Shown here: positions 1-64,000 of the stretch, one piece after another | Layout of the letters: every line of letters starts with the position of its first letter | How positions within the stretch are numbered: the stretch's first letter is position 1 | Source of the DNA: a virus | Lineage: Duplodnaviria > Caudoviricetes | DNA: 64,000 nt | Reading direction: 5' to 3' (one strand) | IMG/VR virus record: IMGVR_UViG_3300010965_000001 | Span: 1-64,000 of that record | Made by a program: the position numbers and the translations under genes | Notes under the pieces: model-generated | What the model was told of the DNA's origin: nothing | Databases searched by the model: none | The model's input: only the letters and a program-made list of their open reading frames with translations

Positions 1-73
1 ATATTTGCAAGAGAATCATCAATCGCTTTTCCCAATTTCTCTAAATCAAGTGCCATTATTTCTTCTCCATCAT
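1..73. repeat. 73-bp direct repeat copy 1 (gene junction MMEKK*/MALDLEK)
   Basis: Identical to 513..585. Confidence 0.9.
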
Positions 74-250
74 ATCTGTATAGTCTTCCATTTCAAATGT
101 GTATATGTCCTCGTACGGAAATCGATTCCTCTCCCAAACAGTATAGCAACTCAATCCATAGTGAATCTTATATCGGTTGTTATACCACTTCCCACCGATG
201 AACTTTCTATACCACTTAAATCGAGAGAATATATCATCAATAATATTCAT
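56..250 (-). CDS. hypothetical protein
   Basis: ORF in minus-strand run; TAATG overlap with next gene; start moved to MNIIDD. Confidence 0.6.
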   Translation of the reverse strand: MNIIDDIFSRFKWYRKFIGGKWYNNRYKIHYGLSCYTVWERNRFPYEDIYTFEMEDYTDMMEKK

Positions 251-251
251 G

Positions 252-467
252 TTATTTTTCCTTCTTAGGTATGATTTCCAAGATGTATTCACGAAAAATA
301 TAAGGCCACTTCCCACTAGTTACAGTTACATACTCAAATCCACTATTTAAACCGATAGATGTAACGACACCACTTTTCTCTTTTGTATCATCACGGTCAA
401 TATATCTAACCTTATCTCCCGCTTTCCACCCGTGGGTTCTAAACTGTTTCTTCGTAATTGATTTCAT
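252..467 (-). CDS. hypothetical protein
   Basis: Packed minus-strand ORF. Confidence 0.6.
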   Translation of the reverse strand: MKSITKKQFRTHGWKAGDKVRYIDRDDTKEKSGVVTSIGLNSGFEYVTVTSGKWPYIFREYILEIIPKKEK

Positions 468-512
468 TTGGCATCCTTTCCCTTAGTCATACAAACACAT
501 TCACCGTCAGTG

Positions 513-585
513 ATATTTGCAAGAGAATCATCAATCGCTTTTCCCAATTTCTCTAAATCAAGTGCCATTATTTCTTCTCCATCAT
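513..585. repeat. 73-bp direct repeat copy 2
   Basis: Identical to 1..73. Confidence 0.9.
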
Positions 586-735
586 TGTGTTAAGCATCTT
601 AACTTGATTAGAAAGAATCTCAATCGTCTCCTGCAATATGGCAATATGCTCATTCTTCACTTTTATAACTTCCTGTGCGAGTGTCATATTCTCATCGGCG
701 GTTTTAAGCAATTCAACAATATCAACGTCTGTCAT
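568..735 (-). CDS. hypothetical coiled-coil protein (55 aa)
   Basis: Hand translation MTDVDIVELL...MMEKK; abuts neighbours. Confidence 0.55.
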   Translation of the reverse strand: MTDVDIVELLKTADENMTLAQEVIKVKNEHIAILQETIEILSNQVKMLNTMMEKK

Positions 736-923
736 AGTCCCAACCTTTCATTAATGATTTTCAATGCGTCTTCTCTTGAATTGGCTACAAACGGTCTAAC
801 CACTTCTTGAACAAACTCATTATCGTAGCAATCATCTGTGTAATCCTTTACATCACCAAACCATCGTTTTACTTGAACCTGTCCATTGGAATGTAAGTAA
901 CCCCACCACATTAAATCAGTCAT
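732..923 (-). CDS. hypothetical phage protein
   Basis: Packed ORF. Confidence 0.65.
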   Translation of the reverse strand: MTDLMWWGYLHSNGQVQVKRWFGDVKDYTDDCYDNEFVQEVVRPFVANSREDALKIINERLGL

Positions 924-944
924 AGTATTATCCTTTATTATGAA

Positions 945-1127
945 TTAAGCATACCATTTATCTACCTTTTCCCATTCATCACACACTTCACCGAAACCAA
1001 GTGAACGAAGTAAATCAAGGAGAACTTCATCAGCGGCGTGATGTGCCATCTCCGTATCACCATTCATCACACACATTTTAAGTTCATTTATTGCTATATT
1101 GTTAACTACCTTTTCCAAATCAGTCAT
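945..1127 (-). CDS. hypothetical phage protein
   Basis: Packed ORF. Confidence 0.65.
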   Translation of the reverse strand: MTDLEKVVNNIAINELKMCVMNGDTEMAHHAADEVLLDLLRSLGFGEVCDEWEKVDKWYA

Positions 1128-1405
1128 TGTCTTCTTCCCTTATTCTTAATTCATAATATCGCTGTACCATTTCTTCATATGCACGTTCTTCATACTCATG
1201 CCATGCTTGTTCGCAAATCTCACACAACTCAGGAGTATCATCTTCGGGAAATATTCCTTCAATTTCCATACCACATCCGTTACAATTTTTCATTTCTTCT
1301 CCATTAATTGATAATACGCGTTGATATAACTACCTATGACGTTGGAGTCAGCACCATAACACTCCCATACACATTTTTTTGGAAATATTTTTTTGAATGG
1401 ATTAC

Positions 1406-1663
1406 TCATTTAACACTCCGTTTCTTGTCAGAATCCTTATACTCAACCAACCGCATCGGAGCGTCGGGATATATAAAAACCATCCCCGACTCCCAATCAA
1501 ACCCACCGTCAATATTGTCAATTCTTACAGATTGCATTGCTCCAAATGTATTGGCAAGGTGTGTTTTAGCCTTTATTACAACTCTGTCACTGGGGTTTTC
1601 TTTCTTCAACAATTCCATCAACTGTTCGACTGTCATGTTCTCTCCTTTATTATATTGAATCAC
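1406..1663 (-). CDS. hypothetical protein
   Basis: ORF with GGAG RBS before MTVEQL. Confidence 0.6.
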   Translation of the reverse strand: MIQYNKGENMTVEQLMELLKKENPSDRVVIKAKTHLANTFGAMQSVRIDNIDGGFDWESGMVFIYPDAPMRLVEYKDSDKKRSVK

Positions 1664-1764
1664 GACATGATGTCGCGATAGATGTCGCGATTGAAGAGGG
1701 AAATAACTTCTCCATCAATTTGTTCAGGTGTTAACATGGTATATTCCTTTATTATTGTACATAT

Positions 1765-1793
1765 AATATACGAAGAATAAACGAGAAAGTCAA
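1765..1793 (-). promoter_or_regulatory. sigma70-like promoter without upstream box
   Basis: TTGACT-17-TATATT on minus strand. Confidence 0.75.
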
Positions 1794-1796
1794 GTT

Positions 1797-2039
1797 TTAC
1801 TGCGTGAGTCCGCAATTTTTTGGCACTAAATCAGCATATTTTACACTGTAATATCCGACATACGACTCAAAAATGACCATTTTATGTTTTCTAAAGGAAG
1901 TACATACGATGTATGGAATGAGTTTGCCTTTGTAACGGGTATAAATGGCATCCCCATCCTCCGAATTTGAGAGAATTTGGTATGAATGCGTGTAACCCTT
2001 ACCCTTCGCGTAGAGGCGAAATAATTCCTTGTTAGTCAT
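1797..2039 (-). CDS. hypothetical protein
   Basis: Start reassigned to MTNKELF; the upstream extension crosses non-coding GC island. Confidence 0.5.
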   Translation of the reverse strand: MTNKELFRLYAKGKGYTHSYQILSNSEDGDAIYTRYKGKLIPYIVCTSFRKHKMVIFESYVGYYSVKYADLVPKNCGLTQ

Positions 2040-2196
2040 TTTTTTATTTCCTAAAATTTTTTTAAAATGGGCAAAATTAACGCAAAAAGTATAGCAGAAA
2101 AACGAATAATGGCGGATATTAGGGCACACCCTGTATGGGTTACTCTTAAAAAGGCATCTCCAAGAGAAAAAAATTGTCACCGATATATGAAACAGT

Positions 2197-2272
2197 CGGG
2201 GCCGCACCCCGCCGGGGGGCGCCCCGCCCCCCTGTTGCCCCCGTGTGACCGCCCCCCTAGCCGCCCCCCGCC
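2197..2272 (-). other. GC-rich island with G-quadruplex-forming potential
   Basis: Six G-runs of 4-6 nt on the minus strand within 76 nt in AT-rich context. Confidence 0.6.
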
Positions 2273-2481
2273 TTCTGTGGGGTATATTGGATTCCTCCAC
2301 CGTGAGGTAACTTAACGATGAGTGTAACCTTGTGTGTCTCACAGCACTTGGTACATAAGACAGTCGTTGACCCACAGTTACCGTAGTTAATATTATATCC
2401 ACTGAATGCCACGTCACCACATACATCACAAGTGTAGTCCTCTTTAAAGTATTCCATTGTGTTCTTTCGTATTGTGAGTGA

Positions 2482-2766
2482 TTAGTCAATCAGTGCCATA
2501 TACGTATCCGCGTTGACCTTCAACATGAGATACTTGAGACGGTCGAAGTCACGGACTGCGGAGAAGGCTCCTGCTTCGTATTTCGAATACTGAATCATTA
2601 TCTGACGGTACAGTTCAACTTCGAACTCGTTTGCAGCAGCCATCCTGCCGAACCTGTTCGTGATTGTGTAATTCCGTGGGCCGTTGACATTGAAACCGTC
2701 AATGCCGTATTTGACCATGAGATTGATTTCGCCCTTGGTGAACGGTGCCTTTTTGGTAGTTTTCAT
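2482..2766 (-). CDS. hypothetical protein
   Basis: ORF with GGAG RBS downstream of promoter. Confidence 0.75.
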   Translation of the reverse strand: MKTTKKAPFTKGEINLMVKYGIDGFNVNGPRNYTITNRFGRMAAANEFEVELYRQIMIQYSKYEAGAFSAVRDFDRLKYLMLKVNADTYMALID

Positions 2767-2825
2767 ATTACTCCTTTATGAACGGATAGTGGGAAGTGGG
2801 ATTCTCCGTGTTATTTGATGTATAT

Positions 2826-2880
2826 AATATACAACCTTTTCCGCCCGAAAACAACGCCTTCTATGTTACGAAATTGTTAA
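2826..2880 (-). promoter_or_regulatory. promoter with degenerate TGTTAC-N5-TGTTA box
   Basis: TTGTTT-17-TATATT; box 2864-2880, 9 nt upstream of -35. Confidence 0.7.
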
Positions 2881-3074
2881 GGATTCTGCGCCTTTTCTAC
2901 CTCTTCTCTACTGAACAGCGTTGACGAATCGCACTGTTCCCAATACAAATCAGAAAGAGTGTCGAGTTCATGCTCCAACTTTTCTATTTTTTCGTTGTCG
3001 CCGTTGTCACGTACAAGGGAGAAGATTTTCACCCGAATTGCGAACATCCGTTTTTCAAATTCTTCAAGTGTCAT
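2877..3074 (-). CDS. hypothetical protein
   Basis: ORF downstream of promoter. Confidence 0.65.
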   Translation of the reverse strand: MTLEEFEKRMFAIRVKIFSLVRDNGDNEKIEKLEHELDTLSDLYWEQCDSSTLFSREEVEKAQNP

Positions 3075-3112
3075 TTTTAGTCCTTATTATCGGGGATGAT
3101 TGCCACGTATAT

Positions 3113-3168
3113 AAGATAGGGAAAAAAGAGGGAAAAGTCAACAGTTCCAATGTTACCAAATTGTTACC
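3113..3168 (-). promoter_or_regulatory. promoter with TGTTAC-N5-TGTTAC box
   Basis: TTGACT-17-TATCTT; box 3151-3168. Confidence 0.85.
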
Positions 3169-3463
3169 GAATGCGCTGGAAGTCGTTCATTGCTTCCTTG
3201 TAACCGTCACGCGTACATTTGCGGCGTTCAAGACGGTCACGTAACATATCATACCGTTTGCTGTCGAAATCCATCTCTTTCGCCATCTCCTGCGCCATTT
3301 CCGCCTCGATTTCATCCACCATTTTGGCGTAAAATGCTAAGGATTCTCCCATGAATTTCAAAACTTTGAGGCGGGAAACTGTGTATTTTGACATTCTATT
3401 CCTTTGGTCGAAATGACCGATTGTGAGAGGGTGTTCCGTCATCAACGTGTAATAATATAACAA
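3164..3463 (-). CDS. hypothetical coiled-coil protein (true start likely MSKYTV)
   Basis: ORF downstream of promoter at 3454-3513. Confidence 0.6.
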   Translation of the reverse strand: MLYYYTLMTEHPLTIGHFDQRNRMSKYTVSRLKVLKFMGESLAFYAKMVDEIEAEMAQEMAKEMDFDSKRYDMLRDRLERRKCTRDGYKEAMNDFQRIR

Positions 3464-3513
3464 TTCCAGCCCTCAAAGTCAAGAGCTGGAATGTTATGTA
3501 ATTGTTACCAAAT
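3454..3513 (-). promoter_or_regulatory. promoter with degenerate box
   Basis: TTGACT-17-TATATT; TGTTATGTAATTGTTACC at 3492-3509. Confidence 0.75.
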
Positions 3514-3524
3514 CTCGGTCAAAA

Positions 3525-3923
3525 TTACCGAGAGGTGTTCAGCTTGATCGCCGTCACAATGTCCGTGAGCAACTGCGGAATCTCCGAAGGGGAGATGCTC
3601 TCATCGTTGGCGAGGATGAGTGCCATTTCCTTGAGGAAGTCCTCATTGGCGTTCGTGTCGTTGTAGTGCTCGTTCTCATCCTCATCACAGGTGCATCCAT
3701 CGGCATCTTCAAGGGACTCAAGCGTGTCGGTGAGTTCCTCAATTTCACTCTCCATCGTTTCCGCCAGCGCTTCCAACTCGGAGTTACGTTCCTGGAGATT
3801 GCTCACCTCAACCTGCAGGTCGCTGATGGACTTTGCCGCGATGTTGAGCAGGTCTGCGGAGCGGAGGATGTTGGTCTTGAGCGTTTCGTTTTCTGTGAGA
3901 ATTGCAAAAATATTGGTATTCAT
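3525..3923 (-). CDS. acidic coiled-coil hypothetical protein
   Basis: 132 aa, heptad pattern, acidic. Confidence 0.7.
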   Translation of the reverse strand: MNTNIFAILTENETLKTNILRSADLLNIAAKSISDLQVEVSNLQERNSELEALAETMESEIEELTDTLESLEDADGCTCDEDENEHYNDTNANEDFLKEMALILANDESISPSEIPQLLTDIVTAIKLNTSR

Positions 3924-4048
3924 ATGAGTATTTCCTTATAATAGTGAGAGTGTTTGTTAAATAAATTTACATTTGGGGCTGTTGTATATCCAATTATCTT
4001 CATTCAGTTGCCGATTGAGGTGTTTCAATAGGTCACGCAGTTTGCGTA

Positions 4049-4507
4049 TTATTTACGTTTACCTTTCGCTTTCGCTTTCGCTTTGTTAATTTCACCGACA
4101 ATGTTCGACAACTGCTTGATTAATACCGATTCACGTTCCCTTTCCCATTCTTTACAGTCCGCCACCATACTCTTGTAGTCTGCGTCAGACGTAGATACAG
4201 AGGCGAAATGTACCTTCATCGCCTGTGCCACTCTCGCCACGCCTAACTGCCCAACAAGGCGGTCGTTCTTCATCACTTCGGTAAGGTGTAACTTTACTAC
4301 ATCATCGAACCCAAGATTGAGGGATGCTGCAATTACAGCGAGGTTCGTTTTGAGTTCGTCCAAATGTTCCTCCACCTGTTCGTTGATATGTGAATCGTTC
4401 TGACGGCGGTTGTATGCCTTAGAGGTGCTGTCGGACACTCGCTCTAACAATCTCCGATGCGGTTCGTAAGCCATACAACCTCCGTTTAAGTGTTTAATAA
4501 TATACAA
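4049..4507 (-). CDS. hypothetical protein (true start likely MAYEPH)
   Basis: ORF with GGAGG RBS, downstream of TTGACT-17-TATATT at 4499-4527. Confidence 0.7.
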   Translation of the reverse strand: MYIIKHLNGGCMAYEPHRRLLERVSDSTSKAYNRRQNDSHINEQVEEHLDELKTNLAVIAASLNLGFDDVVKLHLTEVMKNDRLVGQLGVARVAQAMKVHFASVSTSDADYKSMVADCKEWERERESVLIKQLSNIVGEINKAKAKAKGKRK

Positions 4508-4567
4508 ACAATTTCCTTAAAAGTCAACGCCTTACTTCAACTTTTTCACCAATTCTTTAATTTCATA

Positions 4568-4885
4568 TCAATCTCCAATTCCGTAAGATAATGACCAAGT
4601 GATTGTTTTTTCGATTTCGTTGATATTCTCGATATGAACGGAACAGGCTCCCCACGATGAACCAGCAATCGAACCACGGTGAGCGAAGCGTTTGCTAAGT
4701 GCTTCCCACATCCTACCACGGTCTGCCTTTCCCGTATACGGTGCGGTGTACTCCGTAACATCAGACCATGCTTCCTGCCTCAACTTGCCAGCGGTCACTT
4801 CTTTAATCTTGATGGCTGTCCGTTCCTGCACTTCCATCATTTTACGGTAAGGTTCAAGGATTGCTTTGTCGAAGTCTAACGCCAT
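4568..4885 (-). CDS. hypothetical protein
   Basis: ORF with GGAG RBS downstream of promoter. Confidence 0.75.
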   Translation of the reverse strand: MALDFDKAILEPYRKMMEVQERTAIKIKEVTAGKLRQEAWSDVTEYTAPYTGKADRGRMWEALSKRFAHRGSIAGSSWGACSVHIENINEIEKTITWSLSYGIGD

Positions 4886-4911
4886 TGGTATTCTCCGTCT
4901 GTGATGTATAT

Positions 4912-4958
4912 AAGATACAGAGATTTCAGCCCAAAGTCAATGGTTCCAATGTTACCAA
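4912..4958 (-). promoter_or_regulatory. promoter with half TGTTACC box
   Basis: TTGACT-17-TATCTT; TGTTACCAA at 4950-4958. Confidence 0.75.
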
Positions 4959-5273
4959 GTAGTTGGATGGACTCATACCACCATCTCTCCATTTTGGGAA
5001 GCGTTCTGCTATTGAACTACGGTACGGACGGCAGTGTACAGCCGTAATCTCTTCGTGAAGGTCGGCATTCTCCTTAATGAGCACTGCCACGCGCTCACTC
5101 ATATGACGGTTGGTGAGAACGAGCTGGTTGTTCTCCTGTTTAACCTTCGTCAGTTCCGCGTTGAGATTGGAGTTGGTCGTTGCAAGCCCTCTCAACTGCA
5201 TGGCGAGTGAATCGTTGTTCTTCATTGCGAGTTTAAGCTGGTTGGAAAGTGCTTCGATGATTTCGCTTACCAT
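4926..5273 (-). CDS. coiled-coil hypothetical protein
   Basis: Heptad pattern; promoter at 5323-5351. Confidence 0.7.
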   Translation of the reverse strand: MVSEIIEALSNQLKLAMKNNDSLAMQLRGLATTNSNLNAELTKVKQENNQLVLTNRHMSERVAVLIKENADLHEEITAVHCRPYRSSIAERFPKWRDGGMSPSNYLVTLEPLTLG

Positions 5274-5347
5274 ATGTGTGTATCCCTTTATGTGAGTGAG
5301 TATAGCGTTGTTTGATGTGTATAATGTACGAAGAATATTTTAAAAAG

Positions 5348-5713
5348 TCAAGAGTTATTTTTAACAATCTTTTCTGCTCTGGCACGGATGTTAAAATCTG
5401 CACCCATGATGAACACCCATGCAATTGCCGTGAACCACCATCCCCACATTGCAAGTGCCATGATGAACACCGTATACTGAACCTTGTCCATCCATTCTGG
5501 GAGATGCTTTCCATCGAGATAACTCTGTACCACTCTCAGTGATGCTTCCTCATTCGCCGCCGCAATCACATACGAAACTGCCAAGAACCATGATGCGAAG
5601 ATGAACACATTGCCAGCCATCTCACTGTTCAATACAAGTGCCATGTAGAGCACCCACATGAACATTCCCGTGAGTATAAAGTTTTTCAGATATTCCATGA
5701 ATGTAGTTTTCAT
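5348..5713 (-). CDS. hypothetical membrane protein
   Basis: Three to four hydrophobic segments. Confidence 0.7.
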   Translation of the reverse strand: MKTTFMEYLKNFILTGMFMWVLYMALVLNSEMAGNVFIFASWFLAVSYVIAAANEEASLRVVQSYLDGKHLPEWMDKVQYTVFIMALAMWGWWFTAIAWVFIMGADFNIRARAEKIVKNNS

Positions 5714-6110
5714 TTGTTTTCCTTTAATGTTAGAGAATGAATTTATTTCTTGGGGAGTGATGCTTGGTCTGGCTGTTATAAATCCAGTTATCCTCGTTCA
5801 ACTGTCTCTTGAAGTGGATTATCATTTCGGTGAACCATCGTTTCATTTCAATTTCTCCGGCTTAGTTCCAATGAATGCTCTGATAATGAATTTGGTCTTA
5901 TCCTCTCCATGTGCTACTGCCGTTTCGAATCGTGCTTCACCCACCACGAGTTCAACTTCTAAGTGGTCGGGGAAGGAACCGATTGTCTTTTTAAGTTCAC
6001 CGAGTGTCATTTTTTCATCCTATTGAAAAATCCAACCATTCCAAAAAATATGACTAATGTTGCCACGACTGTACCGATTGCTGACCACGTTATATCAAAT
6101 GAAAATTGCA

Positions 6111-6326
6111 TCACATATACTCCTTCCGATAATTTTCAAGCTGGTCGGGATGATGAATCTCTAACCATTCTTCCACATCATCGTCGAACCAGTCTGCCGC
6201 GACAAACAAGTTAGGAGCATCAACTATGTAATCAGTGACGAGTGCTTGAACGTATTTGGGTTGTCCTTCAAGGTAGTCCATAACTTCCTTTCCTTGCTTT
6301 GACATCTCTTTGATTGTCAGATTCAT
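6111..6326 (-). CDS. hypothetical protein
   Basis: Packed ORF. Confidence 0.6.
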   Translation of the reverse strand: MNLTIKEMSKQGKEVMDYLEGQPKYVQALVTDYIVDAPNLFVAADWFDDDVEEWLEIHHPDQLENYRKEYM

Positions 6327-6517
6327 CGTTTATCCCCATCGAGTAAGTTTTTTGCCCATCTCTCACTTCGTCTCGACAACCAATATGCTCCACCGATTAC
6401 CACTACTGATGTTACAGCAGAAGCACACAACACTACTAGAAAATCAATCATTCTTTCTCCCAGTGAATAATTTCTCTGATTCCACCAAACACGATGAGAA
6501 GAAGTCAGCCCATTCTC

Positions 6518-6703
6518 TCATTTTATATTCTCCCATGTACGTGTACTATCGGCATGAGTGACCAACTTCACCTTAGCATTTCCCGTCAGTGCATCGATTT
6601 GTCCATCTCTGTATGACGGTAAAAATGAATCAATGACGAATATTACTAGCATTCCAACTATCCACCCAAGAAAAAATGCATCAGCACGATTAACATATTT
6701 CAT
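6518..6703 (-). CDS. small membrane protein
   Basis: One N-terminal TM segment. Confidence 0.6.
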   Translation of the reverse strand: MKYVNRADAFFLGWIVGMLVIFVIDSFLPSYRDGQIDALTGNAKVKLVTHADSTRTWENIK

Positions 6704-6996
6704 TTCGTCACTTCTTCCAACACCTTCAAACCCTTGTCAGTGATTGACCAAACAACGTTCCTGCCGATTCGTGTCGTTTCAACGAATCCTTTATACCGTG
6801 CCATCGTAAACAGGTACGAACCCCATGAACGGTTGCCTGTGTTCTTAACGAAACACTCCTTGAGAATTTCCTCTTTCCGCCTCGGACCGTTGTTCCACAG
6901 ATACGACAAGAGACGAATCAATCTCGACTTCACGTTCGTCACCGATTTGTTGAGATTCAGACCGTTCCACACCTTACTGCGATGTCCGATTTTCAT
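6700..6996 (-). CDS. possible winged-helix DNA-binding protein
   Basis: Basic; C-terminal helix plus hairpin (KGFVETTRIGRNVVWSITDKGLKVL) resembles a wHTH wing. Confidence 0.45.
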   Translation of the reverse strand: MKIGHRSKVWNGLNLNKSVTNVKSRLIRLLSYLWNNGPRRKEEILKECFVKNTGNRSWGSYLFTMARYKGFVETTRIGRNVVWSITDKGLKVLEEVTK

Positions 6997-7056
6997 TTGA
7001 TATTCTCCGTTTGTGATGTCTCTACTGTTTGGTCGATGTCAAATCATCATGTATTA

Positions 7057-7116
7057 AAGATACACAATCCCCGCCCCAAAGTCAACAGGGCGGGTGTTAC
7101 CAAATTGTTATCAAAT
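7057..7116 (-). promoter_or_regulatory. promoter with TGTTAC box
   Basis: TTGACT-17-TATCTT; box 7095-7116. Confidence 0.85.
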
Positions 7117-7791
7117 GACGAATCCGCTTGTCTTGTCTTTCCGTGCCTTGCCCTTCGCCTTCAGCCCAACAACAACACCGTGCTCATCACCGAAACGCAA
7201 ATCCGACAAATCTCCGTTCACAACTTTGTAACCATTCCATTCGGTGGGGATGGTGTGAAACACTGCGGCGACATTCCCGCCATTCTCCAGCACGTGCGCG
7301 ACGGCCTTGTCGTTATCACCTGTGCGCGAAAAGGTCAAATGATAATTCTTCGGCATCTCGCCCGCCAAGAATAACATCATGCGCGGGTAACTCTTGGTGT
7401 AATCGTAAAACTGAATTTCGGGGAAGGACTGCATAACGGAGAAATATTCCCAAGGGATGTCGGACGTGCCGTTCAAACGGACACAGGGAGTCATGCTAGC
7501 CTTTACAGCCTTTTTCGTAAGTGCCACGATGTCCTTGCTCAACTGCTCAAAAAATCCTGCTTGGTCTTTGCCGAAGAACACCGTCTTAGCGATACGTGCG
7601 TTGCGGACATTGGAGAATGTTCCACGTCCTGCCGTAAACAGACATGCGGCGATACATGAAGGGGTTGCGTTCGCGCAGGTGTTCATCACACCCGATTCCT
7701 TATGCGGAGCCAAATACAAGATGCCTGTCATGTAGCCCAACTTCTCACCTTTGACCGTCTTTGCGTCTGAACCTACTGAGAGTAATTTCAA
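7111..7791 (-). CDS. GP88-like Cys-cluster (radical-SAM-like) phage protein
   Basis: C-x6-C-x3-C (CANATPSCIAAC), VRLNGTSD, FYDYTK; TTG start with GGAG RBS. Confidence 0.6.
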   Translation of the reverse strand: MKLLSVGSDAKTVKGEKLGYMTGILYLAPHKESGVMNTCANATPSCIAACLFTAGRGTFSNVRNARIAKTVFFGKDQAGFFEQLSKDIVALTKKAVKASMTPCVRLNGTSDIPWEYFSVMQSFPEIQFYDYTKSYPRMMLFLAGEMPKNYHLTFSRTGDNDKAVAHVLENGGNVAAVFHTIPTEWNGYKVVNGDLSDLRFGDEHGVVVGLKAKGKARKDKTSGFVI

Positions 7792-7825
7792 GGGATGCTC
7801 CGTATTAGTGTGATTTGATGTATAT

Positions 7826-7880
7826 AAGATACGAAGATAATAGGGGAAAGTCAATAGGGGAATGTTACCAAATTGTTAAC
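7826..7880 (-). promoter_or_regulatory. promoter with TGTTAC box
   Basis: TTGACT-17-TATCTT; box 7863-7880 (8-nt gap). Confidence 0.85.
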
Positions 7881-7911
7881 AAAAAACGGTGATTTTTGCT
7901 CAGAATCACCG
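7881..7911 (-). terminator. intrinsic terminator after tRNA-like gene
   Basis: CGGTGATT/AATCACCG stem followed by T6. Confidence 0.75.
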
Positions 7912-7931
7912 AAACTGATGTAGATAAAGGC

Positions 7932-8061
7932 TGGCTCGTAAGGGACTCAAACCCTTGTCTCTCAAATTCACCTTCACAAGTCGCGTACTTGCAAATGTCC
8001 GACAAGTCGCGCAACCCGCCAATAAAGAATATGAGTATCCTTCCCGTTAGACCAACAAGCC
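7932..8061 (-). tRNA. tRNA-like RNA with about 57-nt structured insertion at the anticodon loop; identity undetermined
   Basis: Acceptor GGCTTGT/ACGAGCC+A; D arm GTCT..GGAT; T arm AAGGG-TTTGAGT-CCCTT; long anticodon arm. Confidence 0.65.
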
Positions 8062-8254
8062 GTGGAAATAAGGTCTATCGGCGTTACACATTAACGTCAA
8101 TCGCCGACTTTTTGACGTACTACAGTAGTGGTTTAGATTTAAGTGAACCACGTTCTCACTGTTTACAGATAATTAGGCGGATTCAATTTATCGTCATATC
8201 CGCCAAAAGACTTGTTTCACGGTTTAGATTATAGACATGGCCGCCAAATGTCTA
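8062..8254 (-). ncRNA. structured non-coding RNA with tandem H-type pseudoknots
   Basis: ACGTCAA/TTGACGT with TCGGCG/CGCCGA; AGTGA/TCACT with GTGGT/ACCAC; two further hairpins. Confidence 0.5.
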
Positions 8255-8258
8255 AGAT

Positions 8259-8447
8259 TTACATCTTCATTAACTTCCTATGGAGTGCGTTCAATTCTTT
8301 TTCTCTTTTACGTATCAGCATTTTATCTGTAGCATGTTGTATTTCAAGTCGTTCAAGTTTTGCATTGAGGCGTTTGATTTGTTTCTCACGCAGGTCAATT
8401 ACTCCCTGCATTACTTCAAATTTATCTTTGTCAGTAGCCATCGTCAT
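8259..8447 (-). CDS. small coiled-coil protein
   Basis: ORF. Confidence 0.55.
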   Translation of the reverse strand: MTMATDKDKFEVMQGVIDLREKQIKRLNAKLERLEIQHATDKMLIRKREKELNALHRKLMKM

Positions 8448-8921
8448 CCTCTGAATCGTGAACGAATAGTCCCTGCCGAATTTCGAACAGGTCTTGCTCC
8501 CACTTCTTAGCCAACTTCTTAGCCTGTGCTTCAGCCTTCTTCAATTCCTTCGGCGTAGGTTCATCTGCCGCCGGTTTCTTATGTCTGCCCATCGGCGCCC
8601 TCCATCAACTTGTTTTTCCAATTTTTATCCTTGACAGGCTTGAGCAACCCCTTCTTGTATGAAGTCTTATTATTCTGCTTCTTGAGATGTTTCTGCTCAC
8701 GTGCCTGTCGCTCATCATGCGTTTCCATTATTTTCTCATCTCCGTAATTGCGTCAGTGAACTGCGTGAAAAAATTGAGAATTTCGGGGTCTACCGTATGG
8801 TCAAGTATTCATGCTTCTATCAACGTCTTACGTGCCTCACGTTTGTCTGCGGGTGAAGCGGTGTTGTAATCAACTGAACCTTTGAGAAGATTGAGTACTG
8901 CAGTTTCCATAGGGCCACGTT

Positions 8922-9164
8922 TCATAGTGAGAATCCTTTCAAATATTTATGAAGTATGTTCGCGCTAGTTAAAATCTGTTTCCAATTTTTTCCATCTGAA
9001 CCTGTTGTCACTAAGTGGCGTGTCCACTCACGCAACTTACTTTCATCGGTATTGGAGTAATCCATAATTCTGGAATGTCTCCAATCGATGAGCGGGGTGT
9101 TAAGTAATGTGGTCAACAGTAATTCAAGTTTATCATGGACTATATGTATTTCTGCCTGTGTCAT
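8922..9164 (-). CDS. small helical paralog family member (outlier)
   Basis: DKLELL..REW..WKQILTSANILHK. Confidence 0.65.
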   Translation of the reverse strand: MTQAEIHIVHDKLELLLTTLLNTPLIDWRHSRIMDYSNTDESKLREWTRHLVTTGSDGKNWKQILTSANILHKYLKGFSL

Positions 9165-9290
9165 CGTCTTAAAATTAAAGTGACGGAATATTATCGTTAA
9201 GGAGTCCAAGCCACAGCGGTAAGGGATTGCCGTCACTGTCTCCGAAGAGATAGTGAACGGGGGAGCCTCACGGCTCCCACCGCCCTTTGG

Positions 9291-10331
9291 TTACTTGCTT
9301 GCTGCCGCGATTTCCTCATCGGTGAACAGAACGTCAGAATCGTCGCCTGTCTTGGCGTCCTTCGGCTTCTCACCACAGTGCTTCTGCACCATTTGCTTGA
9401 TGTAAGTCCGTTCCGAATCCGCTCCACCGTCTGCGGAGAAGAAGGGGAAAATTGCAACTTCTGCGGCTTCCAACAGACTGAATCCATCGTTGAGAAGTCC
9501 TGCCACCTTCACTGCGGCTCGTGTCGAAATTGAAGTAGTAAGGACAGATGCCTCGCTCTTCGCTTCCTTCCTCGTGGTGTGAGAAATCTGCGAAACGGAC
9601 TTCAGTTTCGCCTCATCCACCTTCGGATAACGCTGTTTCAACAGTTCCGTTTCCTGCTCAACTTCCAGCGCCGAAATTTCCACAATCGTGAAACGGTCAA
9701 TGAGTGCGCGGTCAAGGACACGTGTTGAGGTATACTCATTACCCACGTTTGCCGTTGCGATGAACGAAACACCTTCCGCCACCAACACCGTTGCCCCATC
9801 CTCTTTTTCCTCAAGGCGGAGGTAACGCTGAGTCGGGTCTAACACAGGCATCAGGATGTTCCATGCTTCAGGATGTGCTCGTGACAGTTCATCCAACAGA
9901 ATAACTGCGTTGGGCGTCCGAAGTGCGTTGACGAAGTACGACTCGGCGAAGTACGTGCCACGTTCTTTGGAGTAATGCGTATTGCCAATCAACGATGCCC
10001 GTGGGTCTTGTGTCGAACCAAGCGGGATATTGAAGAAGGGACGTTTGAGCGAATCCGCCAAACAGTGAGCCGTCATTGTCTTCGCCGAACCAGCCTGCCC
10101 AACAAGGAGAATATTCTCCGCGCGGAGGACGTTACGAATTGCGAATTTCCACGTCAACTCAGGAAGGAACAGCTCCTTCGGCTTGAGCGAATAACTTGTT
10201 GCGATGAAGGGAATGAGATTCGCCTCAGACACAACAGTGCCCAATCCCTTGCTCAACTGCGTTTCAACCATTGCATCGGTCGAATGTGTTTTTGCCATTT
10301 TCTGAACATTCTGTTTCAAGTAGGACTCCAT
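9291..10331 (-). CDS. MoxR/CbbQ/NorQ/CobS-type AAA+ ATPase
   Basis: Walker A GQAGSAKT, Walker B ILLDE, ATAN, DRALIDRF, STR lid motif. Confidence 0.85.
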   Translation of the reverse strand: MESYLKQNVQKMAKTHSTDAMVETQLSKGLGTVVSEANLIPFIATSYSLKPKELFLPELTWKFAIRNVLRAENILLVGQAGSAKTMTAHCLADSLKRPFFNIPLGSTQDPRASLIGNTHYSKERGTYFAESYFVNALRTPNAVILLDELSRAHPEAWNILMPVLDPTQRYLRLEEKEDGATVLVAEGVSFIATANVGNEYTSTRVLDRALIDRFTIVEISALEVEQETELLKQRYPKVDEAKLKSVSQISHTTRKEAKSEASVLTTSISTRAAVKVAGLLNDGFSLLEAAEVAIFPFFSADGGADSERTYIKQMVQKHCGEKPKDAKTGDDSDVLFTDEEIAAASK

Positions 10332-10367
10332 ATTAAGTGTGTTTCAATGTCAATCGTTGATGTATTA

Positions 10368-10428
10368 AAGATACAAAGATTATAGCCAAAAGTCAACTGT
10401 TTCAATGTTACCAAATTGTTACCAAATT
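10368..10428 (-). promoter_or_regulatory. promoter with full TGTTAC box
   Basis: TTGACT-17-TATCTT; box 10406-10428. Confidence 0.85.
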
Positions 10429-10458
10429 TAGGGGGGATTTTATTCCCCCCTTTGTTGG

Positions 10459-12693
10459 TTAGATTGAACCACCGCCGTCATTCGTTTTCACTTCGGCTTC
10501 AAGGAACTTTTTATTCATCGTCCTTGCGATTTGCTCAACCGAATCAGTGTTGATATTGAAGGCGTTCTTAACACCGTACATTGCCGACAACGAACGAAGG
10601 GATGCTTTTCCATAATCCGAAATAAGGTATGAAATAACTGTTGCACCATTCCGAATCATCTTGTCAACCATTCGCTTACAGTGACGGTATGCAGGTTCGT
10701 CACCGTAGTAGAATGATTCCTTTGTTATCGTTCCATGTCCGTACCGTCCGCGCCGCCCGCCGGCAACGCCGTTGTTCGCTTGGTAACACGGTTCACCGTC
10801 CGAAAGATTGACGAAGAAGAACTGTTCGTCACGTTGCATCGAAGGGAAAATGCCGTGCATCATTGCTTCAAAACACAATGACTCAGGTGTTGTGCCGTCT
10901 GCAATCAATCGGTGAAAGTACTTACGAATATGCGACAACTGATTGACGCGGGAATCGTAAGCCACGTACACCAACGGATTCGATACCGTTGTGGTTCTGA
11001 ATGAAATGACACATTCAATGTTCTGCGTCATGTGTGAGGCGACTGCCAATGCGATACAAGTCTTAATCGCGTTCTTGAATCGTGTACCACTCATTGAACC
11101 CGACGCGTCAACTGAAATGTGGATGTGTGCCTTGTTGAACCTGTTGGTTTCAATCTTGGAAAACACGTTCGTAACATCGTAACCAAGTGATGCCACTAAA
11201 CGCTTATCCATCTTGCCTGCATCCTGTCGTGTGAACTTCAACGACTTCTCCTCATTACGAATCTGTAACCGTCCGCCAAGCAGTTTACCCAACACAAAAC
11301 CCTGCTGAACGGAATCTTTCAGATTCTCCCCGCCCCAGTTCCTGTCTGAAGGGACGAATGCTGTGTTGAAGGTACGGTTATCCATCGTCGCGTCAGTCAA
11401 CTTCTTAATAACCAACACCTGCACGGTATTACCCATAAATTCTTCACCACCAGCCAATTCAACAGTAACACCGCTGGACTGTAATGAAGTAAGACGTTTA
11501 CCTTCTGCGGCGGAGATACTCTTCTTCTTAATGTCACCGCCTACAAAGTCCTTCTGCTCCTGCATCTTCTTCAGTAACTTCTTCAGTGCGGCTTTTCCCA
11601 TTCCAAACATCGCTTTACATTCCTTGTCTGAAAGGGAATCAATATTGATTGACATGCCATCGTCATTACCGTTTTCATCTTTACATGCATCACCCAAACC
11701 AAATTCCAACAACTTCTGCGTCTTGTAATCCAACGCCGTAATGTTATCCATGATAACGGATAAGACTTTTGCGGCGACTTCCGTAACTTCCGTTGTGTTG
11801 GTGAGGCGGTCAATCTTGCCGACATTAATCAACGAACGGATTTCACGCATCCCTTTCAAGATGTCAGGATTGCTCGACTCATTAAGGCTGTTGATAATCT
11901 GATACGAATACGAATCCATCGTTTCGGTGTTGAACGTCTCGCCCTCTTTCAACTGCTTTGTAACTTCCTCAGAGAAGAAGTACCGATTGTACAGTGATTC
12001 GTAGTAGCCACGATAGCCGGGAGCCGTGTTATAGACGTAACTGTCGATGCGTCTGTCCTCAATCCAATTCTCAAGTTCCTTCAACTGAAGGACTAAGAAA
12101 AGGTCTGCACGAACCTGTGCGGCCGTCAAACCTGTGCCGAAACCCACTGTAGTCTTACCGAATACAGCCTTCCAATCCCAAAACTCAATTTTCGGATTCA
12201 AGGCGACAACACGGTCAATCATCTTCATCGTGATGTACTTCCGGCGTTCGGAAGAATTTTCAAACAACCGTTGAAATAAGGAGAAGTCCGTTTTAACGAT
12301 ATGCGATGCCTCATGTAAGGCGAGCCCTACCGTAGAATCGAAGTTACCTTCCACGTTCGATGACAGTGTAACCGTCTTACCGTCCGTATACGATTCATCC
12401 TTTTCAGAGTAACGGACAACGATGTCATCACGTTCAGTAAGGATGCGGACGAAGTTACCGCAACTTCTCATAAAGGCTCCCAACTTGATGAGCTCAAGAG
12501 TCTTCTCAGCCTTATCCACGTTCTTGCCATGAACCTTGTCAACAACGGCGACATCACCGTCTTCATCCTCATCAAAGGAGTCAAGGAATCCACCGCTGTA
12601 ACGCGACACCGCGTAGTCATCATCATCGAACCAAAACGATGAATACCGATTATTTGCGTTCGCCTTTTGTGTGGCGGTTAATTTTTTAGCCAT
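10459..12693 (-). CDS. VWA-domain protein with N-terminal HExxH metallopeptidase-like domain (CobT-like partner of AAA+)
   Basis: LHEASH, EDRRID, MIDAS DASGS, GTTPE, NLSDGEP. Confidence 0.8.
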   Translation of the reverse strand: MAKKLTATQKANANNRYSSFWFDDDDYAVSRYSGGFLDSFDEDEDGDVAVVDKVHGKNVDKAEKTLELIKLGAFMRSCGNFVRILTERDDIVVRYSEKDESYTDGKTVTLSSNVEGNFDSTVGLALHEASHIVKTDFSLFQRLFENSSERRKYITMKMIDRVVALNPKIEFWDWKAVFGKTTVGFGTGLTAAQVRADLFLVLQLKELENWIEDRRIDSYVYNTAPGYRGYYESLYNRYFFSEEVTKQLKEGETFNTETMDSYSYQIINSLNESSNPDILKGMREIRSLINVGKIDRLTNTTEVTEVAAKVLSVIMDNITALDYKTQKLLEFGLGDACKDENGNDDGMSINIDSLSDKECKAMFGMGKAALKKLLKKMQEQKDFVGGDIKKKSISAAEGKRLTSLQSSGVTVELAGGEEFMGNTVQVLVIKKLTDATMDNRTFNTAFVPSDRNWGGENLKDSVQQGFVLGKLLGGRLQIRNEEKSLKFTRQDAGKMDKRLVASLGYDVTNVFSKIETNRFNKAHIHISVDASGSMSGTRFKNAIKTCIALAVASHMTQNIECVISFRTTTVSNPLVYVAYDSRVNQLSHIRKYFHRLIADGTTPESLCFEAMMHGIFPSMQRDEQFFFVNLSDGEPCYQANNGVAGGRRGRYGHGTITKESFYYGDEPAYRHCKRMVDKMIRNGATVISYLISDYGKASLRSLSAMYGVKNAFNINTDSVEQIARTMNKKFLEAEVKTNDGGGSI

Positions 12694-12746
12694 ATTATCC
12701 TTTCGGCGTCATGCCGTTATGATGTGAACCATTTTAAGTGTCTAAT

Positions 12747-12805
12747 AAGATACGGACTTTTCAACCAAAAGTCAACTGTTTCAATGTTACCAAATTGTTA
12801 CCAAA
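12747..12805 (-). promoter_or_regulatory. promoter with full TGTTAC box
   Basis: TTGACT-17-TATCTT; box 12785-12805. Confidence 0.85.
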
Positions 12806-12810
12806 ACTTG

Positions 12811-12954
12811 TAGTCGGTGTAGGATTCGAACCTACGTAAAGGACGGCTCCTTTATCGGTAGATTGTAGGTAATTACTCCTTCAACCATCCCGCCGTGATA
12901 TGCTTTTGAGCGCTCGCCACATATCCAAATGTATTTCCAAGTTCACAACCGACT
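12811..12954 (-). tRNA. type-II-like tRNA-like RNA with about 55-65-nt insertion at the anticodon; identity undetermined
   Basis: Acceptor AGTCGGT/ACCGACT+A; T arm GTAGG-TTCGAAT-CCTAC; variable arm TAAAGGA-GCCG-TCCTTTA; own promoter. Confidence 0.7.
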
Positions 12955-12972
12955 GCCATCATCAACGTATTA

Positions 12973-13033
12973 AAGATACACAGAAAAGAGAGAAAAGTCA
13001 ATGGAAGTAGTGTTACCAAATTGTTACCAAATT
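12973..13033 (-). promoter_or_regulatory. promoter with full TGTTAC box driving the tRNA-like gene
   Basis: TTGACT-17-TATCTT; box 13011-13033. Confidence 0.85.
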
Positions 13034-13265
13034 ATCCCTGTTTTTGAATGGATTTGAGGGATTTGTAGTGTTTATTTCCCAATATACACATTTCGGCACT
13101 CGCCTCACGATGAGGCCTTGCACTTATTCTAAAATAACTAATGTATCCTTCCACTTCCGACATGACATCTACTTGCTTGTCGGTCAATGTAACATCCTCC
13201 ATTACTCTGTTATAGAGTAATTCTAATTTGTCAAGACGTTGTATAAATACGTTGTATGTTATCAT
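13032..13265 (-). CDS. small helical paralog family member
   Basis: RLDKLELL..MCILGNKHYK. Confidence 0.65.
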   Translation of the reverse strand: MITYNVFIQRLDKLELLYNRVMEDVTLTDKQVDVMSEVEGYISYFRISARPHREASAEMCILGNKHYKSLKSIQKQG

Positions 13266-13471
13266 GGTAACCTATTGATTTTTTGCCAATACTTGTTTGC
13301 TACTTCCATTCTGTGACGGTATCCGTTCGTTGCATTTTCATTGTCATTGACGAACCGCCGTGCGTCCATCACCAATTCCGCTTGCTCATCGGTGAATATG
13401 AACGATTCGCTTTTCTTCTGACACAGTATTCTGATTTTAAGTAGCCTATTACGAAATTCCTGTTGTGTCAT
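13262..13471 (-). CDS. small helical paralog family member
   Basis: RLLKIR..RMEVANKYWQK. Confidence 0.75.
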   Translation of the reverse strand: MTQQEFRNRLLKIRILCQKKSESFIFTDEQAELVMDARRFVNDNENATNGYRHRMEVANKYWQKINRLP

Positions 13472-13696
13472 GCCCACTCCGCCGACTCTTCAACGTATCC
13501 ATTGAATTTACGAGCCTTGAGATAATTGTACGCGAGGTTCGTCAATCCAATGTTGGCACTTGTCAAGTATGTCACTCAAAGGTATGACGATGGAATCATC
13601 CGTTGTAGTTATCATTGCTATCTCAAAGTGACATTTCGCCTTGAGGCGCGACAACTGAAATATAAACGTATTCCATTCACGATTGGTTACAGTCAC
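13468..13696 (-). pseudogene. frameshifted probable family member
   Basis: 229 nt; removing one C near 13520 gives an ORF ending in an ATGA overlap with the next gene. Confidence 0.5.
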
Positions 13697-13892
13697 TCCA
13701 ATGTTGGTTTGCCAGCCTCATCACTTCATCCCATCTGAACTTGTGTACACCATCTATCCACATATTACAATCGTTTATAATTTCCGTATAGTGTTTCCGT
13801 TCCCATTCCTCACAATGCTCTCTGTAATTGAATGCGGCGATCCGTAACTTCTGCAACTTCTTATCCATCAACAATTTTTTAATGAATTTCAT
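13677..13892 (-). CDS. small helical paralog family member
   Basis: KLQKLR..WDEVMRLANQHW. Confidence 0.75.
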   Translation of the reverse strand: MKFIKKLLMDKKLQKLRIAAFNYREHCEEWERKHYTEIINDCNMWIDGVHKFRWDEVMRLANQHWSDCNQS

Positions 13893-14158
13893 TTCTTAGC
13901 CTTCAGATGCTTGTACAATGCACTTGATATTTCAGTGACGAACTTCAAGTCCAATTGATTTTGGTCGCGTGACGGTGTAAAGGATTCAAGTCCGTTTATC
14001 CACCGTACAATGATTTTAATATCATCATCCCGCATGTTGGCGAATCGGTCACTAATCCACGTACTGCCTGACGGCACCTTTTCTAACAGGACACGTAACC
14101 CCTTTATTATAGATTGCCGTAATTCTCTATCCTTATCCGTAAGGTCAATTAATTTCAT
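13889..14158 (-). CDS. small helical protein, divergent family member
   Basis: VRWING..ISSALYKHLK. Confidence 0.55.
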   Translation of the reverse strand: MKLIDLTDKDRELRQSIIKGLRVLLEKVPSGSTWISDRFANMRDDDIKIIVRWINGLESFTPSRDQNQLDLKFVTEISSALYKHLKAKK

Positions 14159-14484
14159 TTCGGTGCGCTAGCCTCCAATAATATTCTCTGTGCAATATGC
14201 AAGGTTTCATCCAGATGTTCACACTCTTCGAAGATAGGACGAACGGTGTCCATCGCATCCACCACATCCGATGCTTTCATCTTGAAGCTGTATGCTACAT
14301 CGTAAGTACCGTTTGCTTTATGCTCGACACTCATTACAATGTATTCCTCGTGCATTATAATGTGAATGACGCCCCTCAATTTGCACTTCAACTTAAGCAT
14401 GAGTTTTTTCATTTGTTCGCTTGCTCCCATAATTCGTTTGCACATTTCATGGCTTGGGCAGGTGGTAAATCTTTCAATAGGCAA
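14155..14484 (-). CDS. hypothetical protein (true start likely MKKLML)
   Basis: Packed ORF. Confidence 0.55.
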   Translation of the reverse strand: MPIERFTTCPSHEMCKRIMGASEQMKKLMLKLKCKLRGVIHIIMHEEYIVMSVEHKANGTYDVAYSFKMKASDVVDAMDTVRPIFEECEHLDETLHIAQRILLEASAPK

Positions 14485-14621
14485 AGTTGTTGTGATACAA
14501 AGGAATCATCGGGTACCATTTCTCGTGGTGTGGGGTTGTTCCATGACGGTGCATGGAATGCCCGTGCTCCCATCTTCGCACTTAAAATTTCAATCCGTAT
14601 CTCAAATTCATCTATACTCAT
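14409..14621 (-). CDS. small helical paralog family member
   Basis: AMKCANELWEQANK; close paralog of the next gene. Confidence 0.7.
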   Translation of the reverse strand: MSIDEFEIRIEILSAKMGARAFHAPSWNNPTPREMVPDDSFVSQQLCLLKDLPPAQAMKCANELWEQANK

Positions 14622-14848
14622 TTCTTGTTCGCCTCTCTCCAAAGGTCATTGGCATATTGCATGTTTTTTGCCGTGTAAACTGGACTGGTATGATAATAAG
14701 TTAATGTCCCTACAACTTGTTCTTTAGTGAATAAATTATCTGTGCCACAATGTTGCCGCGGAATCCACGATTTGCAGGGATAGGATGTATCTTCCCTCAT
14801 CTTATCCGCCAATTTTTGAATTCGTACGTTAAATTCAGCTTCGGTCAT
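14618..14848 (-). CDS. small helical paralog family member
   Basis: MQYANDLWREANK. Confidence 0.7.
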   Translation of the reverse strand: MTEAEFNVRIQKLADKMREDTSYPCKSWIPRQHCGTDNLFTKEQVVGTLTYYHTSPVYTAKNMQYANDLWREANKK

Positions 14849-15144
14849 GCTTTGCTCGCTTTCTCATTAATCAATTGGAGAATTTGCGACCAATATTTTG
14901 GCATTTTCTTTTTGGCAATCACAAATTGCTTGTCTGTAAGGAATCCCTTTTTCGCCAACTGCTTTGCGAAGGAGGACATGATTTCCGCGTCCACCCCGTT
15001 GAAACCGATTCCATTGTGTTCAATGGTTTGGTCACAATTCTGTTCTTCGGCGGTCTGCCGTTCGTAGATTTTAATGATTGCACGTTTGAGTGCGGCAGGA
15101 TTCGACAGTATAAGGGATTGAATCGATGTCTTTGTCCAAGTCAT
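14845..15144 (-). CDS. hypothetical phage protein
   Basis: RQTAEEQ..HNGIGFNGVDA..KKMPKYW; first gene after promoter. Confidence 0.75.
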   Translation of the reverse strand: MTWTKTSIQSLILSNPAALKRAIIKIYERQTAEEQNCDQTIEHNGIGFNGVDAEIMSSFAKQLAKKGFLTDKQFVIAKKKMPKYWSQILQLINEKASKA

Positions 15145-15167
15145 AATGTCCTCAATTGTTATGTATA

Positions 15168-15222
15168 AAGATACACACTTTTTGGGGGGAAGTCAACAGT
15201 TTCAATGTTACCAAATTGTTAT
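15168..15222 (-). promoter_or_regulatory. promoter with TGTTAC box
   Basis: TTGACT-17-TATCTT; box 15206-15222. Confidence 0.85.
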
Positions 15223-15649
15223 CAGATTTTATCCCAATTATAGGGGTTTTTGAGGAACATTCGGCGTTTCCTGTTTGTTTTCTTCTTAATGGACTTTGCG
15301 GCACGATTGCTCAACCACTTGTCAGGAAATGCTTTCTTGAGACATTTCATCCAGCCTGTCATCTTTGTGGCGGGGCTGGAGGAGGATTCTCCGCAGTGTG
15401 ATGCTAAAGAATTTGAGCCTGTCATTTTATCTCCCCCAATTGTTTCCAAAGTTCGTTTGCCCACTGCATTACACGGTCATCTATCTCATGATGATTCCAC
15501 TGCATTACATTTTTTAGATAGAAATATTATCAATATCACTCGGACGTTGCACATATGATTCAACAGGAAATCCAATGTACTGTTGCCCCGAGTTGCGCCA
15601 CCTCTCAATTAACATATTAATCCGCAGTTTAGCCTCTGTCTGTGTCACG

Positions 15650-16057
15650 TCAATTCTGCCCTTTCAATGAGGACTTTGCCGCACTATAGAGACGATTCGC
15701 CGTTTCCATTTCCCACGCAGAGAATCGCCCCCACTTAGCTAACGAATACATAAGAAACATTGTCGCTTCATTATGTTCACCGTACAATGAACGTAAACAT
15801 GTTGCCTGTTTAACTGATTTTTTATACATATCATAATTCACATTACCTACGGCAACTCGCAAATAACCGTGATTCAGTCTATCTTGTAAGGTACTGTCCC
15901 ACAGGAAGACAGGCTTTGTTATTGTCTTATGCCACCCTTTACCGTCATTCACACCATAATTGCAGATGAAGGAACCGTTATCATCCGCAATCATAGTATA
16001 GAATTTGTTAGAGCCGCCGGTAGACTTCTCAAACACTATCATGTGTCCTGTTGTCAT
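15650..16057 (-). CDS. WGR-like domain fused to the family C-terminal helix
   Basis: SNKFYTM..FICNYGV (WGR-like) plus WEMETANRLY. Confidence 0.55.
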   Translation of the reverse strand: MTTGHMIVFEKSTGGSNKFYTMIADDNGSFICNYGVNDGKGWHKTITKPVFLWDSTLQDRLNHGYLRVAVGNVNYDMYKKSVKQATCLRSLYGEHNEATMFLMYSLAKWGRFSAWEMETANRLYSAAKSSLKGQN

Positions 16058-16263
16058 TTGCCGTCCTTTATCATTTTATAAACGTGATTCGCAGTCACCA
16101 TCCATTCACCACGTGTGTTAATATCACTTTCATCGTTACGTGTGGTGATGTTTACCCACGCATTCACTGACTGTTTAGTCCATCCACCGTAATATTTTTT
16201 ATTCTCTTGCATGGAATCTCTCAGTCGAGTCAATCGTTTTAATACATCATCTTTGGTCATCAT
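16054..16263 (-). CDS. small helical paralog family member
   Basis: RLTRLR..VNAW..WMVTANHVYK. Confidence 0.75.
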   Translation of the reverse strand: MMTKDDVLKRLTRLRDSMQENKKYYGGWTKQSVNAWVNITTRNDESDINTRGEWMVTANHVYKMIKDGK

Positions 16264-16535
16264 CCGTTCCTCTCGTTGTATCTAAGAACATCCTTGTATA
16301 ACTTATTGAAGGAAGTAATCAAATCTACATTGTGCATGCTCTCACTCTGAAAAAACATTATCCACTGGTCAATGTCTTGCACTCTTACTTCGGAAACACC
16401 AGTGCTCTGTATGCTGTGGGTAATCAACGCATCACATGGATACCCAAGGTACGCTTTCATGGCTTTTCGTAACTTCGTCAACTTGGCAACTACTATATCC
16501 GAATCCATGTCAAATTTTCCTTTGTATGTGCCCAT
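16260..16535 (-). CDS. small helical paralog family member
   Basis: KLTKLR..IDQW..FNKLYK; promoter at 16558-16586. Confidence 0.7.
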   Translation of the reverse strand: MGTYKGKFDMDSDIVVAKLTKLRKAMKAYLGYPCDALITHSIQSTGVSEVRVQDIDQWIMFFQSESMHNVDLITSFNKLYKDVLRYNERNG

Positions 16536-16593
16536 TACATTATATTCTCCATGTTAGAATATACATAATTTTGTGGTGAATGTCAATAGAGAG

Positions 16594-16806
16594 TTAGGAA
16601 CACCAGTATGCGTCTGAATCTGGGGAGCAATTATACGCAATGTGACGCATCAGCTTGCAATCTCCGATGGCATTACGACAGTCCCAGAATTCACGCATAC
16701 GGCAATAGTTACCAATCTTAAATAATTCAGATGCTTCTTGAATAGGGGCATACGCAATGTTCTTCTTTTCCATATCCGTCATAGTGAGCAAGAATGCATC
16801 GACCAT
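16594..16806 (-). CDS. small Cys-containing hypothetical protein
   Basis: ORF downstream of promoter at 16874-16902. Confidence 0.5.
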   Translation of the reverse strand: MVDAFLLTMTDMEKKNIAYAPIQEASELFKIGNYCRMREFWDCRNAIGDCKLMRHIAYNCSPDSDAYWCS

Positions 16807-16873
16807 TGTAAAGAATTCGACTGTCGGCTCCTTTATAATAGTTGACCGTTTGGTCGTTCATTGTCACGTATAT

Positions 16874-16902
16874 AAGATACGAATATAATTGCGGCAAGTC
16901 AA
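16874..16902 (-). promoter_or_regulatory. leftward sigma70-like promoter of the divergent hub
   Basis: TTGACT-17-TATCTT. Confidence 0.8.
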
Positions 16903-16950
16903 ACAAAATCGGCATGCTCTTGCCGATTTATCCTGCTATTATAGTAGTGA

Positions 16951-17009
16951 TTTGGTAACAATTTGGTAACACTGAAAGGCTTGTTTTCCGCAGGAAAAAT
17001 GCGTATCTT
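16951..17009 (+). promoter_or_regulatory. rightward promoter with full box in mirrored orientation
   Basis: TTTGGTAACAATTTGGTAACA-9-TTGTTT-17-TATCTT. Confidence 0.8.
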
Positions 17010-17080
17010 TATATACGTTCGAAAGGGAACTAAGGAAGGCTTCCGCTGGAAACGAAGTCTGCAAGCGAACCGGAAATCCG

Positions 17081-17245
17081 CCCTGCGGCAATGTAGGACG
17101 GTGCCCTACACAGTTTACATGTTGATAACTTGTGGAAAAATAAATCGGCATAAGGCGTTGATTTTGCGGCAAAATAGCCGTATCTTGTAGTATGGAGTCC
17201 AAACCAAGCGTTCAAACCGAAAAACCACCCTGCGGCAATGTAGGA
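17081..17245 (+). repeat. 18-bp direct repeat pair CCCTGCGGCAATGTAGGA
   Basis: Copies at 17081-17098 and 17228-17245. Confidence 0.85.
17158..17186 (+). promoter_or_regulatory. second rightward promoter
   Basis: TTGATT-17-TATCTT. Confidence 0.7.
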
Positions 17246-17255
17246 GAATTTCTGA

Positions 17256-17325
17256 TGACACGATGACAGAGTGACATGACAATTTGACACATGACGGAAT
17301 GACATGACATTTTAACAGGCATGAC
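17256..17325 (+). repeat. TGAC-rich short repeat tract
   Basis: Nine TGAC copies in 70 nt, mostly ATGAC/TGACA. Confidence 0.8.
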
Positions 17326-17399
17326 CTGCCCAAAATGTCAGATGGAATCCTACAACCCTACACGAACGCCCACTACGGGCAATTGATAAGAGGAGACGT

Positions 17400-17804
17400 A
17401 TGCCCGAGCAAGCCTACTTAAGCAAAGCACAATGGAAGAAAATTTACAAATTTCAACGGCAAGTTCCTGCTAATATTGATGAATTTACAGGCGGAGTTAC
17501 CTTACGTACAAGTGACAATAGAATGGTCCATTATTCCTACACTGAACTACTATTATGTCTGTGCACCGCTCAATGTATACAGAGAGAAGGATACGTCATT
17601 TTGGCGCCGATTCACTTTTTGAGATTCGCAGAACGTGTCACGATAGAACTCGGACTACTGATGGAGATAATGAATACAGCATATCAGCAATGCTCACAAC
17701 ACATGCCGCGACGGGCAAGGACATATATAATCATAGACCCCCTATATATAAGGGATGACAGTGGGGCGTATACCCCTATATATAAAGGGTTACTATATAA
17801 CTAA
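17400..17804 (+). CDS. hypothetical protein
   Basis: AGAGGAG RBS before ATG; C-terminus runs through palindromic repeats. Confidence 0.5.
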   Translation: MPEQAYLSKAQWKKIYKFQRQVPANIDEFTGGVTLRTSDNRMVHYSYTELLLCLCTAQCIQREGYVILAPIHFLRFAERVTIELGLLMEIMNTAYQQCSQHMPRRARTYIIIDPLYIRDDSGAYTPIYKGLLYN

Positions 17805-18296
17805 CGACAGAGTGCCGCAGGCAGGGAACCCCATAATGACAGGACAACAATATAACAATATAGCACTAAAAATACACAGACTGTATATCAAGACGCCTGA
17901 AACAATGCACATACAAAAGTCAACCCTCAATCAGTGGTTCAAGAAAGCGCAGCAACATAAGGATGCCGATTGGGTAACTATTATGAGAGAGTGTAATAAG
18001 GCGTGGAAGAAGTTGCTCTAACTGCTCCCCTATATATAGAGGGCGTATCATCAAGGACAAAAGTATATGTTTTCATAGCTGGCCGGCGCGCAAGAAGTGT
18101 ATTTTCATAGACTGTAGGCGCGCAAGGGAAGGGCAAATTTCCTCCGTCAAAAATTTTTCGTTGCTCGACGGGCATAAACCCCCTAAAACGTGCTGTATTC
18201 GTCGGCAAATCTTGCTCTATTCCTTGCTTTTTTTCTCTTGAAATGCTCAGTATTTTATGCTTTTATTACAACAGTATTATCCCCTATATATACAGG
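17738..18296. repeat. four quasi-palindromes CCCC-TATATATA-N1-2-GG(G)
   Basis: 17738-17754, 17773-17789, 18027-18043, 18281-18296. Confidence 0.8.
17836..18021 (+). CDS. small helical paralog family member
   Basis: LNQW..WVTIMRECNKAWKK. Confidence 0.7.
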   Translation: MTGQQYNNIALKIHRLYIKTPETMHIQKSTLNQWFKKAQQHKDADWVTIMRECNKAWKKLL

Positions 18297-18507
18297 TTAT
18301 ATGGTTATACATTATGATTTGTAGCCCCTTCTGCTTGTATCGTTACCCTTATACTATACAGAGACTTGATATTGTCATTTATTTTACTTATATTATATAC
18401 ACTAGTATTTGATACGGACTGCGTATTGCATGTCTATTACAATTTATCGCTTGCATTAGGTAGTTTTCTTTTTTCCTTCGCGCAACCTTAATTTAGGGAT
18501 TTCTTAT

Positions 18508-18716
18508 ATGACTAACAGAAAAAAATTGAATTACTATATGAGAGGTTGACCGCCTACAATAAAACTCATCGGTGTTACGTGACGGTTTTTTCGGACATTG
18601 GGTATATGCACGATGTAGAGAGTGTGTTAGAATGGTTAGCAGATGAGGAATTCGACATGGTAATTAAGAAGGATAGAATGAAAATTGCAAATAAATTATG
18701 GAAGGCGATGAAATGA
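18508..18716 (+). pseudogene. frameshifted family member (A7 run)
   Basis: MTNR then -1 frame KIELLYERL..LEWL..RMKIANKLWKAMK. Confidence 0.6.
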
Positions 18717-18931
18717 TTGACAACGGAGTAATCGAACACAAATTACGTACCCTTCACGACAGACTGTTGATAACTAAGTCCGTAGTTTACGATGGTTCCA
18801 TACAATGGAACATTACAGATGTTGCACGATGGTTAAGAGATATGAATGGTAATATACTTCCTGTACAATGGGAATACATATTACCCATCGCTAATCAGTT
18901 ATGGGAACAGACAGAATGGAAGTTGAAATGA
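18713..18931 (+). CDS. small helical paralog family member
   Basis: KLRTL..VARW..WEYILPIANQLW. Confidence 0.8.
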   Translation: MIDNGVIEHKLRTLHDRLLITKSVVYDGSIQWNITDVARWLRDMNGNILPVQWEYILPIANQLWEQTEWKLK

Positions 18932-19386
18932 TAGAACGTTCTGAGATTAGACATAGACTTATGAAATTGAACACCGCTATACAATACAGTATTACCATTT
19001 CCGATGATGCCATGAGAAGTCACAATTTATTAACTGCACGACACTTCGTTGACCTTTGGATTGAGGATACAATGAAGGATGATGGACCGACTATTGATTG
19101 GAAATTGGTTATGAGACATTGTAATCAATACTACTCATGGTGTGACAAGGGTAGTAAAAATCAGAATTACTATTTAAGGGATTTTTTCATGCGTACAGAC
19201 GATGTTATTAAACGACTTTGTAAGTTGGAAGAACGTGTGAAAAGGAATAGTTCAAAGTATACTGATAGTTATGTAACTAATAGATTAAATGACATTAAGT
19301 GGTGGAAAGCCGCTCTTCCAAATTACAGTGTCGATGAAATGATGAATTTGATGAAATACGCTAACATTATCTACAAGGAGTTTTAA
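18928..19386 (+). CDS. tandem two-domain family member
   Basis: WKLVMRHCNQYY and LMKYANIIYK. Confidence 0.8.
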   Translation: MIERSEIRHRLMKLNTAIQYSITISDDAMRSHNLLTARHFVDLWIEDTMKDDGPTIDWKLVMRHCNQYYSWCDKGSKNQNYYLRDFFMRTDDVIKRLCKLEERVKRNSSKYTDSYVTNRLNDIKWWKAALPNYSVDEMMNLMKYANIIYKEF

Positions 19387-19388
19387 TT

Positions 19389-19554
19389 ATGTCAAACAGA
19401 GATAAATTGGAATTGTTACGGAATATGATGTCCGATTACAGAAGAACAAGGAACAAAACTAAATAAGTGGTTCGTAGCGTCAAGGGATAAACAAGATATT
19501 TACCGTTGGGATGAAGTAATGATTGAATGTAATAAATGGTGGAGGGAGAGATAA
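19389..19554 (+). pseudogene. frameshifted family member
   Basis: MSNRDKLELLRNM then +1 frame LNKW..WDEVMIECNKWWRER; 166 nt. Confidence 0.6.
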
Positions 19555-19760
19555 TGACAACAAGAGAGAAGTTAGAGAAGTTGCACACTATGTTATTTTC
19601 TTACAATAAACTCCATGAAGATAAATTTGAAATTAAATTTGATGGTAGTCTTTGGAGTATGCAAGATGTTACATCTTGGTTGGGAAAAAATGGTAACATA
19701 TCACTTAATCATAGGTACATGGGTGCGGCGAATGCAATGTGGAAGGAACTACACAAATGA
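19554..19760 (+). CDS. small helical paralog family member
   Basis: YMGAANAMWKEL. Confidence 0.8.
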   Translation: MTTREKLEKLHTMLFSYNKLHEDKFEIKFDGSLWSMQDVTSWLGKNGNISLNHRYMGAANAMWKELHK

Positions 19761-19963
19761 GAGATGATGAATTGAAGAAGATTAACTCGTTACGTGAAAA
19801 AATGCAAGAATTTAATTACGAACATGGTGATAACTTGTATGTAAAGTATAATAACATGTCTTGGGGTGTTTCGGATGTCGATTTTTGGTTAGTTGGTAAT
19901 GCCCCATGTTACGATGATATGATGAAAATTGCGAACTTGTTATGGAAGGAGTTACGGAAATGA
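19757..19963 (+). CDS. small helical paralog family member
   Basis: MMKIANLLWKEL. Confidence 0.8.
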   Translation: MRDDELKKINSLREKMQEFNYEHGDNLYVKYNNMSWGVSDVDFWLVGNAPCYDDMMKIANLLWKELRK

Positions 19964-20202
19964 CATACGTTGAAAAAACTGACATGGTTGACACTATTAT
20001 TAAACCGAGATTGCGTATGTTGCTTAAGAAGATGGAAGCACAGTCTCATCCAACTTGGTTAAGAGTTCCCCACAAGGGAAATAGTTTCGGAATTGATAAT
20101 GTCCGTGATTGGGAAACATGGCCGAGTGATTATTTTAATGGACCTACTGCCAGTAGTACTATGCATATTGCTAACATGCTATGGAAGGAGTTACGGGAAT
20201 GA
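19960..20202 (+). CDS. small helical paralog family member
   Basis: VRDW..TMHIANMLWKEL. Confidence 0.8.
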   Translation: MTYVEKTDMVDTIIKPRLRMLLKKMEAQSHPTWLRVPHKGNSFGIDNVRDWETWPSDYFNGPTASSTMHIANMLWKELRE

Positions 20203-20405
20203 CAGACGAACAATTCACTGTATTTAGAACTAATGTACGGAAGTTGTGGAATGGTCTTCCAACAAGAACTGACGAACAAGTTGAACTTCTTAATAGATGG
20301 TATAGAGAAGCAGGTACCACTGAACGTAAACAAGACTCTCATTGGGATGAACGTATGGCACAGTGCAACGTCTGGTGGAAGGAGTTGCAAAATGGAAAAA
20401 TCTGA
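20199..20405 (+). CDS. small helical paralog family member
   Basis: WDERMAQCNVWWKEL. Confidence 0.8.
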   Translation: MTDEQFTVFRTNVRKLWNGLPTRTDEQVELLNRWYREAGTTERKQDSHWDERMAQCNVWWKELQNGKI

Positions 20406-20649
20406 ATTTGAAGATTTTCAGTATCGTTTATGTATCCTCACTGAGATTCTTAAAAAGAGTAATAGAGTGCAGTCACCTGAAACATTTGACTATAAGAGTG
20501 ATGCAATGACGAATGTGAAAGGTTGGTTGGAATGGAAAATACAGGAAAATCATCCGTGGCACACTGCAATGAAATGGGCTAATAGATATTACAGGGGTTC
20601 AAATGACATTAGAACACAATCGAAGATTATATCTGGCCATCAGAAATAA
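20392..20649 (+). CDS. small helical paralog family member
   Basis: VKGW..WHTAMKWANRYY. Confidence 0.8.
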   Translation: MEKSEFEDFQYRLCILTEILKKSNRVQSPETFDYKSDAMTNVKGWLEWKIQENHPWHTAMKWANRYYRGSNDIRTQSKIISGHQK

Positions 20650-20821
20650 AATGATAAATTTACATCAACACGTTAAAAGCGAGAAAACCACTGGAGCATT
20701 CCATCGCAGGTCAAAGGTGATAGATAATCTTAAACTATGGTTGGCTTACAATATTACCGATGATATACAGTGGGATGTAATTATGAAAATGTGTAATGAC
20801 TATTATAAGGACTTCAAATGA
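20603..20821 (+). CDS. small helical paralog family member
   Basis: LKLW..WDVIMKMCNDYYK. Confidence 0.8.
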   Translation: MTLEHNRRLYLAIRNKMINLHQHVKSEKTTGAFHRRSKVIDNLKLWLAYNITDDIQWDVIMKMCNDYYKDFK

Positions 20822-21030
20822 CCATTGATTGGAAAACATTATATTACAAATTGGAGAAAATGCGTAGAGTGTATGAACTTCTCCATGAGGATTCATGTGC
20901 GGAAAAAATCAGTCAGTGGCAGGAACAGTGTCTCCGGCACGAAACGGATAACTACATCGATTGGGCGCAACGGATGAAAAATTTAAATATAAGTTGGAAA
21001 ACATATGGTGGAAGGAACCACAGTGATTGA
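20818..21030 (+). CDS. small helical paralog family member
   Basis: KLEKMR..ISQW..WAQRMKNLNISWK. Confidence 0.8.
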   Translation: MTIDWKTLYYKLEKMRRVYELLHEDSCAEKISQWQEQCLRHETDNYIDWAQRMKNLNISWKTYGGRNHSD

Positions 21031-21232
21031 CGAAAGTATTGTACTACAGAAACTATATAGACTTCGAGAAATAGTTGAGACTGGTCACTTTATACCAGGA
21101 AATGAACATGACTTAGGAACTTCTAGGTGGTATGTTAATGAATGGATTTATGACATTACACTTAAAAGAGAACACAGTAATTGGGGTAAAACACTTATCG
21201 AATGTAACAGAATGTGGAAGGATTACAGATAA
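21005..21232 (+). CDS. small helical paralog family member
   Basis: KLYRLR..VNEW..WGKTLIECNRMWK. Confidence 0.8.
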   Translation: MVEGTTVIDESIVLQKLYRLREIVETGHFIPGNEHDLGTSRWYVNEWIYDITLKREHSNWGKTLIECNRMWKDYR

Positions 21233-21270
21233 TTGTGGCTACTCTACCAATAAGTATAGCACTACCATTA

Positions 21271-21582
21271 ATGAAACCTATTTGGGGTTCTCTTGTGGCG
21301 AGTTCATTAGTATCCGTTCAACCCATGACGGGATTGGTTTCAGGAACAACATTTTACACGGATTACGTCTATGCAAATGCAAAAATAATAGATAAAATGA
21401 GGAAGTTACTCAAGGTTATTAGGAATACACACAATCATCTTGGACATGAAGATGCCATTATTGAGAAGTTGGAGTATTGGATAGCACATCCGTCGGCAAG
21501 TACTATTAAGTGGGATGAGTGCATGAACGAATGTAACGAATGGTATAAGATTTATAAGGAGGAATACGATGCCGCAAATTGA
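21271..21582 (+). CDS. family member with N-terminal gp23-like peptide
   Basis: SLVASSLVSVQPMTG plus WDECMNECNEWYK. Confidence 0.7.
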   Translation: MKPIWGSLVASSLVSVQPMTGLVSGTTFYTDYVYANAKIIDKMRKLLKVIRNTHNHLGHEDAIIEKLEYWIAHPSASTIKWDECMNECNEWYKIYKEEYDAAN

Positions 21583-21799
21583 TTTTGTTGTTACCTTAAG
21601 TAAAATAAAAAAACTTAGGAGTATTCTTTCGCATATACCTGGTCGGAGTACTAACTTCGAACTTCAAGGTGATTGGGGACTGGTTGATGAATGGAGAGAG
21701 GATTGTCAGAAGGCAAATGTGAATCGAAGATGGGATGAAATTATGCGGGGTTGTAACGGACTGTATATCAAATACAAGGACAGAGATGATAGACTTTGA
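21569..21799 (+). CDS. small helical paralog family member
   Basis: VDEW..WDEIMRGCNGLY. Confidence 0.8.
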   Translation: MPQIDFVVTLSKIKKLRSILSHIPGRSTNFELQGDWGLVDEWREDCQKANVNRRWDEIMRGCNGLYIKYKDRDDRL

Positions 21800-21983
21800 T
21801 TTTATAAGAACGAAGTTGGTAGTATTTAACAGTACTTTATGTTTACGTTACGGTGAAGGACAACGTGCTTTCTATTCCAGCATAGTAGATGAATGGATTG
21901 CTGCCTGTGACCAAAGAGATACTTCGTATAATTGGAAAGAGGTTATGAAAGAATGTAATATCATGTATAAGGAGACTAAATGA
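21786..21983 (+). CDS. small helical paralog family member
   Basis: VDEW..WKEVMKECNIMYK. Confidence 0.8.
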   Translation: MIDFDFIRTKLVVFNSTLCLRYGEGQRAFYSSIVDEWIAACDQRDTSYNWKEVMKECNIMYKETK

Positions 21984-22228
21984 GTGACGATGCGTTGTAT
22001 GAAATAATTTATAATAAGTTAATACTCCTCCGAGATGAAATGTGGTCACGTAATGGTGATGAAGATTATATGTGGCATGTGCCTTTACCAAATGGTAAAC
22101 CCGATTCGTTGTCAGTCGGAATCGTTGATTATTGGACGAAGGTTATGCGTATGGGCAATCCACGAGCGGCAGTTAACTGGGGAGAAGCCTTACCATTATG
22201 TAACGCAATATGGAGGGAATTGAAATGA
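21980..22228 (+). CDS. small helical paralog family member
   Basis: KLILLR..VDYW..WGEALPLCNAIW. Confidence 0.8.
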   Translation: MSDDALYEIIYNKLILLRDEMWSRNGDEDYMWHVPLPNGKPDSLSVGIVDYWTKVMRMGNPRAAVNWGEALPLCNAIWRELK

Positions 22229-22485
22229 CAGTGGAAAAAACAGTAGTACAAAAATTAGTATTCTTACGTGACACACTAGAAAATTACAACAACACACATG
22301 ACGATTTCTTTGAACATCAATGTCAATATGATGGAATGCAGTTTACCATTAGTGCCTATGATATTGTAAATTGGATTGACAATATTGAAGGACGCGGAGA
22401 AACACCAGCTCAATCTACGTTGATATTGTCTAATCAATTGTATGCGGCATTCATGCAACTACAAAGGAGAGTGAAGAACGGATGA
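22225..22485 (+). CDS. small helical paralog family member
   Basis: KLVFLR..VNW..LILSNQLY. Confidence 0.8.
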   Translation: MTVEKTVVQKLVFLRDTLENYNNTHDDFFEHQCQYDGMQFTISAYDIVNWIDNIEGRGETPAQSTLILSNQLYAAFMQLQRRVKNG

Positions 22486-22706
22486 CACCACATGGAAAAT
22501 TAGTTAAGTTAAAATTACTCATCATTAAGTGGGAATATAACACACATCAAAAATTCACAACAATGTTTGACGGAAGTGTGTACACACTGCATGATGTTCA
22601 TCAATACATTGATTGGTATGAAAATGACCCTTCACGGTTGAACATGCAATACATGATGCGTACTGCAAATCACATGTATAAAATTATCAAAGGATACGAG
22701 GAATGA
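22482..22706 (+). CDS. small helical paralog family member
   Basis: KLVKLK..YMMRTANHMYK. Confidence 0.8.
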   Translation: MTPHGKLVKLKLLIIKWEYNTHQKFTTMFDGSVYTLHDVHQYIDWYENDPSRLNMQYMMRTANHMYKIIKGYEE

Positions 22707-22915
22707 TAACTCCACCAATGGAATGGAAACTTTATCGGTTACGAAATCGGATGGTTGAAGTTGGAAACATGCGTGGTGAAGATTACACATGGCATGGGTA
22801 CGACTTAGAAACCATTCAGTGGTGGATTGACCTTGCACATGACGAATTTCCAGGTACAGATTGGAAACATATCTTAACAATAGCGAATCAAATATGGAAG
22901 AACTTACCTAAATGA
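22703..22915 (+). CDS. small helical paralog family member
   Basis: KLYRLR..WKHILTIANQIWK. Confidence 0.8.
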   Translation: MITPPMEWKLYRLRNRMVEVGNMRGEDYTWHGYDLETIQWWIDLAHDEFPGTDWKHILTIANQIWKNLPK

Positions 22916-23151
22916 CAGACTTCGACTTACTTGAACGACAGATAAATAGATTAGGAATGACTGTTACACTCCACGAAACACATTGTTGGGATGTAGATGT
23001 TACTGGAATGATGCCGATGATTCACCTATGGAAAACTTACATAGACAAACGAGGGGAAGCAGTTCCGTGGGCACATATCATGCAACAGGCAAACCTAATG
23101 TGGAGAGTTCTTCACAACGAACCAATCAAGCAAACTGAACGAATGTGGTAG
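22912..23151 (+). CDS. small helical paralog family member
   Basis: WAHIMQQANLMW. Confidence 0.8.
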   Translation: MTDFDLLERQINRLGMTVTLHETHCWDVDVTGMMPMIHLWKTYIDKRGEAVPWAHIMQQANLMWRVLHNEPIKQTERMW

Positions 23152-23844
23152 TTACTTCTGATGCCCCTCTAACAAATGATACTTCATCCTTCCACTTAAA
23201 TCTACGACATTTAAGAAGTAACAATTGTAGCATAATACACGTAAATTGTCTATCTTCCAATTCATTTTATCCCCATCTAAGAAGTCTAACAGGACAGGAC
23301 ACTCATAATCGGTGATTCTCTGTTCGTCAAACCCACAAATAGCGCATTTTTCAATCATTAATCCGTACTTTATCAGCCGTTTTAACTGTTGGTGAGGATG
23401 CGTCTTCCACTCCACTCTCGCCTGCTCAGACCCCTCTAAAACGCGCACAGCTTGCTGATAAGAGGGTAGTTTGGTCACATCCCTCGTTCCGTACACCTTT
23501 TTACCTTTTAGACGTAATGCGCTATTTCTGAAGGCGTTAAATTCGTCAGGAATGAGGATTTTAGCCCATTTACGGAAGTAGACCTCAGAGACTCCCAATA
23601 CCCTACACGCACCTATAATACCCCCTGTGCTTGCTTCTATACCCGACAGGAGTTCCTTTGCCGTAGGTGGTCGGAGTGCCTTCTTACCACGGGTTAATGG
23701 TTGTGTTGAGTTGTGAAGGTATGCCTTGTGAGAATAGTATCTCACTAATCCTTTACAGACTTCTCCACATTCAGGACAGATGAAGTCTGCTTTAAGTAAT
23801 TCTATGTTCGGGTCGGATGGTAGAGGATGTTCTTGTTGTTCCAT
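23152..23844 (-). CDS. C2H2 zinc finger + HTH + degenerate HNH endonuclease-like protein
   Basis: CPECG..HKAYLH; CAICGF..LDFLDGDKMNWKIDNLRVLCYNC. Confidence 0.7.
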   Translation of the reverse strand: MEQQEHPLPSDPNIELLKADFICPECGEVCKGLVRYYSHKAYLHNSTQPLTRGKKALRPPTAKELLSGIEASTGGIIGACRVLGVSEVYFRKWAKILIPDEFNAFRNSALRLKGKKVYGTRDVTKLPSYQQAVRVLEGSEQARVEWKTHPHQQLKRLIKYGLMIEKCAICGFDEQRITDYECPVLLDFLDGDKMNWKIDNLRVLCYNCYFLNVVDLSGRMKYHLLEGHQK

Positions 23845-23889
23845 ATCGTAACTTTCTATTTGTGATAACTATAAATAGTTACGATATGG
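23841..23889 (-). promoter_or_regulatory. 13-bp perfect hairpin sequestering the HNH start codon
   Basis: CCATATCGTAACT at 23841-23853 and AGTTACGATATGG at 23877-23889; covers the ATG. Confidence 0.7.
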
Positions 23890-23893
23890 AAAA

Positions 23894-24127
23894 TTATTTC
23901 GATTTTTCGGAGAGGATTGCTTTATAAATTTTGTTAGCTTCTTTCAGCACGGTTTCCCATCCAACCGCAGGGGATTTGTGATACCTACATAGGTTAATAT
24001 ATCTATCTACGTCAGATATGGTTATAAGTATTTCGGCATCCTCTACTCCATATGACTTAGTGTTTTGCATCATCATCTTTAATAGAGAAAATTTGCCATT
24101 TATTATAAGCCATTCAGCGTTTGTCAT
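23894..24127 (-). CDS. small helical paralog family member
   Basis: WETVLKEANKIYK. Confidence 0.8.
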   Translation of the reverse strand: MTNAEWLIINGKFSLLKMMMQNTKSYGVEDAEILITISDVDRYINLCRYHKSPAVGWETVLKEANKIYKAILSEKSK

Positions 24128-24357
24128 TATCTGTCCTTCACTAATTTATAAATTTGATTTGCTTTGGTCATCAACTCGCGCCATCCACATATTGGTACGG
24201 AGCTGTCTTTTGCGTATCTAGCCCAATTCACCATATCCTCTTTATCATAATCAATTTCATCAAATGTGAATGTTTCATCTTCATATAGTAGATTAGCTAA
24301 GATGATAAATTTCTTGTACATCACTATTCTAACAGGTGCATTTGGTTCAAGGCTCAT
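24127..24357 (-). CDS. small helical paralog family member
   Basis: VNW..WRELMTKANQIYK. Confidence 0.8.
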   Translation of the reverse strand: MSLEPNAPVRIVMYKKFIILANLLYEDETFTFDEIDYDKEDMVNWARYAKDSSVPICGWRELMTKANQIYKLVKDR

Positions 24358-24740
24358 GTTATGATACCCCTAATGTATGTATTGGTGTTGTAGACAGGCC
24401 ACACTATTGCATTATTCTTAATGAGGTTATGAAGAGTATGCACGACATCCTGCACCCTCTTTTCATCCATTGTAATCTTGTAAAGTGTATTACAGAACTT
24501 TAACTTCTTCTTCCAATTATCGTTGGGAGAATGCATCTTAGTAACTAACATTGTTACTGTGGTGTCTATGAATCGAAGAACACCATTGTAATCAAGAAGT
24601 TCATATGGATTTTCATCCGTACTCGCAGTTGAATGTAATTTACGGTTGAATGCAGAACGACTCTTCTCACTCTTGTAAACTTCCAACATAAGGAATCGGA
24701 GTTTGTTTAATTGTTCTATGTATGGTGTTGGGTTATTCAC
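24354..24740 (-). CDS. family member with C-terminal extension
   Basis: LNKLR..WKKKLKFCNTLYK. Confidence 0.75.
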   Translation of the reverse strand: MNNPTPYIEQLNKLRFLMLEVYKSEKSRSAFNRKLHSTASTDENPYELLDYNGVLRFIDTTVTMLVTKMHSPNDNWKKKLKFCNTLYKITMDEKRVQDVVHTLHNLIKNNAIVWPVYNTNTYIRGIIT

Positions 24741-24955
24741 GTTGTTTTAATTTGTTTGTAAAGAGCGTTACACCAGTGCATTGTTAGTGGAATATCAAGT
24801 GACATCGGACTTTCTTCTAACAACTCAATCCATTTGTCGATTTTTGCTCTTGTAATATCTGTGTGACTATTCTTATAAGAAACAAAATAAGAAGTAGACA
24901 CCAACATCATCTTCAATCCTGTTAATTTTTCTTTTGTTACTTTAAGGTCTACCAT
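24737..24955 (-). CDS. small helical paralog family member
   Basis: IDKW..TMHWCNALYK. Confidence 0.8.
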   Translation of the reverse strand: MVDLKVTKEKLTGLKMMLVSTSYFVSYKNSHTDITRAKIDKWIELLEESPMSLDIPLTMHWCNALYKQIKTT

Positions 24956-25201
24956 TTACAAGTCACTTTCTTTTAGAAATTTATGTAGTTTATTACATCC
25001 CTTCATAACCGTTGTAATGGCGGCGATTTCATCATTTCTGAGCCATCTTTCAAGTAATTCGTCGTCTGTATCCCTTCGTGTAAGTGGTTGAAGAATATAA
25101 CTTGGTCCTTTTACTGGTGGCGGCGGCCCATACCATTTCCAAAATCTCTCACGAAGTTGTCTTATTTTATCCAATTCATCTTCGGTAAATGTCCCTCGCA
25201 T
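24956..25201 (-). CDS. small helical paralog family member
   Basis: KIRQLR..LERW..VMKGCNKLHK. Confidence 0.8.
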   Translation of the reverse strand: MRGTFTEDELDKIRQLRERFWKWYGPPPPVKGPSYILQPLTRRDTDDELLERWLRNDEIAAITTVMKGCNKLHKFLKESDL

Positions 25202-25512
25202 CAGTAACCTCTATTTCGTAAAAATACATGAAGTTTATTTGCCATCTTCATTGCAAGATGTTCTCTGAAATTACTATCACATTTACCATCTATCCAATTT
25301 CTCAAATATTCTATGTCATGTAATCCATCGGTAGTATCTCTCATTTCATTAGTATACATTCCTTTATTTTCTCGTCGTACGTAATCCTGTTGACGTACCT
25401 TGAGTTGTCTTAATTTATCTCGTTGTTCTGCAGTAAATTTGTTTATCATTTGTTCTCCTGTCGGCGGGTTACCCGTATGCCAAACTATGTTCCATCTTGT
25501 GATTGAGTTCAT
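25201..25512 (-). CDS. small helical paralog family member
   Basis: KLRQLK..LRNW..AMKMANKLH. Confidence 0.75.
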   Translation of the reverse strand: MNSITRWNIVWHTGNPPTGEQMINKFTAEQRDKLRQLKVRQQDYVRRENKGMYTNEMRDTTDGLHDIEYLRNWIDGKCDSNFREHLAMKMANKLHVFLRNRGY

Positions 25513-25517
25513 TGTGT

Positions 25518-25823
25518 TTAGAATTTTGGAATATACGGTGTGTAAACTACACCACTTGACATATAAGCGCTAGCCGTGAATCCTACTATAACATCACGTT
25601 TCGTCAACTTATACACTGCGTTCAATTCTTCCATCAAAGCCCCCCACGTTGTATTCAAGTTTCCAGCGGGACGTTCTTTACGTTCTGCATTTTTAATCCA
25701 CATATCAACACCCTTTGAATCTATAACACAACTGTCGGCGTATTTATATTCTTTTTTCGTCACCATACACGAACGTAACATCAGTAACTTTTTATGTAAT
25801 ATTTCCCATTGAAGATTTGTCAT
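25518..25823 (-). CDS. family member with C-terminal VYTPYIP peptide
   Basis: KLLMLR..VDMW..WGALMEELNAVYK. Confidence 0.75.
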   Translation of the reverse strand: MTNLQWEILHKKLLMLRSCMVTKKEYKYADSCVIDSKGVDMWIKNAERKERPAGNLNTTWGALMEELNAVYKLTKRDVIVGFTASAYMSSGVVYTPYIPKF

Positions 25824-25944
25824 TTTCTAAGTTCCTTTATGGTTCTGTAGATGGTGAGTGCCACGGTTCCTAAGATGATTAATACGATGATGGAGAATAT
25901 TCCTAAGAAGATTAACTGTCCGATTCCGATTATCAATGAAAACA

Positions 25945-26169
25945 TTAAATCTCTTTCTTTTTTGTTTGTAATGACGCATGTAATTTATTTGCCGTTTCTA
26001 ACATATGTGACCAACTTTTAATCGCTGCACCTGGGAGGTCTGTATTAGGAATGTATCGTTCCCTCGTGTATAAAATCCACACTCCGACATCAAATGCATC
26101 TTCAACACCACTTTTCTCACAAAGGGTTCGAAGATAAATTAATCTATCTTCAATCATATCATAATCCAT
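25945..26169 (-). CDS. small helical paralog family member
   Basis: RLIYLR..WSHMLETANKLH. Confidence 0.8.
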   Translation of the reverse strand: MDYDMIEDRLIYLRTLCEKSGVEDAFDVGVWILYTRERYIPNTDLPGAAIKSWSHMLETANKLHASLQTKKKEI

Positions 26170-26182
26170 TGGAAGTCCTCCG

Positions 26183-26383
26183 TTATTTTACCTGTTTCCA
26201 AATATCGTTGGCTACTCTCATTCTACGAACATCTAACACAACTTCCTTCGACCACATCAACCAACTATGAATGGTGTCCTTACGAAATTCGTTGTCGGTT
26301 CCCCAAGATTCACACACATACACCGCATCAGAGTCCATCTTTGAATAGAGTAATTCTATCTTTTTTTTCTGAATACCTTGCAT
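26183..26383 (-). CDS. small helical paralog family member (first gene of the array)
   Basis: KIELLY..IHSW..RMRVANDIWK; promoter TTGATT-17-TATATT at 26407-26435. Confidence 0.8.
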   Translation of the reverse strand: MQGIQKKKIELLYSKMDSDAVYVCESWGTDNEFRKDTIHSWLMWSKEVVLDVRRMRVANDIWKQVK

Positions 26384-26462
26384 AAATTCTCCTTTTTGTA
26401 TGTAATAATATACGAAGAATTTGGGTCAAAATCAAGTGTTATTTTGTGCGGATTTACTGAGG

Positions 26463-26978
26463 TTATTTGAGTTTATTGAGTGCTGCAATTGAGGAATTGG
26501 CATTTTTATGGAGTATTCCAATGCCACCTTTGGCAATCCATTGGTCGATATTCTTACTTCTATCATCGATGAGAATGGCGTTAGGATTTGCCATAAGTTG
26601 CTTATTCTTGGAAGTGGTGACGATTACCTCCACGTTCTGTCCTAAGTTCTTCTTACACCAATTCTGCTTGCCCTTTGAAGATACCCCTGGTTTGTTGTGA
26701 GGAATTGCCGTTAAGATGATTGGTTTAGTATTCTTTATACCTGCCCATAACTGTCTACCGTCTTGTGTCCACGGCATGTTCTCCCAGTATTGGATGCCGT
26801 GTTTTGCTATAGTATCCCAAAATCTTGGTGCGCCGTACTTATCTTCAAATGTTTCAGGTTTGATTCCATTTGCAATATTTCTGAACTGTTGGTCGAAGTC
26901 GCATAGGACACCATCTAAGTCACAATAGATTACGTACTTACTTTTATAGTCTTCTATAAGGGATGTGAGTTTAATCAT
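26463..26978 (-). CDS. HAD-superfamily 5'(3')-deoxyribonucleotidase (NT5C-like)
   Basis: IYCDLDGVLCDF, ILTA, ILIDDR. Confidence 0.8.
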   Translation of the reverse strand: MIKLTSLIEDYKSKYVIYCDLDGVLCDFDQQFRNIANGIKPETFEDKYGAPRFWDTIAKHGIQYWENMPWTQDGRQLWAGIKNTKPIILTAIPHNKPGVSSKGKQNWCKKNLGQNVEVIVTTSKNKQLMANPNAILIDDRSKNIDQWIAKGGIGILHKNANSSIAALNKLK

Positions 26979-28030
26979 TGAATTTCCTCTATGGTTCCGT
27001 ACAATACAATTGGTTGGATTGGTTGCCACTCTTGAATCTCATTACTATCTTTGGGTTTACCGTCAGGTGATACTGCCAACGTAATATGTGCTATTTTATT
27101 TGCAGAGTCATATCCACTGACTTTAACTGCAACACACTTATCACTAATACCAATTTCATTTGCCGTCAACTCTACATTCTTACCTTTATCGTTTGGATTA
27201 CGAAGTCCTTTACCAAACTCTATTGTCATGTGATGTGCATACGTCTTCCATCCTTGTGGGAGGAATTGCTTTAACGTGTCAAGTAATGCGGTCTGTGATT
27301 TTTCATTGAGTATGACCGCGGAGTATAGTACTCTCTTAGGAAGTATGTTTTCATCTACGTTGGGGTATCTCATTTTTGAATATTGTGCCGCTGGCATGTT
27401 ACCCTTCATTCTCATTGAACCCACTCCCTTTGGAACTGCGTACTTCGCTTTTATCTTAACCTTCTCAGAAGGAGTTCGAGCCGCAGCCATTTCTTTCGCC
27501 TTCATTTCTTCCTTGTCTTTCGGAGGTGCAACGTGTTGTTTACCAGTATCAACGTTCACTGCCTTAATTGGTACAATGTATTTGTTAATGGGAATCAACT
27601 TACCAGCCGTCCCACCTGGCAGCATGATCGAATTTCCAGATGAATCATAATTTTCTTCATCATTAAACCCATCCGTCTCAGTAGGTAAGTCAAGTTTCCA
27701 CAATGAATGGTTGATTCGAATTCCAAGTGCCTTAGATACATCTTTCAAGAGTTGTTTTAATTCTGATGGAGTTGGATACTTTCCCCAAAAACTTATAACA
27801 CGTTTTCGTGTCCATAAGCGTCCAGGGAATTTAACATTGGCTCTACTTCCAAACATATCAGAGTGTGTGACACCATCACCGTCATCACCGTGTGATTTGT
27901 TTATCACAAATTTCTTACTACGTTTTTTATAACCAAAGGTAAATGCATCACTATCAAACCAACTGGCATTAAATCTACCGTAGTGGAAGCCGTCTGGAGT
28001 TTCATTTAATAGTTTACGTAATTTTATCAT
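26975..28030 (-). CDS. hypothetical protein with C-terminal 2H phosphoesterase domain
   Basis: HMTI and HITL motifs; N-terminal part paralogous to 28027..28617. Confidence 0.65.
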   Translation of the reverse strand: MIKLRKLLNETPDGFHYGRFNASWFDSDAFTFGYKKRSKKFVINKSHGDDGDGVTHSDMFGSRANVKFPGRLWTRKRVISFWGKYPTPSELKQLLKDVSKALGIRINHSLWKLDLPTETDGFNDEENYDSSGNSIMLPGGTAGKLIPINKYIVPIKAVNVDTGKQHVAPPKDKEEMKAKEMAAARTPSEKVKIKAKYAVPKGVGSMRMKGNMPAAQYSKMRYPNVDENILPKRVLYSAVILNEKSQTALLDTLKQFLPQGWKTYAHHMTIEFGKGLRNPNDKGKNVELTANEIGISDKCVAVKVSGYDSANKIAHITLAVSPDGKPKDSNEIQEWQPIQPIVLYGTIEEIQ

Positions 28031-28617
28031 TTCTTTTTCTCGTCTATGTTTGGGTATCGTTTCCTTCTGTAGTCTGCTTGTGGCATGTTCCCTTTTAATT
28101 TCATAGAGCCATATCCTTTTGGAACTTCTCTCTGTGCTTTCTTTAAAGGACTCTTAACATGCTCAATGTCACCACCACTGTGTTGTCGTGAAGGTGTTAG
28201 TTCTTTATTATACTGTGCGATGGTTATCAATCTTCCAGTATTTAATCCATTTCTGAATTTACCCCTACGTGGAACATCGAGTAACCATTCATCGTTGACA
28301 CCCAACCCCGCCTCGAAGTTAATATGTCCAATGATTCGTTTCAATTCCATTGGTGTTGGATAGGTTCCCCAAAAACTCATAACTTGCCCATCGGTCCAAA
28401 GTCTTCCAGGAAATGTTGCACCCCATCTCCCACCTGTAAACATTTGGTCGTGTGAAATTGGGTCACCCTGTTCATCCATATTCATAATTATAAAATCACC
28501 ATCTTCTTCATATCCAAATGCCCACGCGTCTGCATCCATCCAACCATGTCTATCATTGGTAACCGCATTATCAACTCTGTCAGGTGATTCTTTTAATAAA
28601 TATTTAAGTCTAATCAT
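28027..28617 (-). CDS. hypothetical protein, paralog of the 26975..28030 N-terminus
   Basis: Shared FPGRLWT, SFWGxYPTPxELK, VPKGxGSMxxKGNMPxA, RYPN. Confidence 0.8.
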   Translation of the reverse strand: MIRLKYLLKESPDRVDNAVTNDRHGWMDADAWAFGYEEDGDFIIMNMDEQGDPISHDQMFTGGRWGATFPGRLWTDGQVMSFWGTYPTPMELKRIIGHINFEAGLGVNDEWLLDVPRRGKFRNGLNTGRLITIAQYNKELTPSRQHSGGDIEHVKSPLKKAQREVPKGYGSMKLKGNMPQADYRRKRYPNIDEKKK

Positions 28618-28618
28618 T

Positions 28619-29551
28619 TCAGTCCTTCATTTTCAAAAATTGAGAAATGTATTTTTTGTTTCTATTATCGCCCGTCAACCACACATATTTATCTTTTGGG
28701 GAAGTTGCAACTAATTCACCCATGTCTCGTTCTTCTGGTTTTACTCTCGCCGGGCGTATCATTCTATCACTGTTAAAGAATTTAAATAGTTGACTCGCCT
28801 TCCCTCTTCCTAAATAGATTGCATTACTTGCCTTGTAGATAGTTCCAGCGTGCTCAGCGGAATCACTGTAAGATACTATCAATTTTGCATTTGGATATTT
28901 TGATTCAATCAACTTGTTAGCACGGACGATACTCATTGTCGCTAAGTTCTTTCTAATTTCTTCAGGTAACGGTTTGATATACATACGTTGTAGTTCCTTC
29001 ACCTGTTGCATTACAAATGGGAAATCCCCTTCCTGTTTACCAACCTTCATCGCTTCCTGTGCAGTCATAGGTCTTACTACTGATGGAACGATTAGTGGTG
29101 ATGTAGGTGAACCATAGATAATAACCCCAACAAGTTCTTCTAACGGAAGTTCCATCTGAGGTGATGGTTTCTGTGGAACGGGATTGGTATAAAAGATACC
29201 AATGTAATCCTGTGGTACCGCTGGAAACTTACCAAGATAATGTTTCTCTACGAACTTCTTACTCATGTCTCTTGTGATAGGTTTAACTGCCAACTTATTC
29301 ACGTCAGCATCTTCTGTAATACTTTCATTGAGTGCCTTGTCATACGCCTTCATAACGGAGCCATCCAAGTGTTGTTGGTTATTCTTCAACCAATCCATAA
29401 CACGTTTATAACTCTGCTGGTCCATTTGACTTGCCTTGTCAGGATTGTTCATTAACTCATACGCAGTCTGTGCATCGTGTTTATGATACTTGTTAAAGAA
29501 CTCTACGACATCGGCAGTTCCAAAGTTTTCGTTAAGAAGGTGTTTTAACAT
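28619..29551 (-). CDS. Mom-like GNAT-fold putative DNA-modification enzyme
   Basis: ELQRMY..IVSYSDSAEHAGTIYKASNAIYLG. Confidence 0.55.
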   Translation of the reverse strand: MLKHLLNENFGTADVVEFFNKYHKHDAQTAYELMNNPDKASQMDQQSYKRVMDWLKNNQQHLDGSVMKAYDKALNESITEDADVNKLAVKPITRDMSKKFVEKHYLGKFPAVPQDYIGIFYTNPVPQKPSPQMELPLEELVGVIIYGSPTSPLIVPSVVRPMTAQEAMKVGKQEGDFPFVMQQVKELQRMYIKPLPEEIRKNLATMSIVRANKLIESKYPNAKLIVSYSDSAEHAGTIYKASNAIYLGRGKASQLFKFFNSDRMIRPARVKPEERDMGELVATSPKDKYVWLTGDNRNKKYISQFLKMKD

Positions 29552-29687
29552 TATACCCATTTGTTCACCCACTTCTTAAGCATCTCATGGAATTCATACG
29601 CTTCCTCATAAGTAAGATTGTTATTTCTAATGTATTGACGGATGTACTCTAACACATCACCGTACAATTCTTTTGCTTTGTCTTCCA

Positions 29688-30293
29688 TTATTTTTTCTCC
29701 ATCTTGCGTAACTTTGAATAATAATTTGGGTCTTCTGCCAAGTGGTCCATTGCAATTCGTATCGCAAGTTTGGGAAGTTTTGCATGTTCCAATTCTACCT
29801 TGGCACCTTGAAGTACCTTGTCTCTTGGGAAGTCTGCTACACCAAATCCTTTTGACTTACCATTCCAATCATTCCAATCAAAGTCCATTGAGTTTGTTGG
29901 GTCGTAGTCTGCTTCATCCTTTACTTCCTGTAGGTTGTCCTTCTCTAAGTTGTTACCCTCTTCTTCATAATTTGCAATATTAACATCTCTTAACAACTGC
30001 TCTACACCTGAAATTACACCACGAAGTTTCTCACGGATGATAAGCACGTCACTCGCAATCCTATCAATCTCCACTTTCATACTTGGAGACTCCCAATTCA
30101 TTGCATCTGAACTTGTTTTAAGTGTACGTAGGTCACCTTCAAATGATGAAAGTTGTTCCTCATCTGGAAGGTTTGAGAGAAGTGTTTGGAGTTGTGTCTT
30201 GATAGGTGCTTCCACCTGTGCCCCTAACGTGCTGGGGTCAGTGTAACTTGATGCATTAAGGAATTCTCTAAATAATGATTTCTTTTTTACCAT
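29688..30293 (-). CDS. hypothetical protein with DUF5661-like C-terminus
   Basis: GAKVELEH..IAMDHLAEDPNYYSKL. Confidence 0.6.
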   Translation of the reverse strand: MVKKKSLFREFLNASSYTDPSTLGAQVEAPIKTQLQTLLSNLPDEEQLSSFEGDLRTLKTSSDAMNWESPSMKVEIDRIASDVLIIREKLRGVISGVEQLLRDVNIANYEEEGNNLEKDNLQEVKDEADYDPTNSMDFDWNDWNGKSKGFGVADFPRDKVLQGAKVELEHAKLPKLAIRIAMDHLAEDPNYYSKLRKMEKK

Positions 30294-30306
30294 ATTGTTC
30301 TTTCGA

Positions 30307-30801
30307 TTAAAGCAATTTTGTAATAAAATTGAATACATTCATAATTATTTCCGCAGGATGGTAAGGTAACATACCAAGTGTATACAATGAACTTAGTAGT
30401 ATCCACGCACCTGCAGTACCGCCAAATAGTTTACCAAATCTTGTAGAGAGAATTTTACCAAATGTTGTGTTGTGCAACCAACCATCTAATGCGGTTTTAA
30501 AACTATTTTTACTTCGGAGACTAACTGTTGCCAAATAAATATCTTGTAGAGACTCCTGTAATCCAATTCTACCGTTAACTCTGATATTCTGAATGGAATC
30601 TAACTTAGCGTGAATGTCATTTAATGACATTTGTAGTTGTTCGTGTTGATGTTCGTTCATTAGAATATCCTCCTGTAACACCGCGACATCATGTATTAAC
30701 GTACACGCATCGCATAACGTTGCCGCACCTGGAATGTCCACTTCAACTTGTTTGGGGGATTTTTTCACCTTTGTTATCTTCTTTGGTTTTCTGACCGCCA
30801 T
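30307..30801 (-). CDS. coiled-coil protein with C-terminal membrane segment
   Basis: Hydrophobic C-terminus. Confidence 0.65.
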   Translation of the reverse strand: MAVRKPKKITKVKKSPKQVEVDIPGAATLCDACTLIHDVAVLQEDILMNEHQHEQLQMSLNDIHAKLDSIQNIRVNGRIGLQESLQDIYLATVSLRSKNSFKTALDGWLHNTTFGKILSTRFGKLFGGTAGAWILLSSLYTLGMLPYHPAEIIMNVFNFITKLL

Positions 30802-30916
30802 CGCATATCTCCTATCTAAGTTTTATGATGAATAATTATACATATAAGTATAAAACTTGAGGAGATAAATAACATTTTGCTCAGTAAAATCAAAGAATTA
30901 ACTACAATAGTAACAC

Positions 30917-31327
30917 TTAATCATTTGATTCAGTATTGTCCGTACCCTTCGGTGTTTTATCATCCTTTACTTTGTTAATAACATGGAGTGTAGCCGCCAG
31001 ACGCTTCATTAATTTCTTATTTAACTCAGGGTGTGCTTTGAGTAATGACGTGTACAACTTAGTTGACGAACCTGCCTGTGATATTAAATATCCAAGTGAC
31101 CGTGTTATCTGTATTGTCTTATCATCCATCTTCTCACTTGGTGGTAATTTTGCAGTTTCTTTTATCATTACATTCTCCATTGTATGGTTATGCCGTGCCC
31201 GTTCTTCTGCCACCACGATTCGTTCGATTTCACGTGCGAAAGATGTAGTGTCAATTGTCCAATGCTGATATTCGTCATATCCTTCATGCCGTTTTACAAT
31301 AGATTCTATTTGCTCATCTGTTAGCAT
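30917..31327 (-). CDS. hypothetical protein
   Basis: AGGAG RBS and upstream ATATTTAT motif. Confidence 0.65.
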   Translation of the reverse strand: MLTDEQIESIVKRHEGYDEYQHWTIDTTSFAREIERIVVAEERARHNHTMENVMIKETAKLPPSEKMDDKTIQITRSLGYLISQAGSSTKLYTSLLKAHPELNKKLMKRLAATLHVINKVKDDKTPKGTDNTESND

Positions 31328-31373
31328 TGTGTACTCCTGTATGGTTATTTGATATAAATATCATCATATAAAC

Positions 31374-31397
31374 AAAAAAAGCGGACAATTTGTCCGC
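31374..31397 (-). terminator. intrinsic terminator
   Basis: GCGGACA/TGTCCGC stem plus T7. Confidence 0.75.
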
Positions 31398-31424
31398 TTA
31401 ATTTGTTTTAGTACGTATTTTTAC

Positions 31425-31706
31425 TTACCCCATGAAGTCTTCGGAGGTGATGTATTTCGTCGTGGCGTGCTTCGACACACGCTTGGTGTTATACAACTCA
31501 GACCACGTTTTATCCTGACGCATCCGTTTTGCCTCTGTGACGAGCCGTGTGCGTGGTGTTTCGTCCAACTGCTTCAAGGACAGTTCCTTCTTCGGTGCCT
31601 TTGCTCCCGCCTTCTGACGAAGCTGGATGATTTCGAACAACTGACGCTTGTTGAAATTGTTAGGACCGATTCCACTGTACGAACTACCGAATGTATTTGT
31701 CTGCAT
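31425..31706 (-). CDS. basic hypothetical protein
   Basis: ORF after promoter TTGACT-17-TATATT at 31772-31800. Confidence 0.7.
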   Translation of the reverse strand: MQTNTFGSSYSGIGPNNFNKRQLFEIIQLRQKAGAKAPKKELSLKQLDETPRTRLVTEAKRMRQDKTWSELYNTKRVSKHATTKYITSEDFMG

Positions 31707-31803
31707 AACCTTTTTTACTCCTTGTTTGTTTGTATTTTATCGGAGACAGTGTGTTCCGATTTGATGTATATAATATACGAAGAATTTTGATTAAAGTCAA
31801 GCC

Positions 31804-32034
31804 TTAACTTGCATTATTTTCTATTCCACTCAACCAAGTAGCCCTTCGCATCCACATTGTCTTGTATAACGATGCGGTCGCGTTCTTCACAATCTGTAGA
31901 ACGTACTTCTCTAACTGTTTATTACCTTTGAGTTGCTCTCTGACAATCTTCTCGACATGTTTCTCCAACTCGTCCTTGACTGCCGCACGTGTCAATCGTT
32001 CGATGTCACGTTCATCTGATTTAGTTAATGCCAT
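31804..32034 (-). CDS. hypothetical protein
   Basis: Packed ORF. Confidence 0.7.
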   Translation of the reverse strand: MALTKSDERDIERLTRAAVKDELEKHVEKIVREQLKGNKQLEKYVLQIVKNATASLYKTMWMRRATWLSGIENNAS

Positions 32035-32293
32035 TCTGTTCCTTTTTTGAATTCCATTTTACTGATATAATACCGTTGTTTATTAATTTGGTAAGTTCAT
32101 CGGCAGTAACTATCTTACTAATCGTTCCTTGATAGGGCATATTGAGATTAGTAATCCAATATTTTTTATCATCTGTTATACCTATGCTGGCTTCTCTATC
32201 TATAGAATCTGGTCGTTTTTTCAAAAACGTAACGACTCCAGCACGAGAGATTGATTCAGTTAACTTCCGTGATACCAAATTTGATAATTTCAT
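32021..32293 (-). CDS. hypothetical protein with MKLxxL leader
   Basis: MKLSNLVSRKLTES. Confidence 0.6.
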   Translation of the reverse strand: MKLSNLVSRKLTESISRAGVVTFLKKRPDSIDREASIGITDDKKYWITNLNMPYQGTISKIVTADELTKLINNGIISVKWNSKKEQNGIN

Positions 32294-32309
32294 AATTTCA
32301 TATTTTTCC

Positions 32310-32546
32310 TTATAAATGATAATCCTTGAGGTCTTCTGCTTTGATTTCTTCACCGCCGTCTGCAAACAACATTCCCAAATCATCTGTGAACATTTCATGT
32401 GGTATTGACTTTACTAAAACTTTCTTGTGATACTTCTCATACAATTCACTTGCGAATACACTACCCACAACTGCCACTGCGATTATCACTACCACCCCTA
32501 ACGCCATATTCGTGATGGTAAGCCATTGTCCGTCTGTTATAAACAT
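32310..32546 (-). CDS. small membrane protein
   Basis: One TM segment. Confidence 0.65.
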   Translation of the reverse strand: MFITDGQWLTITNMALGVVVIIAVAVVGSVFASELYEKYHKKVLVKSIPHEMFTDDLGMLFADGGEEIKAEDLKDYHL

Positions 32547-32548
32547 AG

Positions 32549-32815
32549 TTATCTCCTTTGTTCATCCATGTATTTTACTATTTCGGAATAGACATGTTGT
32601 AATTCCATTCCCGACAAGTGCATTCCATGTGACGATGCAAATTTCATTGCTTCTCTCTTAACATAATTTGCAATATCGTGAGGGTCTGCATTTATATGCT
32701 CCACGATTCCAACGGGGTCACGCATCTCGTAGAAGTAATCTAATATAGGTTCAGTGTTGTATTCCAACTCCGACTCCTCATTAAGTTTTTTAGGTAAAAG
32801 AGTTGTTAGTTTCAT
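32549..32815 (-). CDS. hypothetical protein with MKLxxLL leader
   Basis: MKLTTLLPKKLNEE. Confidence 0.7.
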   Translation of the reverse strand: MKLTTLLPKKLNEESELEYNTEPILDYFYEMRDPVGIVEHINADPHDIANYVKREAMKFASSHGMHLSGMELQHVYSEIVKYMDEQRR

Positions 32816-33441
32816 TTTGAGTTCTTTCCCATCTTCTTAATACCCTTTGCAGTTTTTGCAACGGCTGACATCAACTTAACACCTTTCGGCTTCCCCTTTG
32901 CCGCTTCGGTGTTTCCCATTGTCGCCTTTACATTTGACTTTGCAACTTCTTTATCCGTCTTACCTTCCAACTGTTCTTTCTCTTTTACTTCCTTAGCCTT
33001 CTCAGGGTCACCGCTTTTCTCTTGTGATGGAGTTTCATATTCCATCTGCTCGTCACCTTGATTTGGGTTATCTTGAAACAATTGAACGACTTCAAATGCG
33101 TAAATCTTTGGTCGTTGTCCATAGACTTGTAAATTGTCTTGAACCGTCTTACGTTTTGCACCGACAAGTTTTCCAACTTCCATAAGTTTGTCAACCATTT
33201 CATCACCCTTGTCCATACAATTTGTGTTGTATTCATGGACGAATGCCGTGATTGCCTCAAGGAATTGTTTCTTTTTATCACACACCACTTCTTCGGTGGC
33301 TTTACGTTCTTTAGCCAACGTTGGTGGTGTCTCTTTCTTTATTTCTTTAAACTGCTTCTTATCATAATTTGCTAATTCTTCCTTAATCATTGCTCTTATG
33401 GCAGTTGTTAAAACTTGTCGGTCATTCATGTTAGTCTCCAA
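32812..33441 (-). CDS. charged hypothetical protein
   Basis: 209-aa K/E-rich ORF. Confidence 0.7.
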   Translation of the reverse strand: METNMNDRQVLTTAIRAMIKEELANYDKKQFKEIKKETPPTLAKERKATEEVVCDKKKQFLEAITAFVHEYNTNCMDKGDEMVDKLMEVGKLVGAKRKTVQDNLQVYGQRPKIYAFEVVQLFQDNPNQGDEQMEYETPSQEKSGDPEKAKEVKEKEQLEGKTDKEVAKSNVKATMGNTEAAKGKPKGVKLMSAVAKTAKGIKKMGKNSK

Positions 33442-33499
33442 AGTTAAAGGGTATTTAGTAATAAATATCTAAATGAAATTAAAAAACACCCTTTTTAGA

Positions 33500-33961
33500 T
33501 TACTTCTTTGACTTTTTATGACGTTTTCCACCCGCTTCATCGATGTAATCTGCACCTGTATGCTTAGGTTTTTTGGGAGTCTTTGTAGGCATTTCCACTA
33601 CTACAATATCTTCCGTATTGAATGTTCCACCCTCATTTCGCCAATCGTGTGAGTCCATATACTTCTCATATGCGGCTCGCCTACTATCGTCACTTGACGA
33701 GCTCTTGATTTCCTCTTCTGTGAATAAATCTTCATTTGGATTTGATTTTCCATCCCTGTCATTCACCAATCGACTCAACTCATATTCAAGTCGTGCTATT
33801 TTTTTAACATGAGAGTCCAGTGCCTTATCTACTGCCTCAAACACAGATTCATCTGCCTTGACAAATCTACGGAGACTCATAACAGAATTGACAACATTTG
33901 CTAAGATAAGTGCCGTAGCAAACAAGAGTAAATATGCGGATAATACAAAGAGTTCATTCAT
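33500..33961 (-). CDS. membrane-anchored hypothetical protein
   Basis: N-terminal TM segment. Confidence 0.65.
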   Translation of the reverse strand: MNELFVLSAYLLLFATALILANVVNSVMSLRRFVKADESVFEAVDKALDSHVKKIARLEYELSRLVNDRDGKSNPNEDLFTEEEIKSSSSDDSRRAAYEKYMDSHDWRNEGGTFNTEDIVVVEMPTKTPKKPKHTGADYIDEAGGKRHKKSKK

Positions 33962-34010
33962 GGCAGTTCCTTCCAGTTGGTTATTTGTTTTGTGTGTGAG
34001 TTGTTTATAT

Positions 34011-34271
34011 TCATTTATTGATTCCGTTATGTAATTTAACATATACAGTTAAGAATGTACCAAGTGCTCCACCGATTGCGTAACACATTACATTCCATAT
34101 AAAGTCTGGACTTAACACTAAACTGTAAACTACTATACAATTTATAACCGTATTTACAAATGCCAATACACTACTAGATAACGGTTTCTTTTCAGATACT
34201 TGTAAATAAAACCACGCGATGATAATGTCTTGGAGGAATCCCACGAGCAAGTAAACTAATAATTCTATCAT
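34011..34271 (-). CDS. small multi-pass membrane protein (DUF5698-like)
   Basis: Three hydrophobic helices; YAIGGALGTF. Confidence 0.5.
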   Translation of the reverse strand: MIELLVYLLVGFLQDIIIAWFYLQVSEKKPLSSSVLAFVNTVINCIVVYSLVLSPDFIWNVMCYAIGGALGTFLTVYVKLHNGINK

Positions 34272-34480
34272 CGTCCACACCAAGCATCACAAACTGTTCC
34301 ATCTTCTGACGTAGTTTTTCCGGCACGTGCCACCCATTCAGGCGGACGGATACTGTTCTGTATAAAGAACATACATACTGATTCGATTACTGCTTCATCT
34401 GATTGTTGTCGCATCAAATTGTATTGGTGCATATCTACACCGACTAGGTTAAAATATTTACATGTTAGGCAAGTTTTCAT
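34268..34480 (-). CDS. small Cys-rich protein
   Basis: CLTCKYF..C..CDAW. Confidence 0.55.
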   Translation of the reverse strand: MKTCLTCKYFNLVGVDMHQYNLMRQQSDEAVIESVCMFFIQNSIRPPEWVARAGKTTSEDGTVCDAWCGR

Positions 34481-35589
34481 TCGTAATCCCTTATTGCTAT
34501 GACAAATGGAAAACGGGGAATCCCGTCGGGAGTTAAGTTGAAATACTTGATGGTCGCTTCCTTCCCAATCAAATTCTTTCTGTCGTTCCACAACTCTGCC
34601 AAGTATTCAAAGTCTCCTTTGATGTTAGAGTTAAACTCTTTACCATCCTCATTTTTGAATACCATACTACCTGCGGTTCCAGTCCGTCCGCCGATACCTT
34701 CGATAACTTTAAGAATTGTAAATTCACAATCCATAAAATCCTTCCGCTTCAACAGGAACTTACTACGTTTGTTTTCATAGACACTTTCCATTACTCTAAT
34801 AATGGAACCTTCATATCCTGCTTCACAGAATGCCGCGTGAAGTTTATCAACATCTTTTTCATTGTGCGCTACCATAGTAGGAACACGTTGAAGATAGTTC
34901 TTATCTGCGAACAGAACACTGTTGATAAACAATGAACGTTGGTCAAATGTCATGTTAGGTCGTTCACGGTCGAACATATCATAACAATGATACTGTGCGT
35001 ATTTCTCCGCCTTTGCCAACGATTCTGGTGTAGTCTTCTGTTTCTTTACGATACTGATAATTTCATTGAAGTCTTTTTTGAACTTGTGATTATACAACTC
35101 ACCATCGAGAACGACACCCGGATGCTGTAAGAAGAAGTTACTCAGTGAGTTAAAAATATGTGGTGCAGATACAATAGGTTTGCCGTTTCTACTGAACATT
35201 CCATCTTGTGTAATAATGCAACGCATACCATCCAACTTAGGTTGCACGAACACTGGGTATTCAAGTTTATCCTTAAGGTCTTTCCATTCTTTAGCAAGCA
35301 TTGGTTCGAAGAACTTCGCAGTGTTCTTCTTCGTTGAGGAGGTTCCATACCCACTATCCATCTTCTTCGTTGCCTTTGCTTCTGCTTCGGCAAGTGCTTG
35401 TTCTTCTGGAGTGGTTTCGTTTGCTCTACCGATGTTCTTACCTTCACAAATTGTCCAAGAACCAACGGTAAGTTGGCCGTTTAATTGGCCAGCAATAGTA
35501 CGGAACTTGTTGCCCTCAACTTGGATTTCCCAACTCTGAGTCGCATCTTTTTTAGATTGTTTGTAGAGGGTCGCAACCGTTTTTATCAT
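34477..35589 (-). CDS. ATP-dependent DNA ligase
   Basis: QPKLDGMRC, LDGELY, YHCYDMF, EGSIIR, LLKRKDF, PRFP. Confidence 0.92.
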   Translation of the reverse strand: MIKTVATLYKQSKKDATQSWEIQVEGNKFRTIAGQLNGQLTVGSWTICEGKNIGRANETTPEEQALAEAEAKATKKMDSGYGTSSTKKNTAKFFEPMLAKEWKDLKDKLEYPVFVQPKLDGMRCIITQDGMFSRNGKPIVSAPHIFNSLSNFFLQHPGVVLDGELYNHKFKKDFNEIISIVKKQKTTPESLAKAEKYAQYHCYDMFDRERPNMTFDQRSLFINSVLFADKNYLQRVPTMVAHNEKDVDKLHAAFCEAGYEGSIIRVMESVYENKRSKFLLKRKDFMDCEFTILKVIEGIGGRTGTAGSMVFKNEDGKEFNSNIKGDFEYLAELWNDRKNLIGKEATIKYFNLTPDGIPRFPFVIAIRDYE

Positions 35590-35834
35590 TTTTTTCTCCG
35601 TGGAATTAGTTTTTCAATGTCGGGTGGAAATACTTCAATTTCAAGTCCACATTCTACAATTATTACACATCTTACATTAAAACTAACTCTAACAATTGAA
35701 TGTAATCGTCGGGTTCCATATACCTTGACCTTCATTCCTTTGGTGAATGTGGCATTGTTAAATTCCGTACATGTCATAACCAATCTCCATTTTTTAGTGT
35801 ATAATAATATACATAAAAAATACATTAAAGTCAA
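35586..35834 (-). CDS. hypothetical protein (true start likely MTCTEF)
   Basis: ORF after promoter at 35806-35834. Confidence 0.5.
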   Translation of the reverse strand: MTLMYFLCILLYTKKWRLVMTCTEFNNATFTKGMKVKVYGTRRLHSIVRVSFNVRCVIIVECGLEIEVFPPDIEKLIPRRKK

Positions 35835-35839
35835 GGCAT

Positions 35840-35876
35840 AAAAAAACCCAATAAATGGTTAGTTTATTGGGCTTTT
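35840..35876. terminator. bidirectional intrinsic terminator
   Basis: CCCAATAAA/TTTATTGGG stem flanked by A and T runs. Confidence 0.7.
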
Positions 35877-35883
35877 GTGCTAT

Positions 35884-36021
35884 TTACGAACCAACTTCAA
35901 CAGGACCAACTTCTGCTGGAGGTTCCACTGCTGGTTGTGGAGGCGGTGGAGGTGGTTGTGGTCGTGGAGGGAATTGTGGTCCCAAAAATCCATCTGGTGG
36001 TTGTTCTGCTTCTAATGCCAT
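35884..36021 (-). CDS. 45-aa proline-rich peptide
   Basis: MALEAEQPPDGFLGPQFPPRPQPPPPPPQPAVEPPAEVGPVEVGS; lies between gene and terminator. Confidence 0.5.
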   Translation of the reverse strand: MALEAEQPPDGFLGPQFPPRPQPPPPPPQPAVEPPAEVGPVEVGS

Positions 36022-36055
36022 TCGTTATGTTTCCCTTCTATAAAGTTAAAAGTTA

Positions 36056-36322
36056 TTATGCTAATATGTAAACCGTTCCTGCTGAACAACTAACATACAA
36101 TGGGTAACATGGCATTGGATTTCCAACTGCAATGTGTGCAAGATTGAGAGCGCCACCACCACTCATACTAACATATCCAACTGAGCCAGTGGTTACCATG
36201 ATACCCCATACGTTTTTATAATCGTAAGCACGTGTACCAACTGTAGGATTTTCTCCAGAGTTTACACTTCCAGACCAAGACGTTGGCAACTGTATTACTT
36301 TTGATATTCTATAATTAGACAT
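36056..36322 (-). CDS. small beta-rich hypothetical (possibly virion) protein
   Basis: G/S/V-rich. Confidence 0.65.
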   Translation of the reverse strand: MSNYRISKVIQLPTSWSGSVNSGENPTVGTRAYDYKNVWGIMVTTGSVGYVSMSGGGALNLAHIAVGNPMPCYPLYVSCSAGTVYILA

Positions 36323-36704
36323 TTGTTTCTCCTTGTGAAAATTCTTGTTGTAATTTGTTTAATACCCAATCGTATGGGTCCGCCGTATGTGCTTTCTGTA
36401 TAGAGTACGGCATCTGTGTTCTGTAGAGATTAAATAACTTATCCCACAATACTTGGTCATCACCTATCTCTTCCGTACCATCAACGATTCTTAAAACAGA
36501 ATCAAGTTCAGGTGGAGTTAACTTAGTAATGATACCACCAAACCGTAAAGGTTTTTTAGGTTTTGGAGGAGGTGCCTGTACTTGTGGTTGAGCTGGTTTT
36601 GGTGCTTGCACATTGGGAGATGGTAATGGATTCTCTCCCATTCCAGGTACATACTCTGCCTCTAAGAATTTACCAAAACTTTCTTTTAATATTCTAATAT
36701 TCAT
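36315..36704 (-). CDS. hypothetical protein with MNIRILKE leader
   Basis: Packed ORF. Confidence 0.7.
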   Translation of the reverse strand: MNIRILKESFGKFLEAEYVPGMGENPLPSPNVQAPKPAQPQVQAPPPKPKKPLRFGGIITKLTPPELDSVLRIVDGTEEIGDDQVLWDKLFNLYRTQMPYSIQKAHTADPYDWVLNKLQQEFSQGETNV

Positions 36705-36712
36705 TGGTGTCC

Positions 36713-37210
36713 TTATTTCTTCTTCCAATTTTGGTTGTAGACGGGTTTACCTTTTGAATCTTTCTTACCAGTCTCATGGTCTGCCTTGTATGCATCAATT
36801 TCTTTTTTTGAGAATTTGCCATTGTCTTTCTTCGGTGCTTTAGTTACCTCACGCATGCTCAACCGTGGGTCACCTGTGTTGGCAATTGCCTGTACTTGGT
36901 CAGCGGAAAGTTCACCAGTTGCTGGTTGTGGTTTACCACGTTTGCTTAAAATCTGTCGAAGTTCATTTAACAATGATTCGTTATTCTCTTCATCCAACTC
37001 ACCGTGGTCGGAGACTCTATCTATCTGCCACCACTCTGCAACAGATTTTGCAACTGCCGTCACTTGTTCTGGTGAAAGTTTTGGAGTGTTTGATACTGTT
37101 TCCTCTTGTCCGAACGCCATGTTACCCATTTGTTCTTCAACTCTTGATGCTCTGTTGGCTAAAAAGTTATTGAAGTTCGTTTTAATTTCGTTATACTTGT
37201 CCTGGTTCAT
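36713..37210 (-). CDS. hypothetical protein
   Basis: AGGAG RBS; packed. Confidence 0.7.
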   Translation of the reverse strand: MNQDKYNEIKTNFNNFLANRASRVEEQMGNMAFGQEETVSNTPKLSPEQVTAVAKSVAEWWQIDRVSDHGELDEENNESLLNELRQILSKRGKPQPATGELSADQVQAIANTGDPRLSMREVTKAPKKDNGKFSKKEIDAYKADHETGKKDSKGKPVYNQNWKKK

Positions 37211-37219
37211 TGTTTCTCC

Positions 37220-37885
37220 TTATAGTGATTTCAACATGGCTATCATGTCGGGTTGGGGATGTATGTCATTTTTGTCTGGTCTTACTGAGCAGTGTGTATA
37301 TACACCAGCGGCCCCCTTCAATGCTCCGACACTAACATCAAATATCGAATCACCGTTATACTTAATAGGAATGCCATGCTCAACATTCCACTTAACTAAT
37401 AAATCGTGTACAGATTGAATCTGTGCGGGCGTGTACTTTTGATAATGGGTGTATCCTCTGTGTGGAACTTGATATTCCACCACTTCACTGTCAGGGATGA
37501 TTGTATTTACATACGATACCCACCCTTTATCGGAATGTGTTAGCTGCCCCCAATTACAAATTTCCAAACCAATTGAAATCTTGTCAAGTGATTGGTATGG
37601 AACTCCATGTGCTGCGAACACAGCCTGCTTAATTCCTAAGTGATACGCCCAATACTTTGAATCGAATACTTCAAAGATTTCACCGTCAGTATATTTTGAG
37701 TTTTTGTCAAGTGGTTTACCTGCAATTACAGCCGATGTTGCAATTTTACCAGCATCTTGTCTCCACCAATCAATCGTGGAGTATGGATTACTCGCTCCTG
37801 CGGTGTGGTGTAGATAGATTTGTTTCTTCGGATGCGTCTCTACATAGTATTGGTCTTGATTCAACTTATACTGTGTTACGTTCAT
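37220..37885 (-). CDS. N-acetylmuramoyl-L-alanine amidase (Amidase_2; endolysin-like)
   Basis: IYLHHTAG, SIGLEICNWG, THCSVRPDKNDIHP. Confidence 0.85.
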   Translation of the reverse strand: MNVTQYKLNQDQYYVETHPKKQIYLHHTAGASNPYSTIDWWRQDAGKIATSAVIAGKPLDKNSKYTDGEIFEVFDSKYWAYHLGIKQAVFAAHGVPYQSLDKISIGLEICNWGQLTHSDKGWVSYVNTIIPDSEVVEYQVPHRGYTHYQKYTPAQIQSVHDLLVKWNVEHGIPIKYNGDSIFDVSVGALKGAAGVYTHCSVRPDKNDIHPQPDMIAMLKSL

Positions 37886-38088
37886 TATCGCACACCCTGT
37901 TTAAGAAGTCGGTCCATCATCAATGATACCGCTCCCTTAACACTTTCTGGTGCGTCACCATTCTGTAAAGAAAACTGTATCCACTTACTAAGTGCGTTGC
38001 TCAATTCAGCCTTCTCCGCGTCCAATTGTGTTTTACTCTGTTGTCCGACGAATGAGTCGAAAGCCTCTTTTAATATTTGTAATTTCAT
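37885..38088 (-). CDS. hypothetical protein with MKLQILKE leader
   Basis: Packed ORF. Confidence 0.7.
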   Translation of the reverse strand: MKLQILKEAFDSFVGQQSKTQLDAEKAELSNALSKWIQFSLQNGDAPESVKGAVSLMMDRLLKQGVR

Positions 38089-38103
38089 TGTTTTCCTTAT
38101 TGT

Positions 38104-39357
38104 TTAGTGTTCTAAGTTATAAACCGCTCTGACATTTACTTCAGACGCGGGTAGGTCACTCTTACCAGTATAAAGTATAACGTGATATTTTGGTGTAGTC
38201 TTATCTAATGATGTGTAGTTATCCATGTATTCGTCATGTAATAGAACATCATTGATATTGAGTTTGTATTTCTGTGCAACACGTTCTTTAAGTTTCTGTG
38301 CATTCTCTGCGGCGGGTTCTTTAGATGCCCATGCGTTTGTTGAGTCCTTTGCAAAATGCGCTCCCTTACGTGCGAACAAGTCTTTGAATAAGTCATATGG
38401 GACGGTGAATGCATGATAGTGTTTACTCATATCACCCATCTTACCAATCTCCGTTGGGTTAGCACCCATTGAGAATCGTGTTAAGAAATTAGATGGGAAC
38501 TTTGATAGTACTGCATTAGATACTTTGGTATATGCATAGAACCAAATGTTTGGGAACTTCTCTGCAATACGTTTTGCCATACCCAAATAATCCTCTGAGA
38601 AGAAGTCACCCGCATCATGCCATCTAACTTGCATTTTGATTACGATTCCCAATTTCTTCTCATCCTTATCAAGTTTAAGACGCATCTTTGCAATATCATC
38701 ACCCAATCGTTTCTCAAATCCAGCAGGGTCATTCAAATAGAAATTCAATCGTTGTGCACGACTCAGGTATGTGTTAGGAACTCTGATGAAGTTGCCATGT
38801 GTACCGTAGCATGCCATAAGACATCCCTCTGTACCACCACCAGCACCTGGACATGTTGTAACGATTGCCCACTTCTGAGCGGACTCATCGAATACCAATG
38901 CTCTGATTGCTGGCATGCCTACATTGTAAAACTTAACGAACTCACCACTACCATGTTTCATCTTCTCATTTTGGAGAAGCATGTCATTGGGTCTACGTGT
39001 GATGATTGCTTTGAGTTTATCCAAATCCCATGTTTGGTCATTCTCATTTCTAATCTTGTTCATCTGCACAGTGAAGAGTCCTGCCTGTGCGGCTTGCTTC
39101 GAAGGTTCTAAGTCTTGTGCTTTTGTAATCTTATCACCAAGTTCATCAGGTTCTAAGTGTTTATATTTAAGACCTTGTGCACCTGCTAAATCCTCACTGA
39201 CTTCAGTTGGTTCATTCTCACCAGAAAGTTCTTCTGCATGTCCACCGTCTTGACCAGCAATATTCAAATATTGTGTTTTAACTTTGCCAAATAAATTTTC
39301 GAGCATTAATGATTTTACGTGGTTATCAAAGTTCTCTTTAAGTAAGTGAAAATTCAT
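38104..39357 (-). CDS. GP88-like Cys-cluster protein with N-terminal extension
   Basis: TCPGAGGGTEGCLMACY, VRWHDAGDF, FYAYTK. Confidence 0.65.
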   Translation of the reverse strand: MNFHLLKENFDNHVKSLMLENLFGKVKTQYLNIAGQDGGHAEELSGENEPTEVSEDLAGAQGLKYKHLEPDELGDKITKAQDLEPSKQAAQAGLFTVQMNKIRNENDQTWDLDKLKAIITRRPNDMLLQNEKMKHGSGEFVKFYNVGMPAIRALVFDESAQKWAIVTTCPGAGGGTEGCLMACYGTHGNFIRVPNTYLSRAQRLNFYLNDPAGFEKRLGDDIAKMRLKLDKDEKKLGIVIKMQVRWHDAGDFFSEDYLGMAKRIAEKFPNIWFYAYTKVSNAVLSKFPSNFLTRFSMGANPTEIGKMGDMSKHYHAFTVPYDLFKDLFARKGAHFAKDSTNAWASKEPAAENAQKLKERVAQKYKLNINDVLLHDEYMDNYTSLDKTTPKYHVILYTGKSDLPASEVNVRAVYNLEH

Positions 39358-39359
39358 CC

Positions 39360-39563
39360 TTATTCTCCTGTTTGTATAGATGCTTTAAATCGTTTCCATT
39401 GTGAGTCTATGTACTTGTAGAACTGTTTCTTCTTCGCAGGGTCAAGTTGTTCAGGATTGGATACTCCATAATACGCAAGTACTGCCTGCATGAACTTCTT
39501 ATACTTCGAATGTCGCTTGCGGCGTTCGTTGACTATTTTCCTACTTACATTATACAATGACAT
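39360..39563 (-). CDS. small basic hypothetical protein
   Basis: KFMQAVLAYYGV..KKKQFYKYIDSQW. Confidence 0.7.
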   Translation of the reverse strand: MSLYNVSRKIVNERRKRHSKYKKFMQAVLAYYGVSNPEQLDPAKKKQFYKYIDSQWKRFKASIQTGE

Positions 39564-39619
39564 AGTAATTCCTGTTAATTTATAATACTTTAGTATAAAT
39601 ATTAAAATTTATTTAAAAA

Positions 39620-39862
39620 TCATCTTTTTCGTATCTTTAACGGCGAAATAATGTCAAAAAATTCGGTCAAAGTGTATTTTTTACTGTCTTCTCCAATAAT
39701 AGTAATCTTGGAGAGGAGTTCTGGGAACTTATCCACTATTCTCATTAGTGCATTCATCCCCTCATCTGGATAAAACATTCCAAAACTCTCCTCTCCAAGT
39801 ATATTTGAAGAATATTGTGTATCTTGTTGCTTATCACCGTCCATCATTATGTAATACGTCAT
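39620..39862 (-). CDS. hypothetical protein
   Basis: Packed ORF. Confidence 0.7.
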   Translation of the reverse strand: MTYYIMMDGDKQQDTQYSSNILGEESFGMFYPDEGMNALMRIVDKFPELLSKITIIGEDSKKYTLTEFFDIISPLKIRKR

Positions 39863-40650
39863 TACTTAAAGTCTCCGTTCAATCGTTTCAATATAACTGA
39901 TATTAGGGGATTTCTCACGATGTCAGCGTCATTAAACTCAAAGATACCGATTTGTGGAATGCCTTGTAACTTATGCATCGCCGTGTACAATCCTGTCTCT
40001 TCGAACTTAATGTTCGTGTCAATCTGTGAGGTATCACCATTGATAATATATTTACAATTCTCACCAATACGTGTAAGAATCGTTCTTATTTCTTTTCTGT
40101 CACAGTTCTGTGCTTCCTCTAAGATGAAGATACAATCATCTAAGTTGATACCGCGTAGGAAACCCATAGCAAGAATTTCGATTTGACCACGTGCAAGCAT
40201 GCGGTCAGTCTTTTCTTGTCCAAGTATCTTGTTAAAAATGTATTTTGAACTGTATAGGTATGGGTCGAGTTTTGCATTGACATCTCCTGGAATGAATCCA
40301 ATTGACTTACTGCTTTCGATATTTGGTTTAGAGATGACAATACGTTTGTATTTACTTGGAAACTGTTTCATTAGTTCCAATGCTTTTAATATTGAGACAT
40401 GCGACTTTCCAGTGCCTGCCGCACCTGAGATAAGTGTAATATCTTTTGAATCTATAAGATTCCACAACTCCTCTTGGGCTTTGGTCTTGAACGTTACGTC
40501 AAGATTCTTGATGTGAATTTTTGTCTCTTTTGGTTCCCGCGCCATTTCTTTTAAAAGGGTGCGGTCTTCTTGAGTTGGTTCAATGGGGTTAGTTGAGTTA
40601 GCACGTTTTTTTGACAAGCAGATTCTCCGTTTAGTTAATAAAGAAATCAT
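39862..40650 (-). CDS. phoH: PhoH-family ATPase
   Basis: GAAGTGKS, GFLRG, ILEEAQN, RIGE, GDTSQID, DIVRNPL. Confidence 0.92.
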   Translation of the reverse strand: MISLLTKRRICLSKKRANSTNPIEPTQEDRTLLKEMAREPKETKIHIKNLDVTFKTKAQEELWNLIDSKDITLISGAAGTGKSHVSILKALELMKQFPSKYKRIVISKPNIESSKSIGFIPGDVNAKLDPYLYSSKYIFNKILGQEKTDRMLARGQIEILAMGFLRGINLDDCIFILEEAQNCDRKEIRTILTRIGENCKYIINGDTSQIDTNIKFEETGLYTAMHKLQGIPQIGIFEFNDADIVRNPLISVILKRLNGDFK

Positions 40651-40692
40651 TAGTTACGCTGCCTATAAGTATCAACTAACCCCACAAAAACA

Positions 40693-41223
40693 TTAGACAG
40701 GCGTAGTAAAAACGCCGAGCCCGTGAGAATGTGTGAAGTTAAATTTCGCTCCCTGTATCTCATTGAAGAATCGTCCCACGTCATTGGGGAAGGACATTGT
40801 ATCATGGAAGAGGATGATGCCGCCGGGTCGTACGAATTTAGACCACACTTCAAACACGGACTTAGTAAAGTCATACGAATGGAATCCATCGATGTGTAAT
40901 ATATCAATTGACTTATCCCATGTCTTCGCCACATCAAAGAAGTCACCTTCAATCAATACAACGTTGGTTACTTCATTATCTGCGATGTGTTGCTCCGCTA
41001 CTTGTTTTGCATTTCTAATTCCTGCGTGGTCATCACCCTTAAACCAGTCGATTCCATACACTGTGCCGATGTTAGGAAGTGCCCACGCGATAGTTGAGAA
41101 TCCAAAATCAACTCCCAAATCAACGGTGACTTCAGGCTTGATGAATTCTACTAAGGTATATGCATAGTCTTCGTGACCTCTCCATGCGGTTTCGATGTTA
41201 CCTTTAATTCGTTTTCGTTCCAT
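40693..41223 (-). CDS. class I SAM-dependent methyltransferase (Methyltransf_24-like)
   Basis: VDLGVDFGFS, LHIDGFHSY, ILFHDT. Confidence 0.85.
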   Translation of the reverse strand: MERKRIKGNIETAWRGHEDYAYTLVEFIKPEVTVDLGVDFGFSTIAWALPNIGTVYGIDWFKGDDHAGIRNAKQVAEQHIADNEVTNVVLIEGDFFDVAKTWDKSIDILHIDGFHSYDFTKSVFEVWSKFVRPGGIILFHDTMSFPNDVGRFFNEIQGAKFNFTHSHGLGVFTTPV

Positions 41224-41225
41224 TG

Positions 41226-42506
41226 TTATTCCTCTATGATTAATCCACTTGATAGTTCTGTGTGTTGTGTTATTAAATGTTTATCTGAAATTTTTACCTT
41301 ACGTTCTATTTCTATTTTGATGTTGTCGTATTCGTATTCACCTATCTCATACGTTTCTACTACACCTGCCAAACTTCCAACCAATTCAAACAACGATTTC
41401 CAATTACAGTTGGTGGCGTCGATGGTCACTAATGCGTTGTATTCAAAATATGGACCGCTGAAGAAGATATTGAAATAGTTTGTTGTATTGTAAAATCTAC
41501 GTGATGCGTTCCACCCCTCCATTGATATGTCAAGTAACTGATTTGGTATTGTATCTTCCATTAACTGCGTTGAGTTGATAGCACCATCGTGGAATTGTGA
41601 ATCCAACCACACTTTAGTAAAGTATGGTTCAAGGTTCTGAATCAATGACCAATCCATCTTATCACAATTCAATATTCTAAGTGATACATCATACTTAGTC
41701 AATGGTGTATTGTGACTAAATGTTCCCCATTTACGAATGAACTTACGCATTTCGAATCCGTCAGCCTGTTCCTGTAACTTAACTCTCTCCTGTGCCTGTG
41801 TATTATTAGTATCGAACCAATCAGTTCCTCTTGAACTAACACATGTGAAGTGGTACACGTTGGCTTTGAATGTCTGTTTAATCTTAATGCCACTATGCAT
41901 GAACTTCTGTAAGATGTCACTATCTTCTCTTGACCTGCGGAAGATGGAGTCATGCCCTCCAACTGACTGCCATGTCTTCTTATGATAGGTGAAGGGTGCG
42001 AAGAAGTATTCTTCGGTTCTATCACTCTTTACAGTAGTTGCAAATTCCATATACCCATCCCAATCAAACTTGTCTGGTGTGATACCGAAGTCCCGTGTAA
42101 AGGTTATGGGTGAGGGTGGATGTAATGGTGGTTCCGTTCTCGTGGCACTCAATATACAATTCTCTTCAAGGTCTTCTAACACATTCAAGTCATAGTCCTT
42201 GCTTACAATCATGTCAGACTGTAAGAAACTAACGATGTCATATTTTGCAAGGTCTGTAAGTATATTCACATTCAACTGATAACCTACACATTGATTCGGA
42301 AACTTATGCGTGACAATCTTTAAATCAAAGAACTCATGCTTGACACTCTTTAAGTATTGATATGTGCCGTCATTGTCTCTGTCAATGAACACGATTATCT
42401 CATGGTGCTTATAATGGAGATTCTCTTGTAATGACTTCAACAACAACTTCGTATAAGGTAATGTGTTAGCACCTGTATTAGTTATAAAACTGATATGATT
42501 ATCCAT
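41226..42506 (-). CDS. glycosyltransferase family 2
   Basis: IIVFID..DGT, LQSDMI, REDSD. Confidence 0.8.
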   Translation of the reverse strand: MDNHISFITNTGANTLPYTKLLLKSLQENLHYKHHEIIVFIDRDNDGTYQYLKSVKHEFFDLKIVTHKFPNQCVGYQLNVNILTDLAKYDIVSFLQSDMIVSKDYDLNVLEDLEENCILSATRTEPPLHPPSPITFTRDFGITPDKFDWDGYMEFATTVKSDRTEEYFFAPFTYHKKTWQSVGGHDSIFRRSREDSDILQKFMHSGIKIKQTFKANVYHFTCVSSRGTDWFDTNNTQAQERVKLQEQADGFEMRKFIRKWGTFSHNTPLTKYDVSLRILNCDKMDWSLIQNLEPYFTKVWLDSQFHDGAINSTQLMEDTIPNQLLDISMEGWNASRRFYNTTNYFNIFFSGPYFEYNALVTIDATNCNWKSLFELVGSLAGVVETYEIGEYEYDNIKIEIERKVKISDKHLITQHTELSSGLIIEE

Positions 42507-43479
42507 TCAACGCCTCATTAATTTTCTTTAAGAATTCTTCTTCTGCGAACTTAGTGTAATTGTATTTTGCTTCTTCACAACACATCTTGAAGAACTCGGG
42601 ATTACGTTGTAACGTCCACGCCAAATCCTTTGCCTTCTGAACATCATCGACATCCACAGAGAGATTTGGGTGACAGATACGTTGTGTGTCTACCTTCTCA
42701 TTACCTATACAGGGGATACCGAAGTATGCACAGTTGAGACTGAACGTACCTGCCGCAACCGTGGGCATCATGTGGACTGCATACTTGAAGGATGATAGGG
42801 TCTTCATCCAATCCAACCATTCAAGTCGTGGTAAATGTGTAAGTCCTTCTATGTCAAATTCCTCTTGTCTCGCCGCATGAGACGAAGGAACATAGATACG
42901 ATTCACAAACTCCTGTGCTACGATGTAACTCTGAAAGCCACCATACCACCTACAGAAGTTACCACCAATGATTGTTTTGTCTTCTGTGACAGGAACTATG
43001 TCCTTCACTAAGTCTTCAATCATAAGGGTCGGCATGACGTAAGTCTTCTTATCAAACAGACCTGAATAGAAATTCCTATCAGTCTCATTGTGAACGAAGA
43101 TTCCATCGGAACTTACGATTGCGTTATTGTAATGGAACTGATTGATTATCTCATACTCATTGAAGAACCACGATGGACCTTCTTGTACGAAGAAGACCTT
43201 CTTGTTATGTTGTTTTAACTCTCCAACAAAGTCTTCTTGAAATAATGGAAGATACTTGTTAGGAACGTCCACCATCTTAGAACCAACTGCATTCAATGAC
43301 ACATCACCTTTGGGGAAGATGATGAATACAACATCAAAATCCTTGACACCATTGAAGTGTGTAATTGGATAGTGAACTGCATTGAGTGCCGCCATCCATG
43401 CAAACTCTGTTCTCATGTTAGTGTGATTCCTATAGACAGGACCACTAAATCCCATCTCTGTTAAGAATGCTATTTTCAT
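42499..43479 (-). CDS. glycosyltransferase-like (GT-B) protein
   Basis: AGTFSLNCAYFGIPCIG; context. Confidence 0.6.
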   Translation of the reverse strand: MKIAFLTEMGFSGPVYRNHTNMRTEFAWMAALNAVHYPITHFNGVKDFDVVFIIFPKGDVSLNAVGSKMVDVPNKYLPLFQEDFVGELKQHNKKVFFVQEGPSWFFNEYEIINQFHYNNAIVSSDGIFVHNETDRNFYSGLFDKKTYVMPTLMIEDLVKDIVPVTEDKTIIGGNFCRWYGGFQSYIVAQEFVNRIYVPSSHAARQEEFDIEGLTHLPRLEWLDWMKTLSSFKYAVHMMPTVAAGTFSLNCAYFGIPCIGNEKVDTQRICHPNLSVDVDDVQKAKDLAWTLQRNPEFFKMCCEEAKYNYTKFAEEEFLKKINEALNG

Positions 43480-44306
43480 TTATCCCTCAACTGATTGTAC
43501 ATTATTTTTAGTCCTTCACCTAATCCTATTAATGGAAGTGTTGGTAGTATGCTCGGGTGTGCCTCTCCGTAATATGACAACTCCACTCCGCCTCTGTCAA
43601 TCTTAATAGGACATCGATAATCACTCAACTGATTAATCACACCACAAATATCAGTCAATGTTATTTTATCCTTATAGACTGCATTCATTTCCTTTGATAG
43701 AAAGAATGGGTCGGAATGCATATAGTAACTTACGACAGTCATTAAATCATCAATGTAGAAGAAGTCCATGATTCTGTCCATATCAACAGTTAATGTGTCG
43801 TGGTTGATGTATCGTTGAATGTTTGTTTTGATGAACCGTGCAGTATCTTCATCGTGGGCAAACACATTGAACAATCTAATATTATAGAAATCATCAGTGT
43901 CTTCTATGATTCGTGCTATGAGATTTTTACTCATACCATATGGGTCAATTGGAAACGATGTAACAACTTTGTTACTAACATCTATGTTACGCCGCCGGTC
44001 CAACTCCGCCCCTGTTCCAAAATTGATAAACCGTTTGTAATATCGTCTATTGGTATAGAGATTGTTAAACATAGTAAGGTTATCTGCCAATACTTGATTA
44101 GTGTCTACCTTCGTACGTTTACCACCTGTTATAGCAGTGTGAAGAACCACATCAAATTTACCACTAATCTCAAAGAATTTATCGACATCAAATCCATTAG
44201 TCCAATCCAATTGGGAATGTGTCGGTGCGACCATTTCATGCTCACCGAAATATTCTTTAAGATGCCGTGCTATAAATCCATTACCGCCTGTTATGAGTAT
44301 TTTCAT
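43476..44306 (-). CDS. NAD-dependent epimerase/dehydratase (extended SDR)
   Basis: ITGGNGFIA, YGMSK. Confidence 0.85.
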   Translation of the reverse strand: MKILITGGNGFIARHLKEYFGEHEMVAPTHSQLDWTNGFDVDKFFEISGKFDVVLHTAITGGKRTKVDTNQVLADNLTMFNNLYTNRRYYKRFINFGTGAELDRRRNIDVSNKVVTSFPIDPYGMSKNLIARIIEDTDDFYNIRLFNVFAHDEDTARFIKTNIQRYINHDTLTVDMDRIMDFFYIDDLMTVVSYYMHSDPFFLSKEMNAVYKDKITLTDICGVINQLSDYRCPIKIDRGGVELSYYGEAHPSILPTLPLIGLGEGLKIMYNQLRDK

Positions 44307-44307
44307 A

Positions 44308-45060
44308 TTATCTCTTTCTAAAGACTGCCAAGTAATTGATTTCATTGGGGTCTAATATCAAATCAACTAATTCAAATGCTTCACTGACTTTCTTATTCAT
44401 ATCGTCATTTAAGAAACTTGAATTAAACTTTCCAGTAAAATGTGTCTGTATTAATTCCTCTCCAACCAATGAGTTGTCATATCTGTACTTACCACGGGAT
44501 TTGAATGGATTTTGAATATCTTCCATGAAATAATATCCACCACTCTTCACTAAATCGATGGACTGATATAACGTAACCATCATGTGATTCGGCCAGTGGC
44601 TTCCATCTTCTACTATGAAATCTAAGTCATGTGGTACACATTCTTTTATGCCCACCCAATCTGAGAATGAACCTTGGTCTGCGTAAATGAAATTCACACC
44701 CATTTGATTTAAGAACTCTACATCACCCATCTTATCATCAAGTGTGTTATTCCAAAAGTTGTCTACGGAATATAAATCTAAATCTGAGAAGAATCCTGTC
44801 CACATCTTGCAACTTGCATAGGGAAATCTGTTATCACATATACCAATCTCCATCATCTTAACAGGTGCATCCTTGTATTGATTCATATAACGTGCATACG
44901 TAGTGGTGTATTCCAAACAGGTATGTGTAGGATATTTCACTCCCCAAGAAGTGAGTGCCGCGGGAAATGTCCCCTTGTCGGATTCGTGTGCATTAGCCAA
45001 GTATGTCAAATCTCTCACACCAGCAAGAACGTTGGATTTAGTCTTTTGAAAAAATTTCAT
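44308..45060 (-). CDS. class I SAM-dependent methyltransferase-like protein
   Basis: MMEIGI, ADQ, IVEDGSH, GGYYFMED. Confidence 0.75.
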   Translation of the reverse strand: MKFFQKTKSNVLAGVRDLTYLANAHESDKGTFPAALTSWGVKYPTHTCLEYTTTYARYMNQYKDAPVKMMEIGICDNRFPYASCKMWTGFFSDLDLYSVDNFWNNTLDDKMGDVEFLNQMGVNFIYADQGSFSDWVGIKECVPHDLDFIVEDGSHWPNHMMVTLYQSIDLVKSGGYYFMEDIQNPFKSRGKYRYDNSLVGEELIQTHFTGKFNSSFLNDDMNKKVSEAFELVDLILDPNEINYLAVFRKR

Positions 45061-45061
45061 G

Positions 45062-46012
45062 TTATTTCCCTTTTAAATATTTGTTAATTAGTTTTTTCAT
45101 TCCAAGATGTGTACTCTCATACTCATCGTTTAATGTAATTGTTTCTATACCAGTTACGTGTGTAATGTATTCTTTTATAACAGGTAGTTTCTTACTGATT
45201 CCACCAGTCAAAAATATGTGTTCGAATATATCTGTATCAATTCTTCGAATGTATTGTGTAACGTATCCTTTTACAACTGATGCAATCATATTATCTACAG
45301 TAAAGTTGTCTTCGTGTATATTCTTAATGAACCCGCCACCGTTATACTCAACAGCCTGTTCAAATACATTCAAGTCAATTTCCAATGTAGAAGTTATAAG
45401 GTCGTTCACTGTCAACTTACTACACCTTTCAAAGAAATCTACACCCATCGATTGAAAGAATGAACTGAACATATTCAATGCTCTTCCGCTTGGAATGTAA
45501 CTTGTGATATTGTCAGTTGATATTACTTGTGAACCCGTTCCCATGTTAATTAACAAGTCCGTCTCCTCTAAGTCAACTGATTCTATAACACAATTGGTAT
45601 CACCCAATACACTATAGAACTTCACACCGTTGATATAACCAAGAACTTCCAACCCATCTACAATTGAATCTTTTGAATGATGTTTATGTATGTGATATGT
45701 CTCCTGCCCCCTAAAGAGTTCAGAGATTAAGCAACCTTTATAATTTGGATTTTGATACAGTGCCTTCCATGAATAATAAATATCATTCTCTGAGTAGGAA
45801 CCGCCTAAGATTGAACATATCACAACATTTTTTATGCGTGTATATTGTGCCAATACATGTAATAATGACCCAATCACATATCGTTTGGCAACAGAGTATT
45901 CCATGTGCAATGGAGATTGAAAACTCTTATAATTTGTTAAACTATCTGTATCGGAATCATACACTATACACTTAATGTATGATGCACCGTAATCAATTAG
46001 CAAGTATTGCAT
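45062..46012 (-). CDS. FGGY/sedoheptulokinase-like sugar kinase
   Basis: IDYGASYIK, GDTNC, INMGTGSQ, LTGG. Confidence 0.55.
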   Translation of the reverse strand: MQYLLIDYGASYIKCIVYDSDTDSLTNYKSFQSPLHMEYSVAKRYVIGSLLHVLAQYTRIKNVVICSILGGSYSENDIYYSWKALYQNPNYKGCLISELFRGQETYHIHKHHSKDSIVDGLEVLGYINGVKFYSVLGDTNCVIESVDLEETDLLINMGTGSQVISTDNITSYIPSGRALNMFSSFFQSMGVDFFERCSKLTVNDLITSTLEIDLNVFEQAVEYNGGGFIKNIHEDNFTVDNMIASVVKGYVTQYIRRIDTDIFEHIFLTGGISKKLPVIKEYITHVTGIETITLNDEYESTHLGMKKLINKYLKGK

Positions 46013-47015
46013 TGAGTCTCTCCACTAAGATGTCATCGAGTTTGGTTGGGAAAAAGTTCGTTACTCCTTCGTAACAGTTTACTAATTGTATTACATCACC
46101 AGCAACCTTCTTGTCACTTTTCAAATTGGACACAATCCCTACTGTGCTTAACTGTTTTATTTTACACAATGATGTAAACTTTAAACATGCTTCATTGATT
46201 ACTTCGTTGTTATCAAATAACTTATTGACAAGGAGGATTCCAAGTAATACAGCCTCACCATGTGGTATCTTATACTTTGTCATTGATTCAATCACGTGCC
46301 CAAACGAATGACCGTAATTCAGGGACTTTCTCAAATCTTCTTCGAATTCATCCTTCTCAATTACCAATCGTTTGATTTCAAGTGAATGTCTAATCACATC
46401 TTCAATTCCCCAATTACTGATGTTATTCAAGTAATAATTACCACCGATGGTAAACAACTTAACAATCTCACCATAACCTGACACCATATCTTCTGCTGTC
46501 AAAGTTTTAAGAAACTCTATATCGACTGTAACTTTACTTGGTGCGGAGAACAATGCCAATTGATTCTTATGATTGTCGAAGTTCAATCCAGACTTACCAC
46601 CAATACAACTGTCACACATCGACAATAGAGTGGTAGGATAGAACTCCCAATTAATTCCACGCTTGAACATTTTGGCTACGAATGCACCAATGTCTTGTGT
46701 TATGCCACCACCAATTACTATAAGTCTATTACTCTTAGTGAAACCCCACTCGGACAATTGTCCACACACCATTAGACATGTGTCCATTGACTTATTCTTC
46801 TCTAATGCTTTAATCTCAACAATCTTATCACATGATACATTGTAAAGATTCCCAACAGTTTGGTCTACTAATACAACACAATCGTCACCAAATGTTAAGT
46901 CCGCTCTACCAATCACAACATCGTAATTCTTTGGAAATGACTTAACAGTGAACTGTTTTTCAAGTTTTTGATTTATACGAAATATCGTGTCTTCAATCTT
47001 AAATAAATTGTGCAT
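45993..47015 (-). CDS. 3-dehydroquinate synthase / sugar-phosphate cyclase family protein
   Basis: IGGGITQDIG, PTTLLSMCDSCIGGKSG, LNYGHSFGH, PHGEAV. Confidence 0.85.
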   Translation of the reverse strand: MHNLFKIEDTIFRINQKLEKQFTVKSFPKNYDVVIGRADLTFGDDCVVLVDQTVGNLYNVSCDKIVEIKALEKNKSMDTCLMVCGQLSEWGFTKSNRLIVIGGGITQDIGAFVAKMFKRGINWEFYPTTLLSMCDSCIGGKSGLNFDNHKNQLALFSAPSKVTVDIEFLKTLTAEDMVSGYGEIVKLFTIGGNYYLNNISNWGIEDVIRHSLEIKRLVIEKDEFEEDLRKSLNYGHSFGHVIESMTKYKIPHGEAVLLGILLVNKLFDNNEVINEACLKFTSLCKIKQLSTVGIVSNLKSDKKVAGDVIQLVNCYEGVTNFFPTKLDDILVERLNAILAN

Positions 47016-47018
47016 GTC

Positions 47019-48752
47019 TTACTCCTTTGAAATGGTCATATCAGTTAATGTTCCAGGAATGATTTTACCATTTGCATCAATTCCTCTGTGAGTTACTTTT
47101 GGTTCGTGCTTTTCTGATGGGTTCACGAACACTTCGATTATACATGGTTTGTAGGATGTCATACTCTGCGACAATACACCGTCTACGTCGGCATTACTTT
47201 TAATACTGTAATAATCAATCCCAAACGCCTTTGCAATTTTTTCAAAACTTGGGAGTGAGACACCATTATCCTTGCCGCTTGCAAATTCAGCCCCACCGAA
47301 GAACGCACCCTGTGTAAGTTTAATGGACACATATCCATCGTTATTGACAATGATGATTTTGATTGGAAGGTTGTTATGTTTGATAGTTTGCAATTCCTGT
47401 AAGTTCATCATTATACTTCCATCACCTTCGATACATACTACTCTCATGTTGGATGCTTTACACGCGCCGATTGCTGCGGAGATACCGTATCCCATACTCG
47501 CACACCCCACATTGGTGTACAGTCGTTGACCTTTGTTTATGTTATATGTTTGTTGTGTCACTACATGTGCTGACCCATTACTTGTTACAATGGGAAGTTT
47601 ACCAAAATACTTTGGTGCTCTACTTATGAAATAATAGAAACTTGCAAATTGTTTTGGATGAATGTGTTGTGGATAACAATAAACCTGTTCCTTACGTTTA
47701 TCCTTGACATATTGTTGCCACTCACCAATTTGCAATGTTTCATTATCCATAGTAATATATGATAAGAACTCTTTCAAATCTGATGGGATTTTCAAATCTA
47801 TATGAAATTTATGTTTCATAATTTCAAATTCATCAATATCAACAATTATCTTCTTAGCGTTTGGTGCGAAGTCCTTTATATTATATCCAGTCATTTTGAA
47901 GTTTAACCGTGACCCTAAGATGATTAACAAATCACACTGTTGAACTATTTCGTTTGAAGTTAGTTGTCCATGAATTCCAATACGTCCTGCATAATATTCA
48001 TACGTATTGTCAATACAATCCACCGCAGAGTGTGGTCCAGTTACTGCGGGGATGCCTGTCTTCACTAACAAGTCGTTAAGTAAAGTGTAACTGTTTGACA
48101 GTCTCACTCCACTACCACACACTATTAACGGTTTCTTTGCATTGAGAAGTAATTTCTTAAATTTAACAATTTCACTTGGAAATGGTTTCATCACTCTAAT
48201 TACTTCCGTGAATCTATCTAACATCTCTTCATCTACATCTGCTCCTTGAATATCCAATGGAACGTCTATCCATACTGGACCCATTCTATCATGTAGTGCG
48301 ATTTGATACGCCTTCTCAAGTTCGTACAATATTCTACTCTTGTCTTTTATTGTCACACAATACTTTGTCATTGGAGCCGCCACCTTCACAATATTGAACT
48401 CTTGGTCACCGATTTGACGGCAACCAGTTCCTTCTGACAGTTGATTAGTGGACACCTGTCCAGAAATGACCATCGATGGGATACTATCTAACCACATCCC
48501 CAATAGACCTGTTAATGCGTTAGTGCCTCCAGGACCAGTTGTGATTACGTTGAGTGCCATCTTACCACTCTGACGGTAATACCCTTCAGATGCCATCAAT
48601 GCAGTTTGTTCGTGGTGAACACATGTCGTGTCCATCCCCTTTGCAAGTCGTAACGCGTCTATGAGATGAATACATCCACCACCTGAAACTGTGAATGCAT
48701 GGTCGATTTTCTTCTCTAAGAAAAACTTCATTATTAAGTCTGCTACTCTCAT
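47019..48752 (-). CDS. thiamine-diphosphate-dependent enzyme (acetolactate synthase-like, YerE-type context)
   Basis: HHEQ, TTGPGGTN, GCASMGYG, EGDGS..NN. Confidence 0.88.
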   Translation of the reverse strand: MRVADLIMKFFLEKKIDHAFTVSGGGCIHLIDALRLAKGMDTTCVHHEQTALMASEGYYRQSGKMALNVITTGPGGTNALTGLLGMWLDSIPSMVISGQVSTNQLSEGTGCRQIGDQEFNIVKVAAPMTKYCVTIKDKSRILYELEKAYQIALHDRMGPVWIDVPLDIQGADVDEEMLDRFTEVIRVMKPFPSEIVKFKKLLLNAKKPLIVCGSGVRLSNSYTLLNDLLVKTGIPAVTGPHSAVDCIDNTYEYYAGRIGIHGQLTSNEIVQQCDLLIILGSRLNFKMTGYNIKDFAPNAKKIIVDIDEFEIMKHKFHIDLKIPSDLKEFLSYITMDNETLQIGEWQQYVKDKRKEQVYCYPQHIHPKQFASFYYFISRAPKYFGKLPIVTSNGSAHVVTQQTYNINKGQRLYTNVGCASMGYGISAAIGACKASNMRVVCIEGDGSIMMNLQELQTIKHNNLPIKIIIVNNDGYVSIKLTQGAFFGGAEFASGKDNGVSLPSFEKIAKAFGIDYYSIKSNADVDGVLSQSMTSYKPCIIEVFVNPSEKHEPKVTHRGIDANGKIIPGTLTDMTISKE

Positions 48753-49792
48753 TCTATATCCTGTTTGGTTAGTGGTGAATCTGCCGATTTATCTTTATTA
48801 AGTACAAATCCTTCTAAAAAATCTCTTGATGTTAACTGACCGATTTCCGCTTGATATGGTATTGCACTATACAAGTCTATCAACTTCACCGACTCTCCTT
48901 TTACCATATCAGCGCGTAAATAGAATCCTCTATATAGATTCTCCAAATATTCAGATTCCTTAACATCAATAATTCTACGTGCCTGTGAAGAATTACCACA
49001 CATTGTTTGTGCGTATTTGAATGCTTTGAACCATTCATCAATTTGTTCAGGTTGTGAGCAGTAACTACTTACCATCTTCTGCTCACACTCACCCGCTTTG
49101 TATCGTATATCTACATGACGTTCCCATGTTCTCGCACCCTTTGCATATGAGATATTCATGGACGTTTGCCAATCATTCTTCTCATGTGTTGAAAATCCTA
49201 TTACGTGATTGGGATACCGATTCTTTAAGTAATCTATTTGATTCAGTTCTAACTCACTATCCTCACTCGGATACTTGGACACACAATGGTTGATTGCCAA
49301 AGGTATGTTTCGGTTTTCAAAGAATGCTACCGCGTCATCAATCTGTTTCTCACTTGCTCCACCTGTAGAGAATATGACAGGTTTCTCTGTTGCCGCGATT
49401 GCTTTTAACAATATCCAATCATTTATGTCTGAACTTGCAATTTTGATAATTGGAAGGTCTAAGTCTACACACAATTGAACTGACCGTTCATCAAAGGGTG
49501 TAGCCATAGGGATACAACCACACTGCCTAATATAGTCAACCAATTCTTCAATATCCCTGTCAAACAATTTAGTCTTAACAGTCTTTTGAATGTATCTGTC
49601 TGAATCTTTAGTAAAGTCAGAATGAACGAATGTTTCCACATCTCTAAATTGTAATTTGATTGCCGCCTTTACATTGTTATATCGAACTACTTGTGCAAAT
49701 TCTTTGATTATCCGTTTACCACGCTCCAAAGAACCCCAATGATTGTTTGCCATTTCAAGTATAAACAGATTTTCGAATATTTCATGTTCCAT
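48749..49792 (-). CDS. neuB: N-acetylneuraminate synthase (NeuB/SpsE) family protein
   Basis: EMANNH, AIKLQ, KIASSD, STGG, HCVSKYP, GFSTHE, ERHV. Confidence 0.8.
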   Translation of the reverse strand: MEHEIFENLFILEMANNHWGSLERGKRIIKEFAQVVRYNNVKAAIKLQFRDVETFVHSDFTKDSDRYIQKTVKTKLFDRDIEELVDYIRQCGCIPMATPFDERSVQLCVDLDLPIIKIASSDINDWILLKAIAATEKPVIFSTGGASEKQIDDAVAFFENRNIPLAINHCVSKYPSEDSELELNQIDYLKNRYPNHVIGFSTHEKNDWQTSMNISYAKGARTWERHVDIRYKAGECEQKMVSSYCSQPEQIDEWFKAFKYAQTMCGNSSQARRIIDVKESEYLENLYRGFYLRADMVKGESVKLIDLYSAIPYQAEIGQLTSRDFLEGFVLNKDKSADSPLTKQDIE

Positions 49793-49793
49793 A

Positions 49794-50102
49794 TTATTTC
49801 CAATCCCGCGTATTCATATTTTTATCATCGATGAATAAATCAAAATATGGTTTGTCAAATTTGAGTTCGTGATACTTGACTCCCCAATTACTTAATTGTT
49901 TCTTTGTTAGGTCAGACCAGTCAATTCCAGTCTTCTGTCCTCTTGCCGTCCAATATACAATGTGATGTCCTTTGTCATACAACTTATTAGCCTTTACTAT
50001 ATTCTCATTTATTGGACTACTAATTGTATAATCAGGTGCGTTTGGACTGTGACAAATTGTTTCATCAATATCAATGTATATTGTTTTTAATGTGCTGAGC
50101 AT
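49794..50102 (-). CDS. small HAD-superfamily phosphatase
   Basis: IDIDETIC, YWTARG, KPYFDLFIDDK. Confidence 0.8.
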   Translation of the reverse strand: MLSTLKTIYIDIDETICHSPNAPDYTISSPINENIVKANKLYDKGHHIVYWTARGQKTGIDWSDLTKKQLSNWGVKYHELKFDKPYFDLFIDDKNMNTRDWK

Positions 50103-50731
50103 GAATAACCTCCATCGATGATGAAGTTTTGTCCATTGATGAAGTCGTTATTATCACATAAGAAGAATACCATATCCGCCACTTCACTTGGTTGCCCCAA
50201 TCTACCAACGGGAATTTTGCCGATGAGTTCTTCAAGTTGTTCGTCAGTGTTATTCTTATACGTCATATCCGTGTTTATAAATCCAGGTGATACCGTGTTG
50301 CATAGAATATTGTGTTTACCATACTCTACAGCGATAGATTTTGTAAGTGCATGAAGTGCATTCTTACTCGCACTATATGCAAATCGATTTTGTTTTGCAA
50401 AGTCAATCCATACACTACCCATATTCACTATTCTACCATATTGGTTTAGCATCATATGATTTAAACATTGTTTAATTATTTGTGTGGGTGCATAGAAATT
50501 GACATCCATAGTTCTCTGTAAATCAAATCCTGTTGTCGCCATATCATTAAGTATGTTTACACCTGCGTTATTAACAATCACATCGAAATTCGTGTTTGTT
50601 AACTGTGGGATAACTGACAAGTTAAGTTCGTCACGGTTAGGAGCGTACACCTCATAACCGTTGGACGAAAACTTCTCTACAATCGCTTCACCGATACCTC
50701 TTGAACCACCTGTAACTAATACTTTTTTCAT
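50087..50731 (-). CDS. short-chain dehydrogenase/reductase
   Basis: TGGSRGIG, NNAG, YSASK, SPGFINT. Confidence 0.9.
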   Translation of the reverse strand: MKKVLVTGGSRGIGEAIVEKFSSNGYEVYAPNRDELNLSVIPQLTNTNFDVIVNNAGVNILNDMATTGFDLQRTMDVNFYAPTQIIKQCLNHMMLNQYGRIVNMGSVWIDFAKQNRFAYSASKNALHALTKSIAVEYGKHNILCNTVSPGFINTDMTYKNNTDEQLEELIGKIPVGRLGQPSEVADMVFFLCDNNDFINGQNFIIDGGYSCSAH

Positions 50732-51531
50732 TAATCCACCTTAATAGATTGGTTGATTCGTTCCTGTATCATGTGAATTCGTTTCAAATCTGCATCTGCA
50801 AATCCCATATAATGTTCACGTTTAACCATGAGCCATTCATACTCAAACATCTGTCCTTTTGCCAGTGCGGCTGGTAGATTCTTGAGTGCTACAGCTGGGT
50901 CATACATGACATAACGTGTTTCGAACTTGTCGAGTAATCGTTTTGAATGGAGACGGGACAAGAACGAATATGATTCCGTTGATACAGCGCCTCCAACACA
51001 CGCCTTTAATCCCTTTTCTTTTGCAAGAGTAAATACCTTCTCAGCCATATCAAATACAAATGGACTCTCAACAAAATTTCTATCTTCACCCAACGAAGAA
51101 ACAAGGTCAACTCTTCCCAACGTGATTCCATACAGTGAAAATATGTCATCAATTTCCATTATGTCTGCGATATTTTTAACAGCAGTCATAGTTTCAATAT
51201 TCACCAATAATTGAAGTGATGATACTGAATCTGGTGAAATATATTTCTTAACGGCACCAATGAACTTCTGAACCCCAAATGGAGATTCAACCATCGGTGC
51301 TACCAACCCCTTCACACCGATAATTGCGGAGTCTTGAATATCTCTGATTGCTTCAGGACCACCAATCTTCAACGTTATCTTCGTCTTTGCTTCGTTACAA
51401 ATCTGTTTAAGACGAACCACTTCGTTGAAGGTTGCACCTTCATCTTCGAAACTTGTCTTGATACCAACCATTCCATGATTTTCAACCAAGTCAGTCAGTA
51501 ACTCTACACATCTAAATTCTCTTTTGTTCAT
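50731..51531 (-). CDS. HpcH/HpaI aldolase / citrate lyase family protein
   Basis: PMVES, NIET, GRVDL. Confidence 0.75.
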   Translation of the reverse strand: MNKREFRCVELLTDLVENHGMVGIKTSFEDEGATFNEVVRLKQICNEAKTKITLKIGGPEAIRDIQDSAIIGVKGLVAPMVESPFGVQKFIGAVKKYISPDSVSSLQLLVNIETMTAVKNIADIMEIDDIFSLYGITLGRVDLVSSLGEDRNFVESPFVFDMAEKVFTLAKEKGLKACVGGAVSTESYSFLSRLHSKRLLDKFETRYVMYDPAVALKNLPAALAKGQMFEYEWLMVKREHYMGFADADLKRIHMIQERINQSIKVD

Positions 51532-52088
51532 AACTTTCTACTCCTTTTTAATTTAAAAATTTCAGGGTGTTTGTGGACGATTAATGCTACATCACCAGGA
51601 TGTACTGAATGTGGTGAATATGGTTCACATGTTTTTGCAAGTTCAGGAAATTGTGAACTAATTCCCAATATTAGATAAAAGTCCAACACTGAACAGACCA
51701 CCTCTTTTTTATTGAGTGGATTAACTTTTGCTCTCATATCATATCCAAGAAGTTCTCCAGCTCTACGATAAATATACCACGGAAGTTGAAGGAACCCATA
51801 CTGATGCTCCGCGTACAAATCATACAAATATGACACCAACGGAAGTAGTTGGTCTTGTGACATTCCAATCACTTCATACTCCTCATATTCCGATGTTAAG
51901 TCTTCTGTGATATGAGTTTCGGGTCCGATTGAAATTAAAATTTGCGCTTCATAAATTGACGGAATCCCAACGACATCACCTGCACCGATTGCACAATGGG
52001 TATAAGGGCATCCAGTAATCCACCGAATCGCCCATGATAAAAATCCACCCTTAGTGGAGTTGACAACTACTATATTTCCTACTTTCAT
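51528..52088 (-). CDS. permuted papain-like (YiiX/YebB NlpC/P60) enzyme
   Basis: THCAIG before VVCS; PYSPHSVHPGD. Confidence 0.6.
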   Translation of the reverse strand: MKVGNIVVVNSTKGGFLSWAIRWITGCPYTHCAIGAGDVVGIPSIYEAQILISIGPETHITEDLTSEYEEYEVIGMSQDQLLPLVSYLYDLYAEHQYGFLQLPWYIYRRAGELLGYDMRAKVNPLNKKEVVCSVLDFYLILGISSQFPELAKTCEPYSPHSVHPGDVALIVHKHPEIFKLKRSRKL

Positions 52089-52098
52089 AATTTCTCCT

Positions 52099-53052
52099 TT
52101 ACCACACAAATGTGTCTTTGTTATATTCTGTGATGTTCCACAACTCTTCGTCAAACTTAACTTTCGGACTCCATCCAAGTGCTCTCAACTTAGAATCATC
52201 GAGTGCATATCGAACGTCTTGCCCTGCCCTAACAACACCAAAGTTAACGTACGGTTCCCATTGGTCAGTTCCCTTCACAAGTTTTATAATCTTCGTAACT
52301 GTCTCCAGATTCGATTGTTCAAATCCTCCACAAATGTTATATATTTCATTCACAACACCCTTTTCTACAATCAACAAAACTGCATCTGCAGTATCTTGTG
52401 CATGTAACCAATTACGAACAGGTTTACCCATATTGTGAAGTGGAATCGGTTTATCCAACATCAAGTATTTACAAGCCTTTGGAATCAACTTTTCCACATA
52501 CTGCCCACACCCATAATTGTTTGTGGGACGAACTATCACGTACGGAATGCCATACGTTCTCGCATACGCGGTAATTAACATATCACCAGCGGCTTTGGTT
52601 GCAGAGTATGGATTGGATGGGTGGAGAATATCCAATTCCGTGTGTGCTCCAACTGCAATATCACCATACACTTCATCGGTACTGAAATGTAACAGAGTGG
52701 GAACCTTACCACTTTCTTGACGATAATTACGAATCAATTCTAACAGATGATGAACTCCACCAATATTTGAGTGGACAAAATCATCACTGTTGGTGATTGA
52801 ATTTCCTACATGTGTTTCAGCGGCACAGTTAATAACATAGTCACATTCATATAAGAATTTAAGGTCATTAATGTCCTCTTTCATAAATGAGAAATTTGGA
52901 TATTTACTCATAAACGATTTAATTAATTTTATATCGGCTGCGTAGGTACACTTGTCAACACCCATCACATACCAACCTTCATTGAGTAATGTCTCTGTTA
53001 CATATGAACCTATGAATCCAAGACATCCTGTTACGTATACTATTTTTTTCAT
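52099..53052 (-). CDS. rfbB: dTDP-glucose 4,6-dehydratase family
   Basis: GCLGFIGS, AAETHV, STDEVYG, PSNPYSATKA, EKLIP, DRWYALD-like DVRYALD. Confidence 0.85.
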   Translation of the reverse strand: MKKIVYVTGCLGFIGSYVTETLLNEGWYVMGVDKCTYAADIKLIKSFMSKYPNFSFMKEDINDLKFLYECDYVINCAAETHVGNSITNSDDFVHSNIGGVHHLLELIRNYRQESGKVPTLLHFSTDEVYGDIAVGAHTELDILHPSNPYSATKAAGDMLITAYARTYGIPYVIVRPTNNYGCGQYVEKLIPKACKYLMLDKPIPLHNMGKPVRNWLHAQDTADAVLLIVEKGVVNEIYNICGGFEQSNLETVTKIIKLVKGTDQWEPYVNFGVVRAGQDVRYALDDSKLRALGWSPKVKFDEELWNITEYNKDTFVW

Positions 53053-53660
53053 TATTCTCCTTTGTAATTAAAGAACTTCGTTGTCAACATATCTTCTCTT
53101 GCTGTATGTGCTGGATTGTAAATGTATGTCCATGCTCTCTCTAAGAAGTATGCCGTGAATGGATGTGTATACCACGGTAACTTGTCTCTTAGATTTTCCC
53201 AAAACCACTTAGGTTTGTTGTGAATGTATTCTTTTGGGACTGAGTACTGCGCCCCACAAGGAAATGCCACGCCGATGAAATTGCAATTGACCAATCCTTC
53301 CACAAATATCTGCGTGTCTTCACCTGCGGCTATGTAGATTCGTTTATCTGCCAGTGGTTGAAAACCCTTCTCATATCGTTTCTCATTAAGAAACTCAAGT
53401 GCCTTCTCATAGTGGTCGAACGGAAAGTCCTGCATGAAAATTGTATACTCTCTCAGTTCATCATAATATGTTGACGTATAATAGATGAAGGAATTATCCG
53501 TGACTCCAATATTAGGAATCGTAATACACTTGTATTTGGGATGCTCAGTCCATCTTCCCTTGTTAATGAGAACTATCTCAAGTTCATCATTGTCTATCTT
53601 ATCTAACCAATCCAAGTCTTTTTGGTATGCGGCTATTACTAATGTTGCTTTTGGTTCCAT
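53052..53660 (-). CDS. DUF3431-like glycosylation-associated protein
   Basis: VIAAY..LDWL, PFDH, GAQYSV, LERAW. Confidence 0.65.
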   Translation of the reverse strand: MEPKATLVIAAYQKDLDWLDKIDNDELEIVLINKGRWTEHPKYKCITIPNIGVTDNSFIYYTSTYYDELREYTIFMQDFPFDHYEKALEFLNEKRYEKGFQPLADKRIYIAAGEDTQIFVEGLVNCNFIGVAFPCGAQYSVPKEYIHNKPKWFWENLRDKLPWYTHPFTAYFLERAWTYIYNPAHTAREDMLTTKFFNYKGE

Positions 53661-53668
53661 GCTACTCC

Positions 53669-54634
53669 TTATAAGAAATTTTTACTCTTTAAGTATTCGT
53701 CTACTTTATTCATAAATTGAATTGGTTTACCCTTGCCCTGTGTATGCCCGATGAAGTGTGTGATACGTGACTTCAGTGCGATGTCCCATCCATTAAGTTC
53801 ACTTGAATGGTTTATCTCCCCAAATGTTGGATGAACACCCCAATTAGGAACTACGTAATAATTTACAGTATCTAAGATGTGAATGGGTTTCTTGGATAAT
53901 GCGATATTCATTACTCCCATGAATGACTGTTGTTGTGTGTCGATTTTGAATCTATCCACTCCCCATATCTCCTTGCCGTTTTCGTCAAAGATTGTGGAGT
54001 AATCAAAGAGACTCAATAACAATTCCATTCCATCCTTTGATAAAAAATCATCATAAAGGCTTAAATCTATTCCTTGAAATCCTGCATTGAATCCGAGCAT
54101 CTCTGGATTTTGTTGTTTATATACATCAATCAATGGTTGACCGTAAATGTCAGCCAATTTATTAAATAGAACCTTATCACAACTTGAATTCATTGGTTCT
54201 GCTATTAAACAGGGTGTACGTGAAAGTAGAACATTGTATACTTCGCTAAAATCGTCATTGATTAAAATGTCATCATCGTATATTAAATAATAATGTTTGA
54301 GTAACACCCTACGAAGGTAGTGACCCATGAGAATGAAATAGATTGCTTTCCACTTCTTGAATCGTGTTATGTCAGTTCCTTCATAAAATTCAGAAACATA
54401 GTTATCAAAGAAACCAAAATTATATGATGTCAAATTTTGTATTTGTGAATCTATCAATTCAGACCAGTTACCTTCTTCTTGAAGATTACAGTCATTGGTA
54501 TCGTCCCACAGAATGTGAAATTCTATTCGTTGGTCAGGATTTATTGCATGAATCTTGGATTGAATCTGATGTAGTGCGAAGAAGGATTGTTTATTCTTCG
54601 CTCTCATTATGTTAGATATTACGATTGTTTCCAT
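53669..54634 (-). CDS. GT-A-like hypothetical glycosyltransferase
   Basis: IYDDDIL, FNAG, DTQQQ, HFIG. Confidence 0.5.
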   Translation of the reverse strand: METIVISNIMRAKNKQSFFALHQIQSKIHAINPDQRIEFHILWDDTNDCNLQEEGNWSELIDSQIQNLTSYNFGFFDNYVSEFYEGTDITRFKKWKAIYFILMGHYLRRVLLKHYYLIYDDDILINDDFSEVYNVLLSRTPCLIAEPMNSSCDKVLFNKLADIYGQPLIDVYKQQNPEMLGFNAGFQGIDLSLYDDFLSKDGMELLLSLFDYSTIFDENGKEIWGVDRFKIDTQQQSFMGVMNIALSKKPIHILDTVNYYVVPNWGVHPTFGEINHSSELNGWDIALKSRITHFIGHTQGKGKPIQFMNKVDEYLKSKNFL

Positions 54635-56318
54635 AATTTTCAATGATTTGTTTGTAATAGTTTTCGTATGCCATGTCGTTATTTATATTGTACGTCAATG
54701 CTGTCTGTAAATTCTCCTTGATTGCATCCATCATTGAAAAATACTTCTTCTCCGTAAGTTCTGATAATATGGTATCCAATTCTTCTTGTGTCGTAAATGT
54801 GATGATTCCGTCTTTGTTAAAGAAATCTCCTACATTTGGACAACCGTAATAAATTGGAACTGTACCTGTTAAGAAACAATCTGTCAATTTTTCAGTAAAT
54901 GCATTTGTGTCCACCACATTCTCAATCGCCACATTGAACATATAGGGATGGAGTGCATCCAACTTGCTCGGAATCTCCCGTATCCCTCTACCGAATACTT
55001 CTACTCTATCATTGATTGAATTAACAAACTTCATCCGTTGAATGTGACCAGGAAGTGTAGTCTTATTTGAAGTTACACATGACACCTTCTTCGTCTTTGG
55101 ATATAACCGAAATGCCTGCATTGGAAAATCATATGTCTCCATAATATCTGACTTATACGGACGTAAGTTATGCCGTGGTGGGAAGGGTAATGGATTATCA
55201 ATGATGTTGAACTGCGACACCTCTGTGATATTGCATCTCATTGCATTTGGCAGTTTCAACAGTTCTTCATCATACGTCAAGATTGCGGCAAACTTGTCGT
55301 AATTCCGTAAGAGTGCGGCGTGCACTTCCTTACCGTAGTAGTCACGATGTTCTCCGACTCTTGCCACAATAGGAACATTCCGATTGATAACGATGGAACC
55401 GTTTAAATATTCCAAAATTCCATTATCTATCAACAGTGTCATATCATACTCACCATCTGACTGGTCGTAACAGAATGTAAACTTGGTAGGTATGTTATGA
55501 AACTCCACATATTCATGGAATACATTTATCTGTGGTAACTTCTCACCAGACAATCCTTCTTTGTATGTTTTACGTGTTCTGATTTCCACTTCGTATTTTG
55601 CATTATCAGTTGTTTCACGTGCCGCGGTGCGAACTGCACTGGATTTGGATTGGTTGTAGACATACGTGTAAAAGTCACAAACACCAATTTTCTCTTTAGG
55701 ACACATTTCCATGAGTGGGAACATCTCTATCAAATCCCCAGCATGCCATGCCAACTTATTGTCGATGTGTGAATAATAATCATTATCGTCATATGCATAC
55801 CACAGAAATCCTCTAAAGGTTCTTAAATGGCTTGCTCTCCACGTATCACGTTTGTAAAATTTGTATTTGTGTACGAAGTCTGGATAAGGAGTATTTTGTG
55901 GGAATGGTATGCCAGCACCTTCCAAATCACCCTCACCATCCCAACATACAAATGCACCATACGTCATCCAATAGTTACCTTTATCATAAAAGTCACTAAG
56001 TTTCTGCAATACGTTTTCATCATACAACCAATCATCACCATCGATTCGAACCACAATATCATCAAGAAGTATATCAAAATCTTTCATGTGTTGTGTGGAG
56101 TTGAACGTGCCGCCCATACGTTCTGTGTTGATAATAATCTTAAATCGTGGGTCATCTCCGACTGCTTGTTTAACTAACTCAGCCGTGTTATCATCGCACA
56201 AATCAACCACATACAAGACTTCGTAGTTTGTATATGACTGATTTAAGATACTTGCAATGTTGTATTCTACCCACGATTCGTTATTGTATGAGGTGACTAT
56301 CAATTTGAATCTATTCAT
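54612..56318 (-). CDS. GT2 glycosyltransferase fused to GT10 fucosyltransferase-like domain
   Basis: RIDGDDWL; FNVAIEN..FTEKLTDCFLTGTVPIYYG. Confidence 0.8.
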   Translation of the reverse strand: MNRFKLIVTSYNNESWVEYNIASILNQSYTNYEVLYVVDLCDDNTAELVKQAVGDDPRFKIIINTERMGGTFNSTQHMKDFDILLDDIVVRIDGDDWLYDENVLQKLSDFYDKGNYWMTYGAFVCWDGEGDLEGAGIPFPQNTPYPDFVHKYKFYKRDTWRASHLRTFRGFLWYAYDDNDYYSHIDNKLAWHAGDLIEMFPLMEMCPKEKIGVCDFYTYVYNQSKSSAVRTAARETTDNAKYEVEIRTRKTYKEGLSGEKLPQINVFHEYVEFHNIPTKFTFCYDQSDGEYDMTLLIDNGILEYLNGSIVINRNVPIVARVGEHRDYYGKEVHAALLRNYDKFAAILTYDEELLKLPNAMRCNITEVSQFNIIDNPLPFPPRHNLRPYKSDIMETYDFPMQAFRLYPKTKKVSCVTSNKTTLPGHIQRMKFVNSINDRVEVFGRGIREIPSKLDALHPYMFNVAIENVVDTNAFTEKLTDCFLTGTVPIYYGCPNVGDFFNKDGIITFTTQEELDTILSELTEKKYFSMMDAIKENLQTALTYNINNDMAYENYYKQIIENYGNNRNI

Positions 56319-56328
56319 GTATAACCTT

Positions 56329-57201
56329 TTAGTTTTCGTTGTCGATGTTAATCCATGACGGCGGATACCAATTGCCGTTTATCCATGCTAAGTCGTGATT
56401 CTTTTTAAGATAATTTGTAGGACATATAACCTTTTTATTTGGATTTTTGTTTAAGTATGCTCCCCACCAACTGAATGAACTATTTGCAATTACATTGTGG
56501 TCACACATACTCATTAATGCCAAATCTGAAAGTTCCGTATCTGTGCTTTGTTGATGTTCATTTCGTGCTTCGATGAAGACTACATTGTCACCTTCAAACA
56601 AATCTTTGACATATCCAATATCATTAGAAAACACCACAAATCCAACACCTTTGAATTTGTTGATTGCGTCAACGTAGTAGTCTGTTGATAACTCACAAAA
56701 TGAATGCCACGGTAATAAATAGTCTCCACGCCTCACATGAATGCTGACTAATTCCTTATCACCAAAATAATTTTTAATATCTTTCAACTTCATTTCCGCT
56801 GTTCTACGACTATAAGTTTCGAACTCCATATTAGCCATTTCACAACCAACTACGTCATGCCAATACGTGTAAAGGTCAAATCTGCCAATGTAGTCGTAAT
56901 TGAGATTTGGGTCAAGGTCTAACACTGTCTTGTCAAATGGAATGGAACCATCAATTGTCTTCTTCGTGAAGTCATTGAAAAATTCATGTGGGAGAATCTC
57001 ATAATCCAACTTCAACAATTCTCCAACTTTAATGTCACCGTATGAACCTTTAACAAATGGTTGAAGTCCGTCCATCATCCTCTGAGAGAATGCGATACGT
57101 CTTCCTGTCTGTCTTGCGATTGATAATAGTGCGGCATAGTTCCCAAGTTGGGAACCCACACCACCTAACGCACCTAAACTGCTTAACGTTATGTATTTCA
57201 T
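56329..57201 (-). CDS. alpha-1,2-fucosyltransferase (GT11)
   Basis: GSQLGNYA, HVRRGDY, FSND, NSSFSWWGA. Confidence 0.9.
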   Translation of the reverse strand: MKYITLSSLGALGGVGSQLGNYAALLSIARQTGRRIAFSQRMMDGLQPFVKGSYGDIKVGELLKLDYEILPHEFFNDFTKKTIDGSIPFDKTVLDLDPNLNYDYIGRFDLYTYWHDVVGCEMANMEFETYSRRTAEMKLKDIKNYFGDKELVSIHVRRGDYLLPWHSFCELSTDYYVDAINKFKGVGFVVFSNDIGYVKDLFEGDNVVFIEARNEHQQSTDTELSDLALMSMCDHNVIANSSFSWWGAYLNKNPNKKVICPTNYLKKNHDLAWINGNWYPPSWINIDNEN

Positions 57202-57202
57202 A

Positions 57203-58573
57203 TTAGTATGCCTTTACAAAATAATCTCGCATGAATCGTTCCACAACAACTTCAATGTAATCCAACTGTTCATCCGTAATTCCAGGATATACCCCGAGGA
57301 AGAATGAATCCAACGTTGACTTAGTTGCCACTGGAAATTCTCTTCTTGGATTTACATACTTGCTAGCTTGGTCAACGTACGCTGGATGAAGTAGTGCATT
57401 CCCCGTAAAGTACGAACGTGTCTGAACTTTCTTATGTTCGAACCACGACATCAGTTGGTCTTTTGTAAATGGTGATTCATCCTTAATCGTAAGAAGGAAT
57501 CCAAACCACGACACATCCGCCCCAAACTCCGCCAGTGGCATGTGGAGATACTTCCGATATGGATAGAATATTTCACACAACCTCGCGTGGTTCTTCTTTC
57601 TCTTCGCGTGCATTTCATCCAACTTGTCAATTTGTTCCAATCCAATTGCAGTCTGCATTTCAATTGGTTTTAAGTTATATCCGATTTCATCAAACACATA
57701 ACGATGGTCAAATGTTATATCGTCATGTCCCTTGAACCAACACTTAAACCGATTGCCACATGCAGTCCCATCGATGACATCACCAGGTTTGTTTGTATTA
57801 CAATGACATGCCCTACCCCAATCACGGAGACTTGACACGACTATCCGTTCCTTCATCGTGTTCACTCCAACGAACCCACCTTCACCCATTGTCATGTGAT
57901 GTGCTGGGAAGAATGAACAACTTGAAAGATGTCCAAATGACCCCAACACCTGCCCCTTGTACGTAGAACCAAGTGCATCACATGCATCTTCTAAGAATAT
58001 CAAATTGTATTCTTTGACAATTCTCATAACTCTATCCATGTCAGGAGGATTTCCTAAAACGTGTGCGAATATGATTCCTTTGATTTCTTTGGCAGTATCT
58101 AACTTCAAAACTGCTTCCACTTGGTCTAAGTCTAAATTCAAACTTGGAAGTGTGACATCTACGAAGACAGGTTCGAACCCATTCTGAATGATTGGATTGA
58201 GTGTTGTAGGGAAGCATAATACAGGTGTGATGAACTTCGAACCAACTGGAAGGTTATACAACCGTTTCGACTTCATTGCGGCGAGCATTAACAAATTTGC
58301 AGATGAACCTGAATTGACTACTACACCATCCTTCTTTCCAAGTTTCGGTGCGAACTTCGTTTCAAACTTACGTGCGGTCTCTCCCAAAATCAACCACTCC
58401 GATAGGAGAGATGTGATTGCGGCAGTGTATTCCTTCTCATTGAAGAACGGACCAGAATAATGAATCCAATCTTTACCAGCAACCCACTTCTTTGCCTTCT
58501 TTGTTTTGATATACGAACTTACAACTTTTAAAATGATTTTATGTTTCAACTTCTGAATTGTGTCATTAAACAT
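57203..58573 (-). CDS. rfbH: CDP-4-keto-6-deoxyglucose 3-dehydrase (RfbH/E1; DegT family)
   Basis: NSGSSANL, FPTT, EDACDALG, SFFPAHHMTMGEGG (His instead of Lys), RDWGR. Confidence 0.85.
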   Translation of the reverse strand: MFNDTIQKLKHKIILKVVSSYIKTKKAKKWVAGKDWIHYSGPFFNEKEYTAAITSLLSEWLILGETARKFETKFAPKLGKKDGVVVNSGSSANLLMLAAMKSKRLYNLPVGSKFITPVLCFPTTLNPIIQNGFEPVFVDVTLPSLNLDLDQVEAVLKLDTAKEIKGIIFAHVLGNPPDMDRVMRIVKEYNLIFLEDACDALGSTYKGQVLGSFGHLSSCSFFPAHHMTMGEGGFVGVNTMKERIVVSSLRDWGRACHCNTNKPGDVIDGTACGNRFKCWFKGHDDITFDHRYVFDEIGYNLKPIEMQTAIGLEQIDKLDEMHAKRKKNHARLCEIFYPYRKYLHMPLAEFGADVSWFGFLLTIKDESPFTKDQLMSWFEHKKVQTRSYFTGNALLHPAYVDQASKYVNPRREFPVATKSTLDSFFLGVYPGITDEQLDYIEVVVERFMRDYFVKAY

Positions 58574-59513
58574 TTTTATCTCCACGATATAGGATATTAT
58601 AAACTTTTTGGATTCCGTTAACAAAGTGCGTGAATTCAAAATTTGGAATAAGATTTACCATTTTATTAATACTTACATCTTTACGGTATTGACCGTCGGG
58701 ATATGTACTGTCATACCAAATATCCCAATCTTCATGCCCCAATGCCAATAGTGTCATTCGTGCTAATTCATCTATACTGAAATTTTGACCGACAGGGGCG
58801 ACATTGAAACTTTCAGTAATATCGTACTCAACCATATCTCCCAACACTCTCGCCAAGTCTCCAGCATACATAAATTGACGTAACGGCTTTCCAGTCCCCA
58901 TTAATTTAATAGTCTTATCTCCATACTCCTCAGCGCGCTGAATCTTTGATAGAAGTGCCGTCACAAAATGTGGTTTGTTAGCATTACGTCCGTAAATTAC
59001 GTCATACTCACTATAGAGATTGGAAGGTATTACGTAATTGTAGTTAGTTTTGTACTGTTGATTGTATGCGTCTATTTGAACTGCCATACATCGTTTCGCA
59101 TATCCATAACTGAAATTGGTTTCTGCTGGTGGTCCGAGATGTAAATCCGTTTCCACCATTGGATACTTGTCCATTACATCAGGATAGATGCATGTACTCA
59201 GTATACCAGTGAATCGTTCAACATTATATTTATGTGCGTACTTTACCATCAAAGTATTCATTAAAATATTTTGGTCGAAGAAGTCGGCTGGGTGCATCAT
59301 ATTATCCATGATACCACCAACTTTCCCCGCGGCGTGTATAATTCGTTGTGGACGATTTGCAGAAATCATATATTCGACATGGACAGGGTTTGTCAAGTCA
59401 AATTCTTCACCGAAATTGTCTTTGGTGACAAAAACGGCAGATGGGAACTGCTCGCGGAGATGTTTTCCCACCATGCCGTTCCCACCTGTTATTAGTAATT
59501 CGTTATCAAACAT
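58566..59513 (-). CDS. fcl: GDP-L-fucose synthase
   Basis: TGGNGMVG, AGKVGG, STCIYP, YGYAKR, GTGKPLRQF. Confidence 0.88.
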   Translation of the reverse strand: MFDNELLITGGNGMVGKHLREQFPSAVFVTKDNFGEEFDLTNPVHVEYMISANRPQRIIHAAGKVGGIMDNMMHPADFFDQNILMNTLMVKYAHKYNVERFTGILSTCIYPDVMDKYPMVETDLHLGPPAETNFSYGYAKRCMAVQIDAYNQQYKTNYNYVIPSNLYSEYDVIYGRNANKPHFVTALLSKIQRAEEYGDKTIKLMGTGKPLRQFMYAGDLARVLGDMVEYDITESFNVAPVGQNFSIDELARMTLLALGHEDWDIWYDSTYPDGQYRKDVSINKMVNLIPNFEFTHFVNGIQKVYNILYRGDKNV

Positions 59514-59545
59514 ATCAGAACCTATTAGTCTACTTGTATAATAAT

Positions 59546-59574
59546 AATATACGAAATTATTTAGTCAAAGTCAA
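59546..59574 (-). promoter_or_regulatory. sigma70-like promoter heading the sugar operon
   Basis: TTGACT-17-TATATT. Confidence 0.75.
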
Positions 59575-59575
59575 C

Positions 59576-60361
59576 TCACAACCATTCTTTTAATTCAATA
59601 AATTCACATCCCAATTTATCAATGATTTCAAGTTTTCTTCGTTCATCTTTTTCAGATTTACTACGATGTGCTTTTTCATAATATTCAATCACAACATTCT
59701 TTTCTTTGTCATATCCATCGACAAAGTATCCAAGTTCTTCAATATAATATTCACCACCATTAAGTGCATGTTGAAAATTATAATTATGTTGTTTCCCATA
59801 TTCCTCAATCACATCACATGCTTTTTTATTATATCGGGGAGCGATTCCAAGTTTCTTAAATCGTTCTACAGCTGCTCGACGTAAAATACATCTATTTTCT
59901 GGATTAATATATCGTAATGACTGTGATTCCGACATTTTTTTCCGAGTTTCTTCTGTGTGCCGACTTCCAAGTAAACGTTCCGATGTTTTCTTACACTGTT
60001 CAATTGGTTGTGTTTTCCCAGTATTGGCAATAGATAAATTTTTTCGATGCTCTTCTGAAAATTCCTTTTCTTTTGCTGCACAAGATTTACATCTGCGATT
60101 TAATTTTACATATCGATTGAACTGATATAAATTATTACATTTGATTGATTCACCACAACTCGGACAATTACGAAAATACTCTCCAACCCTGTTCAAATTA
60201 CATATGTTTTGTGCTAATTTATTCTTAACTTTTGATTCTTCTGTAACTTTAGAAGCACGTTGTAATTTATGAGCAATCTTACGTTCATCTTCTGTATGAT
60301 ATAACTTTGGTCTTCCCATAGGTATCTCCATTAATTGAGTATACATATAAGTATCAAGCAT
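59576..60361 (-). mobile_element. free-standing NUMOD3-containing homing-endonuclease-like gene
   Basis: NUMOD3-like SEEHRKNLS and HTEETRKKMSES; C-terminal VDGYD..VIEYYE..H nuclease-like motif. Confidence 0.7.
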
Positions 60362-60378
60362 TTTGATTTTCCTGCTGA

Positions 60379-60996
60379 TTAATGTATGGTACTATACAGT
60401 TGGTTCTGAATAGTCTGTTTTTCGATACTTTTTATGTGATAAATAGCCAATTCCTCATAGTCTGGAAACCGTCCGATGCTCTTTGCACCGTCCAACTTCT
60501 CATGGACAGGCTTAACCCACTTAATATTTGGGTCATTCCGATAGATTCTACATTGTGGGTCATGCGGCCAGTTAATCCATCCCTTATCATTCACAATCCA
60601 TCCCCATTTTGCAATATGTTCATTTGTGATGCCTTCTACGATGTTGATGCGTGGAACCCACATTGCATCAGCCTCATCATTCATGTCAAGAATGTCACGA
60701 AGGTTATCTAACAAATTAACGTTGGGAAGTTCATCTGCATCAATGTTGAAAATCCATTTCTGCGTACAGCAACTATTCATAAAATTCTTTAACGCCGAAA
60801 AATCGTTTTTGAATAGGAAACTAAAACTTTTAACGTTATTATTCCCTGCCAAATACGCCGTAATATCTTTGTCAGCACAGGATGCGTCTTGAACGATAAT
60901 GATTTCATCGTCTTCCCTCTTATATTGTGAAAGTCTTTCGACTAAGGCTGTTAATTCCTTAAGTTCGTCCTTGACTGTAATTGCATAACTAATCAT
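60379..60996 (-). CDS. glycosyltransferase family 2
   Basis: ISYAITV, IDADE, PVHE. Confidence 0.85.
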   Translation of the reverse strand: MISYAITVKDELKELTALVERLSQYKREDDEIIIVQDASCADKDITAYLAGNNNVKSFSFLFKNDFSALKNFMNSCCTQKWIFNIDADELPNVNLLDNLRDILDMNDEADAMWVPRINIVEGITNEHIAKWGWIVNDKGWINWPHDPQCRIYRNDPNIKWVKPVHEKLDGAKSIGRFPDYEELAIYHIKSIEKQTIQNQLYSTIH

Positions 60997-61007
60997 ATTA
61001 TACCTCT

Positions 61008-61472
61008 TTATTTAATAGAGTTGTAAAAAGCGGAACCTGTAATCATTGTGTTGTTTATATTAATGAAATCCTTCTTCCATTCCCAATTGTCCATCACGCA
61101 TGATTGGAACTCTTGGCGGTCGAGTTCTGCCACTCTGTCTAAACTGAAATCCAACATTGAAATTGCTGTGTCATAATCTTCCAAGTAACTGATTGGTTTT
61201 GTGACCATCACCCACTGTAAATTAATAGATGGGTCTTTTTCGAAGTTGGTAGATTCTTCTAAAATTCTGGCGACAAGTTTTTCATATTTTGCTTTTTCAT
61301 CCTGCAAACGTTCTTGTATTTTATTAATAACAACAACCTTGTAGGCTTCTACTGCTTCGTTGTATGCAGTTTCGTGTGATGCTCGATTCTCACGTACCTT
61401 ATCCATTAACCTACGTTTGTCAATTCGTACACAATCCATTGTTACATAATTTTCTTGCTGTTCCATAATCAC
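61008..61472 (-). CDS. hypothetical phage protein
   Basis: Helical ORF. Confidence 0.7.
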   Translation of the reverse strand: MIMEQQENYVTMDCVRIDKRRLMDKVRENRASHETAYNEAVEAYKVVVINKIQERLQDEKAKYEKLVARILEESTNFEKDPSINLQWVMVTKPISYLEDYDTAISMLDFSLDRVAELDRQEFQSCVMDNWEWKKDFININNTMITGSAFYNSIK

Positions 61473-61885
61473 TCTCCGATTTTTAATAATTTAAATGCTT
61501 CTTTCAACTCAGTTGACTTGAAAGTCTTTTTTCTGTATTCGTCTGGTTTTTCTTTTTTGCCAGGATTCTTACGTTTCTCATCGTCAGTCAAATCTATGTA
61601 CGGCATGTATACCCACTCCAGTTTTGCCGTTGTTCCTTGTGGATACAACACTCCGATTTTTGGAATGTCGAAGGAAATGGGAAACCAATACAACCCAGTA
61701 TCACAATCCTTCCACACCATATCCTTAGTCCTCATATCCATATTCACGATTGTAGGTTGAAACTCCAACCGTTTTGCTGTCCAATCGGAACGTGACCTAT
61801 ATCCACAAGTCTCACAAAAATATGCGGTGATGCCATTAGTGACATCTTCCAAACATCCTTCTGTATTACACTTTGGGCACTGCAT
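61469..61885 (-). CDS. zinc-ribbon hypothetical protein
   Basis: CPKC..CETCGY. Confidence 0.7.
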   Translation of the reverse strand: MQCPKCNTEGCLEDVTNGITAYFCETCGYRSRSDWTAKRLEFQPTIVNMDMRTKDMVWKDCDTGLYWFPISFDIPKIGVLYPQGTTAKLEWVYMPYIDLTDDEKRKNPGKKEKPDEYRKKTFKSTELKEAFKLLKIGE

Positions 61886-62684
61886 CCGTATACCTCCACT
61901 TATAACCATATGCACTATTTTGTTGTTGTCTGCAGCACCCACCGATATTACCTTTGGTAATTGGAATTTTTCCAATATCAACACATGCAGCAGAAATACT
62001 TTTATGAGTTTTAATAAAATTACCATTTATGTCATATTGATTTACTGCGCGCGGTTCTCTACCAAGTCGTTTACGTTTATCTTCTTCTGACATGCGGCGA
62101 TTCTTATTTGGTATGTATATTCCAAGTTCTGTGAGATAATTTTTAACAGTAGAATAACTACTATTTAAAAATATACACAATTCTTTAAGTGTCATTGTAT
62201 CATACAAAGTTATAATTTCGTCCCTACGTGGACTCAATTTTCTAACACCCACATTAGACGCTGATGCAAGTTTAAAATTATCTATGCTAATATTTACTCG
62301 TTCACCAGAGTTATAACTATCGGACATTAATTTTTTGGATTTGGCTGAATGTTTTAAACCAGATACTCCCTCACCACCATTTGTTAAATTACAAAGAATT
62401 CCAGTTTTATTATCCCTTCTTCCATATTTTAAAATTTCAAATGTTTCCAATTGCAATGCACTTTCTTCTGATAATCCATCTTGTATTTTTTCATATTTAA
62501 TTTCACCACATTCACGTAATACTTTCGTTATCTTATTAAAAAGTAATTTATTACCATGTGGTACACTTCCACGAATCGTATCTTCTTCATGTCGATACAT
62601 TCTTGATTCGTGCAATCCTTTTCCAATATAAAATGGAATATCAGTTTTTGGATGCTTTAAACAATATACATAATAATCATTCAT
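61866..62684 (-). mobile_element. GIY-YIG (LEM-3-like) homing endonuclease with NUMOD3/NUMOD1 domains
   Basis: YYVYCL..PFYIGKG, LCNLTNGGEG, VNQYDING, YGYKW. Confidence 0.8.
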
Positions 62685-62721
62685 GTCAATAAATATAAAC
62701 CAATTTAAGTAAAACTTCAAT

Positions 62722-64000
62722 TTATATGGATTTTGATAAATTAATCCTCTTTAAAGTGGGTAATTTCAACTTAACGTCCGCTGGAAATTCAGGAACATAT
62801 TTGTCGAATACCTGTTTGAAGATTTCATGCATGTGCTCTAAACTGAAATTCTGTTTTGCATAATCTTTCTGTCGTGTACACATTGCCTTCGCACCCTTAT
62901 AGTCCTTGTAGACATTATACATTGCGTTAGCGGCTTGATTGTGGTCAATGTAGAACCATTGGCTCTCCTGTAAGATTACCTTATCCCATGCGGCTGATGG
63001 GTCTACGTTTTGTAACTTACCACCGATTAACATATTGTAATCTTTGTGTAAGAAGTCAACATGTCCACTCCAATTTGAAGCGATGATTGGCTTACCACTT
63101 AAACTTGCTTCAAGTAATGGTCTGCCGAATCCTTCTCCCTTGGTAAATGACACATGTGCCTTCACCTTGCCGTGGTTGTAGAGTCCGTTCATTTCTTCTG
63201 CGGTTAAGTCACCGTGGAGAAGATAGATGTTCGGGAGTGATACCTTGTCCTGTGGTGTGACACTCTCACCAATCTGACGAATCTTACTAAGAATTTCTTC
63301 TCTATCCATCACACTGAATGTTGCTCCACTTGTCTTTAAGATTAATGCTGGAGGATGAGTTTCACGTTTGAATGTCTCCAAGAATACTTTAACTAACATG
63401 CCAACATCTTTACGGTCTGCACCAGCATTACCCTTCAACCAGTGACCTACGAACAGATAACAGAAGTCTTCCTTTATCTCATTCAATTCAAAACGGATTG
63501 ATGGTGGTACATGTGATGTCTCATTGTAGATATTCAGGTCAGCACCTTCAAAGATAACTTCGATAGGCACGTTGGTTCTCAACTCACCAGTCTTAGTCTT
63601 TGTTTGGTCGTTCATAATATCATAATGTGTTGAATCGAATACATCCTTTGAGAACTTTGAAGGAACGATGACCATATTCATTCGGTTCATACCTTCAATC
63701 CATTCAGGTGCGCACGCCGTAGTTTCAATACCAGCAGTGATTCCAATGTTGTACTTACCAACAGGTTGAAACTCATTGGGAACGGTTATTTGAACCCAAA
63801 CTTCTGGTTGTCGTGGTATCTGATTGTTGTTTGGAAGAATGCGTTTAATCATCTCTTGATGGATAGGGATGTTGGGGTCAAGTGCATTTCTACTGCAATT
63901 TCCCCACGGCTGACTGATTATCTTAATGTCGAATTTATCCATCTTCAACAGAGATGCGAAAATATCTCTCGCATGTTCCCCATATCCTGAGCGTGTGGCT
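62722..64000 (-). CDS. GT4-like glycosyltransferase (5' end beyond window)
   Basis: TRSGYGEHARD at window edge; KGEGFGRPLLEA. Confidence 0.85.
   Translation of the reverse strand, partial: ATRSGYGEHARDIFASLLKMDKFDIKIISQPWGNCSRNALDPNIPIHQEMIKRILPNNNQIPRQPEVWVQITVPNEFQPVGKYNIGITAGIETTACAPEWIEGMNRMNMVIVPSKFSKDVFDSTHYDIMNDQTKTKTGELRTNVPIEVIFEGADLNIYNETSHVPPSIRFELNEIKEDFCYLFVGHWLKGNAGADRKDVGMLVKVFLETFKRETHPPALILKTSGATFSVMDREEILSKIRQIGESVTPQDKVSLPNIYLLHGDLTAEEMNGLYNHGKVKAHVSFTKGEGFGRPLLEASLSGKPIIASNWSGHVDFLHKDYNMLIGGKLQNVDPSAAWDKVILQESQWFYIDHNQAANAMYNVYKDYKGAKAMCTRQKDYAKQNFSLEHMHEIFKQVFDKYVPEFPADVKLKLPTLKRINLSKSI

Follow-up and report, generated by a model that had tools for sequence, protein, structure and literature searches.

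The closest known system to the locus analyzed here is the caryophyllose sub-locus of the LOS cluster of Mycobacterium marinum (MMAR_2329–2336), together with the unifying scheme for long acyl-branched sugars exemplified by yersiniose (YerE/YerF), erwiniose (ErwE/F/I/J), and gastriose (MyGE) (Steitz et al., 2022, PMC9306805). The sub-locus encodes a DHQS-family protein (MMAR_2329), an aldolase (2331), a ThDP enzyme (2332), a GT2 glycosyltransferase (2333), RfbF (2334), RfbH (2335), and a CDP-glucose 4,6-dehydratase (2336). MMAR_2329 is annotated as a "3-dehydroquinate synthase family protein," and the real AroB of M. marinum is MMAR_2177. Caryophyllose is missing when 2331, 2332, or 2333 is mutated (PMC9306805; PMC5706390); the sugar is 3,6-dideoxy-4-C-(D-altro-1,3,4,5-tetrahydroxyhexyl)-D-xylo-hexose (PMC5706390). 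It contains no carbocycle, and positions 2' and 6' of the side chain lack oxygen, exactly the pattern left when a 3-deoxy-ulosonate loses its terminal phosphate. In the published scheme, no role is assigned to the DHQS-family gene, the kinase, or the partner SDR (PMC9306805). Our search found no open-access paper or preprint that describes a role for the DHQS-like enzyme, and no donor-arm enzyme assays in the open-access literature covered.

The window, a stretch of 64,000 nucleotides, is part of the 210-kb genome of an uncultured T4-like phage. Positions 43476–51531 of its minus strand hold nine translationally coupled genes, for an HpcH-like aldolase, an SDR, a mini-HAD, a NeuB-like synthase, an ALS-like ThDP enzyme, a DHQS-like protein, a trimmed FGGY kinase, a methyltransferase-like protein, and an extended SDR. 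Neighboring genes overlap or are spaced by 1–3 nt, so that they form a single operon; a scan for promoters and terminators yielded none above chance (71 found versus 75.5 expected). A short way upstream are genes for an RmlB-like 4,6-dehydratase and for RfbH. Each of the seven gene types that the preliminary description lists for this region is present at the stated position, and the RfbH that the description invoked is real, though encoded outside the span that it delimited.

Table 1. Features of the phage sugar locus, in order of position
Feature	Coordinates	Strand	Basis or remark
GT2 glycosyltransferase	41226..42506	-	PF00535
326-aa protein	42499..43479	-	directly downstream of operon, with GT2
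Extended SDR (RmlD/epimerase-like), 289 aa	43476..44345	-	PF01370, E 3e-20
Probable class I SAM-dependent methyltransferase, 250 aa	44308..45060	-	language-model neighbors
Trimmed FGGY-family sugar or sugar-acid kinase, 316 aa	45062..46012	-	hhalign
DHQS-like protein, TIGR04425 clade, 340 aa	45993..47015	-	PF01761 + PF24621
YerE-like ThDP-dependent carboligase, 577 aa	47019..48752	-	three TPP domains
NeuB-family PEP-dependent aldol synthase, 347 aa	48749..49792	-	PF03102, E 9e-40
Minimal HAD-type phosphatase, 102 aa	49794..50102	-	DIDET (DxDxT) motif in sequence
FabG-like classical SDR, 214 aa	50087..50731	-	PF13561, E 4.5e-43
HpcH/HpaI-like (class II pyruvate) aldolase, 266 aa	50731..51531	-	PF03328, 46 bits vs cut-off 25
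216-aa ORF from TTG, viral protein, between aldolase and dehydratase	51528..52178	-	
RmlB-like NDP-glucose 4,6-dehydratase, 317 aa	52099..53052	-	TIGR01181 291.8 bits (cut-off 365)
RfbH, E1-type PMP-dependent 3-dehydrase	57203..58639	-	NF011936 436.6 bits vs cut-off 423

The analysis establishes the identities of the phage genes, their family placement, and their conserved synteny, together with a parts list identical with that of the M. marinum locus. The phage operon shares with that locus and the acyl-branched scheme, into which it also fits, a YerE-like ThDP carboligase, an aldolase for a hydroxylated 2-oxo acid donor, RfbH with a 4,6-dehydratase for the 3,6-dideoxy-4-keto acceptor, a reductase, a gene of the DHQS family, and a neighboring GT2. 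The suggestion that the cluster does not obviously match a known pathway is therefore not borne out: synteny with a characterized pathway is what the preliminary description itself named as refuting it, although the pathway used for comparison is itself only partly characterized. The phage cluster differs from the M. marinum sub-locus in being phage-borne, in having a NeuB-type PEP synthase beside the HpcH-type aldolase, and in its shortened kinase. Its dehydratase is RmlB-like rather than of the CDP type, leaving the acceptor arm incomplete, and neither RfbF nor an E3 reductase or ferredoxin was found in the phage. Because caryophyllose has a 2',6'-deoxygenated open chain, the best reading of the operon is a phage form of a caryophyllose-type pathway to a 4-C-branched 3,6-dideoxyhexose, a rare sugar that bears a long carbon chain as its branch. 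We regard this reading as likely, and the cyclitol offered earlier as one option is not supported.

The core set of NeuB, ThDP enzyme, SDR, DHQS-like protein, kinase, and SDR genes, with the dehydratase and RfbH, is found on ∼30 IMG/VR contigs. The gene set keeps the same order in ∼30 viral and ∼19 cellular loci, mycobacteria among the latter, and this recurrence indicates that the arrangement is not due to chance. The FGGY kinase is encoded as well in two related loci of mycobacteria (L063 and L095).

The DHQS-like protein has the fold of AroB (TIGR01357; 3clh, 1xag, and 1dqs), with 3clh as its best PDB match (E 1e-34), but it lacks a shikimate context and has an obligate SDR partner. The preliminary description had set a plain dehydroquinate synthase against its own reading; the protein is not a plain AroB but belongs to a paralogous clade. 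It scores 211 bits against the aroB model (cut-off 305) and groups, in trees built with FastTree only, with the other proteins of such clusters, 119 in the clade; the true AroB that each of five cluster-bearing cellular genomes encodes separately falls outside it. The related statement that no other shikimate genes accompany it holds for DAHP synthase, the sole shikimate gene searched, which was not found in the 210-kb genome. The best family match of the DHQS-like protein is TIGR04425, [quoted passage not shown] an NCBIfam hypothetical equivalog with a cut-off of 400 bits. Cellular members of the same clade score 407–445 bits, whereas the phage protein (269 bits) and the viral clade are divergent. 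Most of the cut-off-passing members that we observed occupy another context, with a CMP-transferase, a GFO protein, a 2-hydroxyacid dehydrogenase, and an SIS protein.

All DHQS ligand and catalytic residues, for metal, phosphate, and carboxylate, are retained in the phage protein, which has family-specific residues at Q107, C137, G182, and W123. Two non-AroB paralogs of the DHQS family from cellular genomes, presumed cyclases, deviate from AroB at what we take, by motif, to be K250, R264, N268, and K356, one of them also at H275. The phage protein has the AroB residue at at least four of these five positions, which upholds the earlier impression that it looks DHQS-like and not like a sedoheptulose-7-phosphate cyclase. 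Sugar-phosphate cyclases belong to the same superfamily and share its NAD+/metal phosphate-elimination chemistry, but EEVS ValA (4p53, 82 bits), DDGS (5tpr, 62), and DOIS BtrC (2d2x, 66) are weaker PDB matches than DHQS (123 bits). Retention of the AroB residues, with loss on the carboxylate side in the two presumed cyclases, points to a DAHP-like acid as substrate. The protein is predicted to work as an NAD+/metal-dependent phospholyase whose substrate is a DAHP-like 3-deoxy-ulosonate phosphate. The FabG-like SDR groups by blast with the SDRs that in most related loci are encoded immediately upstream of the DHQS-like protein; this SDR cluster is present in 105 of 119 loci, at a median of -0.68 kb from the DHQS-like gene. 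The FabG-like SDR would reduce the keto group remaining after phosphate elimination.

The DHQS-like enzyme might instead be a true cyclase, turning a DAHP-like phosphate made by the NeuB-like synthase and the kinase into a dehydroquinate-like carbocycle, which the SDR would reduce to a carba-ulosonic acid or cyclitol that is either used alone or offered to the ThDP enzyme as its ketone acceptor. The full complement of conserved DHQS residues and the word "cyclizing" in the curated name speak for this, and in a second, mostly bacterial context the SDR and DHQS-like genes lie beside a CMP-transferase, an enzyme for which the tertiary alcohol of a quinate-like acid would in principle be a possible site of activation. 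The sequence likewise gives no sign of lost cyclization, which counts against an open-chain product; in true DHQS, ring closure after phosphate elimination reportedly needs little catalysis, as argued from the work of Bartlett and Knowles. However, ring closure would use up the 2-oxo group that a ThDP donor requires, the pair lies between the YerE-like and RfbH genes in ∼50 loci, and the phage has no CMP-transferase. The only such locus whose product is known, that of M. marinum, makes caryophyllose, with its open 2',6'-dideoxy chain and no carbocycle. We therefore consider cyclization unlikely; the DHQS-like enzyme probably makes the terminal methyl of the side chain rather than a carbon ring.

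The ThDP enzyme has as its top PDB matches JanthE (8rph, 349 bits; PMC12188165) and PpYerE (5ahk, 264 bits), and the acetolactate synthase structure that is listed first, that of E. coli isozyme 1, scores 239 bits. It misses the cut-off of every acetolactate synthase equivalog and groups with the other cluster enzymes, 46 in all, in one clade separate from ilvB. These matches bear out the earlier proposal that RfbH acts with a YerE-type ThDP enzyme and a reductase. The enzyme would decarboxylate a 2-oxo acid and add the chain to C4 of an NDP-3,6-dideoxy-4-ketohexose. The extended SDR, which in 28 viral loci holds a conserved position immediately behind the kinase, is a candidate reductase of the side-chain C1' ketone by analogy with YerF and ErwF (PMC9306805).

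On the acceptor side, the dehydratase scores only 62.6 bits against the CDP-glucose 4,6-dehydratase model and is 58%–71% identical to its viral relatives; cellular clusters carry true CDP-glucose 4,6-dehydratases instead (346–505 bits). RfbH has a PAHH motif in which His replaces the PLP lysine, and four Cys are conserved. Viral forms share an insert of 6–7 residues, and the true start of the phage gene is probably the ATG at 58573, after GGAG. RfbH is expected to yield the 3,6-dideoxy-4-keto acceptor. The ORF between the aldolase and dehydratase genes has no match in Pfam and NCBIfam searches and is absent from related loci. A language-model search with 189 of its residues returned hypothetical proteins from viruses, including some of the permuted papain-like C92 type, and the ORF probably lies outside the pathway.

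Two enzymes could supply the donor. The HpcH-like aldolase shares a blast cluster with ThDP-adjacent aldolases of mycobacterial, Clostridium, Microcystis, and archaeal loci (34%–40% identity); MMAR_2331 is annotated with the same family. It may supply the donor of the side chain in the form of a 4-hydroxy-2-oxo acid. The NeuB-like protein, a TIM-barrel PEP aldol synthase, is 53%–68% identical among viral and cellular ThDP-context loci, and 36 of the 37 such loci that bear it also have the kinase. Assignment as NeuB (110 bits, cut-off 400), PseI (120, cut-off 340), or LegI was rejected. Its product would be a 3-deoxy-2-ulosonic acid; no CMP-transferase or CMP-ulosonate synthetase was found in the whole 210-kb genome, which argues that this acid is not activated as a nonulosonic acid. 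NeuB-type and HpcH-type enzymes swap at the same place in related clusters, a pattern that fits a shared role in providing the ThDP donor.

The trimmed kinase has no Pfam match above threshold when searched alone but aligns with the 420–446-aa cellular kinases at the same position (hhalign probability 100%, E 1.3e-42). Those carry FGGY_N, and among PDB structures they match a gluconate kinase best (3gbt, E 7e-30). This nearest solved relative is a sugar-acid omega-kinase, in favor of the caryophyllose-type reading. The mini-HAD weakly matches the capsule phosphatase family TIGR01689 (E 2e-4) and HAD_PNKP. No stretch other than its gene resembles cultured phages at the DNA level.

Kinase, synthase, and HAD phosphatase together form the known animal and Bacteroides route to Neu5Ac and Kdn, so that these three genes, acting in that order, could form a separate route of the Kdn or sialic-acid 9-phosphate type. 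Its ulosonic acid would be built in unchanged, and the ThDP enzyme would add no more than a short pyruvate-derived branch as in yersiniose. HAD genes do occur together with NeuB and the kinase in 13 loci; the mini-HAD itself is present in 13, of which 11 are viral, and a second HAD type adjoins the kinase in four (L040, L048, L068, and L104). Yet the NeuB and PseI cut-offs are missed widely, a CMP-activating enzyme is lacking, and pyruvate aldolases substitute in sister clusters. Since it also leaves the always-present DHQS-like/SDR pair without explanation, we judge such a route quite improbable. There is very little chance that sugar-modifying genes with no single pathway in common have merely been gathered as a mosaic in a phage glycan island, for although such islands are mosaic and the flanks vary between related phages, order and tight coupling persist across distant viral and cellular loci, and a plain dehydroquinate synthase boosting host aromatic metabolism, with which the intact DHQS residues would agree, conflicts with the missed aroB cut-off, the separate cellular AroB proteins, and the lack of DAHP synthase in the phage.

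Against the caryophyllose-type reading we count the TIGR04425 miss, the RmlB-like rather than CDP-type dehydratase, the failure to find a nucleotidyltransferase or E3/ferredoxin in the phage, the mini-HAD, which has no clear place, and the presence of both NeuB-type and HpcH-type aldol enzymes. In the pathway that we infer, including all its substrates, the order of kinase and aldol steps, the non-cyclization, the nucleotide carrier, and the biological target, host NDP-glucose would be converted by the RmlB-like dehydratase and RfbH, with a host reductase, to an NDP-3,6-dideoxy-4-ketohexose. In the donor arm, the NeuB-like synthase (with PEP) or the HpcH-like aldolase (with pyruvate) would extend a short aldose to a 3-deoxy-2-ulosonic acid, most likely of seven carbons, and the FGGY kinase would add its terminal phosphate, either ahead of the aldol reaction or following it. 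Next, the DHQS-like enzyme would apply the chemistry of DHQS, transient NAD+ oxidation and then beta-elimination of phosphate, the ring not being closed, and the partner SDR would reduce the omega-1 ketone to give a 3,omega-dideoxy-2-ulosonic acid with a terminal methyl. Decarboxylation of this acid by the YerE-like enzyme would place the chain on C4 of the keto-sugar, and the extended SDR would reduce the new C1' ketone.

The methyltransferase may decorate the product. It has no match in a Pfam search, and its language-model neighbors (0.92–0.95; Methyltransf_24 clusters, mostly viral) are a lead only; homologs occur in just two related loci (L002 and L010), which marks it as an accessory gene. 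GT2 homologs follow the extended SDR in L007, L018, and L023, and the GT2 and the 326-aa protein are candidate transferases for the operon product. Neighboring glycosyltransferases would attach the branched sugar to a host or virion glycan.

The nine genes at 43476-51531 all lie on the minus strand, with neighbours overlapping or 1-3 nt apart. A scan of the region for promoters and terminators gave no signal above chance, which is consistent with a single operon. Fucosyltransferase-like and GT2 glycosyltransferase genes and an Fcl-like gene surround the upstream dehydratase and RfbH genes, and the phage genes PhoH, a GP88-like protein, an amidase and an ATP-dependent ligase lie immediately downstream of the island. 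The window corresponds to the initial 64 kb of a virus record of 210,562 bp, which is rated complete by CheckV and includes a major capsid gene of T4 type (Gp23, E 4e-77). Given this capsid gene and the flanking phage genes, the region is a glycan island of a phage and not bacterial DNA.

Genes of the operon and the two upstream candidate acceptor genes
Feature	Position	Strand	Basis
HpcH/HpaI-like aldolase, 266 aa	50731-51531	minus	family search
FabG-like SDR, 214 aa	50087-50731	minus	family search
HAD, 102 aa		minus	DIDET motif
NeuB-family synthase, 347 aa	48749-49792	minus	family search
Three-domain ThDP enzyme, 577 aa	47019-48752	minus	family search
DHQS-family protein, 340 aa	45993-47015	minus	family search
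Kinase-like protein, 316 aa	45062-46012	minus	homology to cellular FGGY kinases
250-aa protein	between kinase and extended SDR	minus	no family match; methyltransferase-like by language model
Extended SDR, 289 aa	43476-44345	minus	family search
RmlB-like 4,6-dehydratase	52099-53052	minus	TIGR01181 292 bits; CDP-type model 63 bits
RfbH	57203-58639 (longest ORF)	minus	NF011936 436.6 bits, cut-off 423

The glycan island extends a further 13-15 kb (window 53052-64000, then 64001-66339 of G000; locus L133), and this extension holds GT2/GT10 fusion and GT11 fucosyltransferase-like genes, a DUF3431 protein, one Fcl-like gene and GT4-like genes. No Gmd was seen in the window; several related phage loci carry both Gmd and Fcl. 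Between the aldolase and the dehydratase, 51528-52178 encodes a protein of unassigned family (ORF of 216 aa, of which 189 aa were used as query). Its language-model neighbours are clusters of hypothetical viral proteins that include permuted papain-like (C92) amidases, and it has no counterpart in any related locus. The HAD gene provides the region's only nucleotide-level similarity to cultured phages (window 49821-50006; 69-73% over ∼190 nt to Synechococcus phages Bellamy and S-SM2). Its counterparts there are labelled hypothetical or “phosphoheptose isomerase,” the latter apparently a mis-annotation of a HAD.

Metagenomic homologues of the DHQS-like protein number in the thousands, the best 120 at 51-60% identity. 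Scanning viral contigs with the single sequence gave no match; alignment-based scans with the family returned 38 IMG/VR loci and more than 550 places in cellular genomes, 80 of which were kept for analysis. Neighbourhoods were compared across 119 loci, in which crudely called ORFs were clustered and mapped. The arrangement that includes the window, context A, is found in 34 viral loci (window counted) and 19 cellular loci, and runs through dehydratase and RfbH, a NeuB-like or HpcH-like aldolase, ThDP enzyme, SDR, DHQS-like protein, kinase and extended SDR. About 30 IMG/VR contigs carry the cluster, and relatives overall number about 50. The partner SDRs fall into one blast cluster (SDR cluster 1), with a member in 105 of the 119 loci; in the window this gene lies three genes upstream of the DHQS-like gene. 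In 28 viral loci the extended SDR at the other end of the operon occurs at the conserved place, and it is a candidate for a YerF/ErwF-type enzyme that reduces the branch ketone. When the 50,697 deposited phage records were searched at the DNA and protein levels, no relative of the module turned up; the sole matches were of ∼30% to ilvB/aroB, in contaminated or bacterial-like records, and the 190-nt HAD match in the two Synechococcus phages.

A different conserved cassette surrounds the SDR-DHQS-like pair in context B, which is mostly bacterial (among related loci L042-L119, for example L051:9259-11077, L061, L086 and L106). It comprises a GFO/MocA oxidoreductase, a 2-hydroxyacid dehydrogenase, a SIS isomerase-like protein, a CMP-type cytidylyltransferase, a different HpcH aldolase, DUF386, a putative cyclase and an MptE-like protein. 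By its gene content, context B seems to encode a so far undescribed route to an ulosonic acid that is CMP-activated and probably omega-deoxy. Locus L041 (RGCF01000194.1, a 5.6-kb “Bacteroidetes MAG” contig) is nearly identical to the viral locus L002 in its DHQS-like and ThDP genes (branch lengths about 0.005-0.02) and probably represents a piece of phage DNA that ended up in a bacterial MAG bin. Among cellular proteins, the one closest to the window's DHQS-like protein (60% identity) is encoded at locus L040, a 51-kb Cyclobacteriaceae MAG contig, and this may be a hint that the phage clade infects Bacteroidota. The L040 genes show a duplicated arrangement (NeuB-SDR-DHQS-kinase-SDR-NeuB) with no recognisable ThDP gene; upstream are two proteins of ∼530-540 aa, and the one checked (541 aa) has no NCBIfam match.

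The ThDP enzyme resembles YerE. Its best PDB matches are 8rph (349 bits) and 5ahk (264 bits), the latter presumably PpYerE, and the first listed acetolactate synthase (ALS) structure, E. coli isozyme 1, scores 239 bits. 8rph is JanthE, a YerE-like enzyme (PMC12188165), and PpYerE is the other solved YerE-like structure (PMC12247030). The protein misses every ALS equivalog cut-off. In a FastTree phylogeny excluding two mycobacterial rows with branch lengths of 1.8-3.0, probably wrong-frame ORFs from a high-GC genome, the 46 cluster ThDP enzymes form a single starred 99* clade, to which neither the ilvB of four genomes nor other paralogues belong. The preliminary description had paired a YerE-type ThDP enzyme with RfbH, and both assignments hold, the latter by a score above the NF011936 cut-off. 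RfbH, an E1-type 3-dehydrase (RfbH/DdhC), would make the 3,6-dideoxy-4-keto acceptor. It has His where the PLP lysine would be and keeps four Cys; in the viral forms, an insert of 6-7 residues separates the third Cys of the Fe-S motif from the fourth. Its longest ORF, with a TTG start at 58639, has a 74-nt overlap with the upstream gene. The true start is probably the ATG at 58573, because it is preceded by GGAG and its 456-aa product overlaps by only 8 nt (ATGTTTAA-type).

Cellular clusters have both a CDP-glucose 4,6-dehydratase and a glucose-1-phosphate cytidylyltransferase (DdhB/DdhA). The phage dehydratase is RmlB-like and the cellular ones are CDP-type, so the nucleotide carrier may differ. 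Domain searches of the 210-kb phage genome found no sugar nucleotidyltransferase (NTP_transferase) and no E3-type reductase or ferredoxin (NAD_binding_1, Fer2); the phage would need a host reductase as partner of E1, in the DdhD/AscD role.

The DHQS-like protein reaches 211.4 bits against the aroB model TIGR01357 (cut-off 305) and 268.9 bits against TIGR04425 (cut-off 400), missing both, and cellular members of the clade pass the latter at 407-445 bits. A true aroB separate from the cluster is present in five of the cluster-bearing cellular genomes, and all 119 cluster DHQS-like proteins form a 99* clade excluding those five AroBs (FastTree, local support values only). Within it the window protein belongs to a subclade dominated by viruses and associated with the ThDP context, with the Cyclobacteriaceae MAG contig as sister. 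These results speak against a plain dehydroquinate synthase, a possibility raised in the preliminary description, and the phage genome, moreover, has no DAHP synthase. We rejected plain AroB on these scores and this tree.

Active-site residues are nevertheless retained. Equivalents of R130, D146, K152, N162, E194, K197, K250, R264, N268, H271, H275, H287 and K356 are conserved, in what we take to be DHQS numbering, assigned by motif; Q107, C137, G182 and W123 are specific to the family. The K197 equivalent is His rather than Lys in the context B proteins. As a control, we compared two non-AroB DHQS-family paralogues, from Microcystis and Mucilaginibacter, presumed to be sugar-phosphate cyclases. 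They differ from AroB at K250, R264, N268 and K356, and the Microcystis paralogue also departs at H275; the paralogue pairs across the five positions are H/M, S/D, D/A, H/P and R/T, and the window protein has K, R, N, H and K, as in AroB. ValA and DDGS structures score below DHQS as matches to it. Retention of the AroB residues at all five positions bears out the earlier view that the pattern is DHQS-like, speaks against a sedoheptulose-7-phosphate cyclase (EEVS/DDGS/EVS), which we rejected, and favours an acidic, DAHP-like substrate over sedoheptulose 7-phosphate. Our searches found no relevant literature linking dehydroquinate synthase with LOS, YerE, NeuB or O-antigen.

The 316-aa kinase is a trimmed homologue of the 420-446-aa cellular FGGY kinases found at the same position (hhalign probability 100%, E 1.3e-42), whose nearest solved relative is gluconate kinase. 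For the aldol step that would supply a hydroxylated 2-oxo acid donor, the operon offers both the HpcH-like aldolase and the NeuB-type synthase as candidates. The NeuB-like protein misses both specific models (PseI, 120 bits, cut-off 340; NeuB, 110 bits, cut-off 400), and the aldolase shares a blast cluster with aldolases adjoining the ThDP gene in mycobacterial loci. Among context A loci, which are not phylogenetically independent, a kinase is present in 36 of the 37 having NeuB and in just 3 of the 11 of HpcH type; the window locus alone holds both aldol enzymes. The 250-aa protein, by its language-model neighbours, resembles viral class I methyltransferases, which we take as a lead only. Three other assignments were rejected: a mycosporine-like route with DDGS and an O-methyltransferase (methyltransferase not conserved, ATP-grasp absent), a phosphonate pathway (PEP mutase absent, ThDP enzyme three-domain) and a CMP-nonulosonic acid pathway (CMP-transferase absent).

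Mycobacteria and plant pathogens display long acyl-branched sugars such as caryophyllose, gastriose and erwiniose as surface antigens, and the synthesis of the side chains of these sugars is just partly known. Steitz et al. 2022 (PMC9306805) proposed a single scheme for them, in which an aldolase furnishes a hydroxylated 2-oxo acid, a YerE-like ThDP enzyme joins it to CDP-3,6-dideoxy-4-keto-glucose and a reductase completes the branch. They tested ErwE, MMAR_2332 and MyGE, assumed 4-deoxytetrose as the aldehyde, and cite MMAR_2331, 2332 and 2333 mutants that lack caryophyllose. Dihydro-2H-pyran-3(4H)-one served as an acceptor in their work, and the 2331 and 2332 mutants accumulate LOS-II*. In the RefSeq annotation of the Mycobacterium marinum locus (PMC12395582 supplement), MMAR_2333 is a GT2, MMAR_2335 is RfbH and MMAR_2336 is a CDP-glucose 4,6-dehydratase; a DHQS-family gene lies within the locus, and the housekeeping AroB is MMAR_2177. 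The mycobacterial loci L063 (Mycolicibacterium rhodesiae) and L095 (Mycobacterium ahvazicum) keep the M. marinum gene order and add an FGGY kinase. Caryophyllose is 3,6-dideoxy-4-C-(D-altro-1,3,4,5-tetrahydroxyhexyl)-D-xylo-hexose (PMC5706390); its side chain has no oxygen at C2′ or C6′, and the sugar contains no carbocycle.

We therefore read the operon as probably a phage form of a caryophyllose-type pathway to a 4-C-branched 3,6-dideoxyhexose. A 3-deoxy-2-ulosonic acid would be built from PEP or pyruvate, which accounts for the 2′-deoxy position. The DHQS-like enzyme would carry out NAD+ oxidation two carbons from the phosphate-bearing carbon, β-elimination of the phosphate and reduction back, and such chemistry on a terminal phosphate accounts for the 6′-methyl. 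The partner SDR would reduce the leftover ketone to the 5′-hydroxyl, the ThDP enzyme would take the intact 2-oxo acid as donor, and the extended SDR would reduce C1′; the kinase may act on the aldose or on the acid. In a variant yielding the same donor, the pair would turn tetrose 4-phosphate into 4-deoxytetrose before the aldol step. Retention of the carboxylate-binding residues favours phosphate loss after that step.

Ring closure by the DHQS-like enzyme is an unlikely alternative: the protein bears no sequence mark of having lost it, but closure would destroy the 2-oxo group required by the ThDP enzyme and would conflict with caryophyllose, the only known product of such a locus. Kinase, NeuB and HAD might instead make up a Kdn-like ulosonic acid route, which we consider quite improbable, as no CMP-activating enzyme (CTP_transf_3) is found in the 210-kb genome and the DHQS-like/SDR pair would be left unexplained. 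A mosaic of unrelated genes, or plain AroB, is contradicted by conserved synteny, scores and tree and is highly improbable.

Compared with the known cases, the caryophyllose-type cluster of the window is phage-borne, uses a NeuB-type synthase and a trimmed kinase, alone holds both aldol enzymes, and has the Cys-motif insert in its RfbH. Cellular clusters combine RfbF with a true CDP-glucose 4,6-dehydratase; the window's cluster has the RmlB-like kind of dehydratase and relies on the host for NDP-glucose and the E1 reductase. We found no relevant literature joining yersiniose with phage.

More tentatively, and with slightly less than even confidence, we propose that the DHQS-like protein and its SDR are a general device for deoxygenation by phosphate elimination, converting the terminal CH2-OPO3 of a 3-deoxy-ulosonic acid to CH3 without ring closure. 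It would serve two widespread glycan pathways, one to long-branched dideoxyhexoses and the other to an undescribed CMP-activated acid, and a T4-like phage lineage would have acquired it, together with a trimmed kinase and a NeuB-type synthase, for the production of such a sugar in the course of infection. A non-cyclising device of this kind, if real, would add a new outcome to the reactions of the dehydroquinate synthase superfamily.

Considered with its ∼50 relatives, the locus would assign the DHQS-like gene, its SDR partner and the FGGY kinase, conserved and hitherto unexplained, to side-chain synthesis. In viral genomes, it also helps to keep these genes from being wrongly assigned to shikimate, branched-chain amino acid or sialic acid metabolism. 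The entire predicted donor arm is encoded by large uncultured phages, which need the host only for NDP-glucose and a reductase; this suggests that they use a very unusual sugar to remodel a glycan of the host or the virion.
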